Source: Eledone cirrhosa
Lineage: Eukaryota
Direction of reading: 5' to 3'
NCBI GenBank assembly: GCA_964016885.1
Contig: OZ024764.1
Location: 4,588,001-4,652,000, forward strand
Length of the DNA stretch: 64,000 nucleotides
Shown here in pieces: positions 1-64,000 of the stretch. Under the pieces are notes generated by a model. That model saw nothing but the letters and a program-made list of their open reading frames with translations, had not been told where the DNA came from and searched no databases. Within the stretch, counting starts at the first letter, position 1. The number at the start of each line of letters is the position of its first letter. The position numbers and the translations under genes are program-made.

Positions 1-97
1 AAGCCAGAATCAGTTCCCATCCCACCCTTGCAAGCAGGGAAAAAGCGGACATAAAATGAAATGAAAATGAATGAAATGAATATATATATATATATTG

Positions 98-646
98 ATG
101 GAAGTTACGGAGTAGGTAGACCCAGAAAAACCTAGAACAACGTGATAAATTCCGACCTTGCACACTTGCACCTCTCTAAGACAATTTCACGGGATCAAGA
201 TCTTTGGCGCCACGCAGTAATACAGAAGACCTGCCTCCCCTACGTGCAAAGTTAACCTACAGTCAGTAGACACCTCTTAACCAAACATACACCCCAACCC
301 ACTACCCCTACCCCATCCTTCCACTCCCTCCAACACCACCCTCTCTCTGTAAAGTTATGTTGGTACCACAACATCCAGTCCGAACTAATGAGGTTGTGTA
401 GGTGTCACGACAAAAAACACCCAGTCCACGCTGTAATGTGGCCGTGTAGGTAACACGGTAAAAACCTCCCGGTCCACACTGTAAACGTGGTTGGTGTTAG
501 GAAGGGCATCCAGCCTTAGAAAACCTGCCAGATAGTCCTATATGAGCAAGACACGGTCACCCGACCAATCTTGCCTCAAATGTGACAATTCCCATCTAAC
601 CCATGCTAGCATGGAAGATGGATGTTAAACAATGATGATGATGATA
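98..646 (+). mobile_element. RTE-clade LINE 3' fragment (ORF2 end, 3' UTR, (GAT)n tail)
   Basis: Degenerate G-R-P-R-K-T...D-L-A-H-L-H-L-S-K...D-Q-D-L-W-R-H-A-V, matching the RTE copy at 27565-28014. It is followed by the GTTAGGAAGGGCATCCAGC block shared with the SINEs and a gatgatgat tail. Confidence 0.7.
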
Positions 647-648
647 TA

Positions 649-683
<35 letters not shown>

Positions 684-1024
684 TTGCATGTGAGTTTTTT
701 TTTGCACATTCAACTGTCAAAATTTAGAAATGTTAACCCAAGCCATTTGTGATTTGGGAGATTTAGGTCAAAGTTTAAAGGAGAAAGGTCAAAAAACTAC
801 TCATGATTAAATAAGATGTGGTGGTGGTGTAGTGTTGGTGGGGGTGGTGGTGAGAGAAGAGTGGGAGAGGTAACTATCTCACACCATATCACAGAAAGAG
901 GTTTTTGTTATACACTCTATCTATCTCAAAAGCTTTATAAAGAGTCCTCAGTTATCTTAACACACACACACCCTCCAACACAGACATGTGTGTATATATA
1001 CATACATATATATGTGGGGTAGAG

Positions 1025-1620
1025 AAGTCCCCTAAGTCCAGTAAGACAACCTCCCTAGCAGGAATAAAAGCACCCAGTCCATGCTATAAAATGGAGGGGT
1101 GGATAGGGCCCCTGAGTCCAGTAAGACGACCTCTCTAGTGCTGGTGGCATGAATAAAAGCACCCAGTCCATGCTGTAAAATGGAGGGGTGGATAGGGCGC
1201 CTGAGTCCAGTAAGACGACCTCTCTAGTGCTGGTGGCATGAATAAAAGCACCCAGTCCATGCTGTAAAATGGAGGGGTGGATAGGGCCCCTGAGTCCAGT
1301 AAGACGACCTCTCTAGTGCTGGTGGCATGAATAAAAGCACCCAGTCCATGCTGTAAAATGGAGGGGTGGATAGGGCCCCTGAGTCCAGTAAGACGACCTC
1401 TCTAGTGCTGGTGGCATGAATAAAAGCACCCAGTCCATGCTGTAAAATGGAGGGGTGGATAGGGCCCCTGAGTCCAGTAAGACGACCTCTCTAGTGCTGG
1501 TGGCATGAATAAAAGCACCCAGTCCATGCTGTAAAATGGAGGGGTGGATAGGGCCTCTGAGTCCAGTAAGACGACCTCTCTAGTGCCGGTGGCACGAATA
1601 AAAGCACCCAGTCCATGCTG
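1025..1620. repeat. 89-bp tandem repeat, ~6.5 copies
   Basis: ctgagtccagtaagacgacc recurs at 1112, 1201, 1290 etc. The unit contains the SINE-related aaaagcacccagtcca motif. Confidence 0.9.
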
Positions 1621-1621
1621 G

Positions 1622-2158
1622 GTATATATACTATTGTATTTTCACAGTAAAGGCTTTACCTCACATAATATCTCACATAACATTTACATTACTCTATATA
1701 TACTATTGTATTTTCACAGTAAAGGCTTTACCTCACGTAATATCTCACATAACATTACATTACTCTATATATACTATTGTATTTTCACAGTAAAGGCCTT
1801 ACCTCACATAATATCTCACATAATATTTACATTACTCTATATATACTATTGTATTTTCACAGTAAAGGCTTTACCTCACATAATATCTTACATAACATTC
1901 ACATTACTCTATATATACTATTGTATTTTCACAGTAAAGGCTTTACCTCACATAATATCTCACATAACATTTACATTACTCTATATATACTATTGTATTT
2001 TCACAGTAAAGGCTTTACCTCACATAATATTGAATCTATCAGATTTTGATGTTATTTATTTGGAGAAAAATACCTTAACATAAGTATGAGTGGCCAGTAA
2101 CAGCTAGTTTCAGCAGAAAGAGGTGAGAGAAGTATGGCCAGTTTAAATGCTGAAGGGA
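1622..2158 (-). mobile_element. piggyBac-like MITE copy with internal 72-bp satellite (~5.5 units), one end missing
   Basis: 72-bp unit, then a unique segment (2031-2158) that matches the reverse complement of 55175-55310 and ends in ...aatgctgaaggg. Confidence 0.7.
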
Positions 2159-2179
2159 TAGTTGTGCATAGTCAGCTTT

Positions 2180-2400
2180 TATTACTTTATCCCTCCCAAG
2201 TCTTCCTAAGCCAGCCCATGCCATGTCTACCATCAACTTTTTATACAGCTGTCATCTTTCATACACATCACATGGCCCTACCAACACAATCTCCTCTCCT
2301 GCACACAACATCTGATCCCTCTTATGTCTAGTTTCTCTCTCAGTTCATTTATGCTTTGCCGTTCACGTATTATATTACTGTCGCACATCTGGGGCTTCAC
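2180..2400 (-). mobile_element. degenerate RTE LINE ORF2 fragment
   Basis: Minus-strand translation MCDSNIIRERQSINELREKLDIRGIRCCVQERRLCW matches the RTE copy at 27565-28014. Confidence 0.75.
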
Positions 2401-2576
2401 TTCTTTCCAATCTTCACAGATCCTCTGCACACAGAGTCCAGGTCTCGCTATTGTGCAACATTGTTGTTGATATATATATATATGTAGGAGGTGAGTTTTA
2501 TTGAAGTACAATAAAGCAATGCAGATATCGGATAAGTAGCACTCTACAGTTTATGGGACTGGAGTATAAATAATAT

Positions 2577-2863
2577 GAGATCAAAAGATGGTTAAAATAG
2601 TTCCACACATTTTATTATGCATAATAAAATACATGGGACTCTTTTAACCATCTTTTGATCTTATATATATATATATAAGATCAAAAGGTGGTTAAAAGAG
2701 TTCCATGCATTTTATTATGCATAATAAAATACATGGGACTCTTTTAACCATCTTTTGATCTTATATATATATATATAAGATCAAAAGATGGTTAAAAGAG
2801 TTCCATGCATTTTATTATGCATAATAAATTACATGGAATTCTTTTAACCATCTTTTGATCTTA
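2577..2863. repeat. tandem array of ~120-bp palindromic units separated by (TA)n
   Basis: agatcaaaagatggttaaaagagttccatg...ttattatgcataataa...catgggactcttttaaccatcttttgatct occurs three times. Confidence 0.85.
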
Positions 2864-2934
2864 TATATATATATATAAATAAATATAAATAAATATATAT
2901 ATAAATAAATATATATATATATATATAAATAAAT

Positions 2935-2991
<57 letters not shown>

Positions 2992-3013
2992 AATATAAAT
3001 ATATATATATATA

Positions 3014-3072
<59 letters not shown>

Positions 3073-3097
3073 ATATAGAGAGAGAGGGAGAGAGAGA

Positions 3098-3430
3098 GGC
3101 ACATGGCTTAGTGGCTAGAGCATTGGGCTTGCAATCGAAAGGTTGTGAGTTCAATTCTCAGACCGGGTGATGTGTTGTTTCCTTGAGCAAGACACTTTAT
3201 TTCACATTGCTCCAGTTTACTCAGCTGTAGAAATGAGATGATAGGGACTGGGGTCCCTATCATTCCACTGCAAAGTGGTCGTGGAGGTGCCACGGCAGAA
3301 AAGCACCCAGCACTCACTGTAAATGAGGTTGGTGTTAGGAAGGGCATCCAGCTGTAGAAATCAAGCCAGAATCAGTTCCCGTCCCACCCTTGCAAGCAGG
3401 GAAAAGTGGATGTAAAATGCTGATGATGAT
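3098..3430 (+). mobile_element. full-length tRNA-derived SINE with RTE-like 3' tail
   Basis: A-box-like TGGCTTAGTGG, B-box-like GTTCAATTC, central CCTTGAGCAAGACACTT block, tail shared with the RTE 3' UTR, (TGA)n end. Near-identical copies occur at 35005 and 57470. Confidence 0.85.
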
Positions 3431-3642
3431 GTGTGTGTGTATATATATATATATAATATATATATCATCTCCAGACCCATGCTAGCGTGGAAAATGGACG
3501 TTAAACGATGATGATGATGAGCACTGTTTAGCATCCATTTTTCCGTGCATGGGTTAGACGGGTTGTCCACACCAGGAGGCAAGTCTGACTAGAGATGACC
3601 ATGCTACACCTTGCTCCATCGAGGACTGTAAATTTGTCCAGG

Positions 3643-3693
<51 letters not shown>

Positions 3694-3814
3694 CAAAGGG
3701 ATATTTAATTTGTTGGTAATTCAACAAATATAAATGTTTATAACAGATTCGAAGCACTCAACAAGTTTTCTGGAGTATAATATCAATGATATTAAATAAA
3801 TGGAAACTCATTTT

Positions 3815-4082
3815 CATCATCATTCATCATCATCATTTTACGTCCACTTTTCCCTGCTTGCAAGGGTGGGACGGGAACTGATTGTGGCTTGATTTCTACA
3901 GCTGGATGCCCTTCCTAACACCAACCTCATTTACAGTGAGTGCTGGGTGCTTTTTTGCCGTGGCACCTCCACGAACACTTTGCAGTGGAATGATAAGGAC
4001 CCCAGTCCCTATCATCTCATTTCTACAGCTGAGTAAACTGGAGCAATGTGAAATAAAGTGTCTTGCTCAAGGAAACAACACA
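3815..4082 (-). mobile_element. same SINE family, head truncated
   Basis: Reverse complement of 3170-3430. Confidence 0.85.
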
Positions 4083-4192
4083 TATATCTATATCTAGGGT
4101 GGGTAAAATTGCCGAGATAGGTTCTTTTCAGTGGCTGACAATACCTTACGGGTGCCACTCGAGTAAGGTGTATATATATGTGTGTATGTGTG

Positions 4193-4223
<31 letters not shown>

Positions 4224-4428
4224 ATATATATATGTGTGTGTGTGTATATATATGTGTTTGTGTGTGTGTGTGTGTGTATATATATATTATTTAACCCATA
4301 AATAGGGCCCTAACAGGTTCTACTACTCCAGGCCAGAGCAGACCTGGGAATGATATCAACTAAGGGGTAACTCCACATTCCCCACAGCTCCTGAACTCCC
4401 GAACTAGAGCCTTGCCACTGGATAAAGG

Positions 4429-4503
<75 letters not shown>

Positions 4504-4594
4504 CTTTGGGAGGGTCATGCTGCCAATAAAAACACACGCACCTGTTGGTTTTCACTTCAATTTATTATAAATTTCCTGCTGGTTGTTTATATAT

Positions 4595-4639
4595 TGTCAA
4601 AGCTCTTTCGTCACACATTCTGTGACCTCCTCAGTGACA
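4595..4639 (-). ncRNA. minimal type I hammerhead ribozyme motif
   Basis: Minus strand reads TGTCA CTGAGGA G GTCACA gaatg TGTGAC GAAA G ag C TT TGACA: stem I, core, stem II, GAAA, minimal stem III, NUH=CUU. Confidence 0.7.
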
Positions 4640-5024
4640 GATTTTTTATTTTTGTCTATCCTTTGTTCTATCCTACACATTCTTATATAAATGCATTAAA
4701 ACAACAGAAGGCCTGGCTGGAAGATTTACCCTTGAATTTTAATTCTGCGAAAGCATTATACATATTTCAATACCCCAGCTCCCTTATCTTATTATCACAC
4801 ATGGGGTAAAAATATAGGAAAAGGAAGTTGGCGTCTTTAAGAATGTCTATCTACAATGACATTCTTTAAGACACCAATTGAATTTTTTTTTAAAATGCTT
4901 TTTCCTCTATATTTGTTTTATTTGAGGATTGTCAAATATGTGTTTTTATTGGAGGTTCTGGCATCATGATAATTCCCTAAATATAACCCTTCCATATACT
5001 CAACCGATTGTGTTGTTATTTCTG

Positions 5025-5340
5025 TTTATCATCATCATCATCATTTTACGACCGCTTTTCCCTACTTGCAAGGGTGGGATGGGTCCTTTTCAGCACACCA
5101 TCCCTCCACTTGTCACAGTCCTACGTGATCTCTGTGAGCTTCAGCAATCTGAGGTCTGCTCTCACCACCTCCACCCATGTTTTTCGTGGTCTTCCTCTAC
5201 TGCGTATTCCTTCTCCTGAGATTTCTTGGCACTTCTTTACCCAGCGGTCATCCTCCATGTACATCACATGTCCATACCATCTCAGTCTTCTCTCCTGTAC
5301 ATTACAGCCTATCCCTCTTATACCCAGTTTCTCTCTCAAC
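5025..5340 (-). mobile_element. RTE LINE 3' fragment
   Basis: Translation LREKLGIRGIGCNVQERRLRWYGHVMYMEDDRWVKKCQEISGEGIRSRGRPRKTW, followed by a (GAT)n tail at 5028-5044. Confidence 0.85.
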
Positions 5341-7177
5341 ACATCACATGTCCATACCATCTCAGTCTTCTCTCCCACACATTACAGCCTATCCCTCTTA
5401 TACCCAGTTTCTCTCTCAACACATCACATGTCCATACCATCTCAGTCTTCTCTCCCACACACTACAGCCTATCCCTCTTATACCCAGTTTCTCTCTCAAC
5501 ACATCACATGTCCATACCATCTCAGTCTTTCCCACACACTACAGTTTATCCCTCTTATACCCAGTTTCTCTCTCAACTCATCACATGTCCATACCATCTC
5601 AGTCTTCTCTCCTGTACACTACAGCCTATCCCTCTTATACCCAGTTTCTCTCTCAACTCATCACATGTCCATACCATCTCAGTCTTCTCTCCTGTACGTT
5701 ATAGCCTATCCCTCTTATACCCAGTTTCTCTCTCAACTCATCACATGTCCATACCATCTCAGTCTTCTCTACCACACACTACAGTTTATCCCTCTTATAC
5801 CCAGTTTCTCTCTCAACTCATCACATGTCCATACCATCTCAGTCTTCTCTCCCACACACTACAGTTTATCCCTCTTATACCCAGTTTCTCTCTCAACTCA
5901 TCACATGTCCATACCATCTCAGTCTTCTCTCCTGTACGTTATAGCCTATCCCTCTTATACCCAGTTTCTCTCTCAACACATCACATGTCCATACCATCTC
6001 AGTCTTCTCTCCCACACACTACAGTTTATCCCTCTTATACCCAGTTTCTCTCTCAACTCATCACATGTCCATACCATCTCAGTCTTCTCTCCTGTACACT
6101 ACAGCCTATCCCTCTTATACCCAGTTTCTCTCTCAACACATCACATGTCCATACCATCTCAGTCTTCTCTCCCACACACTACAGTTTATCCCTCTTATAC
6201 CCAGTTTCTCTCTCAACACATCACATGTCCATACCATCTCAGTCTTCTCTCCCACACACCATAACTTATCCCTCTTATACACAGTTTCTCTCTCAACTCA
6301 TCACATGTCCATACCATCTCAGTCTTCTCTCCTGTACACTACAGCCTATCCCTCTTATACCCAGTTTCTCTCTCAACACATCACATGTCCATACCATCTC
6401 AGTCTTCTCTCCCACACACTACAGCCTATCCCTCTTATACCCAGTTTCTCTCTCAACTCATCACATGTCCATACCATCTCAGTCTTCTCTCTCACACACT
6501 ACAGCCTATCCCTCTTATACCCAGTTTCTCTCTCAACTCATCACATGTCCATACCATCTCAGTCTTCTCTCCTGTACACTACAGCCTATCCCTCTTATAC
6601 CCAGTTTCTCTCTCAACTCATCACATGTCCATACCATCTCAGTCTTCTCTCTCACACACTACAACTTATTCCTCTTATACCCAGTTTCTCTCTCAACTCA
6701 TCACATGTCCATACCATCTCAGTCTTCTCTCCTGTACACTACAGCTTATCCCTCTTATACCCAGTTTCTCTCTCAACACATCACATGTCCATACCATCTC
6801 AGTCTTCTCTCTCACACACTACAGTTTATCCCTCTTATACCCAGTTTCTCTCTCAACTCATCACATGTCCATACCATCTCAGTCTTCTCTCCCACACACT
6901 ACAACTTATCCCTCTTATACACAGTTTCTCTCTCAACACATCACATGTCCATACCATCTCAGTCTTCTCTCCCACACACTACAGCTTATCCCTCTTATAC
7001 CCAGTTTCTCTCTCAACACATCACATGTCCATACCATCTCAGTCTTCTCTCCCACACACTACAACTTATCCCTCTTATACCCAGTTTCTCTCTCAACACA
7101 TCACATGTCCATACCATCTCAGTCTTCTCTCGCACACACTACAGCTTATCCCTCTTATACACAGTTTCTCTCTCAAC
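5262..7177. repeat. 80-bp minisatellite, ~24 copies, derived from RTE ORF2
   Basis: ctcagtcttc recurs at 5281, 5361, 5441 etc. The unit is the RTE segment LREKLGIRGIGC..ERRLRWYGHVM. Confidence 0.92.
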
Positions 7178-7564
7178 TAGCCTATGTGACCGTGTCTTGC
7201 GCATACAAAACTGATTTGGGCTTGATTTCTACAGCTGGATGTCTTTCCTAACACCAACCTCATTTACAGAGTGGACTGGGTACTTTTTTTCCGTGGCGCC
7301 TACATGACGACTTTGCAGTGGGGGGTGTGTGTATATATATATATAGTCACACACATAAGTACATACATGGTGTATATAAGTGGGTGTATAACATCATGGC
7401 TTGAAAAACTCCACACCCCACCCCTTCTTACTTATGTCTATCTATATATCTGTCTGTCTGTCTATCTGTCTGTTGTCTGTCTGTCTGTCACCAAGTCTGG
7501 GTGTTGGACTGAGGTGTGGGTGGAGGGAGTTGAGAATGGACTGATTTTTCTCATGAAATTGCAA

Positions 7565-8215
7565 CATGTGGTGGTGGTGGTGGTGGTGTTATTGGGGGTG
7601 GTGGTGGTATTGTTTGGGTGGTAGTGAGGGTGATGTTGTGATAGTTGTAGCTGTGGTGGTGGTGGTGGTGGTGGTGTTAATGGGGGTGGAGCAGGTGGTG
7701 GTGGTATTGTTTGGGTGGTAGTGAGGGTGATGTTGTGATAGTTGTAGCTGTGGTGGTGGTGGTGGTGGTGGTGTTAATGGGGGTGGAGTAGGTGGTGGTG
7801 GTATTGTTTGGGTGGTAGTGAGGGTGATGTTGTGATAGTTGTAGCTGTGGTGGTGTTAATGGGGGTGGAGTAGGTGGTGGTGGTATTGTTTGGGTGGTAG
7901 TGAAGGTGATGTTGTGATAGTTGTAGCTGTGGTGGTGGTGGTGGTGGTGGTGTTAATGGGGGTGGAGCAGGTGGTGGTGGTATTGTTTGGGTGGTAGTGA
8001 GGGTGATGTGATAGTTGTAGTTGTAGCTGTGGGGGTGGAGCAGGTGGTGGTGGTATTGTTTGGGTGGTAGTGAGGGTGATGTGATAGTTGTAGCTGTGGT
8101 GGTGGTGGTGGTTGTTTGTGCTGAAGGAGGTGGAGAGGTGGTGTTGGTAGTTAAACAAACAGGGTGCTGTTGTTGAAACATGTTGGTGGTGGTGGTGGTG
8201 GTGGTGGTGGTACAC
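7565..8215. repeat. GT-rich (GGT)n-based tandem repeat with a variable unit
   Basis: ggtattgtttgggtggtagtgagggtgatgttgtgatagttgtagctgtgg recurs between (ggt)n runs. Confidence 0.85.
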
Positions 8216-8497
8216 CCCCCTCCCCTCTCTGTTGTGGTGATGATTCATTCCACTTCTTGACTCCACCATTATCACCACACCACACCACCACCACCACAGC
8301 ACCACCAGTAATTTTGTAATTTCATGTAATTTAGGTTGTTGGCATGGAATGATCCATGTATATGTGTATGTATACATATAAGCATGTGTGTGTGTGTGAT
8401 ATATATATATATGTGTGTGTGTATATATATGTGTGTGTATATATATGTGTGTGTGTGGTTGTGTATATATATATATGTGTGTGTGTATATATATATA

Positions 8498-8554
<57 letters not shown>

Positions 8555-8653
8555 ATATATATATATATATCTGTTTGGGTGACTATGAGCTCATATAGGA
8601 CTGTTTCTGGCTGGTTTTCTATGGCCGGGTGTCCTTTCTAACGCCAACCATAT

Positions 8654-9428
8654 TTACAGAGTGGGCTGGGTGCTTTTTGTTGTGACACCTACATGACTAC
8701 TTTACAGTGTGGACTGGGTACTTTTTGTTGTGACACCTACATGACCACTTTACAGTGTGGACTGGGTACTTTTTGTTGTGACACCTACATGACCACTTTA
8801 CAGTGTGGACTGGGTCCTTTTACTTGTGACACCTTCATGACCACTTTACAGTGTAGACTGGGTACTTTTTGTTGTGACACCTACATGACCACTTTACAGT
8901 GTAGACTGGGTACTTTTTGTTGTGACACCTACATGACCACTTTACAGTGTAGACTGGGTACTTTTTGTTGTGACACCTACATGACCACTTTACAGTGTAG
9001 ACTGGGTACTTTTTGTTGTGACACCTACATGACCACTTTACAGTGTGGACTGGCTGCTTTTTGTTGTGACACCTTCATGACCACTTTACAGTGTAGACTG
9101 GGTCCTTTTAGTTGTGACACCTACATGACCACTTTACAGTGTGGACTGGCTGCTTTTTGTTGTGACACCTTCATGACCACTTTACAGTGTGAACTGGGTG
9201 CTTTTTGTTGTGACACCTACATGACCACTTTACAGTGTGGACTGGGTACTTTTTGTTGTGACACCTACATGACCACTTTACAGTGTGGACTGGGTACTTT
9301 TTGTTGTGACACCTACATGACCACTTTACAGTGTGGACTAGGTATGTTTTGTCATGACACCTACATGACCACTTTACAGTGTGGACTGGGTGTTGTTTGT
9401 TGTGACACCTACATGACCACTTTACAGT
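8654..9428. repeat. 48-bp minisatellite, ~16 copies, expanded inside a minus-strand SINE/RTE tail
   Basis: Unit tttacagtgtggactgggtactttttgttgtgacacctacatgaccac, contiguous with tail sequence at 8595-8653. Confidence 0.9.
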
Positions 9429-9589
9429 GGGAGGGGATGGGAGCTAGAGGTCTCGGAAGGTAAAACATAATAAAAAAAATAGGGAGAGTCTTATGTGAAG
9501 GAGCGTCCAATAGGCCGGCAAACACGGTATATTTGTGTTGATAATTTAGTGTTAAAAATATATATATTGTCACAAAAAAACTGTGTAAG

Positions 9590-12500
9590 CCCCACGGTAA
9601 AAAAAGCACCCAGCACTCACTGTAAAGTGGTCGTGGAGGTGCCACGGCAAAAAAGCACCCAGCCCACACTGTAAAGTGGTCGTGGAGGTGCCACGGCAAA
9701 AAAGCACCCAGCACTCACTGTAAAGTGGTCGTGGAGGTGCCACGGCAAAAAAGCACCCAGCACTCACAGTAAAGTGGTCGTGGAGGTGCCACGGCAAAAA
9801 AAGCACCCAGCACTCACTGTAAAGTGGTCGTGGAGGTGCCACGGCAAAAAAGCACCCAGCACTCACTGCAAAGTGGTCGTGGAGGTGCCACGGCAAAAAA
9901 GCACCCACCACTCACAGTAAAGTGGTCATGGAGGTGCCACGGCAAAAAAGCACCCAGCCCACACTGTAAAGTGGTCGTGTAGGTGTCACGGCAAAAAAGC
10001 ACCCACCACTCACTGTAAAGTGGTCGTGGAGGTGCCACGGCAAAAAAGCACCCAGCCCACACTGTAAAGTGGTCGTGGAGGTGCCACGGCAAAAAAGCAC
10101 CCAGCCCACACTGTAAAGTGGTCGTGGAGGTGCCACGGCAAAAAAGCACCCAGCCCACACTGCAAAGTGGTCGTGGAGGTGCCACGGCAAAAAAGCACCC
10201 AGCACTCACTGTAAAGTGGTCGTGGAGGTGCCACGGCAAAAAAGCACCCAGCACTCACTGTAAAGTGGTCGTGGAGGTGCCACGGCAAAAAAGCACCCAG
10301 CACTCACTGCAAAGTGGTCGTGGAGGTGCCACGGCAAAAAAGCACCCACCACTCACAGTAAAGTGGTCATGGAGGTGCCACGGCAAAAAAGCACCCAGCA
10401 CTCACAGTAAAGTGGTCGTGGAGGTCCCACGGCAAAAAAGCACCCAGCCCACACTGTAAAGTGGTCGTGTAGGTGTCACGGCAAAAAAGCACCCACCACT
10501 CACTGTAAAGTGGTCATGGAGGTGCCACGGCAAAAAAGCACCCAGCCCACACTGTAAAGTGGTCGTGGAGGTGCCACAGCAAAAAAGCACCCAGCACTCA
10601 CTGTAAAGTGGTCGTGGAGGTGCCACGGCAAAAAAGCACCCAGCACTCACTGTAAAGTGGTCGTGGAGGTGCCACGGCAAAAAAGCACCCAGCACTCACT
10701 GTAAAGTGGTCGTGGAGGTGCCATGGCAAAAAAGCACCCAGCCCACACTGTATAAGTGGTCGTGTAGGTGTCACGGCAAAAAAGCACCCACCACTCACTG
10801 TAAAGTGGTCATGGAGGTGCCACGGCAAAAAAGCACCCAGCCCACACAGTAAAGTGGTCGTGGCGGTGCCATGGCAAAAAAGCACCCAGCACTCACTGTA
10901 AAGTGGTCGTGGAGGTGCCACGGCAAAAAAGCACCCAGCACTCACTGTAAAGTGGTCGTGGAGGTGCCACGGCAAAAAAGCACCCAGCACTCACTGTAAA
11001 GTGGACGTGGAGGTGCCACGGCAAAAAAGCACCCAGCACTCACTGTAAAGTGGTCGTGGAGGTGTCACGGCAAAAAAGCACCCAGCACTCACTGTAAAGT
11101 GGTCGTGGAGGTGCCACGGCAAAAAAGCACCCAGCAGTCACTGTAAAGTGCTCGTGGAGGTGCCACGGCAAAAAAGCACCCAGCACTCACTGTAAAGTGG
11201 ACGTGGAGGTGCCACGACAAAAAAGCACCCAGCCCACACTGTAAAGTGGTCGTGGAGGTGCCACGGCAAAAAAGCACCCAGCACTCACTGTAAAGTGGTC
11301 GTGGAGGTGCCACGACAAAAAAGCACCCAGCCCACACTGTAAAGTGGTCGTGGAGGTGCCACGACAAAAAAAGCACCCAGCCCACACTGTAAAGTGGTCG
11401 TGGAGGTGCCACGGCAAAAAAAGCACCCAGCACTCACTGCAAAGTGGTCGTGGAGGTGCCACAGCAAAAAAAGCACCCAGCACTCACTGTAAAGTGGTCG
11501 TGGAGGTGCCACGGCAAAAAAAGCACTCAGCACTCACTGTAGAGTGGTCGTGGAGGTGCCACGGCAAAAAAAGCACCCAGCACTCACTGTAAAGTGGTCG
11601 TGGAGGTGCTACAGCAAAAAAGCACCCAGCACTCACTGTAGAGTGGTCGTGGAGGTGCCACGGCAAAAAAAGCACCCAGCACTCACTGTAAAGTGGTCGT
11701 GGAGGTGCCACGGCAAAAAAAGCACCCAGCACTCACTGTAGAGTGGTCGTGGAGGTGCCACGGCAAAAAAAGCACCCAGCACTCACTGCAAAGTGGTCGT
11801 GGAGGTGCCACGGCAAAAAAAGCACCCAGCACTCACTGTAAAGTGGTCGTGGAGGTGCCACGGCAAAAAAAGCACTCAGCACTCACTGTAGAGTGGTCGT
11901 GGAGGTGCCACGGCAAAAAAAGCACCCAGCACTCACTGTAAAGTGGTCGTGGAGGTGCTACAGCAAAAAAGCACCCAGCACTCACTGTAGAGTGGTCGTG
12001 GAGGTGCCACGGCAAAAAAAGCACCCAGCACTCACTGTAAAGTGGTCGTGGAGGTGCCACGGCAAAAAAAGCACTCAGCACTCACTGTAGAGTGGTCGTG
12101 GAGGTGCCACGGCAAAAAAAGCACCCAGCACTCACTGTAAAGTGGTCGTGGAGGTGCTACAGCAAAAAAGCACCCAGCACTCACTGTAGAGTGGTCGTGG
12201 AGGTGCCACGGCAAAAAAAGCACCCAGCACTCACTGTAAAGTGGTCGTGGAGGTGCCACGGCAAAAAAAGCACCCAGCACTCACTGCAAAGTGGTCGTGG
12301 AGGTGCCACGGCAAAAAAAGCACCCAGCACTCACTGTAAAGTGGTCGTGGAGGTGCTACAGCAAAAAAGCACCCAGCACTCACTGTAGAGTGGTCGTGGA
12401 GGTGCCACGGCAAAAAAAGCACCCAGCACTCACTGTAAAGTGGTCGTGGAGGTGCCACGGCAAAAAAAGCACCCAGCACTCACTGCAAAGTGGTCGTGGA

Positions 12501-13180
12501 GGTGCCACGGCAAAAAAAGCACCCAGCACTCACTGTAAAGTGGTCGTGGAGGTGCCACGGCAAAAAAAGCACTCAGCACTCACTGTAGAGTGGTCGTGGA
12601 GGTGCCACGGCAAAAAAGCACCCAGCCCACACTGTAAAGTGGTCGTGGAGGTGCCACGACAAAAAAGCACCCAGCCCACACTGTAAAGTGGTCGTGGAGG
12701 TGCCACGGCAAAAAAAGCACCCAGCACTCACTGTAAAGTGGTCGTGGAGGTGCCACGGCAAAAAAAGCACCCAGCCCACACTGTAAAGTGGTCGTGGAGG
12801 TGCCACGACAAAAAAGCACCCAGCCCACACTGTAAAGTGGTCGTGGAGGTGCCACGGCAAAAAAGCACCCAGCACTCACTGTAAAGTGGTCGTGGAGGTG
12901 CCACGACAAAAAAGCACCCAGCCCACACTGTAAAGTGGTCGTGGAGGTGCCACGACAAAAAAGCACCCAGCACTCACTGTAAAGTGGTCGTGGAGGTGCC
13001 ACGGCAAAAAAAGCACTCAGCACTCACTGTAAAGTGGTCGTGGAGGTGCCACGGCAAAAAAAGCACCCAGCACTCACTGCAAAGTGGTCGTGGAGGTGCC
13101 CACGGCAAAAAAGCACCCAGCCCTCACTGTAAAGTGGTCGTGGAGGTGCCACGGCAAAAAAGCACCCAGCCCTCACTGTA
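9590..13180. repeat. 49/50-bp minisatellite, ~72 copies, expanded inside a plus-strand SINE
   Basis: Unit ctgtaaagtggtcgtggaggtgccacggcaaaaaagcacccagcactca equals SINE positions 3268-3317. It continues into the SINE tail at 13180-13370. Confidence 0.92.
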
Positions 13181-13501
13181 AATGAGGTTGATGTTAGAGA
13201 GGGCATCCAGCTGTAGAAACCAAGCCAGAATCAGTTCTGTTGAGCAAGACATGGACACCGGACCGGACACTGCCCACAACAGGACAACCCGTCTAACCCA
13301 TGCTTGCATGGAAGAACAAACGTACGTGAAATGGTGATGATGATATTGATGATGATGATGATGATGATGATTTTTATTTTGACATTTAAAGGCATTTTTA
13401 TGGACCACGTCCAATACTCTTGGCAGGTGCTCTAGCAGCGTGACCCCTGCAAATGGCGGGTTACAACTATATATTGACTGTTGTTGTTGTTGTTGTTGTA
13501 G

Positions 13502-13674
13502 GTGTTGGCATGGCCATGCGTACCATGGCCAACATGGCCACCCCGACCCAGGAGATCACAGTGAATGGAGAGGAATGGCACATCAAGACTTCAACTACGT
13601 TTAAGACAACCGAAATCAGTTTTAAGATCTTGGAGGAGTTCGATGAGACAACTGCTGACGGAAGGAATGTAAAG
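13502..13674 (+). CDS. FABP: fatty acid-binding protein (FABP/iLBP family), exon 2
   Basis: ag|GTGTTGGC...GTAAAG|gtgaca, 173 nt, phase 1 to 0, as in canonical FABP genes. Encodes GVGMAMRTMANMATPTQEITVNGEEWHIKTSTTFKTTEISFKILEEFDETTADGRNVK. Confidence 0.95.
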
Positions 13675-13696
13675 GTGACATATCACATTTATTGTT

Positions 13697-13923
13697 CACT
13701 CTCTCTGTCTGTCTGTCTCTCTGTCTATCTCTCTATCTGGCTGTCTCTCTCTCTGGCTGTCTCTCTGTCTATCTCTCTCTCTCTCTCTGTCTCTGTCTGT
13801 CTGTCTCTCTCTCTGTCTATCTCTCTCTGTCTGTCTCTCTCTCTCTCTCTGTCTATCTGTCTGTCTGTCTCTGTCTCTCTGTCTGTCTGCCTGTCTGTCT
13901 GTCTGTCTCTCTCTCTGGCTGTC

Positions 13924-13956
<33 letters not shown>

Positions 13957-14244
13957 CTCTCTCTGGCTGTCTGTCTGTCTCTGTCTCTGGCTGTCTGTCT
14001 CTCTCTGTCTCTCTGTCTCTCTGTCTGACTGTCTCTGTCTCTCTGTCTGTCTATCTCTGTCTCTCTGTCTGTCTCTCTGTCTCTCTGTCTGTCTGTCTCT
14101 CTGTCTGTCTGTCTGTCTGTCTGTCTCGCTCTCTGTCTGTCTGTCTCTCTCTGTCTCTCTGTCTGTCTGTCTCTGTCTCTCTGTCTCTCTGTCTGTCTGT
14201 CTGTCTCTCTCTCTGTCATGTCTGTCTCTCTGTCTGTCTGTCTC

Positions 14245-14275
<31 letters not shown>

Positions 14276-14337
14276 GTCTGTCTGTCTCTCTGTCTGTCTG
14301 TCTCTCTCTCTGTCATGTCTGTCTCTCTGTCTGTCTG

Positions 14338-14368
<31 letters not shown>

Positions 14369-14385
14369 GTCTGTCTGTCTGTCTC

Positions 14386-14420
<35 letters not shown>

Positions 14421-14450
14421 GTCATGTCTGTCTCTCTGCCTGTCTGTCTC

Positions 14451-14485
<35 letters not shown>

Positions 14486-14515
14486 GTCATGTCTGTCTCT
14501 CTGCCTGTCTGTCTC

Positions 14516-14558
<43 letters not shown>

Positions 14559-14583
14559 GTCTGTCTGTCTCTCTGTCTGTCTG

Positions 14584-14614
<31 letters not shown>

Positions 14615-14726
14615 GTCTGTCTGTCTCTCAGTCTGTCTCTCTCTCTGTCTGTCTGTCTGCCTGTCTATCTATCTGTATGAATGTATGTCTCTCTCTGTCT
14701 GTCTGTCTGTCTCTCTCTCTCTGTCT
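13697..14726. repeat. (TCTG)n/(TC)n microsatellite
   Basis: Seen directly. Confidence 0.95.
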
Positions 14727-14742
14727 GGACATAAAATGATGA

Positions 14743-14788
<46 letters not shown>

Positions 14789-15445
14789 AAATGGTGAGAA
14801 GAATACTGCAGGTTGCACATGGATAACATGTTATAAAATGAGTCCCTCATCAGTGATTTGCCAACGATCATAGATATTTCATTGCATTAAAAATCATATA
14901 CCTCACGTTGGTGCAATAATAACTAAATTAAGTTATTAGGACAATTAAATATATATATATATATATATCATCATCATCATCATCATCAGGTTTAGCGTCC
15001 GTGTTCCACGCTTGCATGGGTTTGGACGGGGGTTTTCCCACTTGAGGCAAGAGTGGTTGTCTTGCTCGCATAGGACTGTCTGGCGGGTTTTCTACAGTTG
15101 GATGCCCTTCCTAACACCAACCACATTTACAGTGTGGGGCTGGGAGGTTTTTACCGTGTTGCCTACACGGCCACATTACAGCGTGGACTGTCTGGCGGGT
15201 TTTCTACAGCTGGATGCCCTTCCTAACACCAACTATATATATATATATATATTGTTATACTTGGGGAGGGTCATATCGTTGTAATATTGCCAGAAATAAT
15301 ATCAGAACACACTCACTGTTTGGTTGGTTTTCGCTTCTGTATCTTTTATATCTCCATAGTTAATTTATTTGGCAATCAATGTTTATCATTGATTGACCAA
15401 AGGTTAAACATACAGATATAAATATATATATATATATATATAGTC

Positions 15446-15489
15446 TAACAAAGTTCTTTCGTTGCACATCTGCAACATCATCAGTGCTA
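15446..15489 (-). ncRNA. minimal type I hammerhead ribozyme motif, same family as 4595-4639
   Basis: Minus strand reads TAGCA CTGATGA T GTTGCA gatg TGCAAC GAAA G aa C TT TGTTA. Confidence 0.7.
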
Positions 15490-15576
15490 CTATTATCATG
15501 TTTCCTCCTATTGTGTTGTAATGTTCACACCATTTTTATTTTATTTATTTATTTATTTATTTATTTAGTACCACTG

Positions 15577-16552
15577 ATCAAAATTTCATAGATTCGATAT
15601 TATGTGAGGTAAAGCCTTTACTGTGAAAATACAATAGTATATATAGAGTAATGTAAATGTTATGTGAGATATTATGTGAGGTAAAGCCTTTACTGTGAAG
15701 ATACAATAGTATATATAGAGTAATGTAAATGTTATGTGAGATATTATGTGAGGTAAAGCCTTTACTGTGACAATACAATTGTATATATAGAGTAATGTAA
15801 ATGTTATGTGAGATATTATGTGAGGTAAAGCCTTTACTTTGAAAATACAATAGTATATATAGAGTAATGTAAATGTTATGTGAGATATTATGTGAGGTAA
15901 AGCCTTTACTGTGAAGATACAATAGTATATATAGAGTAATGTAAATGTTATGTGAGATATTATGTGAGGTAAAGCCTTTACTGTGAAAATACAATAGTAT
16001 ATATAGAGTAATGTACATGTTATGTGAGATTATGTGAGGTAAAGCCTTTACTGTGAAAATATAATAGTATATATAGAGTAATGTAAATGTTATATAGAGT
16101 AATGTAAATGTTATGTGAGATATTATGTGAGGTAAAACCTTTACTGTGAAAATACAATAGTATATATAGAGTAATGTAAATGTTATGTGAGATTATGTGA
16201 GGTAAAGCCTTTACTGCGACAATACAATAGTATATATAGAGTAATGTAAATGTTATGTGAGATATTATGTGAGGTAAAGCCTTTACTGTGAAGATACAAT
16301 AGTATATATAGAGTAATGTAAATGTTATGTGAGATATTATGTGAGGTAAAGCCTTTACTGTGAAAATACAATAGTATATATAGAGTAATGTAAATGTTAT
16401 GTGAGATATTATGTGAGGGAAAGCCTTTACTGTGAAAATACAATAGTATATATAGAGTAATGTAAATGTTATGTGAGATATTATGTGAGGGAAAGCCTTT
16501 ACTGTGAAAATACAATAGTATATATAGAGTAATGTAAATGCTAAAGGCTTAA
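15577..16552 (+). mobile_element. piggyBac-like MITE copy with internal 72-bp satellite (~13 units)
   Basis: 72-bp array ending gtaaatgctaaaggc-TTAA, as at 56278-56296. The left unique part is truncated. Confidence 0.7.
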
Positions 16553-16673
16553 TGATGGAACCTGACTCTGGTATTTGAAGCTCCTCAGATATATTCTAAC
16601 ATGTTGATGGTTTATGATCACTAACCTTCCATTAAAGTGTATCTCTCTCTCTTTCTCTCTCCACCCACACCAG

Positions 16674-16772
16674 ACCACCTGTTCGGTTGATGGTAACACG
16701 ATGACCCAGACCCAGAAGGGATCACACGACAGTGTTTTGACCAGGGAGTTGAAAGACGACAAAATGGTTATG
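16674..16772 (+). CDS. FABP: FABP exon 3
   Basis: cag|ACCACC...GTTATG|gtaagt, 99 nt, phase 0/0. Encodes TTCSVDGNTMTQTQKGSHDSVLTRELKDDKMVM. Confidence 0.93.
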
Positions 16773-16791
16773 GTAAGTTTTGGTGAACTCT

Positions 16792-16842
16792 CTACTAATA
16801 CTACTACTTATACTACTGCTACTGTTACTACTACTACCATCT

Positions 16843-16875
<33 letters not shown>

Positions 16876-17018
16876 AAACCATCACCACCACTACTACCAC
16901 CACTACTACTACTACCACTACTACTACTACCACCACCACCACTACTACTACCACCACTACCACTACTACTACCACCACCACCACCACTATTACTACCACC
17001 ACTACTACTACCACCACC
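16792..17018. repeat. (ACT)n/(ACC)n microsatellite
   Basis: Seen directly. Confidence 0.95.
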
Positions 17019-17041
17019 GATTCTGTGAAATGATTTCATTA

Positions 17042-17390
17042 TTACGGGGTCGATAAAATAAAGTACCAGTAATACACTGGGGTAATTGCTGGCCTTGTGC
17101 CTAAAGTAGAAACAATTATTATTTATTTCATTATTACTTATTTAATTCTGAGTTAACTTTGCCTTTCATCCTTACGGGGTCGATAAATTAAAGTACCAGT
17201 AATGTACTGGAGTAATTGCTGGCCTTGTGCCTAAAGTAGAAACAATTATTATTTATTTCATTATTACTTATTTAATTCTGAGTTAACTTTGCCTTTCATC
17301 CTTACGGGGTCGATAAAATAAAGTACCAGTAATGTACTGGGGTAATTGCTGGCCTTGTGCCTAAAGTAGAAATGATTATTATTTATTTTA
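17042..17390 (+). repeat. 130-bp tandem repeat (~2.7 copies) of a Nin-domain-like SINE 3' segment
   Basis: ttacggggtcgataaa recurs at 17042, 17172, 17302. gcctttcatccttacggggtcgataaaataaagtaccag also occurs in single copies near 24220, 34095-34230 and 42720-42910. Confidence 0.8.
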
Positions 17391-17461
17391 TTTATTTATT
17401 AATAATAATGATACTAATATCTGTTTCATTAACTCTCACTCTCTTTTGTCTCCCACACCAG

Positions 17462-17515
17462 GTCCTCAATGTTGCTGATATTGTGTGTACAAGAATCTAC
17501 AAACGCGTTGAATAA
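17462..17515 (+). CDS. FABP: FABP exon 4 (last coding exon)
   Basis: cag|GTCCTC...GAATAA, 54 nt including the stop. Encodes VLNVADIVCTRIYKRVE*, with the conserved R-x-Y ligand-binding motif. Confidence 0.95.
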   Translation, partial: VLNVADIVCTRIYKRVE

Positions 17516-17598
17516 GCCATCACACCCTTATCACAACTCCGCTGCAGAGAATTAAGGGGAAAGGGGTTCTTTTTTTTAGATACTTACAAACTCTTTAA

Positions 17599-17604
17599 AA
17601 TAAA
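17599..17604 (+). promoter_or_regulatory. candidate polyadenylation signal of FABP
   Basis: AATAAA about 85 nt after the stop codon; usage not verifiable here. Confidence 0.4.
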
Positions 17605-17651
17605 AGACAGTCCTGAAACTAACTCTTAACATCTTGTACCTCATGAAACCA

Positions 17652-18438
17652 CAGTAAAGTTACTATAAACATTTAGTACAAAACAACACTATGACTACAT
17701 CACATTAAATATTAAAGTCTTTACTGTAATACTGTAAATGTTCACAACAATCTGTCTACCAGTAAAGATACTATAAACATTTAGTACAAAACAACACTAT
17801 GACTACATCATATTAAATATTAAAGTCTTTACTGTAATACTGTAAATTTTCACAACAATCTGTCTACCAGTAAAGATACTATAAACATTTAGTACAAAAC
17901 AACACTATAACTACATCACATTAAATATTAAAGTCTTTACTGTAATACTGTAAATGTTCACAACAATCTGTCTACCAGTAAAGATACTATAAACATTTAG
18001 TACAAAACAACACTATGACTACATCACATTAAATATTAAAGTCTTTACTGTAATACTGTAAATGTTCACAACAATCTGTCTACCAGTAAAGATACTATAA
18101 ACATTTAGTACAAAACAACACTATGACTACATCACATTAAATATTAAAGTCTTTACTGTAATACTGTAAATTTTCACAACAATCTGTCCACTAGTAAAGA
18201 TACTATAAACATTTAGTACAAAACAACACTATGACTACATCACATTAAATACTAAAGTCTTTACTGTAATACTGTAAATTTTCACAACAATCTGTCCACC
18301 AGTAAAGATACTATAAACATTTAGTACAAAACAACACTATGACTACATCACATTAAATATTAAAGTCTTTACTGTAATACTGTAAATTTTCACAACAATC
18401 TGTCCACCAGTAAAGATACTATAAACATTTAGTACAAA
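17652..18438. repeat. 108-bp tandem repeat, ~7 copies
   Basis: cagtaaagatactataaacatttagtacaaaac recurs every 108 bp. Confidence 0.92.
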
Positions 18439-19150
18439 CATTTGAATTAACAAACCTGTTTTTAAATATTTTCTGCTAAACATTTACAGGATGTTAAGAG
18501 TTGTTCAGCATTATTTTTTTAAAAAACTAATGAACAGTCTATCCTCCAGCCCTACCCTTTACCACAATTTGGCTAAGATATTCCCCCACCATGGAGGGAA
18601 GCGATGGTGCAGCATGGGGGAGAGATTGGGGGAGTAACTGCAGCAGTCCCTCATTCACCCAACGACAGATTTTTTAACAATTTTTTGGGGGGAATAATTC
18701 CTTTTTTAAAAACGTTTTTTATTCATTTTTTTTCTCAACTTTGACCACCCACGCCCACCCCTCACCCATCTCCCCCACACAGACCAAAGAGTCCCATCTT
18801 CTGAGCCCCACCCATGCCGCTACCATCCCCCTCGCCCACGACCCAACATGCTTTGTTGGGGACACCACCGATCAAAGAGACACTCCCACCCCACCTCGAA
18901 TATCACCTGGGCCTACGTGACCCCGCGACCACCTCTTGGCTCCCTCGTCTCTAAGGGGGAGGCAGTATTTGGGGAGGTTGTAACGCCCTCGCTGACAGCC
19001 CCACCCCACCCACCACCACCACCATCATCACCTCCATCACCCTTGTCTCTCAAGGAAATGTCAACGGTGGTGGTGGTGGTGGTGGTATTCAAAAATGTTA
19101 ATTAATAAATTTGAAGAATTATGTTTGTTTTATTTTATTTTTTATTTTAT

Positions 19151-22100
19151 GGGAGGTAGGTGTAAAAGACAAACTCCCTATCTTCAGTTCAGTAATCAGA
19201 AGAAGGGAGGTAGGTGTAAAAGACAAACTCCCTATCTTCAGTTCAGTAATCAGAAGAAGGGAGGTAGGTGTAAAAGACAAACTCCCTATCTTCAGTTCAG
19301 TAATCAGAAGAAGGGAGGTAGGTGTAAAAGACAAACTCCCTATCTTCAGTTCAGTTATCAGAAGAAGGGAGGTAGGTGTAAAAGACAAACTCCCTATCTT
19401 CAGTTCAGTTATCAGAAGAAGGGAGGTAGGTGTAAAAGACAAACTCCCTATCTTCAACTCAGTAATCAGAAGGGAGGTAGGTGTAAAAACCAAACTCCCT
19501 ATCTTCAGTTCAGTAATCAGAAGGGAGGTAGGTGTAAAAACCAAACTCCCTATCTTCAGTTCAGTAATCAGAAGAAGGGAGGTAGGTGATAAAAACCAAA
19601 CTCCCTATCTTCAGTTCAGTAATCAGAAGAAGGGAGGTAGGTGTAAAAGACAAACTCCCTATCTTCAGTTCAGTAATCAGAAGAAGGGAGGTAGGTGTAA
19701 AAGACAAACTCACTATCGTCAGTTCAGTAATCAGAAGAAGGGAGGTAGGTGTAAAAGACAAACTCCCTATCTTCAGTTTAGTAATCAGAAGAAGGGATGT
19801 AGGTGTAAAAACCAAACTCCCTATCTTCAGTTCAGTAATCAGAAGAAGGGAGGTAGGTGTAAAAACCAAACTCCCTATCTTCAGCTCAGTTATCAGAAGA
19901 AGGGAGGTAGGTGTAAAAGACAAACTCCCTATCTTCAACTCAGTAATCAGAAGAAGGGAGGTAGGTGTAAAAACCAAACTCCCTATCTTCAGTTCAGTAA
20001 TCAGAAGGGAGGTAGGTGTAAAAGACAAACTCCCTATCTTCAACTCAGTAATCAGAAGGGAGGTAGGTGTAAAAACCAAACTCCCTATCTTCAGCTCAGT
20101 TATCAGAAGAAGGGAGGTAGGTGTAAAAGACAAACTCCCTATCTTCAACTCAGTAATCAGAAGAAGGGAGGTAGGTGTAAAAACCAAACTCCCTATCTTC
20201 AGCTCAGTTATCAGAAGAAGGGAGGTAGGTGTAAAAGACAAACTCCCTATCTTCAACTCAGTAATCAGAAGAAGGGAGGTAGGTGTAAAAACCAAACTCC
20301 CTATCTTCAGTTCAGTTATCAGAAGAAGGGAGGTAGGTGTAAAAACCAAACTCCCTATCTTCAGTTCAGTAATCAAAAGAAGGGAGGTTGGTGTAAAAAC
20401 CAAACTCCCTATCTTCAGTTCAGTAATCAGAAGAAGGGAGGTTGGTGTAAAAGACAAACTCCCTATCTTCAACTCAGTAATCAGAAGAAGGGAGGTAGGT
20501 GTAAAAACCAAACTCCCTATCTTCAGTTCAGTAATCAGAAGGGAGGTTGGTGTAAAAGACAAACTCCCTATCTTCAACTCAGTAATCAGAAGGGAGGTAG
20601 GTGTAAAAGACAAACTCCCTATCTTCAGTTTAGTAATCAGAAGAAGGGAGGTAGGTGTAAATGACAAACTCCCTATCTTCAGTTCAGTAATCAGAAGAAG
20701 GGAGGTAGGTGTAAAAACCAAACTCCCTATCTTCAACTCAGTAATCAGAAGGGAGGTAGGTGTAAAAGACAAACTCCCTATCTTCAGTTTAGTAATCAGA
20801 AGAAGGGAGGTAGGTGTAAATGACAAACTCCCTATCTTCAGTTCAGTAATCAGAAGAAGGGAGGTAGGTGTAAAAGACAAACTCCCTATCTTCAATTCAG
20901 TAATCAGAAGAAGGGAGGTAGGTGTAAAAACCAAACTCTCTATCTTCAACTCAGTAATCAGAAGGGAGGTTGGTGTAAAAACCAAACTCCCTATCTTCAA
21001 CTCAGTAATCAGAAGAAGGGAGGTAGGTGTAAAAGACAAACTCCCTATCTTCAACTCAGTAATCAGAAGAAGGGAGGTAGGTGTAAAAGACAAACTCCCT
21101 ATCTTCAGTTCAGTAATCAGAAGAAGGGAGGCTGGTGTAAAAACCAAACTCCCTATCTTCAACTCAGTAATCAGAAGAAGGGAGGTTGGTGTAAAAGACA
21201 AACTCTCTATCTTCAACTCAGTAATCAGAAGAAGGGAGGTTGGTGTAAAAACCAAACTCCCTATCTTCAACTCAGTAATCAGAAGAAGGGAGGTAGGTGT
21301 AAAAGACAAACTCCCTATCTTCAGTTCAGTAATCAGAAGAAGGGAGGCTGGTGTAAAAACCAAACTCCCTATCTTCAACTCAGTAATCAGAAGAAGGGAG
21401 GTTGGTGTAAAAGACAAACTCCCTATCTTCAGTTCAGTAATCAGAAGAAGGGAGGTAGGTGTAAAAGACAAACTCCCTATCTTCAGTTCAGTAATCAGAA
21501 GGGAGGTAGGTGTAAAAACCAAACTCCCTATCTTCAGTTCAGTAATCAGAAGAAGGGAGGTTGGTGTAAAAGACAAACTCCCTATCTTCAACTCAGTAAT
21601 CAGAAGAAGGGAGGTTGGTGTAAAAGACAAACTCCCTATCTTCAATTCAGTTATCAGAAGAAGGGAGGTAGGTGTAAAAGACAAACTCCCTATCTTCAGT
21701 TCAGTAATCAGAAGAAGGGAGGTAGGTGTAAAAACCAAACTCCCTATCTTCAGTTCAGTAATCAGAAGAAGGGGGGTAGGTGTAAAAACCAAACTCCCTA
21801 TCTTCAGTTCAGTAATCAGAAGAAGGGAGGTAGGTGTAAAAACCAAACTCCCTATCTTCAATTCAGTTATCAGAAGAAGGGAGGTAGGTGTAAAAGACAA
21901 ACTCCCTATCTTCAGTTCAGTAATCAGAAGAAGGGAGGTAGGTGTAAAAACCAAACTCCCTATCTTCAATTCAGTTATCAGAAGAAGGGAGGTAGGTGTA
22001 AAAGACCAACTCCCTATCTTCAGTTCAGTAATCAGAAGAAGGGAGGTAGGTGTAAAAACCAAACTCCCTATCTTCAACTCAGTAATCAGAAGAAGGGAGG

Positions 22101-24061
22101 TAGGTGTAAAAACCAAACTCCCTATCTTCAGTTCAGTAATCAGAAGAAGGGAGGTAGGTGTAAAAACCAAACTCCCTATCTTCAGTTCAGTAATCAGAAG
22201 GGAGGTAGGTGTAAAAGACAAACTTTCTATCTTCAACTCAGTAATCAGAAGAAGGGAGGTAGGTGTAAAAGACAAACTCCCTATCTTCAGTTCAGTAATC
22301 AGAAGGGAGGTAGGTGTAAAAGACAAACTCCCTATCTTCAGTTCAGTAATCAGAAGAAGGGAGGTTGGTGTAAAAGACAAACTCCCTATCTTCAACTCAG
22401 TAATCAGAAGAAGGGAGGTAGGTGTAAAAGCCAAACTCCCTATCTTCAATTCAGTTATCAGAAGAAGGGAGGTTGGTGTAAAAACCAAACTCCCTATCTT
22501 CAACTCAGTAATCAGAAGAAGGGAGGTTGGTGTAAAAACCAAACTCCCTATCTTCAGTTCAGTAATCAGAAGAAGGGAGGTAGGTGTAAAAGACAAACTC
22601 CCTATCTTCAACTCAGTAATCAGAAGAAGGGAGGTAGGTGTAAAAGACAAACTCTCTCTCTTCAACTCAGTAATCAGAAGAAGGGAGGTAGGTGTAAAAA
22701 CCAAACTCCCTATCTTCAACTCAGTAATCAGAAGATGGGAGGTAGGTGTAAAAACCAAACTCAGTAATCAGAAGAAGGGAGGTAGGTGTAAAAACCAAAC
22801 TCCCTATCTTCAATTCAGTTATCAGAAGAAGGGAGGTTGGTGTAAAAACCAAACTCCCTATCTTCAACTCAGTAATCAGAAGAAGGGAGGTTGGTGTAAA
22901 AACCAAACTCCCTATCTTCAGTTCAGTAATCAGAAGAAGGGAGGTAGGTGTAAAAGACAAACTCCCTATCTTCAACTCAGTAATCAGAAGAAGGGAGGTA
23001 GGTGTAAAAGACAAACTCTCTTTCTTCAACTCAGTAATCAGAAGAAGGGAGGTTGGTGTAAAAACCAAACTCCCTATCTTCAACTCAGTTATCAGAAGAA
23101 GGAGGTTGGTGTAAAAGACAAACTCCCTATCTTCAACTCAGTAATCAGAAGAAGGGAGGTAGGTGTAAAAGCCAAACTCCCTATCTTCAACTCAGTAATC
23201 AGAAGAAGGGAGGTAGGTGTAAAAACCAAACTCCCTATCTTCAATTCAGTTATCAGAAGAAGGGAGGTTGGTGTAAAAACCAAACTCCCTATCTTCAACT
23301 CAGTAATCAGAAGAAGGGAGGTAGGTGTAAAAACCAAACTCCCTATCTTCAATTCAGTTATTAGAAGAAGGGAGGTAGGTTTAAAAACCAAACTCCCTAT
23401 CTTCAGTTCAGTAATCAGAAGAAGGGAGGTAGGTGTAAAAACCAAACTCCCTATCTTCAATTCAGTTATTAGAAGAAGGGAGGTAGGTTTAAAAACCAAA
23501 CTCCCTATCTTCAATTCAGTTATCAGAAGAAGGGAGGTAGGTGTAAAAACCAAACTCCCTATCTTCAATTCAGTAATCAGAAGAAGGGAGGTAGGTGTAA
23601 AAGACAAACTCTCTATCTTCAACTCAGTAATCAGAAGAAGGGAGGTAGGTGTAAAAGACAAACTCTCTATCTTCAACTCAGTAATCAGAAGAAGGGAGGT
23701 TGGTGTAAAAACCAAACTCCCTATCTTCTGATTACTGAGTTGAAGAAGGGAGGTAGGTGTAAAAGACAAACTCCCTATCTTCAACTCAGTAATCAGAAGA
23801 AGGGAGGTAGGTGTAAAAGACAAACTCTCTCTCTTCAACTCAGTAATCAGAAGAAGGGAGGTTGGTGTAAAAACCAAACTCCCTATCTTCAACTCAGTTA
23901 TCAGAAGAAGGGAGGTAGGTGTAAAAGACAAACTCTCTATCTTCAACTCAGTAATCAGAAGAAGTGAGGTAGGTGTAAAAGACAAACTCTCTATCTTCAA
24001 CCCAGTAATCAGAAGGGAGGTAGGTGTAAAAACCAAACTCCCTATCTTCAGTTCAGTAATC
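19151..24061. repeat. 54-bp (51-bp variant) minisatellite, ~90 copies, with an internal hairpin
   Basis: Unit gggaggtaggtgtaaaagacaaactccctatcttcagttcagtaatcagaagaa. Confidence 0.95.
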
Positions 24062-24328
24062 ACTGTCTTCAATTCAGGGTCTGTGCAACCCCTACCTATG
24101 GTCATGAATCTTGGGTAAAGACCAAAAGAATGCTATCGCGAAGACAGTATGCCGACCATGCTAATGTTTTTGAAACACATTTTGAACGGAGAACAAAGTT
24201 GATAAATCTACGCCATTGCATTACTGGTACTTTATTTTATCGTCAACACCCATGAGAATGAAAGGCAAAGCTAACCTTGGCGGGATTTGAACTCAGATCA
24301 TAAAGGGCCGTAATTCGATGCTACAAAG

Positions 24329-25661
24329 CATGAGATATGGCTCATCATTAGGTGGGCCACATGAGATACAGCTCATCATCAGGTGGGCCACATGAGATAT
24401 GGCTCAGCATCAGGTGGGCCACATGAGATATGGCTCATCATCAGGTGGGCCACATGAGATACAGCTCATCATCAGGTGGGCCACATGAGATATGGCTCAT
24501 CATCAGGTGGGCCACATGAGATACAGCTCATCATTAGGTGGGCCACATGAGATATGGCTCATCATTAGGTGGGCCACATGAGATATGGCTCATCATCAGG
24601 TGGGCCACATGAGATATGGCTCATCATTAGGTGGGCCACATGAGATATGGCTCATCATCAGGTGGGCCACATGAGATACAGCTCATCATCAGGTGGGCCA
24701 CATGAGATATGGCTCATCATTAGGTGGGCCACATGAGATATGGCTCATCATCAGGTGGGCCACATGAGATATGGCTCATCATTAGGTGGGCCACATGAGA
24801 TATGGGTCATCATCAGGCAGGCCACATGAGATATGGGTCATCATCAGGTGGGCCACATGAGATATGGGTCATCATCAGGCAGGCCACATGAGATATGGGT
24901 CATCATCAGGTGGGCCACATGAGATAGGGCTCATCATCAGGTGGGCCACATGAGATACAGCTCAGCATCAGGTGGGCCACATGAGATATGGCTCATCATT
25001 AGGTGGGCCACATGAGATATGGCTCATCATCAGGTGGGCCACATGAGATACAGCTCAGCATCAGGTGGGCCACATGAGATATGGCTCATCATTAGGTGGG
25101 CCACATGAGATATGGCTCATCATCAGGTGGGCCACATGAGATATGGCTCATCATCAGGTGGGCCACATGAGATAGGGTTCATCATCAGGTGGGCCACATG
25201 AGATATAGCTCATCATCAGGTGGGCCACATGAGATCGGGCTCATCATCAGGTGGGCCGCATGAGATATAACTCATCATCAGGTGGGCCACATGAGATAGG
25301 GTTCATCATCAGGTGGGCCGCATGAGATATGGCCCATCATCAGGTGGGCTACATGAGATATGACTCATCATCAGGTGGGCCACATGAGATATGGCTCATC
25401 ATCAGGTGGGCCACATGAGATAGGGTTCATCATCAGGTGGGCCACATGAGATATAGCTCATCATCAGGTGGGCCACATGAGATCGGGCTCATCATCAGGT
25501 GGGCCGCATGAGATATAACTCATCATCAGGTGGGCCACATGAGATAGGGTTCATCATCAGGTGGGCCGCATGAGATATGGCCCATCATCAGGTGGGCTAC
25601 ATGAGATATGACTCATCATCAGGTGGGCCACATGAGATATGACTCATCATCAGGCGGGCCG
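24329..25661. repeat. 31-bp minisatellite, ~43 copies
   Basis: Unit catgagatatggctcatcatcaggtgggcca. Confidence 0.95.
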
Positions 25662-25860
25662 CAAGCGCTAATTTACATTGGTGTCCACATTAAAAACAAG
25701 GGAGGTATCTCAGGTTATTTTGATTTGTTTCTTCAGAATTCCTACATGTTGTTTTCCTCGATCGTAAAAATGATAGAAAGATAAATTGCTACTGAAAAGG
25801 TGGGGTAAACAAATCAGAAAGATTTCATTTACGTAACTTAATAGCCATTCAGAAAGCTTC

Positions 25861-25886
25861 GTGGGCCGCAGGTTACCCATGACTGG
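25861..25886 (-). mobile_element. possible hAT (Charlie-like) MITE terminus
   Basis: Reverse complement cagtcatgggtaacctgcggcccac resembles CAG...GGGCAACCTGCGGCCC hAT ends; the other end was not securely located. Confidence 0.35.
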
Positions 25887-27093
25887 TCTAGATCGTAAGA
25901 GGGTGTATGAAAGTCACAAGTTTCTGACGATATACACACATATGTATGTGAGTGTCTACGTTAAGAACTCGAAAAAAATAAGGATAAAATATTCCAGCTG
26001 TCTCACGTTGGTGGTGAAACATGTTTTTCCTAAGAATATTTTGTGTGTTTTCAAGGAATATCGCCATCAAAATCTATAAAGTTTCATCTACAAACCTGAG
26101 GACTCCGAGGTTGCCCTGTTACCTGAAATATAAATAGTTACGGGTGGTTAAGTGTAAGAGTCACTTTTCCCTAGGGTAGTGGTTCCTTAACTTTTTTTAT
26201 TTTACTCACGGGACATTTTTCAAGAAGTAAAACATATACTAAGGCACTTTGTAACATAAATTCGAAGATTTATTCAATATCATAAGATAGACTTAAGAGG
26301 TTCGAATCTTGACAAAACCAAAACTTAGCTGCGACCACTGTGTCTAAAATATTGGATAAACAAACGTTTATTAGTCAATAAAACAATTAATTTCACCCCA
26401 CCTCTCTGTAACCAGAACGTTAAATTACCGTGATAGTGTGAGGGGGTATATATAAAACAAGGGTAATTATGTAATTGTTACACCGGTGTCATAATTAGGT
26501 TTTACACCGGTTTATTACGTACCTGAAACAAGTAAAGATTTATTTGTCTTGTTAAATTTATAGAACATATTTGTTATATAAATTGTTAACTTAGCTCGGA
26601 CTATATCTCATTTACTAGTCTTATGTCAACTCCATTAAGACACACTCCTCTCTTCACCCAATTGTGTGTCCAACATCTCAAGATCCTTATAAATTACTAC
26701 ACCCAGTCCTTGCCAAGAATGTCAGCTCCATGGAACTGTGTTCATGTCTTTCTATAAAATGTAGGCCTCCAACAGTTTAAGTAAAACATCGATCTTTCTA
26801 AACGCATGGGAGGGGATCTGTTGAAGGCCATGAGCACTGCTCCTCTCCCCAGACCTACCAAGTACACATACGTACGTATATATATATGTTTGTGTGGTCT
26901 GTCATTCAGTCTGCTAGAAATAAGAACCAAATTCTCCCCCATATCATGTTAACCCTTACAACTACTTCGTTGATCATGGCCAGAACAACTTTTAAATATA
27001 AGTCTGCTGGGACAAGTCAGACGGGGGTTGTCATAGATGGACTGGGGTCTTATGCCAGCACACTCCCCCAACAACGATGATAACTCCACAAAT

Positions 27094-27293
27094 NNNNNNN
27101 NNNNNNNNNNNNNNNNNNNNNNNNNNNNNNNNNNNNNNNNNNNNNNNNNNNNNNNNNNNNNNNNNNNNNNNNNNNNNNNNNNNNNNNNNNNNNNNNNNNN
27201 NNNNNNNNNNNNNNNNNNNNNNNNNNNNNNNNNNNNNNNNNNNNNNNNNNNNNNNNNNNNNNNNNNNNNNNNNNNNNNNNNNNNNNNNNNNNN
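27094..27293. other. assembly gap (200 N)
   Basis: Run of n. Confidence 1.
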
Positions 27294-28115
27294 GTTCTTC
27301 CAGGCTAGCATGGGTTAGACGGGTTGTCCTGTTGTAGGCAGTGTCTGGTCGGCTGACCATGCCTTGCTCATACAGGAACTGATTTGGCTTGATTTCTACA
27401 GCTGGATGCCCTTCCTAACACCAAACCTCATTTACAGTGAGTGCTGGGTGCTTTTCCGTGGCGCCTACACGTCCACTTTACAGTGTGGGCTGGGTGCTTT
27501 TTTGCCATGGCACCTCCACGACCACATTGCAGTGAGGGGTGTGGAGGCATATTGTCTATATGCTTCAGCTTGTACCCATGGGAGGTCGGGTACTCTGTAT
27601 TACTGCGTGACGCCAGAGGTCACGGTCGTGTGTCATCGTCTTTGAGAGGTGTAATTGGGTAAGGTCGGCTTTTATCACCTCATCCCAGGTCATCTTGGGT
27701 CTCCCCACTCCGCGATTTCCATCAACTTGTAGTGTTCTGCACCTTTTTATGCAGCTGTCATCCTTCATACGCATCACATGTCCATACCAACGCATCCGCC
27801 TCTCCTGCACACAGCATTTGATTCCTCTTATGCTCAGTCTCTCTCTCAATTCATTTATGCTTTGTCGTTCGCGTATATTACTATTACACATCCATCGGAG
27901 CATGTAGGCTTCGTTTCTTTCTAATCTACGTAAGTCTTCCACCTTCAGCGCCCAGGTCTCACTACCATGTAACATTGCTGTTCGGATACACACATCATAC
28001 AGTCTGCCTTTCATTCTGAGGGAGAAGCCTTTTGCAACTAGCAGTGGTAGTAGTTCCCTAAACTTCTTCCATCCCGTTCTTACCCTAGTTATTGTAGTTT
28101 CTGAACACCCACTGC
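27294..28115 (-). mobile_element. RTE-clade LINE, ORF2 C-terminus plus 3' UTR
   Basis: ORF 27565-28014: KGRLYDVCIRTAMLHGSETWALK...RRLERNEAYMLRWMC...RRMRWYGHVMRM...GRPKMTW. The 3' UTR is shared with the SINE tail. Confidence 0.9.
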
Positions 28116-28280
28116 AGCTAGCAGTGGTAGTAGTTCCCTGAACTATATGTAGAAGTTATATTTAATTTGTTGGGATACAACAAGAAAATATTTTTATAAC
28201 TGATCTAAAGCACTCAACAAATTATTGGAGTAAAAATACGATATATTAACAAATGGAAACTATATTTATAAAACCATATT

Positions 28281-28345
28281 TATTTCATTATACATATTTC
28301 AAGGACACCAAGTTAAATTGTGGTGCGCTTTCATCAGATAAAATA
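28281..28345 (-). ncRNA. type I hammerhead ribozyme motif (left arm)
   Basis: Mirror image of 28508-28572. Confidence 0.65.
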
Positions 28346-28507
28346 TAATATAGATCAGTTTTATAAATAAATATTGACATACCCTTAAAGAATGTAACCA
28401 TTTCTGTTGGAAGCTCCCGGATAGTTATATACCCGGGAGCTTCCAACAGAAATGGTCGCATTCTTTAAGGGCATGTCAATATTTATTTATAAAACTTATC
28501 TATATTA

Positions 28508-28572
28508 TATTTTATCTGATGAAAGCGCACCGTAATTTGACTTGGTGTCCTTGAAATATGTATAATGAAATA
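28508..28572 (+). ncRNA. type I hammerhead ribozyme motif (right arm)
   Basis: TATTTTAT CTGATGA AAG cg CACC gtaatttgactt GGTG tc CTT GAAA T atgt A TA ATGAAATA. Confidence 0.65.
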
Positions 28573-28714
28573 AATATGGTTTTATAAATATAGTTTCCAT
28601 TTGTTAATATATCGTATTATATATATATATATGTGTGGGTGTGTGTGTAAATGAAGTATTTCTGTCGGAAAGGTACAGGAAAAAAGAGTGCTCTATGTAG
28701 GCTACAGAGCTTAT

Positions 28715-28869
28715 TAGTTATGTAGTAAACAACATAAGATAATTATTTCATTTACCAGTGGTTTCTTGAAGACAGATATTGTATCTATATTAAGACAGAT
28801 ACAACATCTGTCTTAGAGAAACCACTGGTAAATGAAATAAATTATCTTATGTTGTTTATTACATAACTA
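28715..28869. repeat. inverted repeat (~70-bp arms)
   Basis: tagttatgtagtaaacaacataagataattatttcatttaccagtggtttc is mirrored by gaaaccactggtaaatgaaataaattatcttatgttgtttattacataacta. Confidence 0.85.
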
Positions 28870-29432
28870 TATATATAGAAATAGAAGCCAGGACTATCCA
28901 TCATCAGTGGTCTACTAGCCATCATAGGTATTTCTTCGCATTACAGACCAGATACCTCAGGCTGGCGCGATACAATAACTAAAATAAGTTATTAGGATAA
29001 AAAGAATTGGGTGGAGAAAAAGAGACAGGTAAACAAACATGAATGGTGAGGCAACGTAAAGAGAGGAAAAAATGAGAAAAATCAAGTCAATGATTCATTT
29101 GAACATAAGAACTTGCGAATATTGACGAGAAGACGAAAGACACATCTTAACCGTGCGAAAGTGAGCGAGGAAAGAATTTTGCACGGTGTGGGGCGATGGA
29201 GGAAGTGAGTAGCAGAGAGTGAGTGAGTGAAAGTGTGAGGAAGAGGCTAGCCGAGAGAGGGTGACTAGCAGAGGGGGTGAATGAAAGTAAGAGGGAGACG
29301 GAGAGAGAAAGAGGATAGCAGTAAGGGATACACACACACACATACATACATCCATCCACAAACAGACAGACAGACACACACATTTGAGACCTATGAAAAA
29401 TTACATTGTCAAGGAACGCAACTCTTTATTTT

Positions 29433-29806
29433 ACCATCATCATCATCATTTCGTCGACTACTGTCGAGATGATGGATCTCACTCTCATGCCCCAGAATTC
29501 CCTGTCCCCCATCGCTGCCCCCAACTCCTGTCTACTGATTCCCGTATCCCTAGAGATAACGTCAGGGAATGACAGCTTCCTACTCCTAGTCAGGCTGGAG
29601 TCAGGGTTCCAGAGTAAGAGAGCGGATATGATTTCATTGCTGGCATGGTGACAGTGGCCAGCAAATTGAGCTCTCCGGGATTTTAGAAGGGCAGAGGCTC
29701 GAGGGAGTTTGCCATAGATTTTAGACAAGGTGGGATGTCGTTTCCAGGATAGGTTTTGCACTCTCATTAAGAGGCGGGTATATGTGCCATCCAATCTCCT
29801 CTCAAT
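29433..29806 (-). mobile_element. RTE-like LINE (second family), 3' end
   Basis: LDGTYTRLLMRVQNLSWKRHPT...RRAQFAGHC...DREFW followed by a (GAT)n tail. Confidence 0.8.
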
Positions 29807-29809
29807 ATT

Positions 29810-32300
29810 TTACCATATGTTTCCCTCCACTGCTGGGTGTGGATATGTTTTATTTAAGTAATAAGTTCTGACAGTCAGCCATACAGACACATGACAAAAA
29901 AAAAAAAAATTATAATTTCAAGGGAGGTAACTCTATATTTTGCCATTTAATTCTCTCCCTAGTTGGGTGTGGGTGTGTTTTATTTATGTATTATGTTCAG
30001 GCAGGCTGCCTTACAGGCATGATATGAGTGCGCTTTGTCGTATCTATATATTTATTTATGTTGTGTACAGTGCTCAGGTGCACTACAACTCATCAAAGGT
30101 GCATGTATAGTACATAGAATAATGTAAAAATGTCAGAGAAGTGAATAGTGTATGAGTCACGATATACATGTGTATGTGTGTATAGAGGGGGAATATCAGG
30201 TATAGTGTTGGAGAATTTCAGGAAGTATGGAGGTTTTAAAGGATGCAGTGTCTCGACAGCTGACAACTGATGCAGGTAGTTTGTTCCATGGAGGTTTTAA
30301 AGGATGCAGTGTCTCGACAGCTAACAACTGATGTAGGGAGTTTGTTCCATGGAGGTTTTAAAGGATGCAGTGTCTCGACAGCTAACAACTGATGCAGGTA
30401 GTTTGTTCCATGGAGGTTTTAAAGGATGCAGTGTCTCGACAGCTAACAACTGATGCAGGTAGTTTGTTCCATGGAGGTTTTAAAGGATGCAGTGTCTCGA
30501 CAGCTAACAACTGATGCAGGTAGTTTGTTCCATGGAGGTTTTAAAGGATGCAGTGTCTCGACAGCTGCTGACAACTGATGCAGGTAGTTTGTTCCATGGA
30601 GGTTTTAAAGGATGCAGTGTCTCGACAGCTAACAACTGATGTAGGGAGTTTGTTCCATGGAGGTTTTAAAGGATGCAGTGTCTCGACAGCTGCTGACAAC
30701 TGATGCAGGTAGTTTGTTCCATGGAGGTTTTAAAGGATGCAGTGTCTCGACAGCTAACAACTGATGTAGGGAGTTTGTTCCATGGAGGTTTTAAAGGATG
30801 CAGTGTCTCGACAGCTAACAACTGATGCAGGCAGTTTGTTCCATGGAGGTTTTAAAGGATGCAGTGTCTCGACAGCTAACAACTGATGTAGGGAGTTTGT
30901 TCCATGGAGGTTTTAAAGGATGCAGTGTCTCGACAGCTAACAACTGATGTAGGGAGTTTGTTCCATGGAGGTTTTAAAGGATGCAGTGTCTCGACAGCTA
31001 ACAACTGATGCAGGGAGTTTGTTCCATGGAGGTTTTAAAGGATGCAGTGTCTCGACAGCTGCTGACAACTGATGCAGGTAGTTTGTTCCATGGAGGTTTT
31101 AAAGGATGCAGTGTCTCGACAGCTAACAACTGATGCAGGTAGTTTGTTCCATGGAGGTTTTAAAGGATGCAGTGTCTTGACAGCTAACAACTGATGGAGA
31201 TAGTTTGTTCCATGGAGGTTTTAAAGGATGCAGTGTCTCGACAGCTAACAACTGATGCAGGGAGTTTGTTCCATGGAGGTTTTAAAGGATGCAGTGTCTC
31301 AACAGCTAACAACTGATGTAGGGAGTTTGTTCCATGGAGGTTTTAAAGGATGCAGTGTCTCGACAGCTAACAACTGATGCAGGGAGTTTGTTCCATGGAG
31401 GTTTTAAAGGATGCAGTGTCTCAACAGCTAACAACTGATGCAGGGAGTTTGTTCCATGCTTCAGCAACTCTGAGTGGGAAAAAATGTTTCCAAAAGTCAT
31501 AGGGAGCTGTGCTGTTTTCTGACTTTGTAGGCATGGCCACGTGTGTTAGACACATGGAAATCAAAAAGGTACTCAGGGTTGTTTTTGGCAAGATGGTTAA
31601 TAATTTTGTGTGTGTTTACCAAGTCAATTGCCAGACGCCGGAGCTTTAATGTATCCATGCCCAGGGAAGCAGGGCGCTCAGAGTATGGTAGATGCCTGAT
31701 GGAGGGTATTCGCTTGGTTGCACATCTCTGAACAGTTTCCAGGCGGTCAATGTTCTGAGCAAGATAGGGGTTCCAGACTGGTGATGCAAATTCTAAGTGT
31801 GGCCGCACCATAGCTATATACAGCTTTAAATAGATATCTGGAGAGCGGCTGACAAAGGTCTTGCTGAGTGATGCTAAGACAGCCTCGGCCTTCTTGACAA
31901 TTTTAGAGACGTGCTTCGTCCAACGCAAATCGCTGCTGACCGTTATGCCCAGGTCACGTTCACAAGAAGACTTCTTGATATTAGTGCTGTGGGGGGAGTA
32001 TGTGGACGCTGGGTTTTTCCTCCCAAAATTCATGGTGGTGCACTTGTCCACAGCTAGCTTGAGTTGCCAGTCTGAGATCCATTGTTGCATTGTGTCCAGG
32101 TCAGACTGCAAGCAAGATCTATAGTGTTCAGGATCTGTCCTTTTTATCTCAAGGTACAGCTTGATGTCATCTGCATATTTCAGTACCGTGAAATTCCTCA
32201 AGTTGGCATCTATGTCATTAATATATGCCACAAACAAAAGGGGCCAAGAACAGATCCCTGTGGTACACCAGATGACATCTCATATGGCTGAGGAGCAGAT
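29810..32300 (-). mobile_element. CR1/Jockey-group LINE, 5'-truncated, interrupted by an internal tandem expansion
   Basis: SGVPQGSVLGP (frameshifted), FVAYINDI...KYADDIKL...LQSDLD...ERDLGI...LYIAMVRPHLEFASPVWNPY...LETVQRCATK...TRGHAYK, then WNKLPASVV. The 3' UTR runs to about 29810. Confidence 0.9.
30227..31458. repeat. 61-bp minisatellite, ~20 copies, derived from the LINE ORF2 end
   Basis: Unit catggaggttttaaaggatgcagtgtctcgacagctaacaactgatgcaggtagtttgttc; minus strand reads WNKLPASVVSCRDTASFKTSM. Confidence 0.93.
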
Positions 32301-32473
32301 CGATACTGGAGTCAGGTCCATAACTCCTTGAGCCAAACGTGTGTAACAGGTCGTTACACAATAAATATTTTTCATATGTAAAGGAAACTTCCTCTTTTTT
32401 TTCTATTATATACACTCTGCCTGTGCACAGGTTGCTTGAGTGATTCCAACACCAGTAAGTGTAACCACACACA

Positions 32474-32511
<38 letters not shown>

Positions 32512-32661
32512 AAGGACTTATGCCCGAAACGTCGTCCCCCACCCCCCACTCTCAAGCGTGAACCTAATACTAACACTTTTTACTGCACTCTTCGTTATTG
32601 TCTTTGTTATCTGTTTTAACTTTTATATATATATATATGTGTATATACATATATATATATA

Positions 32662-32694
<33 letters not shown>

Positions 32695-32736
32695 GCATAT
32701 GCACACGCATACATATATATACACACACACATATAT

Positions 32737-32769
<33 letters not shown>

Positions 32770-32938
32770 CACACACACACACACACATATATATGTGTGT
32801 ATATATATATATATATACACACACATACATATATATATATTACACACACACACATATATATGCGTGTGTGTGTATATATATAGAAATACACACATATATA
32901 TATAAAAATACACACATATATATATATACACACACACA

Positions 32939-33000
<62 letters not shown>

Positions 33001-34094
33001 TGCACATATATATATATATATTACACACACATATATATATGTATGTGTGTGAATTTAATAAGGTATTTCAATGGATTTATTTATTTACTTTGGTACGAAA
33101 CTACAGGTGTGAGACATATGAACGAACGGAATAGTGATCTAGCTCTGTATCTCTCTTATACAACATGGCTACCGTCTCTGAAACATGTCCGTGATGTTGT
33201 TACTGTGATATCTCTTCTCAAGGACGAGGCACTAGGCTGCTTCTTTGGCTGGCTTCCTTGTGTGTGTGTGTGAGGGACCCATCCTCCACCACACGCACCC
33301 TTACAGTAATACAAACGAAAGTCGCTGCTCCGGAAGGGGTTTTATGACAAATATATATATATATATAGCCGCTGAAAGGAGTAAATCCAAGGACAAGACA
33401 GACTTTGTTTGGCCGGTGTTGCTGGGTTTCCTTCTGCTGGGGAGAAAGACCCTTTACCCCTGTCTATACATCCCAGGAAGAAGGAGCTGGCTCCGGGGAT
33501 AACCCTTCATCCATTAAGGACAACATACACGGAACTTCTGGCCGGTGTTTGGTTAGTCAACTCCTGGTGTAGAGGGATACCCGCCTCTTGTGTAACTCTG
33601 TAGATATTACAGAAAGATCGAATCCCGTTCCGGACGGAAGGAGTTGCAAGGGGACAGACAATATATGTAGATTAGCCCCTCCAATCACCAACGACAACAT
33701 ACCCCGAGAACTTGACCGGTGTTCCTGGAATATCTCTTACATCAGACAGCCCCCCCCCCCCCCCAGGGGTCACAGCCAGGTGTTGGATATAAACTCCAAG
33801 GACATAATAGTTGGGTGTAGCAGGATAAAGTTGGGTATCGTGGAGTAGCCCGATCCCCCCCTTTTCGGCCCCCGAGGGGTTTCACAGCTGTTGTCCTCCA
33901 TCAATATCCACCACAAGGTCAGTCAACTTTTTTTATAATCTTTCTCCCTTCTCTGATTTTTAATGATGTATCGTAATTATATAGTATATATACATTATAT
34001 ATATATATATATATATATACACTATAAGTATATAAACTATATATATATACATACACTATATATATACATTGTATATATATATAATGGTTTCTTA

Positions 34095-34232
34095 TATAGG
34101 CACAAGGCCAGTAATTTGGGGGGAGGGGAAAGTCGATTAAATCGACCCCAGTGCGTGACTGGTACTTTATTTTATCGACCCCATAAGGATGAAAGGCAAA
34201 GTTAACCTCGTCGGCGGGATTTGAACTCAGAT
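34095..34232 (-). mobile_element. Nin-domain-like SINE fragment
   Basis: Reverse complement gagttcaaatcccgccgacgaggttaactttgcctttcatccttatggggtcgataaaataaagtaccag. Confidence 0.7.
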
Positions 34233-34470
34233 CATATTGTATATATATATAATGCATATCTATAATGTATGTATATATGTGTTTATGTAATGTGTATATA
34301 TATATATATATCATCGATTAACGTCCATCTTCCACGCTAGCATGGGTTTGACGGGTCCTATTTTAAGGCAACACGTGTGTAGTGTGTATATATACATGTG
34401 TATCGTGTATATATACATGTGTGTGTAGTGTGTATATATATATATACATGTGTATCGTGTATATATACAC

Positions 34471-34520
<50 letters not shown>

Positions 34521-34844
34521 GTGTATGTAGTGTGTATAGACATGTGTGAAGGCGCGTAGCGTGATGGTTAGGGTATGACAATGGTAAAGTGGTGAGTTCG
34601 ATTCCCAGGCGGTGTCCTCTACATCTCTCACGGTAGATATATATGTGCATCACTCTAACTGACGGAGTACCAGTTATATTGTGTGTGTGTGTATATATAT
34701 AATGTATATTGCTGTATATATGATGTATGTGGGTATACACATTATATAAATATACGTGTGTACATATATATATATATATATATGTGTGTTTGTATATATA
34801 TATATATATATGTCTGTGTGTGTGTGTATATATATATATATGTC

Positions 34845-34887
<43 letters not shown>

Positions 34888-35004
34888 ATATATATATATA
34901 CACATGGTTTTATAAATATAGTTTCCATTTGTTAATATATCGTATATATATGTGTGTGTATATATATATATGTCTGTGTGTGTGTATATATATATATATA
35001 TGGA

Positions 35005-35335
35005 GGCGCATCGCTTAGTGGTTAGAGCATTGGCCTTGCAATCGAAAGGTTGTGAGTTCAATTCTCAGACCAGGTGATGTGTTGTTTCCTTGAGCAAGAC
35101 ACTTTATTTCACATTGCTCCAGTTTACTCAGCTGTAGAAATGAGATGATAGGGACTGGGGTCCCTATCATTCCACTGCAAAGTGGACGTGGAGGTGCCAC
35201 GACAAAAAGCACCCAGCACTCACTGTAAATGAGGTTGGTGTTAGGAAGGGCATCCAGCTGTAGAAATCAAGCCATAATCGGTTCCTGTCCCACCCTTGCA
35301 AGCAGGGAAAAGTGGACGTAAAATGATGATGATGA
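35005..35335 (+). mobile_element. full-length tRNA-derived SINE
   Basis: Near-identical to 3098-3430. Confidence 0.88.
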
Positions 35336-35724
35336 TATATATATGTGTGTGTGTATATATAGATATATATATATACGATATCGTATTTTTACTCCAATAA
35401 TTTGTTGAGTGCTTTATAATAGTTATAAAAATATTTGCTTGTTGTATCCCAACAATTTAAATAGAACTTCTACACACATATATATATATATGTGTGTGTG
35501 TGTTGGGTCTCCGTCGGTTCCAACGAGAGTTCCCGTTATCTGACCAACAACACTTTGCTCTAGAAATTAACGTGCAAGTGGCCGAGCATTCAACCGACAT
35601 AATTCTTAGGGAGATTCAGCCGTGAAGCAGTTCTTTTCAGAAAATAAATATAGATTATTGCTTTGGGACGAATATGTTACATAACGATAACCGGTTTCTA
35701 TACACACACACACACATCTATATA

Positions 35725-35769
<45 letters not shown>

Positions 35770-36049
35770 GAAAAGTATAGAAGTTATGGTAGCAAGAAGC
35801 CAACAGTATTCCATAATATATAATATATATATGTATATATATACCATTTATGTTAGGTTTTTTGCCAGTAGAATTGGTGATTCTAGTTAGTTAACGATTA
35901 AAATAAAGCACTCGACGTTATATAATCCGTCGTAGATGTGGTGCCCCATGGATGGGACAGGAACAGAGTTAAGTATTGATTAAAAACAACAGGAGGCTGG
36001 ATCGGAAACTTTCTTTAGTATTTTAATTCCGCGAAAATGTTTTTAATGA

Positions 36050-36098
<49 letters not shown>

Positions 36099-36170
36099 TG
36101 TATGTATGTATGTATGTATGTATGTATGTATGTATGTATGTATGTATGTATGTATGTGTGTGTGTGTATA

Positions 36171-36217
<47 letters not shown>

Positions 36218-36933
36218 ATATGTATATATATGTATATATTGTGTGTGTGTCTATATGTGTATATGTGTGTGTAATATATATGTGTATATATATTATGTAT
36301 ATGAGTATATATATATGTATGTATGTGTATATATTTATTTATGTGTGTGTATATATTTATATATGTGTGTATATATATGTGTGTGTGTGTATATATATGT
36401 GTGTATATATATGTATATATATATATATGTGTATATATATATGTGTGTGTGTATATATATGTATATGTGTGTATATATGTGTATGTATATGTGTGTATAT
36501 ATATGTATATATATATGTGTATATATATATATTTATATATATATATGTGTGTATATACATATACAAAAGATGTTCTGCCCTACGGTTAAGCTTTTACCGT
36601 TGTGATAGCAAATGAGAAGTATATATATCTGCTCTACTGCGTCTGCCACTTCCATTTTGACTGACTGTAAATAAAGACAGGCACTCACACCTTTTAATGC
36701 CGTGGTTGAGAGAGAGGTGATGAAATATCTACCTGCTTTACATCAGACCACATCCAGCGTTCTCCAGGATTCAATCAGAGGTAACCACAGTTCGTAAGGT
36801 ACTCAATACTCGTTCCTATTATCCACTCTACTACCCTAAGTATTGAGTACTTTGGTGCGTTATGGTCCATCTGGTTCCTTACCACATTTCCTTCGTTATA
36901 TATATATATATATATAAAGTTTAATATAGAAAT

Positions 36934-36985
36934 GACTTCTACAGGACTAGATCTGTTTCATTCAAAAGAAATCATCAGGGCTTTC
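36934..36985 (-). ncRNA. hammerhead motif, stem I 5' strand broken at the inversion junction
   Basis: Minus strand reads gcc CTGATGA tTTC tttt GAAt GAAA CAG atctagtc CTG TA gaagtc. Confidence 0.5.
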
Positions 36986-37030
36986 CTGACGATTTCTGTC
37001 GAATGAAACAGTTCTAGTCCTGTAGAAGTC
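36979..37030 (+). ncRNA. type I hammerhead ribozyme motif
   Basis: GGCTTTC CTGACGA tTTC tgtc GAAt GAAA CAG ttctagtc CTG TA GAAGTC; NUH=GUA; stem II is short. Confidence 0.6.
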
Positions 37031-37142
37031 ATTTCTATATTAAACTTTATATATATATATATATATATAAAACGAAGGAAATGTGGTAAGGAACCAGATG
37101 GACCATAACGCACCAAAGTACTCAATACTTAGGGTAGTAGAG

Positions 37143-37211
37143 TGGCTATCATCGAAATATATATAGCAGTAAATAAAGGATTATGAGTTCATGCAATTGA
37201 CTTATGTTTCG

Positions 37212-37251
<40 letters not shown>

Positions 37252-37478
37252 AACGAGTAGGACCCCGACGGCTGAGCTCAAGCCGTTTCGACGGCTAATT
37301 CTGGACGAATTAGTCTAATTCAGTCCAGAATTAGCCGTCGAAACGGCTTGAGCTCAGCCGTCGGGGTCCTACTCGTTCCTATATATATATATATATTATA
37401 TATAGTGACGAAACATAAGTCAATTGCATGAACTCATAATCCTTTATTTACTGCTATATATATTTCGATGATAGCCAT
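37143..37478. repeat. second long inverted repeat abutting the first
   Basis: tggctatcatcgaaatatatatagcagtaaataaagg...ggaacgagtaggaccccgacggctgagc is mirrored around ~37311-37318. Confidence 0.9.
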
Positions 37479-37505
37479 TGAATGGCTATGACCTCATCAG
37501 GCAGT
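37450..37505 (-). ncRNA. type I hammerhead ribozyme motif with palindromic loop III
   Basis: Minus strand reads ACTGC CTGATGA GGTcATAGCCAT tca ATGGCTATcATC GAAA T atat A TA GCAGT. Confidence 0.75.
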
Positions 37506-37559
37506 TAGTCAGTTCTTAGATATGCCAGCTCTGTGTGTATAGGGTTGATGGTATCAGAG

Positions 37560-37887
37560 CCTGTGTCCCTCCGACATTCGCGGACCCGGTTATTCGCGAG
37601 ATTTTCCTTAAAACCTAACTAATTGTTCGTGGAAACTACCACATATTCGCGGAATCGTAAATATATTTTTATGTAAAAGTTTTTCGTTGCTTTTTTTTTT
37701 GTTGACAATATATACAATTTTTCACGCATTTTAACGCTAAATTATTAACGATATACCGTATTTCCCGGCCTATATTTTATATTGTTTTGAAGTTTATAGG
37801 CATTTTTAGGGACCACGTCCAATATTCGCGGTTTTTCATGTTCGTGAGTGTTCAAGTAACGTAACCCTCGCGAATACCGGGGAACAA

Positions 37888-37891
<4 letters not shown>
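37560..37891. mobile_element. Tigger/pogo-like MITE
   Basis: Repeated ttcgcg(g/a) subterminal motifs; right end cgcgaataccggggaacaaatg followed by TA. A related fragment lies at 13385-13465. Confidence 0.5.
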
Positions 37892-37935
<44 letters not shown>

Positions 37936-38246
37936 TAATGAATTGTAACTGTTTTAGTATAGAATGTGTTGTTGTACATTGATACTTCGTTGCTACTTAT
38001 ATATATATATATATATATATATATCCGGCTGAGGACATGCTGGGGGACTGCCCTTAATAGTATATAATTTTTATTTAATATGGAAAAAATATAAGGAAAA
38101 GGAATTGAAAATGGAACTAGAGTCTAAGAATATTTATTTACTTTACCAGTTTCATAGTTCTTATGATTATCAAAAGTAAAATTGAGATGTGTGTGTGAAT
38201 ATTATATGTATACAGACCCCACAGACACAATATTCTATTTATAATG

Positions 38247-38657
38247 TATTAGCAGTGGTACCCGGCGTTGCACGGGATAAGGTATTTTGGAAGGCAAGCC
38301 GCCAACAGACTTAATGCGGGCCCTAGGCCATAAAAATGGATTTTCTTTGCTCACGGTATGAAGAAGAGACTGACTAATACATAGTTACAATTTCAAGGAA
38401 ATCGGTCTGACGTAACGCCTCAAAAAACCCCTAAAAGGCTGAAAAAACTGCGCTTTTTCACCTAATTCCACTTTTTGATCCCCTAGGATCAAAAAGTGGA
38501 ATTTTTTAATGTGCATAACACTCCCTGAAACAAAAGTAATACACATGTAAAGTTTGAAAAAGATCGGTTGGGTACTTCTCGAGTTTTAGGGATTCAAACT
38601 CACACACACACACACACACACACAGACAGACATCTTCAGTTTTATATATATATAGAT
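38247..38657 (+). mobile_element. Helentron-associated (HINE/DINE-1-like) non-autonomous element
   Basis: 5' tattagcagtggtacccggcgttgcacggg hairpin; 3' aagtttgaaaaagatcggttg...(ca)n cagacagac...tatatatagat layout; internal hairpin at 38465-38503. Confidence 0.6.
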
Positions 38658-39040
38658 TGTAGGAGTGGGGTCCCTATCATTAAAAGTCCTGAAAAAGCAC
38701 CTATGAGATAGCTCAGACTTATGTAGGTTGAGCTGGCCTCCTACAAGGCTGTCTGTCTCTCATAGGAGGTTTCCTGGTTGTTGTAATGATAGGGACCCCA
38801 GTCCTATCATGAAAAACCTGAAATGAAGCAACTGGCTCAAGAATACAATGTGCTGCCTGACCTAAGGTTTGATCTTATGACCTTATGTTTATGAGCGCAG
38901 CACACTAACCATTGAACCTACACTACACCACCACCTCACACTACAACACCACCACCACACACTACTACACCACCATCACAATACACCACCACCACCATGC
39001 ACTACAACACCACCACGCACTACAACACCACCATTGCATA

Positions 39041-40279
39041 TATTCAGATAAATAATATCATATCTACCCCACCTCCAAACCTGGCCCTTTATAACCCCTA
39101 AAATCTCTATTTCAGATGTATCGCCATATCTACCCCACCTCCAAACCTGGCCCTTTATAACCCCTAAAATCTCTATTTCAGATGTATCGTCATATCTACC
39201 CCACCTCCAAACCTGGCCCTTTATAACCCCTAAAATCTCTATTTCAGATGTATCGTCATATCTACCCCCACCTCCAAACCTGGCCCTTTATAACCCCTAA
39301 AATCTCTATTTCAGATGTATCGCCATATCAACCCCACCTCCAAACCTGGCCCTTTATAACTCCTAAAATCTCTATTTCAGATGTATCGTCATATCTACCC
39401 CCACTTCCAAACCTGGCCCTTTATAACCCCTAAAATCTCTATTTCAGATGTATCGTCATATCTACCCCCACCTCCAAACCTGGCCCTTTATAACCCCTAA
39501 AATCTCTATTTCAGATGTATCGTCATATCTACCCCCACTTCCAAACCTGGCCCTTTATAACCCCTAAAATCTCTATTTCAGATGTATCGCCATATCTACC
39601 CCACCTCCAAACCTGGCCCTTTATAACCCCTAAAATCTCTATTTCAGATGTATTGTCATATCTACCCCCACCTCCAAACCTGGCCCTTTATAACCCCTAA
39701 AATCTTTATTTCAGATGTATCGCCATATCAACCCTACCTCCAAACCTGGCCCTTTATAACTCCTAAAATCTCTATTTCAGATGTATCGTCATATCTACCC
39801 CCACTTCCAAACCTGGCCCTTTATAACCCCTAAAATCTCTATTTCAGATGTATCATCATATCTACCCCCACCTCCAAACCTGGCCCTTTATGACCCCTAA
39901 AATCTCTATTTCAGATGTATCGTCATATCTACCCCCACTTCCAAACCTGGCCCTTTATAACCCCTAAAATCTCTATTTCAGATGTATCGTCATATCTACC
40001 CCCACTTCCAAACCTGGCCCTTTATAACCCCTAAAATCTCTATTTCAGATGTATCGCCATATCTACCCCACCTCCAAACCTGGCCCTTTATAACCCCTAA
40101 AATCTCTATTTCAGATGTATCGCCATATCTACCCCACCTCCAAACCTGGCCCTTTATAACCCCTAAAATCTCTATTTCAGATGTATCGTCATATCTACCC
40201 CCACTTCCAAACCTGGCCCTTTATAACCCCTAAAATCTCTATTTCAGATGTATCGCCATATCTACCTTACCTCCAAACA
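39041..40279 (+). repeat. 66/67-bp tandem repeat containing the AFG3L2 acceptor and exon start (18 copies of tttcag|ATGTA)
   Basis: The AG ends at 39115, 39181, 39247 ... 40114, 40180, 40247. Confidence 0.93.
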
Positions 40280-40434
40280 TGTAACTGCTCCACCACGAAC
40301 ATTGTGGTCCCTAATGAAGGACTGGCCTCTGCTACGCAACAGCAATGTACCAAAGGGTTTTGAGAAATACTTCCCTGGAGCTAAGAAGACCCCACCACCA
40401 AAAGAGGCCCCACCCAGTGGTGCCAAACCAAAAG
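40248..40434 (+). CDS. AFG3L2: AFG3-like protein 2 (m-AAA protease), first coding exon visible
   Basis: cag|ATG...AAAG|gtatac. Encodes MYRHIYLTSKHVTAPPRTLWSLMKDWPLLRNSNVPKGFEKYFPGAKK...; PKGFEKYFP is the conserved AFG3L2 N-terminal motif. The ATG may be the start or an internal Met. Confidence 0.85.
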
Positions 40435-40536
40435 GTATACTTTTCTCTCTCTCTCTCTCTCTCTCCCTATTTAATCCACAAACTCCCTTTATTTCATGTT
40501 TTTTCAAGGTTTGATATTTTCTATCCTTTTCATATT

Positions 40537-40995
40537 TGTCACCCTGTCACCTCCTGTGTTTAGATCAGTGTTTATATCTCTCCAGCCCAAATAACGTTGG
40601 GTGTGTCTGAAAGGGCTGAAGATGGGAACTTTCCTCTACGGTGACCCTCACTGTCACCCTGTCACCTCCTGTGTTTAGATCAGTGTTTATATCTCTCCAG
40701 TCCAAATAACGTTGGGTGTGTCTGAAAGGACTGAAGATGGGAACTTTCCTCTACGGTGACCCTCACTGTCACCCTGTCACCTCCTGTGTTTAGATCAGTG
40801 TTTATATCTCTCCAGCCCAAATAACGTTGGGTGTGTCTGAAAGGACTGAAGATGGGAACTTTCCTCTACGGTGACCCTCACTGTCACCCTGTCACCTCCT
40901 GTGTTGGGATAAGTGTTTATATCTCTCCAGCCCAAATAACGTTGGCCGTGTGTCTGAAAGGGCTGAAGATGGGAACTTTCCTCTACGGTGACCCT
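40537..40995. repeat. ~115-bp tandem repeat, 4 copies, spanning an intron/LINE junction
   Basis: tgtcaccctgtcacctcctgtgtt...ctgaaagggctgaagatgggaactttcctctacggtgaccctc. Confidence 0.88.
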
Positions 40996-42728
40996 CTCAT
41001 TAACTTCTTCACATTTCAGAGGGAAGAGGAAATTCGGTTAGAAGGAATCGCTGCCTTCAAAGCAATTTGTTGAAAGGAGAGGAGTCGAGAATGGCCCAAG
41101 TGAATGGGCCCGCTCTGAATATATACCTGTAGATTGAAGGAGGGCACCCGAGAGAGGGCATGTGCTCTGGCGGTCCAGGTGATGGTGGCTTTTGTGTAAC
41201 CCTCAGAAGTCTCCCTCAATATTGGGCGGCAATTTTCTTTTGTTTCTTATTACATCCTTTGTTTTTGTTTTATGTTCATTTTTACACACAGAAACCCACA
41301 TTGTACTGTCTCGTACTGGCCTATACCCTCCTCTGCCATCCTATACCATCCTCTGCCCTCCTCTACCATCCTCTACCCTCCTCTACCATCCTCTACCCTC
41401 CTCTACCATCCTCTACCATCCTCTGCCATCCTATACCATCCTCTGCCCTCTTCTGCCATCCTCTACCATCCTGTACCCTCCTCTACCATCCTCTGCCATC
41501 CTATACCATCCTCTGCCCTCTTCTGCCCTCCTCTACCATCCTCTACCCTCTTCTGCCATCCTCTGCGATCCTGTACCCTCCTCTACCATCCTCTACCCTC
41601 CTCTACCATCCTCTGCCAACCTCTGCCCTCCTCTACCATCCTCTACCCCCCTCTACCATCCTCTGCCCTCCTCTACCATCCTCTGCCCTCCTCTACCATC
41701 CTCTGCCAACCTCTGCGCTCCTCTACCATCCTCTGCCAACCTCTGCCCTCCTCTGCCAACCTCTGCCTTCCTCTACCATCCTTTACCCTCCTCTACCATC
41801 CTCTGCCATCCTCTGCACTCCTCTACCCTCCTCTACCATCCTCTGCCCTCCTCTACCATCCTCTGCCCTCCTCTACCGTCCTCTGCCCTCCTCTGCCCTC
41901 CTCTATCATCCTCTGCCCTCCTCTATCATCCTCTGCCGTCCTCTACCATCCTCTGCCAACCTCTGCCTTCCTCTACCATCCTTTACCCTCCTCTACCATC
42001 CTCTGCCATCCTCTGCACTCCTCTACCCTCCTCTACCATCCTCTGCCCTCCTCTGCACTCCTCTGCCCTCCTCTACCGTCCTGTACCATCCTCTGCCCTC
42101 CTCTATCATCCTCTGCCGTCCTCTACCATCCTCTGCCTTCCTCTACCATCCTCTGCCTTCCTCTACCATCCTCTACCGTCCTGTGCTGTCCTCTACCATC
42201 CTCTGCCCTCCTCTACCATCCTCTGCCCTCCTCTACCATCCTCTACCCTCCTCTGCCTTCCTCTACCCTCCTCTACCGTCCTCTACCGTCCTCTACCATC
42301 CTCTACCCTCCTCTACCGTCCTCTACCCTCCTCTACCATCCTCTACCCTCCTCTACCTTCCTCTACCGTCCTCTACCGTCCTCTACCATCCTCTACCCTC
42401 CTCTACCCTCCTCTACCGTCCTCTACCCTCCTCTACCTTCCTCTACCATCCTCTACCGCCCTCTACCGTCCTCTACTATCCTCTGCCCTCCTCTACCATC
42501 CTCTGCTGTCATCTACCGTCCTCTACCATCCTCTGCCATCCTCTACCATCCTCTGCCGTCCTCTACCATCCTCTACCGTCCTCTGCCGTCCTCTACCATC
42601 CTCTACCATCCTCTGCCTTCCTCTGCCTTCCTCTACCATCCTCTGCCTTCCTCTACCGCCCTCTGCCCTCCTCTTCTATCTTGTGCTGTCCTTAATGTAT
42701 TTTATGTAAACCCTTTGTGGTAAATAAA
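40945..42728 (+). mobile_element. probable Tx1/L1-clade LINE 3' end, with a 10-bp repeat expansion in its 3' UTR
   Basis: Frameshifted CLKGLKMGTFLYGDPLINFFTF..KRKIRLERNRLPSKQFVER..RMAQVNGPALNIYL*, then a T-rich UTR that resumes after the 10-mer array and ends in aataaa. The family assignment is by recollection only. Confidence 0.55.
41320..42678. repeat. 10-bp repeat (ctctaccatc/ctctgccctc)
   Basis: Seen directly, with strict 10-nt register. Confidence 0.95.
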
Positions 42729-42945
42729 GTACCAGTAATACACTGGGTTATTGCTGGCCTTGTGCCAAAAGTAGAAACAATTATTATTATTAGGAGGTGG
42801 ATTGGTAGAGTGTCAGCCCTTACAGGGTCGATAAAATATAGAACCAGTAATGCACTGGGGTCCATTTAGTCGGCTTTCTCCTCCCTCAAAATTGCTGGCC
42901 TTGTACCTATAGAAATTCTTCTTTTTCTTTTTATCAATGTTATAG

Positions 42946-43024
42946 AGGGCCGAAAGTTACCCCCACCTCCCTTCAAACCATCCGGTGGGGACAAGAAGAT
43001 GGAGTTTTCATTCAGCTTCAACAA
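42946..43024 (+). CDS. AFG3L2: AFG3L2 exon
   Basis: Polypyrimidine tract then tag|AGGGCC...AACAA|gtaagt, 79 nt, phase 1 to 2, which links the flanking exons in frame. Encodes (E)GRKLPPPPFKPSGGDKKMEFSFSFN(K). Confidence 0.8.
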
Positions 43025-43276
43025 GTAAGTCAGTCTTTCCTATATATTTCATCATCACCATCATCATCATCACCAATAGCACTACCCCTACCACTATCAA
43101 CACTACCCCTAACACCATCACAACCGCTACCACTATATACACTACCCCTACCACTATCAACACTACCCCTACCACTATCAACACTACCCCTAACACAACC
43201 CCTATCACTAACAACACTACCCCTAACACAACCCCTATCACTATCAACACTACCCCTAACACCATCACAACCCCTA

Positions 43277-44720
43277 CCACTTTACAGTGTGGACTGGGTA
43301 CTATTTGTTGTGACACCTACATGACCACTTTACAGTATGGACTGGGTCCTATTTGTTGTGACACCTACATGACCACTTTACAGTGTGGACTGGGTACTAT
43401 TTGTTGTGACACCTACATGACCACTTTACAGTATGGACTGGGTCCTATTTGTTGTGACACCTACATGACCACTTTACAGTGTAGACTGGGTACTTTTTGT
43501 TGTGACACCTACATGACCACTTTACAGTGTAGACTGGGTACTTTTTGTTGTGACACCTCCATGACCACTTTACAGTGTAGACTGGGTACTTTTTGTTGTG
43601 ACACCTCCATGACCACTTTACAGTGTGGTCTGGGTACTTCTTGTGATACCTACATGACCACTTTACAGTGTGGACTGGGTACTATTTGTTGTGACACCTA
43701 CATGACCACTTTACAGGGTGGACTAGGTACTTTTTGTTGTAACACCTACATGACCACTTTACAGTGTGGACTGGGTACTATTTGTTGTGACACCTACATG
43801 ACCACTTTACAGTGTGGACTGGGTACTATTTGTTGTGACACCTACATGACCACTTTACAGTGTGGACTGGGTCCTATTTGTTGTGACACCTACATGACCA
43901 CTTTACAGTGTGGACTGGGTACTATTTGTTGTGACACCTACATGACCACTTTACAGTGTGGACTGGGTCCTATTTGTTGTGACACCTACATGACCACTTT
44001 ACAGTGTGGACTGGGTCCTATTTGTTGTGACACCTACATGACCACTTTACAGTGTGGACTGGGTACTATTTGTTGTGACACCTACATGACCACTTTACAG
44101 TGTGGACTGGGTACTATTTGTTGTGACACCTACATGACCACTTTACAGTGTGGACTGGGTCCTATTTGTTGTGACACCTACATGACCACTTTACAGTGTG
44201 GACTGGGTCCTATTTGTTGTGACACCTACATGACCACTTTACAGTGTGGACTGGGTCCTATTTGTTGTGACACCTACATGACCACTTTACAGTGTGGACT
44301 GGGTACTATTTGTTGTGACACCTACATGACCACTTTACAGTGTGGACTGGGTACTATTTGTTGTGACACCTACATGACCACTTTACAGTGTGGACTGGGT
44401 ATTTTTTGTTGTGACACCTACATGACCACTTTACAGTGTAGACTGGGTACTTTGTGTTGTGACACCTACATGACCACTTTACAGTGTGTACTGGGTACTA
44501 TTTGTTGTGACACCTACATGACCACTTTACAGTGTGGACTGGGTACCTTTTGTTGTGACACCTACATGACCACTTTACAGTGTGGACTGGGTACCTTTTG
44601 TTGTGACACCTACATGACCACTTTACAGTGTGGACTGGGTACTTTTTGTTGTGACACCTACATGACCACTTTACAGTGTGGACTGGGTACTTTTTGTTGT
44701 GACACCTACATAACCACTTT
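43277..44720. repeat. 48-bp minisatellite, ~30 copies (same unit as 8654-9428)
   Basis: accactttacagtgtggactgggtactatttgttgtgacacctacatg. Confidence 0.93.
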
Positions 44721-44916
44721 GTTTATTCAATTTAAAGGTCCATATAGAGCTAGTAAGCCATGACAGACTCTGGGAAGTATTGAGTAGTCCTTTCAGTTGG
44801 TAATCAAAAAGAGTTAGTGAGATAAACAAAAAAAAAGAAGAAAAAAAACAACTAAAAACTAAAATTTAAGAAGAAAAGGGGAAATATATATATATATATA
44901 TATACATATATATATA

Positions 44917-45192
44917 ATCATCATCAGCATCATTTTACGTCCCTTGTCCCTGCTTGCATGGGTTAGATGGGTCCTATTCAGCACAGCATCTCTCCACTTG
45001 TCACGGTCCTTCGTCATCTTCTCTGTGAGCTTTAGCGATCTGAGGTCTGCGCTCACCACCTCCGCCCATGTTTTTTGTGGTCTTCCTCTACTGCGTCTTC
45101 TTTCTACTGGGACTTCTTGGCACTTCTTTACCCAGCGGTCATCCTCCATGCGCATCACATGTCCATACCAACACAGTCGTCTCTCCCGCACC
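44917..45192 (-). mobile_element. RTE LINE 3' fragment
   Basis: VRERRLCWYGHVMRMEDDRWVKKCQEVPVERRRSRGRPQKTWAEVVSADL...DRDKWR followed by a (GAT)n tail. Confidence 0.88.
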
Positions 45193-48100
45193 TGTCTTAA
45201 TCCAAACACCCCTCCGCTTAATCCAACCTTACCTTGCACCTGTCTTAATCCAAACACCCCTCCGCTTAATCCAACCTCCCCCTGCACCTGTCTTAATCCA
45301 AACACCCCTCCGCTTAATCCAACCTTACCTTGCACCTGTCTTAATCCAAACACCCCTCCGCTTAATCCAACCTCCCCCTGCACCTGTCTTAATCCAAACA
45401 CTCCTCCGCTTAATCTAACCTCCCCCTGCACCTGTCTTAATCCAAACACCCCTCCGCTTAATCCAACCTCACCTGCACCTGTCTTAATCCAAACACCCCT
45501 CCGCTTAATCCAACCTGACCTGCACCTGTCTTAATCCAAACACTCCTCCGCTTAATCTAACCTCCCCCTGCACCTGTCTTAATCCAAACACCCCTCCGCT
45601 TAATCCAACCTCCCCCTGCACCTGTCTTAATCCAAACACCCCTCCGCTTAATCCAACCTGACCTGCACCTGTCTTAATCCAAACACTCCTCCGCTTAATC
45701 CAACCTCCCCCTGCACCTGTCTTAATCCAAACACCCCTCCGCTTAATCCAACCTCCCCCTGCACCTGTCTTAATCCAAACACTCCTCCGCTTAATCCAAC
45801 CTGACCTGCACCTGTCTTAATCCAAACACCCCTCCGCTTAATCCAACCTCCCCCTGCACCTGTCTTAATCCAAACACCCCTCCGCTTAATCCAACCTCAC
45901 CTGCACCTGTCTTAATCCAAACACCCCTCCGCTTAATCCAACCTCACCTGCACCTGTCTTAATCCAAACACCCCTCCGCTTAATCCAACCTCACCTGCAC
46001 CTGTCTTAATCCAAACACCCCTCCGCTTAATCCAACCTCCCCCTGCACCTGTCTTAATCCAAACACTCCTCCGCTTAATCCAACCTCACCTGCACCTGTC
46101 TTAATCCAAACACCCCTCCGCTTAATCCAACCTCCCCCTGCACCTGTCTTAATCCAAACACCCCTCCGCTTAATCCAACCTCCCCCTGCACCTGTCTTAA
46201 TCCAAACACCCCTCCGCTTAATCCAACCTCCCCCTGCACCTGTCTTAATCCAAACACCCCTCCGCTTAATCCAACCTCCCCCTGCACCTGTCTTAATCCA
46301 AACACCCCTCCGCTTAATCCAACCTCACCTGCACCTGTCTTAATCCAAACACCCCTCCGCTTAATCCAACCTCACCTGCACCTGTCTTAATCCAAACACT
46401 CCTCCGCTTAATCCAACCTCACCTGCACCTGTCTTAATCCAAACACCCCTCCGCTTAATCCAACCTCCCCCTGCACCTGTCTTAATCCAAACACCCCTCC
46501 GCTTAATCCAACCTCCCCCTGCACCTGTCTTAATCCAAACACCCCTCCGCTTAATCCAACCTCCCCCTGCACCTGTCTTAATCCAAACACCCCTCCGCTT
46601 AATCCAACCTTACCTTGCACCTGTCTTAATCCAAACACCCCTCCGCTTAATCCAACCTCACCTGCACCTGTCTTAATCCAAACACCCCTCCGCTTAATCC
46701 AACCTCCCCCTGCACCTGTCTTAATCCAAACACTCCTCCGCTTAATCCAACCTGACCTGCACCTGTCTTAATCCAAACACCCCTCCGCTTAATCCAACCT
46801 CCCCCTGCACCTGTCTTAATCCAAACACCCCTCCGCTTAATCCAACCTGACCTGCACCTGTCTTAATCCAAACACCCCTCCGCTTAATCCAACCTTACCT
46901 TGCACCTGTCTTAATCCAAACACCCCTCCGCTTAATCCAACCTTACCTTGCACCTGTCTTAATCCAAACACCCCTCCGCTTAATCCAACCTCACCTGCAC
47001 CTGTCTTAATCCAAACACCCCTCCGCTTAATCCAACCTCCCCCTGCACCTGTCTTAATCCAAACACCCCTCCGCTTAATCCAACCTGACCTGCACCTGTC
47101 TTAATCCAAACACCCCTCCGCTTAATCCAACCTCCCCCTGCACCTGTCTTAATCCAAACACCCCTCCGCTTAATCCAACCTCCCCCTGCACCTGTCTTAA
47201 TCCAAACACTCCTCCGCTTAATCCAACCTGACCTGCACCTGTCTTAATCCAAACACTCCTCCGCTTAATCTAACCTTACCCTGCACCTGTCTTAATCCAA
47301 ACACCCCTCCGCTTAATCCAACCTGACCTGCACCTGTCTTAATCCAAACACTCCTCCGCTTAATCCAACCTCCCCCTGCACCTGTCTTAATCCAAACACC
47401 CCTCCGCTAAATCCAACCTTACCCTGCACCTGTCTTAATCCAAACACCCCTCCGCTTAATCCAACCTCCCCCTGCACCTGTCTTAATCCAAACACTCCTC
47501 CGCTTAATCCAACCTTACCCTGCACCTGTCTTAATCCAAACACCCCTCCGCTTAATCCAACCTCCCCCTGCACCTGTCTTAATCCAAACACCCCTCCGCT
47601 TAATCTAACCTCCCCCTGCACCTGTCTTAATCCAAACACCCCTCCGCTTAATCCAACCTGACCTGCACCTGTCTTAATCCAAACACCCCTCCGCTTAATC
47701 CAACCTCCCCCTGCACCTGTCTTAATCCAAACACCCCTCCGCTTAATCCAACCTCACCTGCACCTGTCTTAATCCAAACACCCCTCCGCTTAATCCAACC
47801 TGACCTGCACCTGTCTTAATCCAAACACCCCTCCGCTTAATCCAACCTCCCCCTGCACCTGTCTTAATCCAAACACCCCTCCGCTTAATCCAACCTCCCC
47901 CTGCACCTGTCTTAATCCAAACACTCCTCCGCTTAATCCAACCTTACCCTGCACCTGTCTTAATCCAAACACCCCTCCGCTTAATCCAACCTCCCCCTGC
48001 ACCTGTCTTAATCCAAACACCCCTCCGCTTAATCTAACCTCCCCCTGCACCTGTCTTAATCCAAACACTCCTCCGCTTAATCCAACCTGACCTGCACCTG

Positions 48101-50643
48101 TCTTAATCCAAACACCCCTCCGCTTAATCCAACCTCCCCCTGCACCTGTCTTAATCCAAACACCCCTCCGCTAAATCCAACCTTACCCTGCACCTGTCTT
48201 AATCCAAACACCCCTCCGCTTAATCCAACCTCCCCCTGCACCTGTCTTAATCCAAACACCCCTCCGCTTAATCCAACCTGACCTGCACCTGTCTTAATCC
48301 AAACACCCCTCCGCTTAATCTAACCTTACCCTGCACCTGTCTTAATCCAAACACCCCTCCGCTTAATCCAACCTCCCCCTGCACCTGTCTTAATCCAAAC
48401 ACTCCTCCGCTTAATCCAACCTGACCTGCACCTGTCTTAATCCAAACACCCCTCCGCTTAATCCAACCTCCCCCTGCACCTGTCTTAATCCAAACACCCC
48501 TCCGCTTAATCCAACCTGACCTGCACCTGTCTTAATCCAAACACCCCTCCGCTTAATCTAACCTTACCCTGCACCTGTCTTAATCCAAACACCCCTCCGC
48601 TTAATCCAACCTGACCTGCACCTGTCTTAATCCAAACACCCCTCCGCTTAATCCAACCTGACCTGCACCTGTCTTAATCCAAACACCCCTCCGCTTAATC
48701 CAACCTCCCCCTGCACCTGTCTTAATCCAAACACCCCTCCGCTTAATCCAACCTGACCTGCACCTGTCTTAATCCAAACACCCCTCCGCTTAATCCAACC
48801 TCCCCCTGCACCTGTCTTAATCCAAACACCCCTCCGCTTAATCCAACCTGACCTGCACCTGTCTTAATCCAAACACCCCTCCGCTTAATCCAACCTGACC
48901 TGCACCTGTCTTAATCCAAACACCCCTCCGCTTAATCCAACCTCCCCCTGCACCTGTCTTAATCCAAACACCCCTCCGCTTAATCCAACCTCACCTGCAC
49001 CTGTCTTAATCCAAACACCCCTCCGCTTAATCCAACCTGACCTGCACCTGTCTTAATCCAAACACCCCTCCGCTTAATCCAACCTGACCTGCACCTGTCT
49101 TAATCCAAACACCCCTCCGCTTAATCCAACCTCCCCCTGCACCTGTCTTAATCCAAACACCCCTCCGCTTAATCCAACCTGACCTGCACCTGTCTTAATC
49201 CAAACACCCCTCCGCTTAATCCAACCTTACCTTGCACCTGTCTTAATCCAAACACCCCTCCGCTTAATCCAACCTCCCCCTGCACCTGTCTTAATCCAAA
49301 CACTCCTCCGCTTAATCCAACCTGACCTGCACCTGTCTTAATCCAAACACCCCTCCGCTTAATCCAACCTCCCCCTGCACCTGTCTTAATCCAAACACCC
49401 CTCCGCTTAATCCAACCTCCCCCTGCACCTGTCTTAATCCAAACACTCCTCCGCTTAATCCAACCTGACCTGCACCTGTCTTAATCCAAACACCCCTCCG
49501 CTTAATCCAACCTTACCCTGCACCTGTCTTAATCCAAACACCCCTCCGCTTAATCCAACCTCCCCCTGCACCTGTCTTAATCCAAACACTCCTCCGCTTA
49601 ATCCAACCTGACCTGCACCTGTCTTAATCCAAACACCCCTCCGCTTAATCCAACCTTACCTTGCACCTGTCTTAATCCAAACACTCCTCCGCTTAATCCA
49701 ACCTCACCTGCACCTGTCTTAATCCAAACACCCCTCCGCTTAATCCAACCTTACCTTGCACCTGTCTTAATCCAAACACCCCTCCGCTTAATCCAACCTC
49801 CCCCTGCACCTGTCTTAATCCAAACACCCCTCCGCTTAATCCAACCTTACCTTGCACCTGTCTTAATCCAAACACCCCTCCGCTTAATCCAACCTTACCC
49901 TGCACCTGTCTTAATCCAAACACCCCTCCGCTTAATCCAACCTTACCTTGCACCTGTCTTAATCCAAACACCCCTCCGCTTAATCCAACCTCCCCCTGCA
50001 CCTGTCTTAATCCAAACACTCCTCCGCTTAATCCAACCTGACCTGCACCTGTCTTAATCCAAACACCCCTCCGCTTAATCCAACCTCCCCCTGCACCTGT
50101 CTTAATCCAAACACCCCTCCGCTTAATCCAACCTCCCCCTGCACCTGTCTTAATCCAAACACTCCTCCGCTTAATCCAACCTTACCCTGCACCTGTCTTA
50201 ATCCAAACACCCCTCCGCTTAATCCAACCTTACCTTGCACCTGTCTTAATCCAAACACCCCTCCGCTTAATCCAACCTTACCCTGCACCTGTCTTAATCC
50301 AAACACCCCTCCGCTTAATCCAACCTCCCCCTGCACCTGTCTTAATCCAAACACCCCTCCGCTTAATCCAACCTCCCCCTGCACCTGTCTTAATCCAAAC
50401 ACCCCTCCGCTTAATCCAACCTCCCCTGCACCTGTCTTAATCCAAACACTCCTCCGCTTAATCCAACCTCCCCCTGCACCTGTCTTAATCCAAACACCCC
50501 TCCGCTTAATCCAACCTTACCCTGCACCTGTCTTAATCCAAACACCCCTCCGCTTAATCCAACCTCCCCCTGCACCTGTCTTAATCCAAACACCCCTCCG
50601 CTTAATCCAACCTCCCCCTGCACCTGTCTTAATCCAAACACCC
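45188..50643. repeat. 47/48-bp minisatellite, ~114 copies
   Basis: gcacctgtcttaatccaaacacccctccgcttaatccaacctccccct, with an internal cttaatccaa duplication. It begins exactly at the 5' truncation point of the RTE fragment. Confidence 0.95.
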
Positions 50644-50723
50644 TATCATATGTGACCCCAAAGTAGTTTAACAGTTGATAAAGTTTGAAGAGAGTCTAAC
50701 TCTACCTTTTCTCTGGTTTCCAG

Positions 50724-50886
50724 AAGCAACCGTGGCCCCTTTATGGATCCTAATGACCCAAACAGTCGTATCCTGCTGGGAGTGTTGACTGGAGTGGGTC
50801 TGGTCAGTTTAGTGGGTCTTTACCAGACGCAGTACAGAGAGATCACCTGGAAGGAGTTCCTGTCTCAGCATCTAACACGAAATACG
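50724..50886 (+). CDS. AFG3L2: AFG3L2 exon (TM1 and start of the intermembrane domain)
   Basis: cag|AAGCAAC...AATACG|gtgagt, phase 2 to 0. Encodes SNRGPFMDPNDPNSRILLGVLTGVGLVSLVGLYQTQYREITWKEFLSQHLTRNT, including the REITWKEF motif. Confidence 0.93.
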
Positions 50887-50989
50887 GTGAGTACGATGGG
50901 GCGGGGCTGGCGTGGTGTTGTGGGGTGGGGCTGGCACGGTGCTGGAGGGGGCGGGTGAAGGAGGGTGGCATGGTGTTGGGTGTGGTGTT

Positions 50990-52085
50990 GTAGTAGTATT
51001 GTGTAGAGTTGTAGTGTAGTGTAGGTGGAGTGTAGTGCAGGTGGAGTGTAGTGTTGTGTAGGTGGAGTGTGGTGTAGTGCAGGTGGAGTTGTGGTGTAGT
51101 GTAGTGCAGGTGGAGTGTGGTGTAGTATAGTGCAGGTGGAGTTGTAGTGTAGTGCAGGTGGAGTTGAGTTGTGGTGTAGTGTAGTATAGTGTAGGTGGAG
51201 TGTGGTGTAGTGTAGTATAGTGCAGGTGGAGTGTGGTGTAGTGTAGTATAGTGCAGGTGGAGTGTGGTGTGGGGTAGTGTAGTGCAGGTGGAGTTGTGGT
51301 GTAGTGTAGTATAGTGTAGGTGGAGTGTGGTGTAGTGTAGTATAGTGCAGGTGGAGCGTGGTGTGGGGTAGTGTAGTGCAGGTGGATTGTGGTGTAGTGT
51401 AGTATAGTGTAGGTGGAGTGTGGTGTGGTGTAGTGAAGGTGGAGTTGCGGTGTAATATAGTGCAGGTGGAGTGTGGTGTAGTGTAGTGCAGGTGGAGTTG
51501 CAGTGTAGTGTAGTGCAGGTGGAGTGTGGTGTAGTGTAGTGCAGGTGGAGTGTAGTATAGTGCAGGTGGAGTGTGGTGTAGTGTAGTGCAGGTGGAGTGT
51601 GGTGTAGTGCAGGTGGAGTGTGGTGTAGTGTAGTATAGTGCAGGTGGAGCGTGGTGTGGTGTAGTGCAGGTGGAGTGTGGGGTAGTGTAGTGCAGGTGGA
51701 TTGCGGTGTAGTGTAGTATAGTGTAGGTGGAGTGTGGTGTGGTGTAGTGAAGGTGGAGTTGCGGTGTAATATAGTGCAGGTGGAGTGTGGTGTAGTGTAG
51801 TGCAGGTGGAGTTGCAGTGTAGTGTAGTGTAGTGCAGGTGGAGTGTGGTGTAGTGTAGTGCAGGTGGAGTGTGGTGTAGTGTAGTGCAGGTGGAGTTGCA
51901 GTGTAGTATAGTGTAGTGCAGGTGGAGTGTGGTGTAGTGTAGTGCAGGTGGAGTGTAGTGCAGGTGGAGTTGCAGTGTAGTGTAGTGTAGTGCAGGTGGA
52001 GTGTGGTGTAGTGTAGTGCAGGTGGAGTGTGGTGTAGTGTAGTGCAGGTGGAGTGTGGTGTAGTGTAGTGCAGGTGGAGCGTGGT
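50990..52085. repeat. GTGTA / GTGCAGGTGGA degenerate repeat
   Basis: Seen directly. Confidence 0.9.
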
Positions 52086-52207
52086 ATATGTGTATATGTC
52101 CATAGGTTGAGAAGCTGGAAGTGGTATACAATGTATATATAGTATTATGTATGTATGTATGTATGTGTATAATATATATATAGTATGTATACAATGTATG
52201 TATGTAT

Positions 52208-52239
<32 letters not shown>

Positions 52240-52503
52240 TTTCTGTGTCATGTCCATAGGTTGAGAAGCTGGAAGTGGTATACAATGTATATATAGTATT
52301 ATGTATGTATGTGTATAATATATATATAGTATGTATACAATGTATGTATGTATGTATGTGTGTATATATATATATATATATTTTCTGTGTCATGTCCATA
52401 GGTTGAGAAGCTGGAAGTGGTATACAATGTATATATAGTATTATGTATGTATGTATGTATGTGTATAATATATATATAGTATGTATACAATGTATGTATG
52501 TAT

Positions 52504-52535
<32 letters not shown>

Positions 52536-52658
52536 TTTCTGTGTCATGTCCATAGGTTGAGAAGCTGGAAGTGGTATACAATGTATATATAGTATGTATG
52601 TATGTATGTATGTATGTGTATAATATATATATAGTATGTATACAATGTATGTATGTAT

Positions 52659-52690
<32 letters not shown>

Positions 52691-53759
52691 TTTCTGTGTC
52701 ATGTCCATAGGTTGAGAAGCTGGAAGTGGTATACAATGTATATATAGTATTATGTATGTATGTATGTATGTATGTATGTGTATAATATATATATAGTATG
52801 TATACAATGTATGTATGTATGTATGTGTGTATATATATATATATATATATTTTCTGTGTCATGTCCATAGGTTGAGAAGCTGGAAGTGGTATACAATGTA
52901 TATATAGTATTATGTATGTATGTATGTATGTATGTGTATAATATATATATAGTATGTATACAATGTATGTATGTATGTATGTGTGTATATATATATATAT
53001 ATATATTTTCTGTGTCATGTCCCTAGGTTGAGAAGCTGGAAGTGGTATACAATGTATATATAGTATGTATGTATGTATGTATGTATGTATGTGTATAATA
53101 TATATATAGTATGTATACAATGTATGTATGTATGTATGTGTGTATATATATATATATATATATTTTCTGTGTCATGTCCCTAGGTTGAGAAGCTGGAAGT
53201 GGTATACAATGTATATATAGTATTATGTATGTATGTATGTATGTATGTGTATAATATATATATAGTATGTATACAATGTATGTATGTATGTATGTGTGTA
53301 TGTATATATATATATATATATATTTTCTGTGTCATGTCCATAGGTTGAGAAGCTGGAAGTGGTATACAATGTATATATAGTATTATGTATGTATGTATGT
53401 ATGTGTATAATATATATATAGTATGTATACAATGTATGTATGTATGTATGTGTGTATATATATATATATATATATTTTCTGTGTCATGTCCATAGGTTGA
53501 GAAGCTGGAAGTGGTATACAATGTATATATAGTATGTATGTATGTATGTATGTATGTATGTGTATAATATATATATAGTATGTATACAATGTATGTATGT
53601 ATGTGTGTATATATATATATATATATATTTTCTGTGTCATGTCCCTAGGTTGAGAAGCTGGAAGTGGTATACAATGTATATATAGTATGTATGTATGTAT
53701 GTATGTATGTATGTATGTGTATAATATATATATAGTATGTATACAATGTATGTATGTAT

Positions 53760-53795
<36 letters not shown>

Positions 53796-53985
53796 TTTCT
53801 GTGTCATGTCCCTAGGTTGAGAAGCTGGAAGTGGTATACAATGTATATATAGTATTATGTATGTATGTATGTGTATAATATATATATAGTATGTATACAA
53901 TGTATGTATGTATGTATGTGTGTGTATATATATATATATATATATTTTCTGTGTCATGTCCCTAGGTTGAGAAGCTGGAAGTGGT
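52081..53985 (+). repeat. ~142-167-bp tandem repeat containing the AFG3L2 acceptor and the first 20 exon nt (13 copies)
   Basis: atgtcc(a/c)tag|GTTGAGAAGCTGGAAGTGGT, with AG ending at 52105, 52259, 52401, 52555, 52710, 52870, 53026, 53183, 53343, 53495, 53648, 53815, 53965. Confidence 0.93.
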
Positions 53986-54040
53986 CAACAAGAAGTGGGT
54001 CCGAGTAAAGATGATGCCAGGATCTCAGGTGGACAGTTCT
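53966..54040 (+). CDS. AFG3L2: AFG3L2 exon
   Basis: tag|GTTGAG...AGTTCT|gtaagt, 75 nt, phase 0/0. Encodes VEKLEVVNKKWVRVKMMPGSQVDSS (compare vertebrate VDRLEVVNKRFVRV). Confidence 0.93.
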
Positions 54041-54098
54041 GTAAGTATGGTACTGCAACACTTAGAACCCTTCTTGTTGTTGGGTCAAACCCCAACGG

Positions 54099-54722
54099 GT
54101 GTCACTCTATACCTTGAGTGTGACTCTATACCTTGAGTGTGACTCTATACCTTGAGGGTGACTCTATACCTTGAGGGTGACTCTGTACCTTGAGGGTGAC
54201 TCTATACCTTGAGTGTGACTCTATACCTTGAGGGTGACTCTATACCTTGAGGGTGACTCTATACCTTGAGTGTGACTCTATACCTTGAGTGTGACTCTAT
54301 ACCTTGAGTGTGACTCTATACCTTGAGTGTGACTCTATACCTTGAGGGTGACTCTATACCTTGAGGGTGACTCTATACCTTGAGGGTGACTCTATACCTT
54401 GAGTGTGACTCTGTACCTTGAGGGTGACTCTGTACCTTGAGTGTCACTCTATACCTTGAGTGTGACTCTATACCTTGGGTGTGACTCTATACCTTGAGGG
54501 TGACTCTACACCTTGAGGGTGCCTCTACACCTTGAGGGTGCCTCTCTACCTTGAGGGTGCCTCTATACCTTGAGTGTCACTCTATGCCTTGAGTGTCACT
54601 CTATACCTTGAGTGTCACTCTATACCTTGAGTGTCACTATACCTTGAGTGTCACTATACCTTGAGTGTCACTCTATACCTTGAGGGTCACTCTATATCTT
54701 GAGGGTCACTCTATATCAAGGA
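54099..54722. repeat. 19-bp minisatellite
   Basis: gtgactctataccttgagt / gtgactctataccttgagg. Confidence 0.93.
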
Positions 54723-54723
54723 T

Positions 54724-55170
54724 GTGCGACCTCACACAAGGTAGGGGTGACAGGAGGGTGTGACCTCCCACAATTTGGGGGTGACAGGAGGGTGTGACCT
54801 CACATGAGGTGGGGGTGACAGGAGGGTGTGACCTCCCACAATGTGGGGGTGACAGGAAGGTGTGACCTCCCACAATGTGGGGGTGACAGGAGGGTGTGAC
54901 CTCCCACAAGGTAGGGGTGACAGGAAGGTGTGACCTCCCACAATGTGGGGGTGACAGGAGGGTGTGACCTCCCACAATGTGGGGGTGACAGGAGGGTGTG
55001 ACCTCACATGAGGTGGGGGTGACTGGAGAGTGTGACCTCATACAAGGTGTGGGTGACTGGAGAGTGTGACCTCATACAAGGTGTGGGTGACTGGAGAGTG
55101 TGACCTCATACAAGGTGGGGGTGACTAGGAGGGTGTGACCTCATACAAGGTGCGGGTGACTAGGAGGGTG
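54724..55170. repeat. 34-bp minisatellite
   Basis: gtgacctcccacaatgtgggggtgacaggagggt. Confidence 0.9.
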
Positions 55171-56296
55171 TTGACCCTTTAATGTTCAAACTGGCCAAAA
55201 CCGGCCAGAATTCTCTACCTCTTTCTGTTGAAACTGGCTGTAACTGGTCGCTCAAACTGATGTTAAGGTATTGTTCTCAAAATAAATACTTTCAAAATCT
55301 CATAGATTCGATATTATGTGAGGTAAAGCCTTTACTGTGAAAATACAATAGTATATATAGAGTAATGTAGATGTTATGTGAGATATTATGTGAGGTAAAG
55401 CCTTTACTGTGAAAATACAATAGTATATATAGAGTAATGTAAATGTTATGTGAGATATTATGTGAGGTAAAGTCTTTACTGTGAAAATATAATAGTATAT
55501 ATAGAGTAATGTAAATGTTATGTGAGATATTATGTGAGGTAAAGACTTTACTGTGAAAATACAATAGTATATATAGAGTAATGTAAATGTTATGTGAGAT
55601 ATTATGTGAGGTAAAGCCTTTACTGTGAAAATATAATAGTATATATAGAGTAATGTAAATGTTATGTGAGATATTATGTGAGGTAAAGCCTTTACTGTGA
55701 CAATACAATAGTATATATAGAGTAATGTAAATGTTATGTGAGATATTATGTGAGGTAAAGCCTTTACTGTGAAAATACAATAGTATATATAGAGTAATGT
55801 AAATGTTATGTGAGATATTATGTGAGGTAAAGTCTTTACTGTAAAAATACAATAGTATATATAGAGTAATGTAAATGTTATGTGAGATATTATGTGAGGT
55901 AAAGCCTTTACCGTGATAATATAATAGTATATATAGAGTAATGTAAATGTTATGTGAGGTAAAGCCTTTACTGTGACAATACAATAGTATATATAGAGTA
56001 ATGTAAATGTTATGTGAGGTAAAGCCTTTACTGTGAAAATACAATAGTATATATAGAGTAATGTAAATGTTATTGGAGATATTATGTGAGGTAAAGCCTT
56101 TACTGTGAAAATACAATAGATATATAGAGTAATGTAAATGTTATGTGAGATATTATGTGAGGTAAAGCCTTTACTGTGAAAATACAATAGTATATATAGA
56201 GTAATGTAAATGTTATGTGAGATATTATGTGAGGTAAAGCCTTTACTGTGAAAATATAATAGTATATATAGAGTAATGTAAATGCTAAAGGGTTAA
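55171..56296 (+). mobile_element. complete piggyBac-like MITE with internal 72-bp satellite (~14 units)
   Basis: ttga-CCCTTTAatgtt ... aatgcTAAAGGG-ttaa: CCCTTT terminal inverted repeats with a TTAA-type target site. Confidence 0.72.
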
Positions 56297-56713
56297 ATGA
56301 TAGACACGAGTCCTATCATATTGTTACAGCTTACATCTATATAGGGTTAGCAGACCTCCTTACAAGGCTGTCTCTCATTGGCGGTTTCGTGGCTGTTTTA
56401 ATGATAGGGACCCTAGTCCTAGCCTTAAAAGCAACGTGAAATGACGAACCTTGCTTAAGAAAACAATGATCCATTGAGGAATTGAAGCGAAGACCTTTTG
56501 TGAGTTTAACACACTAACCACTAGACCACACAACTTCACAATAGCTTCTTTTGTTGGCCTCAATGACTGAAGTAATGGGGGACAACACAGAGGGATTTAC
56601 ATTGAGGGGACATCACTGAAGTAAAAACAACAAGGACCCCAGTCATAAATAGAATTAATAATACATCTAGTAGGCACCTGTTAACCACTATACCACCACC
56701 CACCCACTTCTGC

Positions 56714-57181
56714 CACACTATAAAGTGGTCATGTAGGTGTCACAACAAACAACACCCAGTCTACACTGTAATGTGGTCATGTAGGTGACACAACAAAAAG
56801 TACCCAGTCCACACTGTAAAGTGGTCATGTAGGTGTCACAACAAAAAGTACCCAGTCCACACTGTAAAGTGGTCATGTAGGTGTCACAACAAAAAGTAGC
56901 CAGTCCACACTGTAAAGTGGTCATGTAGGTGTCATGTCAAAAAGCACCCAGTCCACCCTGTAAAGAGGTCGCGTAGGTGTCACAACAAAAGGCACCCAGT
57001 CCACACTGTCAAGTGGTCATGTAGGTGTCACAACAAAAGGCACCCAGTCCACACTGTAAAGTGGTCATGTAGGTGTCACAACAAAAAGCACCCAGTCCAC
57101 ACTGTAAAGTGGTCATGTAGGTGTCACAACAAAAAGCACCCAGTCCACACTGTAAAGTAGTCATGTAGGTGTCACAACAAA
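56714..57181. repeat. 48-bp minisatellite, ~10 copies, opposite orientation to 43277-44720
   Basis: cacactgtaaagtggtcatgtaggtgtcacaacaaaaagtacccagtc. Confidence 0.9.
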
Positions 57182-57469
57182 TATCTACCAAATTTCGTGG
57201 TTGATTTCGCTGTTGATTAAATATATTTTATAGCTTATTTAAAGATTCACTTCTTTAAAATTATCAAATGTCAATACTTCCGGTTAGCGGCCGTTATATT
57301 ATAACACTTATAATCGCATATATTTCCGTCGCTAATAATCTCCTGAATGTCGTCTTATTTAAATATATCATGGATTACTTTACTGATTACAGAAGACACT
57401 GTAACACAGTCTCTCTTCAATTTCTGTGTATATTGTCAATTACAATTTCATTTGATGTATTATATCTAC

Positions 57470-57792
57470 ATCATCATCATCTTCATCATCATCATTTTAC
57501 GTCCGCCCTTCCCTGCCTGCAAGGGTGGGACGGGAACTGATTCTGGCTTGATTTCTACAGCTGGATGCCCTTCCTAACACCAACCTCATTTACAGTGAGT
57601 GCTGGGTGCTTTTTTGCCGTGGCACCTCCACGACCACTTTGCAGTGGGCTGATAGGGACCCCAGTCCCTATCATCTCATTTCTACAGCTGAGTAAACTGG
57701 AGCAATGTGAAATAAAGTGTCTTGCTCAAGGAAACAACACATCACCCGGTCTGAGAATTGAACTCACAACCTTACGATTGCAAGGCCAATGC
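57470..57792 (-). mobile_element. tRNA-derived SINE
   Basis: Reverse complement of 3120-3430. Confidence 0.88.
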
Positions 57793-58019
57793 AATATGTA
57801 TATATACTTGTGTATAATATCAATATACACACTACACATGCTAGCAGAAAACTACGCGAAGAGGGGGATTTTCCTGCTAGTATTTCTAATTTAGGCGCAC
57901 GACCAACAATTTGGGGGAGGGGAAAGTTGATGTCCATGACCCGAGTGTATTACTGGGGTGATGGACATCACTGTGAAAGGGAGCCCACATCTATGTTGTT
58001 GTTGTTGTTGTTGTTACAG

Positions 58020-58144
58020 AGCATCATATGGTTTAACATTGGAAGTGTGGAGGCTTTTGAAAGGAACCTGGAAAACGCTCAGTTAGAGATGAATATTGAA
58101 CCTGCGAACTTTGTCAATGTTGTCTACAGGACAGAAACAGAATT
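58020..58144 (+). CDS. AFG3L2: AFG3L2 exon
   Basis: cag|AGCATC...GAATT|gtgagt, 125 nt, phase 0 to 2. Encodes SIIWFNIGSVEAFERNLENAQLEMNIEPANFVNVVYRTETE, including the WFNIGSVxxFERNL motif. Confidence 0.96.
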
Positions 58145-58159
58145 GTGAGTTTATAGCAC

Positions 58160-61100
58160 ACATCTACACTACTACACCACTACACTAGTACACCACTACA
58201 CCACTACACCTCTACACTACTACACCACTACACTAGTACTCTACTCCACTACTACACCACTACACCTCTACACCACTACACTACTACACCACTACACTAC
58301 TACACCTCTACACTACTACACCACTACACTACTACACCACTACACTACTACACCTCTACACTACTACACCACTACACCTCTACACTACTACACCTCTACA
58401 CTACTACACCTCTACACTACTATACCACTACACTACTACACCACTACACCACTACACCACTACACTACTACACCACTACACTACTACACTACTACACTAC
58501 TACACCACTACACCTCTACACTACTACACTACTACACCACTACACCACTACACTACTACACCACTACACTACTACACTACTACACTACTACACCACTACA
58601 CCTCTACACTACTACACTACTACACCACTACACCTCTACACTACTACACCTCTACACTACTACACCACTACACCACTACACCACTACACTACTACACCAC
58701 TACACTACTACACTACTACACCACTACACCACTACACTACTACACTACTACACCACTACACCACTACACTACTACACCACTACACTACTACACTACTACA
58801 CCTCTACACTACCACACCACCACACCACTACACCACTACACTACTACACTACTACACCTCTACACTACACCACTACACCACTACACCCCTACACTACTAC
58901 ACCACTACACCTCTACACTACTACACTACTACACCACTACACCACTACACTACTACACCACTACACTACTACACTACTACACTACTACACCACTACACTA
59001 CTACACCACTACACTACTACACTACTACACCACTACACCACTACACTACTACACTACTACACCACTACACCACTACACTACTACACCACTACACTACTAC
59101 ACTACTACACCACTACACCACTACACTACTACACTACTACACCACTACACTACTACACCACTACACTACTACACTACTACACTACTACACCACTACACTA
59201 CTACACCACTACACTACTACACTACTACACCACTACACTACTACACCACTACACTACTACACCACTACACCACTACACTACTACACCACTACACCACTAC
59301 ACTACTACACCACTACACTACTACACCACTACACTACTACACTTCTACACCTCTACACTACTACACCACTACACCTCTACACCACTACGCCACTACACCA
59401 CTACACTACTACACCTCTACACTACTACACCACTACACTACTACACCACTACACTACTACACCACTACACTACTACACTACTACACCACTACACCACTAC
59501 ACTACTACACCACTACGCCACTACACCACTACACTACTACACCTCTACACTACTACACTACTACACCACTACACCACTACACTACTACACCACTACACTA
59601 CTACACTACTACACTACTACACCACTACACTACTACACCACTACACTACTACACTACTACACCACTACACCTCTACACTACTACACCACTACACTACTAC
59701 ACTACTATACCACTACACTACTACACCACTACACTACTACACCACTACACTACTACACCACTACACTACTACACCACTACACTACTATACCACTACACTA
59801 CTATACCACTACACTACTACACCACTACACTACTACACCACTACACTACTACACCACTACACTACTACACCACTACACTACTATACCACTACACTACTAT
59901 ACCACTACACTACTATACCACTACACTACTACACCTCTACACTACTACACCACTACACCTCTACACCACTACGCCACTACACCACTACACTTCTACACCT
60001 CTACACCACTACACCTCTACACCACTACGCCACTACACCACTACACTACTACACTACTACACCACTACACTACTACACCACTACACTACTACACCACTAC
60101 ACTACTACACCTCTACACTACTACACCTCTACACTACTACACTACTACACTACTACACTACTACACCACTACACCACTACACTACTACACCACTACACCA
60201 CTACACCTCTACACTACTACACTACTACACTACTACACCACTACACCACTACACTACTACACTACTACACTACTACACCACTACACCACTACACTACTAC
60301 ACTACTACACTTCTACACCACTACACTACTACACCACTACACCACTACACTACTACACTACTACACTTCTACACCACTACACTACTACACCACTACACCA
60401 CTACACTACTACACTACTACACTACTACACCACTACACTACTACACCACTACACCACTACACCACTACACTACTACACTACTACACCTCTACACTACTAC
60501 ACCACTACACCACTACACTACTACACTACTACACCTCTACACCACTACACCACTACACCAGTACACCACTACACCAGTACACCACTACACCAGTACACCA
60601 CTACACTACTACACCACTACACCACTACACTACTACACTACTACACCTCTACACCACTACACCACTACACCAGTACACCACTACACTACTACACTTCTAC
60701 ACCACTACACTACTACACCACTACACCACTACACTACTACACCACTACACTACTACACTACTACACTACTACACCACTACACTACTACACTACTACACTA
60801 CTACACTTCTACACCACTACACTACTACACCACTACACCACTACACCACTACACTACTACACTACTACACTACTACACCACTACACCACTACACTACTAC
60901 ACTACTACACTACTACACTTCTACACCACTACACTACTACACCACTACACCACCACTACACTATTACACTACTACACCACTACACTACTACACCTCTACA
61001 CTACTACACCACTACACTACTACACTTCTACACTACTACACCTCTACACCTCTACACCACTACACTATTACACCACTACACTACTACACCTCTACACCAC

Positions 61101-61172
61101 TACACTACTACACCACTACGCCACTACACCACTACGCCACTACACCACTACACTACTACACCACACCACTAC
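58160..61172. repeat. 8-bp repeat (ctacacca/ctacacta)
   Basis: Seen directly. Confidence 0.95.
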
Positions 61173-61211
61173 ATCCTGTCTCCCCTGCACTACGCCACAC
61201 TACATTGCACT

Positions 61212-62285
61212 GCCACTACTACCACCACCACCAGCACTACCACCGGCACTACCACCACCACCACCACTACCACCACCACCACTACCACCACTACCACCAC
61301 CACTACTACCACCACCACCACTACCACCACTACCACCACCACCACCACAACACTACCACCACCACCACCACCACCACCACCACTACCACCACCACCACCA
61401 CCACTACCACCACCACTACCACCACCACCACCACTACCACCACTACCACCACCACCACTACCACCACCACCACTACCACCACCACCACAACACCACCACC
61501 ACCACCACAACACCACCACCACTACCACAACACCACCACCACCACCACCACCACCACCACCACTACCACCACCACCACCACCACCACTACCACCACCACC
61601 ACTACCACCACCACCACAACACCACCACCACCACCACAACACCACCACCACTACCACAACACCACCACCACTACCACAACACCACCACCACCACCACCAC
61701 CACCACTACCACCACCACCACCACCACCACAACACTACCACCACCACCACCACAACACTACCACCACCACTACCACCACCACCACCACCACCACCACTAC
61801 CACCACCACCACCACAACACTACCACCACCACTACCACCACCACCACCACTACCACCACTACCACCACCACCACTACCACCACCACCACTACCACCACCA
61901 CCACAACACCACCACCACCACCACAACACCACCACCACTACCACAACACCACCACCACCACCACCACCACCACCACCACTACCACCACCACCACCACCAC
62001 CACCACACCACCACCACCACTACCACCACCACTACCACCACCACCACCACCACCACCACTACCACCACCACCACCACTACCACCACCACCACCACCACCA
62101 CCACCACCACTACCACCACCACCACTACCACCACCACCACAACACCACCACCACCACCACACCACCACTAGCACCACCACCACCACAACACCACCACCAC
62201 CACCACTACCACCACCACCACCACTACCACCACCACCACTACCACCACCACCACTACCACCACCACCACAACACTACCACTACCT
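61212..62285. repeat. (CAC)n microsatellite
   Basis: Seen directly. Confidence 0.95.
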
Positions 62286-62302
62286 CTACTCCTCTTCCAC
62301 AG

Positions 62303-62390
62303 GTCATCTCTAGCCTACTCAGCCCTCAACATCATCCTACCTATCGCCATATTGGTCTGGATAATCAGAAGATCATCCAACTTACTTCAG
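62303..62390 (+). CDS. AFG3L2: AFG3L2 exon (TM2)
   Basis: cag|GTCATC...CTTCAG|gtttgt, phase 2 to 0. Encodes (L)SSLAYSALNIILPIAILVWIIRRSSNLLQ, a hydrophobic helix followed by IRR as in AFG3L2. The gene continues beyond the window. Confidence 0.85.
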
Positions 62391-62431
62391 GTTTGTCTTT
62401 TTTCTACATCACCTGGGGGGAGGGAGGGGGG

Positions 62432-62910
62432 ATCTTACCTCTAAGGTGGGGATGTACCCTACTTCTAAGGGGAGGAATGTACCTTACCTCTAAGGTGAGG
62501 AATGTACCCTACCCCTAAGGCGGGGGTATGTACCCTACCTCTAAGGGAAGGTATGTACCCTACTTCTAAGGGGGGGAATGTACCCTACCTCTAAGGTGAG
62601 GAATGTACCCTACCCCTAAGGCGGGGGTATGTACCCTACCTCTAAGGGAAGGTATGTACCCTACTTCTAAGGGGGGGAATGTACCCTACCTCTAAGAGGA
62701 GAAATGTACCCTACCCCTAAGAGGAGAAATGTACCCTACCCCTAAGGCAGGGGTATGTACCCTACCTCTAAGGTATGTACCCTACTTCTAAGGGGGGGAA
62801 TGTACCCTACCTCTAAGGTGAGGAATGTACCCTACCTCTAAGGGAAGGCATGTACCCTACCTCTAAGGTGGGGGATGTACCCTACCTCTAAGGGGAGGAA
62901 TGTACCCCTA
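62432..62910. repeat. ~25-bp minisatellite
   Basis: tgtaccctacctctaaggggaggaa variants. Confidence 0.88.
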
Positions 62911-62979
62911 TTTTCTTTCTACACCACTTGCTTTCTAAACAACCTTCCAAATATGTGACATAACTCTTAATGCCCTCAA

Positions 62980-64000
62980 CCACATGAGACCTCACTAGTA
63001 AGATACTGTTACCATATGGGACCTCACTAGTAAGATACTGTTACCACATGGGACCTCACTAGTAAGATACTGTTACCACATGAGACCTCACTAGTAAGAT
63101 ACTGTTACCTTATGGGACCTCACTAGTAAGATACTGTTACCACATGAGACCTCACTAGTAAGATACTGTTACCACATGAGACCTCACTAGTAAGATACTG
63201 TTACCACATGGGACCTCACTAGTAAGATACTGTTACCACATGGGACCTCACTAGTAAGATACTGTTACCACATGAGACCTCACTAGTAAGATACTGTTAC
63301 CACATGAGACCTCACTAGTAAGATACTGTTACCATATGGGACCTCACTAGTAAGATACTGTTACCACATGAGACCTCACTAGTAAGATACTGTTACCACA
63401 TGAGACCTCACTAGTAAGATACTGTTACCACATGAGACCTCACTAGTAAGATACTGTTACCACATGGGACCTCACTAGTAAGATACTGTTACCACATGGG
63501 ACCTCACTAGTAAGATACTGTTACCACATGGGACCTCACTAGTAAGATACTGTTACCACATGGGACCTCACTAGTAAGATACTGTTACCACATGAGACCT
63601 CACTAGTAAGATACTGTTACCACATGGGACCTCACTAGTAAGATACTGTTACCACATGGGACCTCACTAGTAAGATACTGTTACCACATGAGACCTCACT
63701 AGTAAGATACTGTTACCACATGGGACCTCACTAGTAAGATACTGTTACCACATGGGACCTCACTAGTAAGATACTGTTACCACATGGGACCTCACTAGTA
63801 AGATACTGTTACCACATGAGACCTCACTAGTAAGATACTGTTACCACATGAGACCTCACTAGTAAGATACTGTTACCACATGGGACCTCACTCGTAAGAT
63901 ACTGTTACCACATGGGACCTCACTAGTAAGATACTGTTACCACATGAGACCTCACTAGTAAGATACTGTTACCACATGGGACCTCACTAGTAAGATACTG
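62980..64000. repeat. 32-bp minisatellite, runs off the window end
   Basis: ccacatgagacctcactagtaagatactgtta. Confidence 0.95.

Follow-up and report, generated by a model that had tools for sequence, protein, structure and literature searches.

On the forward strand of the window (the whole 64,000-nucleotide stretch of Eledone cirrhosa DNA that was analysed) lies the gene for AFG3L2, an identity that had been proposed from the sequence and is borne out by protein comparisons. Its exon 2 (40248–40434; 187 nt, starting with ATG and followed by a GT donor at 40435) encodes PKGFEKYFP and shows 81 per cent identity to O. bimaculoides AFG3-like protein 2 (E-value = 8.9e-24), with proteins of O. sinensis, O. 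vulgaris, and Argonauta in the same cluster; a PDB search with the exon 2 peptide gave 0 matches. Five exons follow (42946–43024, 50724–50886, 53966–54040, 58020–58144, and one from 62303, the 3' end of which is uncertain, at 62394 by script and at 62390 by reading). All of exons 3–7 in the window have AG/GT ends, and exons 2–7, when joined, are identical to the O. bimaculoides protein in 218 of 239 aligned columns. Contigs of one run (X4) additionally join exon 2 to exon 3 (42946–43024) and to the 3' end of an upstream exon (33886–33917, with a GT donor at 33918). The intron between this upstream exon and exon 2 (33918–40247; 6330 nt, GT...AG) holds the array that is the subject of this report.

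Also on the forward strand is a gene (13502–17515) that, judged by its sequence motifs, is probably fatty-acid-binding-protein-like (FABP-like). Three of its exons lie at approximately 13502–13674, 16674–16772, and 17462–17515, and its first exon was not found in the window. A 200-base assembly gap (27094–27293), situated between the FABP-like gene and AFG3L2, could account for a further, missing upstream exon of AFG3L2.

Anatomy and proposed origin of the acceptor array

A 67-bp tandem array (39058–40278; 18.4 copies with 95 per cent matches and a score of 2211 in TRF) takes up the last part of the 6330-nt intron and reaches into exon 2. It contains 18 acceptors, whose AGs end at 39115, 39181, and so on to 40180 and 40247. 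The 17 full units that separate them (39116–40247) measure 66 bp in seven cases and 67 bp in ten. Both AG and ATG are unbroken in all 18, and the ctctatttcag-type motif by which the repeat was first recognized is exact in 14 of the 18 copies. The original prediction thus described the layout correctly: a 66/67-bp unit with an acceptor and an ATG occurs in 18 copies, the penultimate acceptor (40180) lies 67 nt upstream of the last (40246–40247, the acceptor used), and only the last copy runs into the PKGFEKYFP exon. That only the last copy reaches the exon follows geometrically whenever a tandem duplication spans an acceptor.

Each unit consists of approximately 34 exon-like bases and 32 intron-end bases; the former are identical to AFG3L2 exon 2 at 31 of 34 positions, a likeness that exceeds the first 18 bases. 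The composition of the array is 8 per cent G, with ~40 per cent GC around it, and no 16-mer of the unit was found elsewhere within the 64-kb window. The 17 full units comprise eight distinct sequences, are 0–7 edits apart, and have common states that are absent from the exon. They also form a higher-order repeat of six units (400 bp): units six apart are most alike (mean distance of 1.73 versus 2.44–3.08 edits), and TRF also reports a 400-bp period, which points to duplication of a six-unit block.

An array of this kind might be an artefact of assembly, either absent from the animal or inflated in copy number. It is known from the assembly alone, its copy number is an assembly-based figure (the repeat junction was not seen in the contigs of runs X1–X4), and the difference between 66 and 67 bp is one of homopolymer length, a typical long-read error. 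However, unit length is linked to a C/T variant within the unit (6/0 versus 1/10; Fisher test, P-value = 5.7e-4, a descriptive figure, as the units are related by descent), which speaks against homopolymer errors. Random errors would produce neither this tie to a point variant nor the six-unit pattern, and a decayed copy at the edge of the array (see below) is present in other DNA contigs. We consider an artefact very improbable. Because repeats were skipped and records filtered in mapping, the 29 contigs (X1–X4) over 40170–40444, none of which covers 40170–40198, are uninformative in this regard; likewise, a wider mapping of X1–X4, with bins 39188–39635 and 39860–40083 lacking depth, does not inform on the array or on the use of its 17 upstream acceptors (decoys).

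At its 5' edge, the array carries a decayed nineteenth copy, with an AG ending at 39047 and no ATG, after which come a unit tail and then the first of the 18 intact acceptors (39032–39115 altogether). The tail of the decayed copy has the same changed states as the units, and it is the unit that carries the changed states, because exon 2 keeps the residues of its orthologue across the stretch that resembles the unit. The edge segment is also matched by a loose end of diverged contigs from runs X1 and X3. These contigs differ from the window at 24 of 229 bases (~10 per cent diverged), and we therefore assign them to a paralogue. In them, the 5' flank of the array is followed by a single unit tail and then by the exon, which corresponds to an unexpanded layout; the flank match covers 28 of 30 letters with one 5-base gap, was aligned by eye, and comes from contigs whose assembly could hide a loop.

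From these sequence comparisons, we hypothesize that the probable seed of the array was an early duplicate of the junction, since decayed, and that growth from it probably took two steps. The early duplication would have inserted, one unit upstream, a copy of the acceptor with approximately 34 exon bases, which would later have decayed. The decayed copy may then have mispaired with the exon at a decamer common to both, CATATCTACC, to yield a hybrid unit whose first 9 bases would match the present exon and whose tail would come from the decayed copy. Slippage or unequal exchange would subsequently have enlarged the array, with at least one six-unit block duplication. A rare view of how such arrays begin comes from the decayed copy at the edge, taken together with the unexpanded paralogue.

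Among the contigs of runs X1–X4 over 40199–40443 are also several that carry diverged exon 2 sequence, whole or in pieces, from other places; one of these copies has a changed start codon and flanking intron, and another a one-base insertion. The depth figures of the diverged copies are ~300–400, versus ~3–8 for contigs of unique intron, depth being no copy number. A likely reading is a multi-copy family into which a fragment of AFG3L2 has been captured.

Use of the last acceptor and the start of translation

A 929-nt contig of run X4 (depth figure of 79) fits 40246–40430 without mismatch. At the loose 5' end of the contig, 32 of 32 bases agree with 33886–33917, after which the window continues with GT; this match occurs once in the window, with 0 matches in 100 shuffles. 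A second X4 contig (493 nt) fits 40405–40434 and 42944–43024, which is the join of exon 2 to exon 3. Run X4 therefore holds spliced sequence; it is probably RNA, and it possibly comes from the project behind the assembly. No contig of runs X1–X3 matches exon 2 at 99 per cent or above. Since the 929-nt contig joins 33917 to 40248, a transcript exists from which the 6330-nt intron is removed via the last of the 18 acceptors, as seen in one contig of one run in one study, contigs being assemblies that drop rare forms.

This join supports the earlier suggestion that the array is tolerated. We consider it quite probable that the AFG3L2 array is a local minisatellite of the junction between intron end and exon start, one that has likely arisen as a by-product of tandem duplication and is tolerated, without function; the weights that we assign to the alternatives overlap in part with this reading.

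At positions −40 to −1, 13 of the 17 decoys have exactly the sequence of the last acceptor and the other four depart from it by one base, so upstream signals cannot decide which acceptor is chosen. Downstream, the last acceptor has a true exon body with a donor at 187 nt; exons starting at the decoys would measure 254–1319 nt and be C/U-rich. GAA and GAR words, which as purine-rich sequences act as splicing enhancers, are absent from the array, whereas exon 2 has 2.1 and 3.7 per 100 nt, respectively. In exon definition, splice sites are selected across the exon, and we infer that the spliceosome passes the decoys and takes the last acceptor by exon definition across the 187-nt exon 2.

Alternatively, RNA structure could hide the decoy acceptors and leave the last one exposed. 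A weak 6-bp hairpin is indeed predicted over the acceptor in some units, but the hairpin sequence is common to the used acceptor too, the array is poor in G (8 per cent), and the predicted folding of four units is not superior to that of shuffled sequence (z = −0.42, with 61 of 200 shuffles equally or more stable). We rejected structure as the selector and give it almost no credence. A recursive (ratchet) splice site was rejected as well, given that the units read AG/ATG and have their first GT at +3. Within the unit, GT is found only at +3 and, in T-type units, also at +8, and so no micro-exon can form from the units; with these GT positions and with stops in all 17 frames, a duplicated cassette or micro-exon array was likewise rejected.

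As the original prediction held, the upstream copies are unproductive: all 17 decoys, including the five that are in frame, reach a stop in 14–83 codons. Any leak to a decoy would presumably be unproductive, through upstream open reading frames (ORFs) if ATG 40248 is the start codon and through a premature stop if a longer form of the protein is made.

Whether the ATG of exon 2 is the start codon had been left as a condition, and for the X4 transcript this condition probably holds, with the addition that relatives also have a longer form. The exon joined to exon 2 has an in-frame TAG at 33846–33848, 69 bases before the donor, and no in-frame ATG; the last ATG before the donor at 33918 is located at 33665 and a stop comes immediately after it. 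ATG 40248 is therefore probably the start codon in this transcript, a reading that requires the first exon to run through 33846 and for which the final 32 bases of the exon were compared with the contig. Judged by its letters, an acceptor at 33887, with 55 per cent pyrimidine upstream, may give rise to a 30-base in-frame internal exon.

Among the isoforms of AFG3L2 (an m-AAA protease subunit) in O. bimaculoides, X2 (770 aa) begins at the exon 2 methionine, as is probable for the X4 transcript, while Octopus and Argonauta proteins, among them the O. bimaculoides isoform X1 (800 aa), have 25–30 residues ahead of it. No counterpart of this leader was found upstream in the window. Specifically, no leader-like exon was found between 17516 and 39047, tblastn searches of the window with the N-termini of six relatives returned nothing credible, searches for additional N-termini yielded nothing more, a degenerate pattern of the leader start has one match in the window versus 2.3 expected, and the best of 442 ATG-to-GT leader candidates scores 2 against the leaders of the relatives. 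The 26 codons before 33917 were also compared with the leaders, as a possible decayed remnant of one, and 7 per cent of 1528 GT positions score equally well. The exon spliced to exon 2, within 33045–33917, has no in-frame ATG, whereas four other octopod species encode a 25–30-residue leader there. E. cirrhosa may have a shorter leader for mitochondrial targeting, or the exon ending at 33917 may be an alternative first exon.

If the array were put to regulatory use, its upstream acceptors would be used at a controlled rate and would cut AFG3L2 output via upstream ORFs or decay, with copy number tuning the effect. Such a role would fit the AG and ATG kept unbroken in 18 of 18 copies, the probable start at ATG 40248, and the reading frame from the nearest decoy ATG (40181), which overlaps the main ATG out of frame (60 codons). 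Nevertheless, a single unit amplified recently (95 per cent matches) would be expected to keep its signals intact, the diverged paralogue without an expanded array points to a young array, and the X4 contig uses the last acceptor. We find regulatory use hard to credit. Just as doubtful is a scenario in which the start codon moved to the exon 2 ATG in this lineage, the array came to lie in a 5'-UTR intron, every decoy used would add upstream ORFs, and acceptor choice, tuned by variable copy number, would act as a dial on the amount of mitochondrial m-AAA protease.

Junction-spanning arrays among the tandem repeats of the window

A second acceptor array had been noted in AFG3L2, and it is real. 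Unrelated to the first, it has a unit of ~155 bp and lies with exon 5 (53966–54040) in the interval 52096–54040; its 13 copies comprise the exon 5 acceptor and 19–20 exon bases, and their AGs end at positions from 52105 to 53965. In this array (52096–53985), each of the 12 decoys has its acceptor followed by six in-frame codons of the exon (18 bases) and then by GTATAC, the hexamer that is also present at the exon 2 donor at 40435. On the basis of this arrangement, the decoys of the second array could act as in-frame micro-exons, unlike those of the array at 39115–40247.

The two arrays in one gene had been taken as a sign that junction amplification recurs. The window is rich in tandem repeats, with 68 per cent of it masked by TRF and 25 minisatellite clusters retained by our filter. 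In a null model, 17 locally born arrays were each collapsed to one unit and placed randomly relative to 18 splice sites of AFG3L2 and the neighbouring FABP gene; eight arrays of dispersed families or of simple sequence were left out. Junctions are spanned by two of the 17 arrays versus 0.42–0.74 expected, approximately 3–5 times the expectation yet within chance (probability of two or more = 0.065–0.166, in a test that depends on the choice of arrays and sites and was run within a window picked for having junction arrays). Recurrent junction amplification is therefore not supported within the window.

Repeats might still arise, or survive, at acceptors more often than elsewhere in this genome, for example through transcription- or splicing-coupled breaks. 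Two of the six AFG3L2 acceptors in the window carry arrays versus 0.4–0.7 expected, and a modest bias, at ~3–5 times the expectation, may exist. Against this, the P-value is 0.07–0.17, 15 of the 17 local arrays span no splice site, and neither the five FABP sites nor the seven AFG3L2 donors are spanned by any. We regard junction-biased amplification, and equally the breaks named as its example cause, as unlikely.

Three other arrays of the window (5261–7177, 30227–31458, and 45181–50643) start at or beside fragments that read like LINE reverse transcriptase or LINE ends, and local amplification is therefore also seeded on the remains of retroelements. Two minisatellite families are dispersed, each in several separate arrays and on both strands: one with a 48/49-bp unit (8653–13182, 43276–44720, and 56713–57181) and one with a 72-bp unit (1623–2030, 15596–16540, and 55310–56284).

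Comparison with known repeats of intron–exon boundaries

Minisatellite-like duplications of intron–exon boundaries have been described in lancelets as 'mirages', with the globin genes BflGb6 and BflGb9 and the genes for Adh3, troponin C, and PGBD5 among the amphioxus hosts (PMC3087553; PMC3902484). According to the sections cited here, the repeat in BflGb6 covers the 3' end of an intron together with the first part of exon 2, AG/GT is kept in many of its copies, and splicing is regular (PMC3087553; PMC3902484). The AFG3L2 array has the same layout, in which the end of an intron is repeated along with the beginning of the exon that follows, and its 66/67-bp unit falls within the range of 10–160 bp given there for mirages. 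As in those accounts, many AGs are kept, the spliced form that was seen is regular, and edge copies stand outside homogenization. Specifically, the repeat is head-to-tail and minisatellite-like (67 bp × 18.4 copies, 95 per cent matches), its unit spans an exon–intron boundary (32 and 34 bases, with the boundary taken from the junction contig), and its copies keep the splice signal (AG in 18 of 18). A regular mRNA from the authentic site is represented by one X4 contig (33917 to 40248), and concerted evolution that excludes edge copies is seen in units 0–7 edits apart inside the array and a decayed copy at its 5' edge. The differences are of host and extent: BflGb6 is described with three or six units, in contrast to the 18 acceptors in this octopod gene, and each copy of the AFG3L2 array carries an ATG that is probably a start codon in the last, a feature by which it departs from the mirages as described in those sections.

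A related phenomenon, 'exon stuttering', was reported for 115 chicken genes, with 1–44 copies and spans of 112–23,555 bp (Hron et al. 2026, PMC12954441). The passages cited here place it on the GC-rich dot chromosomes of birds and in gerbil genes, and within-species length variation is among its three named features (PMC12954441). Clusters of local repeats that differ between introns fill the introns in the avian case, as they do in this window (68 per cent TRF-masked, 25 clusters), and some of the avian repeats include the border of an exon along with the splice site there. The copy numbers and spans given in that report cover those of the AFG3L2 array, whose local origin from its source exon is consistent, within the 64-kb window, with the lack of its 16-mers elsewhere. 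Unlike the GC-rich avian chromosomes, the surroundings of this array have ~40 per cent GC.

Each testable defining feature having been found, the AFG3L2 array is a repeat of the mirage or exon stuttering type, which has already been described. A literature search that covered few subscription journals found no cephalopod report of such a repeat, and our analysis adds an octopod case to the known type.

In the donor-side case of human F7, intron 7 contains a 37-bp VNTR (PMC1557585). As in AFG3L2, identical splice signals stand in tandem and, in the part of that account cited here, only the one that adjoins a true exon body is used. In F7, it is the first copy that is used, and scanning from 5' to 3' can explain the choice; in AFG3L2, simple first-site scanning cannot, because the last acceptor is used. 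With 18 acceptors that have nearly the same upstream signals and the last one chosen, the AFG3L2 array is a natural test of 3' splice-site choice in a cephalopod, and junction reads could measure the weight of exon body and donor distance in that choice.

Follow-up and report, generated by a model that had tools for sequence, protein, structure and literature searches.

Our results indicate that the tandem array ahead of the 75-nt exon at 53966 in the AFG3L2 gene of the octopod Eledone cirrhosa is very probably a silent "mirage" minisatellite, whose copied acceptors are skipped in one spliced contig and which is likely to be neutral. A reading of the array as a set of microexons is not supported. 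Minisatellites of this kind are described from amphioxus, where tandem copies of an intron end and exon start show length instability and leave splicing undisturbed (PMC3087553, in part). The features of the window (the whole stretch of 64,000 nucleotides that was analyzed) that carry the argument are listed here.

33886..33917, + strand: upstream AFG3L2 exon, 3' end only, donor AAG gtcagt, joined to 40248 in contig X4
39058..40278, + strand: second mirage-type array, with 17 additional units of 66-67 nt, skipped in X4
40248..40434, + strand: AFG3L2 exon that follows the second array, with donor AAG gtatac
50724..50886, + strand: upstream AFG3L2 exon whose last base meets 53966 directly in spliced contig X4
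50980..52085, + strand: GTGTA-type repeat, 5' part of the array-bearing intron
52086..53985, + strand: mirage-type tandem array, 12 extra copies, period 142-167 nt
53966..54040, + strand: real AFG3L2 exon, 75 nt, phase 0-0, donor TCT gtaagt, both sides joined in contig X4
58020..58144, + strand: downstream AFG3L2 exon, which contig X4 connects to 54040

Six exons of the window (40248-40434, 42946-43024, 50724-50886, 53966-54040, 58020-58144, and 62303-62390) can be joined into a single open AFG3L2 frame, in which the donor at 50886 and the acceptor at 53966 are both in phase 0, and 12 more exons lie downstream beyond the window. The identity of the gene rests on a match to PDB 2lna, "AFG3-like protein 2" (E 1.7e-9), and on 94% identity of exon 50725-50886 to Octopus bimaculoides AFG3-like protein 2. 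The exon behind the array is the fifth when counted from the exon ending at 33917, which tblastn with orthologs missed and which was located through the loose end of an X4 contig matching the window. In the assembly, the frame entering exon 40248 has an upstream stop and no ATG, so that translation may begin with the ATG at 40248, which is the arrangement in O. bimaculoides isoform X2, a shorter form; alternatively, a homopolymer error may mask the frame upstream. Tandem repeats make up 68% of the window, the genome assembly amounts to 3.0 Gb, and the exons behind contig X4 are found at one locus each in it. A 200 N assembly gap (27094-27293) lies upstream of AFG3L2.

The first-pass annotation had placed 12 copies of the acceptor before the exon, and an exact search with the acceptor AG and the 20 exon bases that follow it bore this out with 13 matches, namely, the 12 copies (exon-starts at 52106, 52260, 52402, 52556, 52711, 52871, 53027, 53184, 53344, 53496, 53649, and 53816) and the real exon start at 53966. 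Thirteen exact 22-mers within 2 kb are far above chance. Each unit is made up of intron-end sequence containing (TA)n/(TATG)n microsatellites, followed by the pyrimidine tract, the AG, and the first 20 exon nucleotides, so that the tandem unit spans an intron/exon boundary of its host gene, as in a mirage. The splice signals (AG/GT) are retained in the copies: the AG is kept in 12/12, every copy reads AG GT at its acceptor, and the tract is full in all copies but the first, where it is truncated as had been reported. Unit turnover is visible as well, with 11 of the 12 units distinct and a single-unit state in all 11 fetched dispersed copies of the second array's region that are described below. 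Microsatellite lengths vary, and two small variants are interspersed among the units; once the microsatellites are collapsed, the units differ chiefly in a short indel within the spacer and in whether their acceptor reads ccatag or ccctag, the latter being common to copies 6, 7, 10, 11, and 12 and the real acceptor. The intron 5' of the exon has YAG triplets throughout its repeats, with 126 in 50887-52080 and 163 in the whole intron from 50887 to the 53966 exon.

That a single acceptor was mis-assembled into an array, an artefact that the earlier annotation had kept in view, has next to no probability in our estimate. The junction from exon start to spacer was found in all three DNA-like public runs (X1-X3, one sample, S1), in one case in a contig that is one letter off the reference stretch, and because these contigs run from the 20 exon bases into the spacer, the array unit exists outside the assembly. 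The distinctness of 11/12 units and their recurring variants likewise speak against mis-assembly of the unit itself; in favor of it are that X1-X3 may come from the same sample as the assembly and that the copy number rests on the assembly. An estimate of copy number from the depth of the X1-X3 junction contigs (67.5, 29, and 51.3) was dropped, as the single-copy stretch is uncovered and depth is no copy number here.

The evidence on splicing comes from the last of four public runs, none of which is on record as RNA. This run, X4 (second sample, S2; 88 million letters), is treated as transcript-derived on the grounds that exons are connected at GT-AG borders in its contigs and that no retrocopy of these exons is present in the assembly. 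A spliced X4 contig of 493 nt and depth 109 lies on 53965-54040 and also on 40405-40434, and its loose ends correspond to the terminal bases of exon 50724-50886 on one side and to the opening bases of exon 58020 on the other. Its length equals exactly 30+79+163+75+125+21 exon bases; therefore, no 18 nt were added, and the contig carries one VEKLEV and no array. The first-pass annotation had offered two alternatives, and the first of these, that all 12 copied acceptors are skipped and the array is neutral, is what is seen for the main transcript, in which X4 joins 50886 directly to 53966. At the second array, a 929-nt X4 contig joins 33917 directly to 40248. Regular mRNA is thus still made across both arrays in this one sample, which is represented by contigs, possibly from another individual than that of the assembly, which may or may not carry the array; contigs drop rare variants, so that low-level use of a copy may have gone unseen, and X4 represents the main form. 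No competing X4 contig was found at exon 53966, while side contigs (depth 10-29 versus 79-109) were kept at exon 40434, so that a common alternative form with a share like that of the side contigs would probably have appeared.

The second alternative of that annotation, (VEKLEV)n-variable isoforms, recursive splicing, or control coupled to nonsense-mediated decay, has no support: no such contig was found, the proposed donor falls below all 29 real donors scored, and the recursive site scores lowest. The elements that had suggested it are nevertheless real. An 18-nt phase-0 cassette is present in every copy (exact matches in 12/12), and the spacers between copies are of intron size, at 124-149 nt, if gtatac is counted as the donor. 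We scored donors with a small weight matrix built from 29 donors of the region, leaving out one at a time. The copy donor GTG gtatac reached -2.0, below 29/29 real donors (range, -0.4 to 9.3), and its predicted U1 duplex of -4.2 kcal/mol compares with -5.3 to -13.7 kcal/mol for real donors. The annotation had equated this gtatac with the donor after exon 40434; the hexamer is indeed shared, but the three flanking exon bases differ, and the real donor AAG gtatac scores 1.2 with a U1 duplex of -5.7, so that the argument from the same hexamer was rejected. Moreover, the GT of the cassette is the first two letters of a valine codon, GTC, and the same GT stands unused in the real exon (GTG gtcaac).

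A regulated ladder of neural microexons of the Srrm/eMIC type, in which one or more 18-nt cassettes would lengthen the intermembrane-space domain of this m-AAA protease by (VEKLEV)n, would draw on the AG, the 18 nt in phase 0, and the GT of each copy, on spacers of 124-149 nt, and on the unspecified tissue of X4. Fly regulated, eMIC-dependent microexons are short and can carry weak donors (PMC8797185, in part), and for this reason a weak donor alone is compatible with regulation. Yet the cassettes are absent from the X4 contig, the donor is weaker than 29/29, and the GT is inherited from a codon. According to the same source, eMIC targets are recognizable by a UGC close to the 3' site, by UCUC tracts, and by CUAAY branch points; the array has the very short frame-preserving cassette (18 nt, phase 0), but no TGC lies within 40 nt of the AG in 11/12 copies or at the real acceptor. 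Nor does any ortholog have a repeated motif: V[ED][KR]LEV is single in 9/9 aligned mollusc orthologs, no second such motif was found in 34 fetched proteins, and a related protein (P0002) that is translated through the unspliced orthologous intron has one motif and a 44-codon intron. Finally, the second array has no comparable 18-nt cassette and is skipped all the same. We consider it highly unlikely that in some tissue, most plausibly nervous, one or more copies are spliced in as a copy-number-tunable (VEKLEV)n microexon ladder, and slightly less likely again that such a ladder, regulated in the Srrm/eMIC manner, explains the array. Tissue-specific inclusion, if true, would illustrate how repeat expansion can give rise to microexons, and a true ladder would be a microexon programme nascent from a minisatellite.

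Removal of the intron in steps at the AG GT of each copy, through recursive or dual-specific sites, would lead to the same final mRNA, and because that mRNA would look identical, the X4 contig is equally compatible with it. Every copy has the AG GT, and AGGT sites in the repeats of human UBC and VCX3A are used (PMC10809524, in part). However, the donor that would be regenerated scores at the bottom of the range (ACG GTTGAG, -6.1; TAG GTTGAG, -6.2; real donors, -0.4 to 9.3 on the 29-donor matrix), so that by matrix scores AG GT does not regenerate a usable donor, and ACG GTTGAG also occurs in the mature mRNA, where it stays uncut. We give stepwise removal barely any credence.

A leaky and unregulated mirage, in which a neutral array would be used through one of its copies in a few percent of transcripts, is unlikely, though the least unlikely of the other readings. 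Such a leak could take the form of the 18-nt in-frame cassette, of a 73- or 86-nt frameshifting pseudo-exon, or of read-through, and it would be larger the more copies there are, reducing AFG3L2 dosage a little via nonsense-mediated decay. The two other GT sites of each unit, which would yield these frameshifting pseudo-exons, score within the range of real donors (+74, 2.8; +87, 4.1), copies 6, 7, 10, 11, and 12 share ccctag with the real acceptor, and in the human ABCA7 VNTR a copied donor leads to retention of one repeat unit (PMC5954066, in part). Against a leak, X4 is without a competing contig at exon 53966, though low-depth side contigs at exon 40434 survived.

For the silent mirage that we prefer, we propose that a tandem duplication across the AFG3L2 intron/exon border, perhaps first at a short microhomology (GTGGT is found at exon bases 16-20 and again on the left border of the array), was amplified by replication slippage or unequal crossing-over, with turnover of units following. 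The last acceptor would be chosen since it alone precedes the rest of the exon and the gtaagt donor 75 nt on; in other words, the real acceptor may win as the one site with an entire exon behind it and a donor whose intronic part matches U1 throughout. One caveat to this choice is that the +74 and +87 sites outscore the real exon's donor on the small matrix (1.5 for the latter), although their U1 pairing is much weaker (-3.7 and -3.5, respectively, versus -7.3). In 12/12 copies, translation that reads through encounters a stop after 20-63 codons, and nonsense-mediated decay would presumably remove such erroneous transcripts. RNA structure was considered as a cause of skipping and rejected, as the real acceptor, with a mean unpaired probability of 0.45 for tract plus AG, falls within the 0.25-0.57 of the copies. 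Arrays of this kind may persist through the combination of a repeat-rich region and an unchanged mRNA.

The second array, ahead of exon 40248, gives a view of how such a structure may have come about. Its unit joins 36 nt of intron end to about 30 nt resembling the start of exon 40248, and most copies open with an exon-like stretch that carries an ATG. When exon 40248-40434 served as the query, at least 39 other matches (40 scored of 76 candidates) were returned at 81-91% identity, and these include the following dispersed copies.

G000, contigs C5, C11, C1, and C3 and others: dispersed copies of the exon region, for example L115-L125 and L132-L141, several of them near contig ends

What was captured corresponds to window 38743-40456, that is, exon 40248-40434 with flanking intron. 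Each of the 11 dispersed copies that were fetched, with 89% identity to exon 40248, has a single acceptor unit versus 18 in the gene, which suggests that the second array expanded locally and recently; on the simplest reading of the sequences, it would have expanded in the gene after the region had been captured. The dispersed copies sit in a repeat of more than 18 kb that is 96-99% alike between most copies compared and that holds a Pif1-type helicase fragment (Pif1 2B-domain match) along with reverse-transcriptase-like fragments recognized by eye; the exon is often present in it a second time, in partial form. Because of the helicase fragment, we take this repeat to be likely a Helitron-like element with captured gene fragments. 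Low-depth X4 contigs hint that some of the dispersed copies are transcribed.

Acceptor arrays are present at 2/18 acceptors of AFG3L2, with none at its 17 donors, and were absent from 120 other exon matches (51 kinase, 16 neighboring, and 53 further loci), so that no genome-wide habit of acceptor arrays was found. Among the 51 kinase exon matches there were two single 14-16-mer recurrences, of which the one viewed is no clear tandem copy; the 16 neighboring exons include three with approximate borders and one low-complexity match; and the 53 further loci, where the borders of many of the 30 large kinase matches are not necessarily splice sites, gave one donor duplication and two single 14-mers. 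The donor duplication concerns an MCM-family exon at a repeat-rich locus (L111:1594-1767; G000:C21 near 10,901,000), where the last 40 exon bases and the donor are duplicated once in tandem as an 87-nt unit, a donor-side mirage. Border-spanning repeat events are thus uncommon, and the three found lie in repeat-rich DNA. Two AFG3L2 arrays versus 0/120 are more clustered than a uniform process predicts, in a small sample in which repeat density is unmatched, most of the 120 comparison loci being much less repeat-rich and 16 lying in the same repeat-rich region. A short degenerate likeness to a kinase exon end and donor was seen in the next intron at L063 (near 1440-1400, minus strand), and it may be an old decayed duplication or chance.

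Like the amphioxus mirages, the AFG3L2 array consists of head-to-tail copies of an intron 3' end and exon 5' start, keeps AG/GT, may occur with several arrays per gene, and leaves the regular mRNA to be made. Its unit of 142-167 nt is close to the 150-160 bp of BflGb6, which has 3-6 copies (PMC3087553, in part). The amphioxus hosts are Adh3, the globins BflGb6 and BflGb9, troponin C, and PGBD5, and these mirages are reported to leave splicing undisturbed (PMC3087553 and PMC3902484, both in part). In contrast to these, the host here is an octopod mollusc, there are 12 and 17 copies, the spacer is made of (TA)n/(TATG)n, and the junction leaves an in-frame 18-nt cassette with a weak GT. Human CBS 844ins68 is likewise a duplication of a 3' splice site where intron and exon meet, and the distal site is the one used, but there it is one extra copy, and G-runs between the sites promote distal choice (PMC1802585 and PMC4479818, both in part), whereas the AFG3L2 spacers are AT-rich microsatellites without G-runs. 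The human F7 IVS7 37-bp VNTR and ABCA7 intron 18 25-bp VNTR also hold the real splice site within the unit and thus present a row of identical pseudo-sites, which are described as silent in F7 (PMC1557585, in part) and slightly leaky in ABCA7 (PMC5954066, in part); both repeat the donor, while the array described here repeats the acceptor. Units containing AG GT are also known from the dual-specific AGGT repeats of human UBC and VCX3A (Rogers intron-gain model), where AG GT is a donor inside coding repeats (PMC10809524, in part), unlike the AFG3L2 AG GT, which has a very poor donor score and whose copies lie inside an existing intron at a position conserved in relatives. A literature search of limited coverage returned no relevant paper on mirages in octopus or other cephalopods or on octopus intronic minisatellites.

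Our findings extend mirage minisatellites to a cephalopod, which is a modest result. Since a mobile element has preserved the single-unit state of its region, the second array offers a rare before-and-after view, and 12-17 near-identical acceptors before a constitutive exon amount to a natural test of how the spliceosome chooses the last among many equal 3' splice sites.

The surroundings of AFG3L2 are repeat-rich in other ways. Minisatellites fill the introns of a fatty-acid-binding-protein-like gene with exons at 13502-13674 (a Pfam Lipocalin match) and 16674-16772, both on the + strand. Near-perfect inverted repeats of 60-100 nt occur at 37250-37380 of the window and in L003, and longer fold-backs recur in the introns of the region. 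About 34-78 kb past the window end lies, on the minus strand, a multi-exon gene (L004-L008) that is presumably TRP channel-like, and the 14 exons checked in it have no acceptor arrays.
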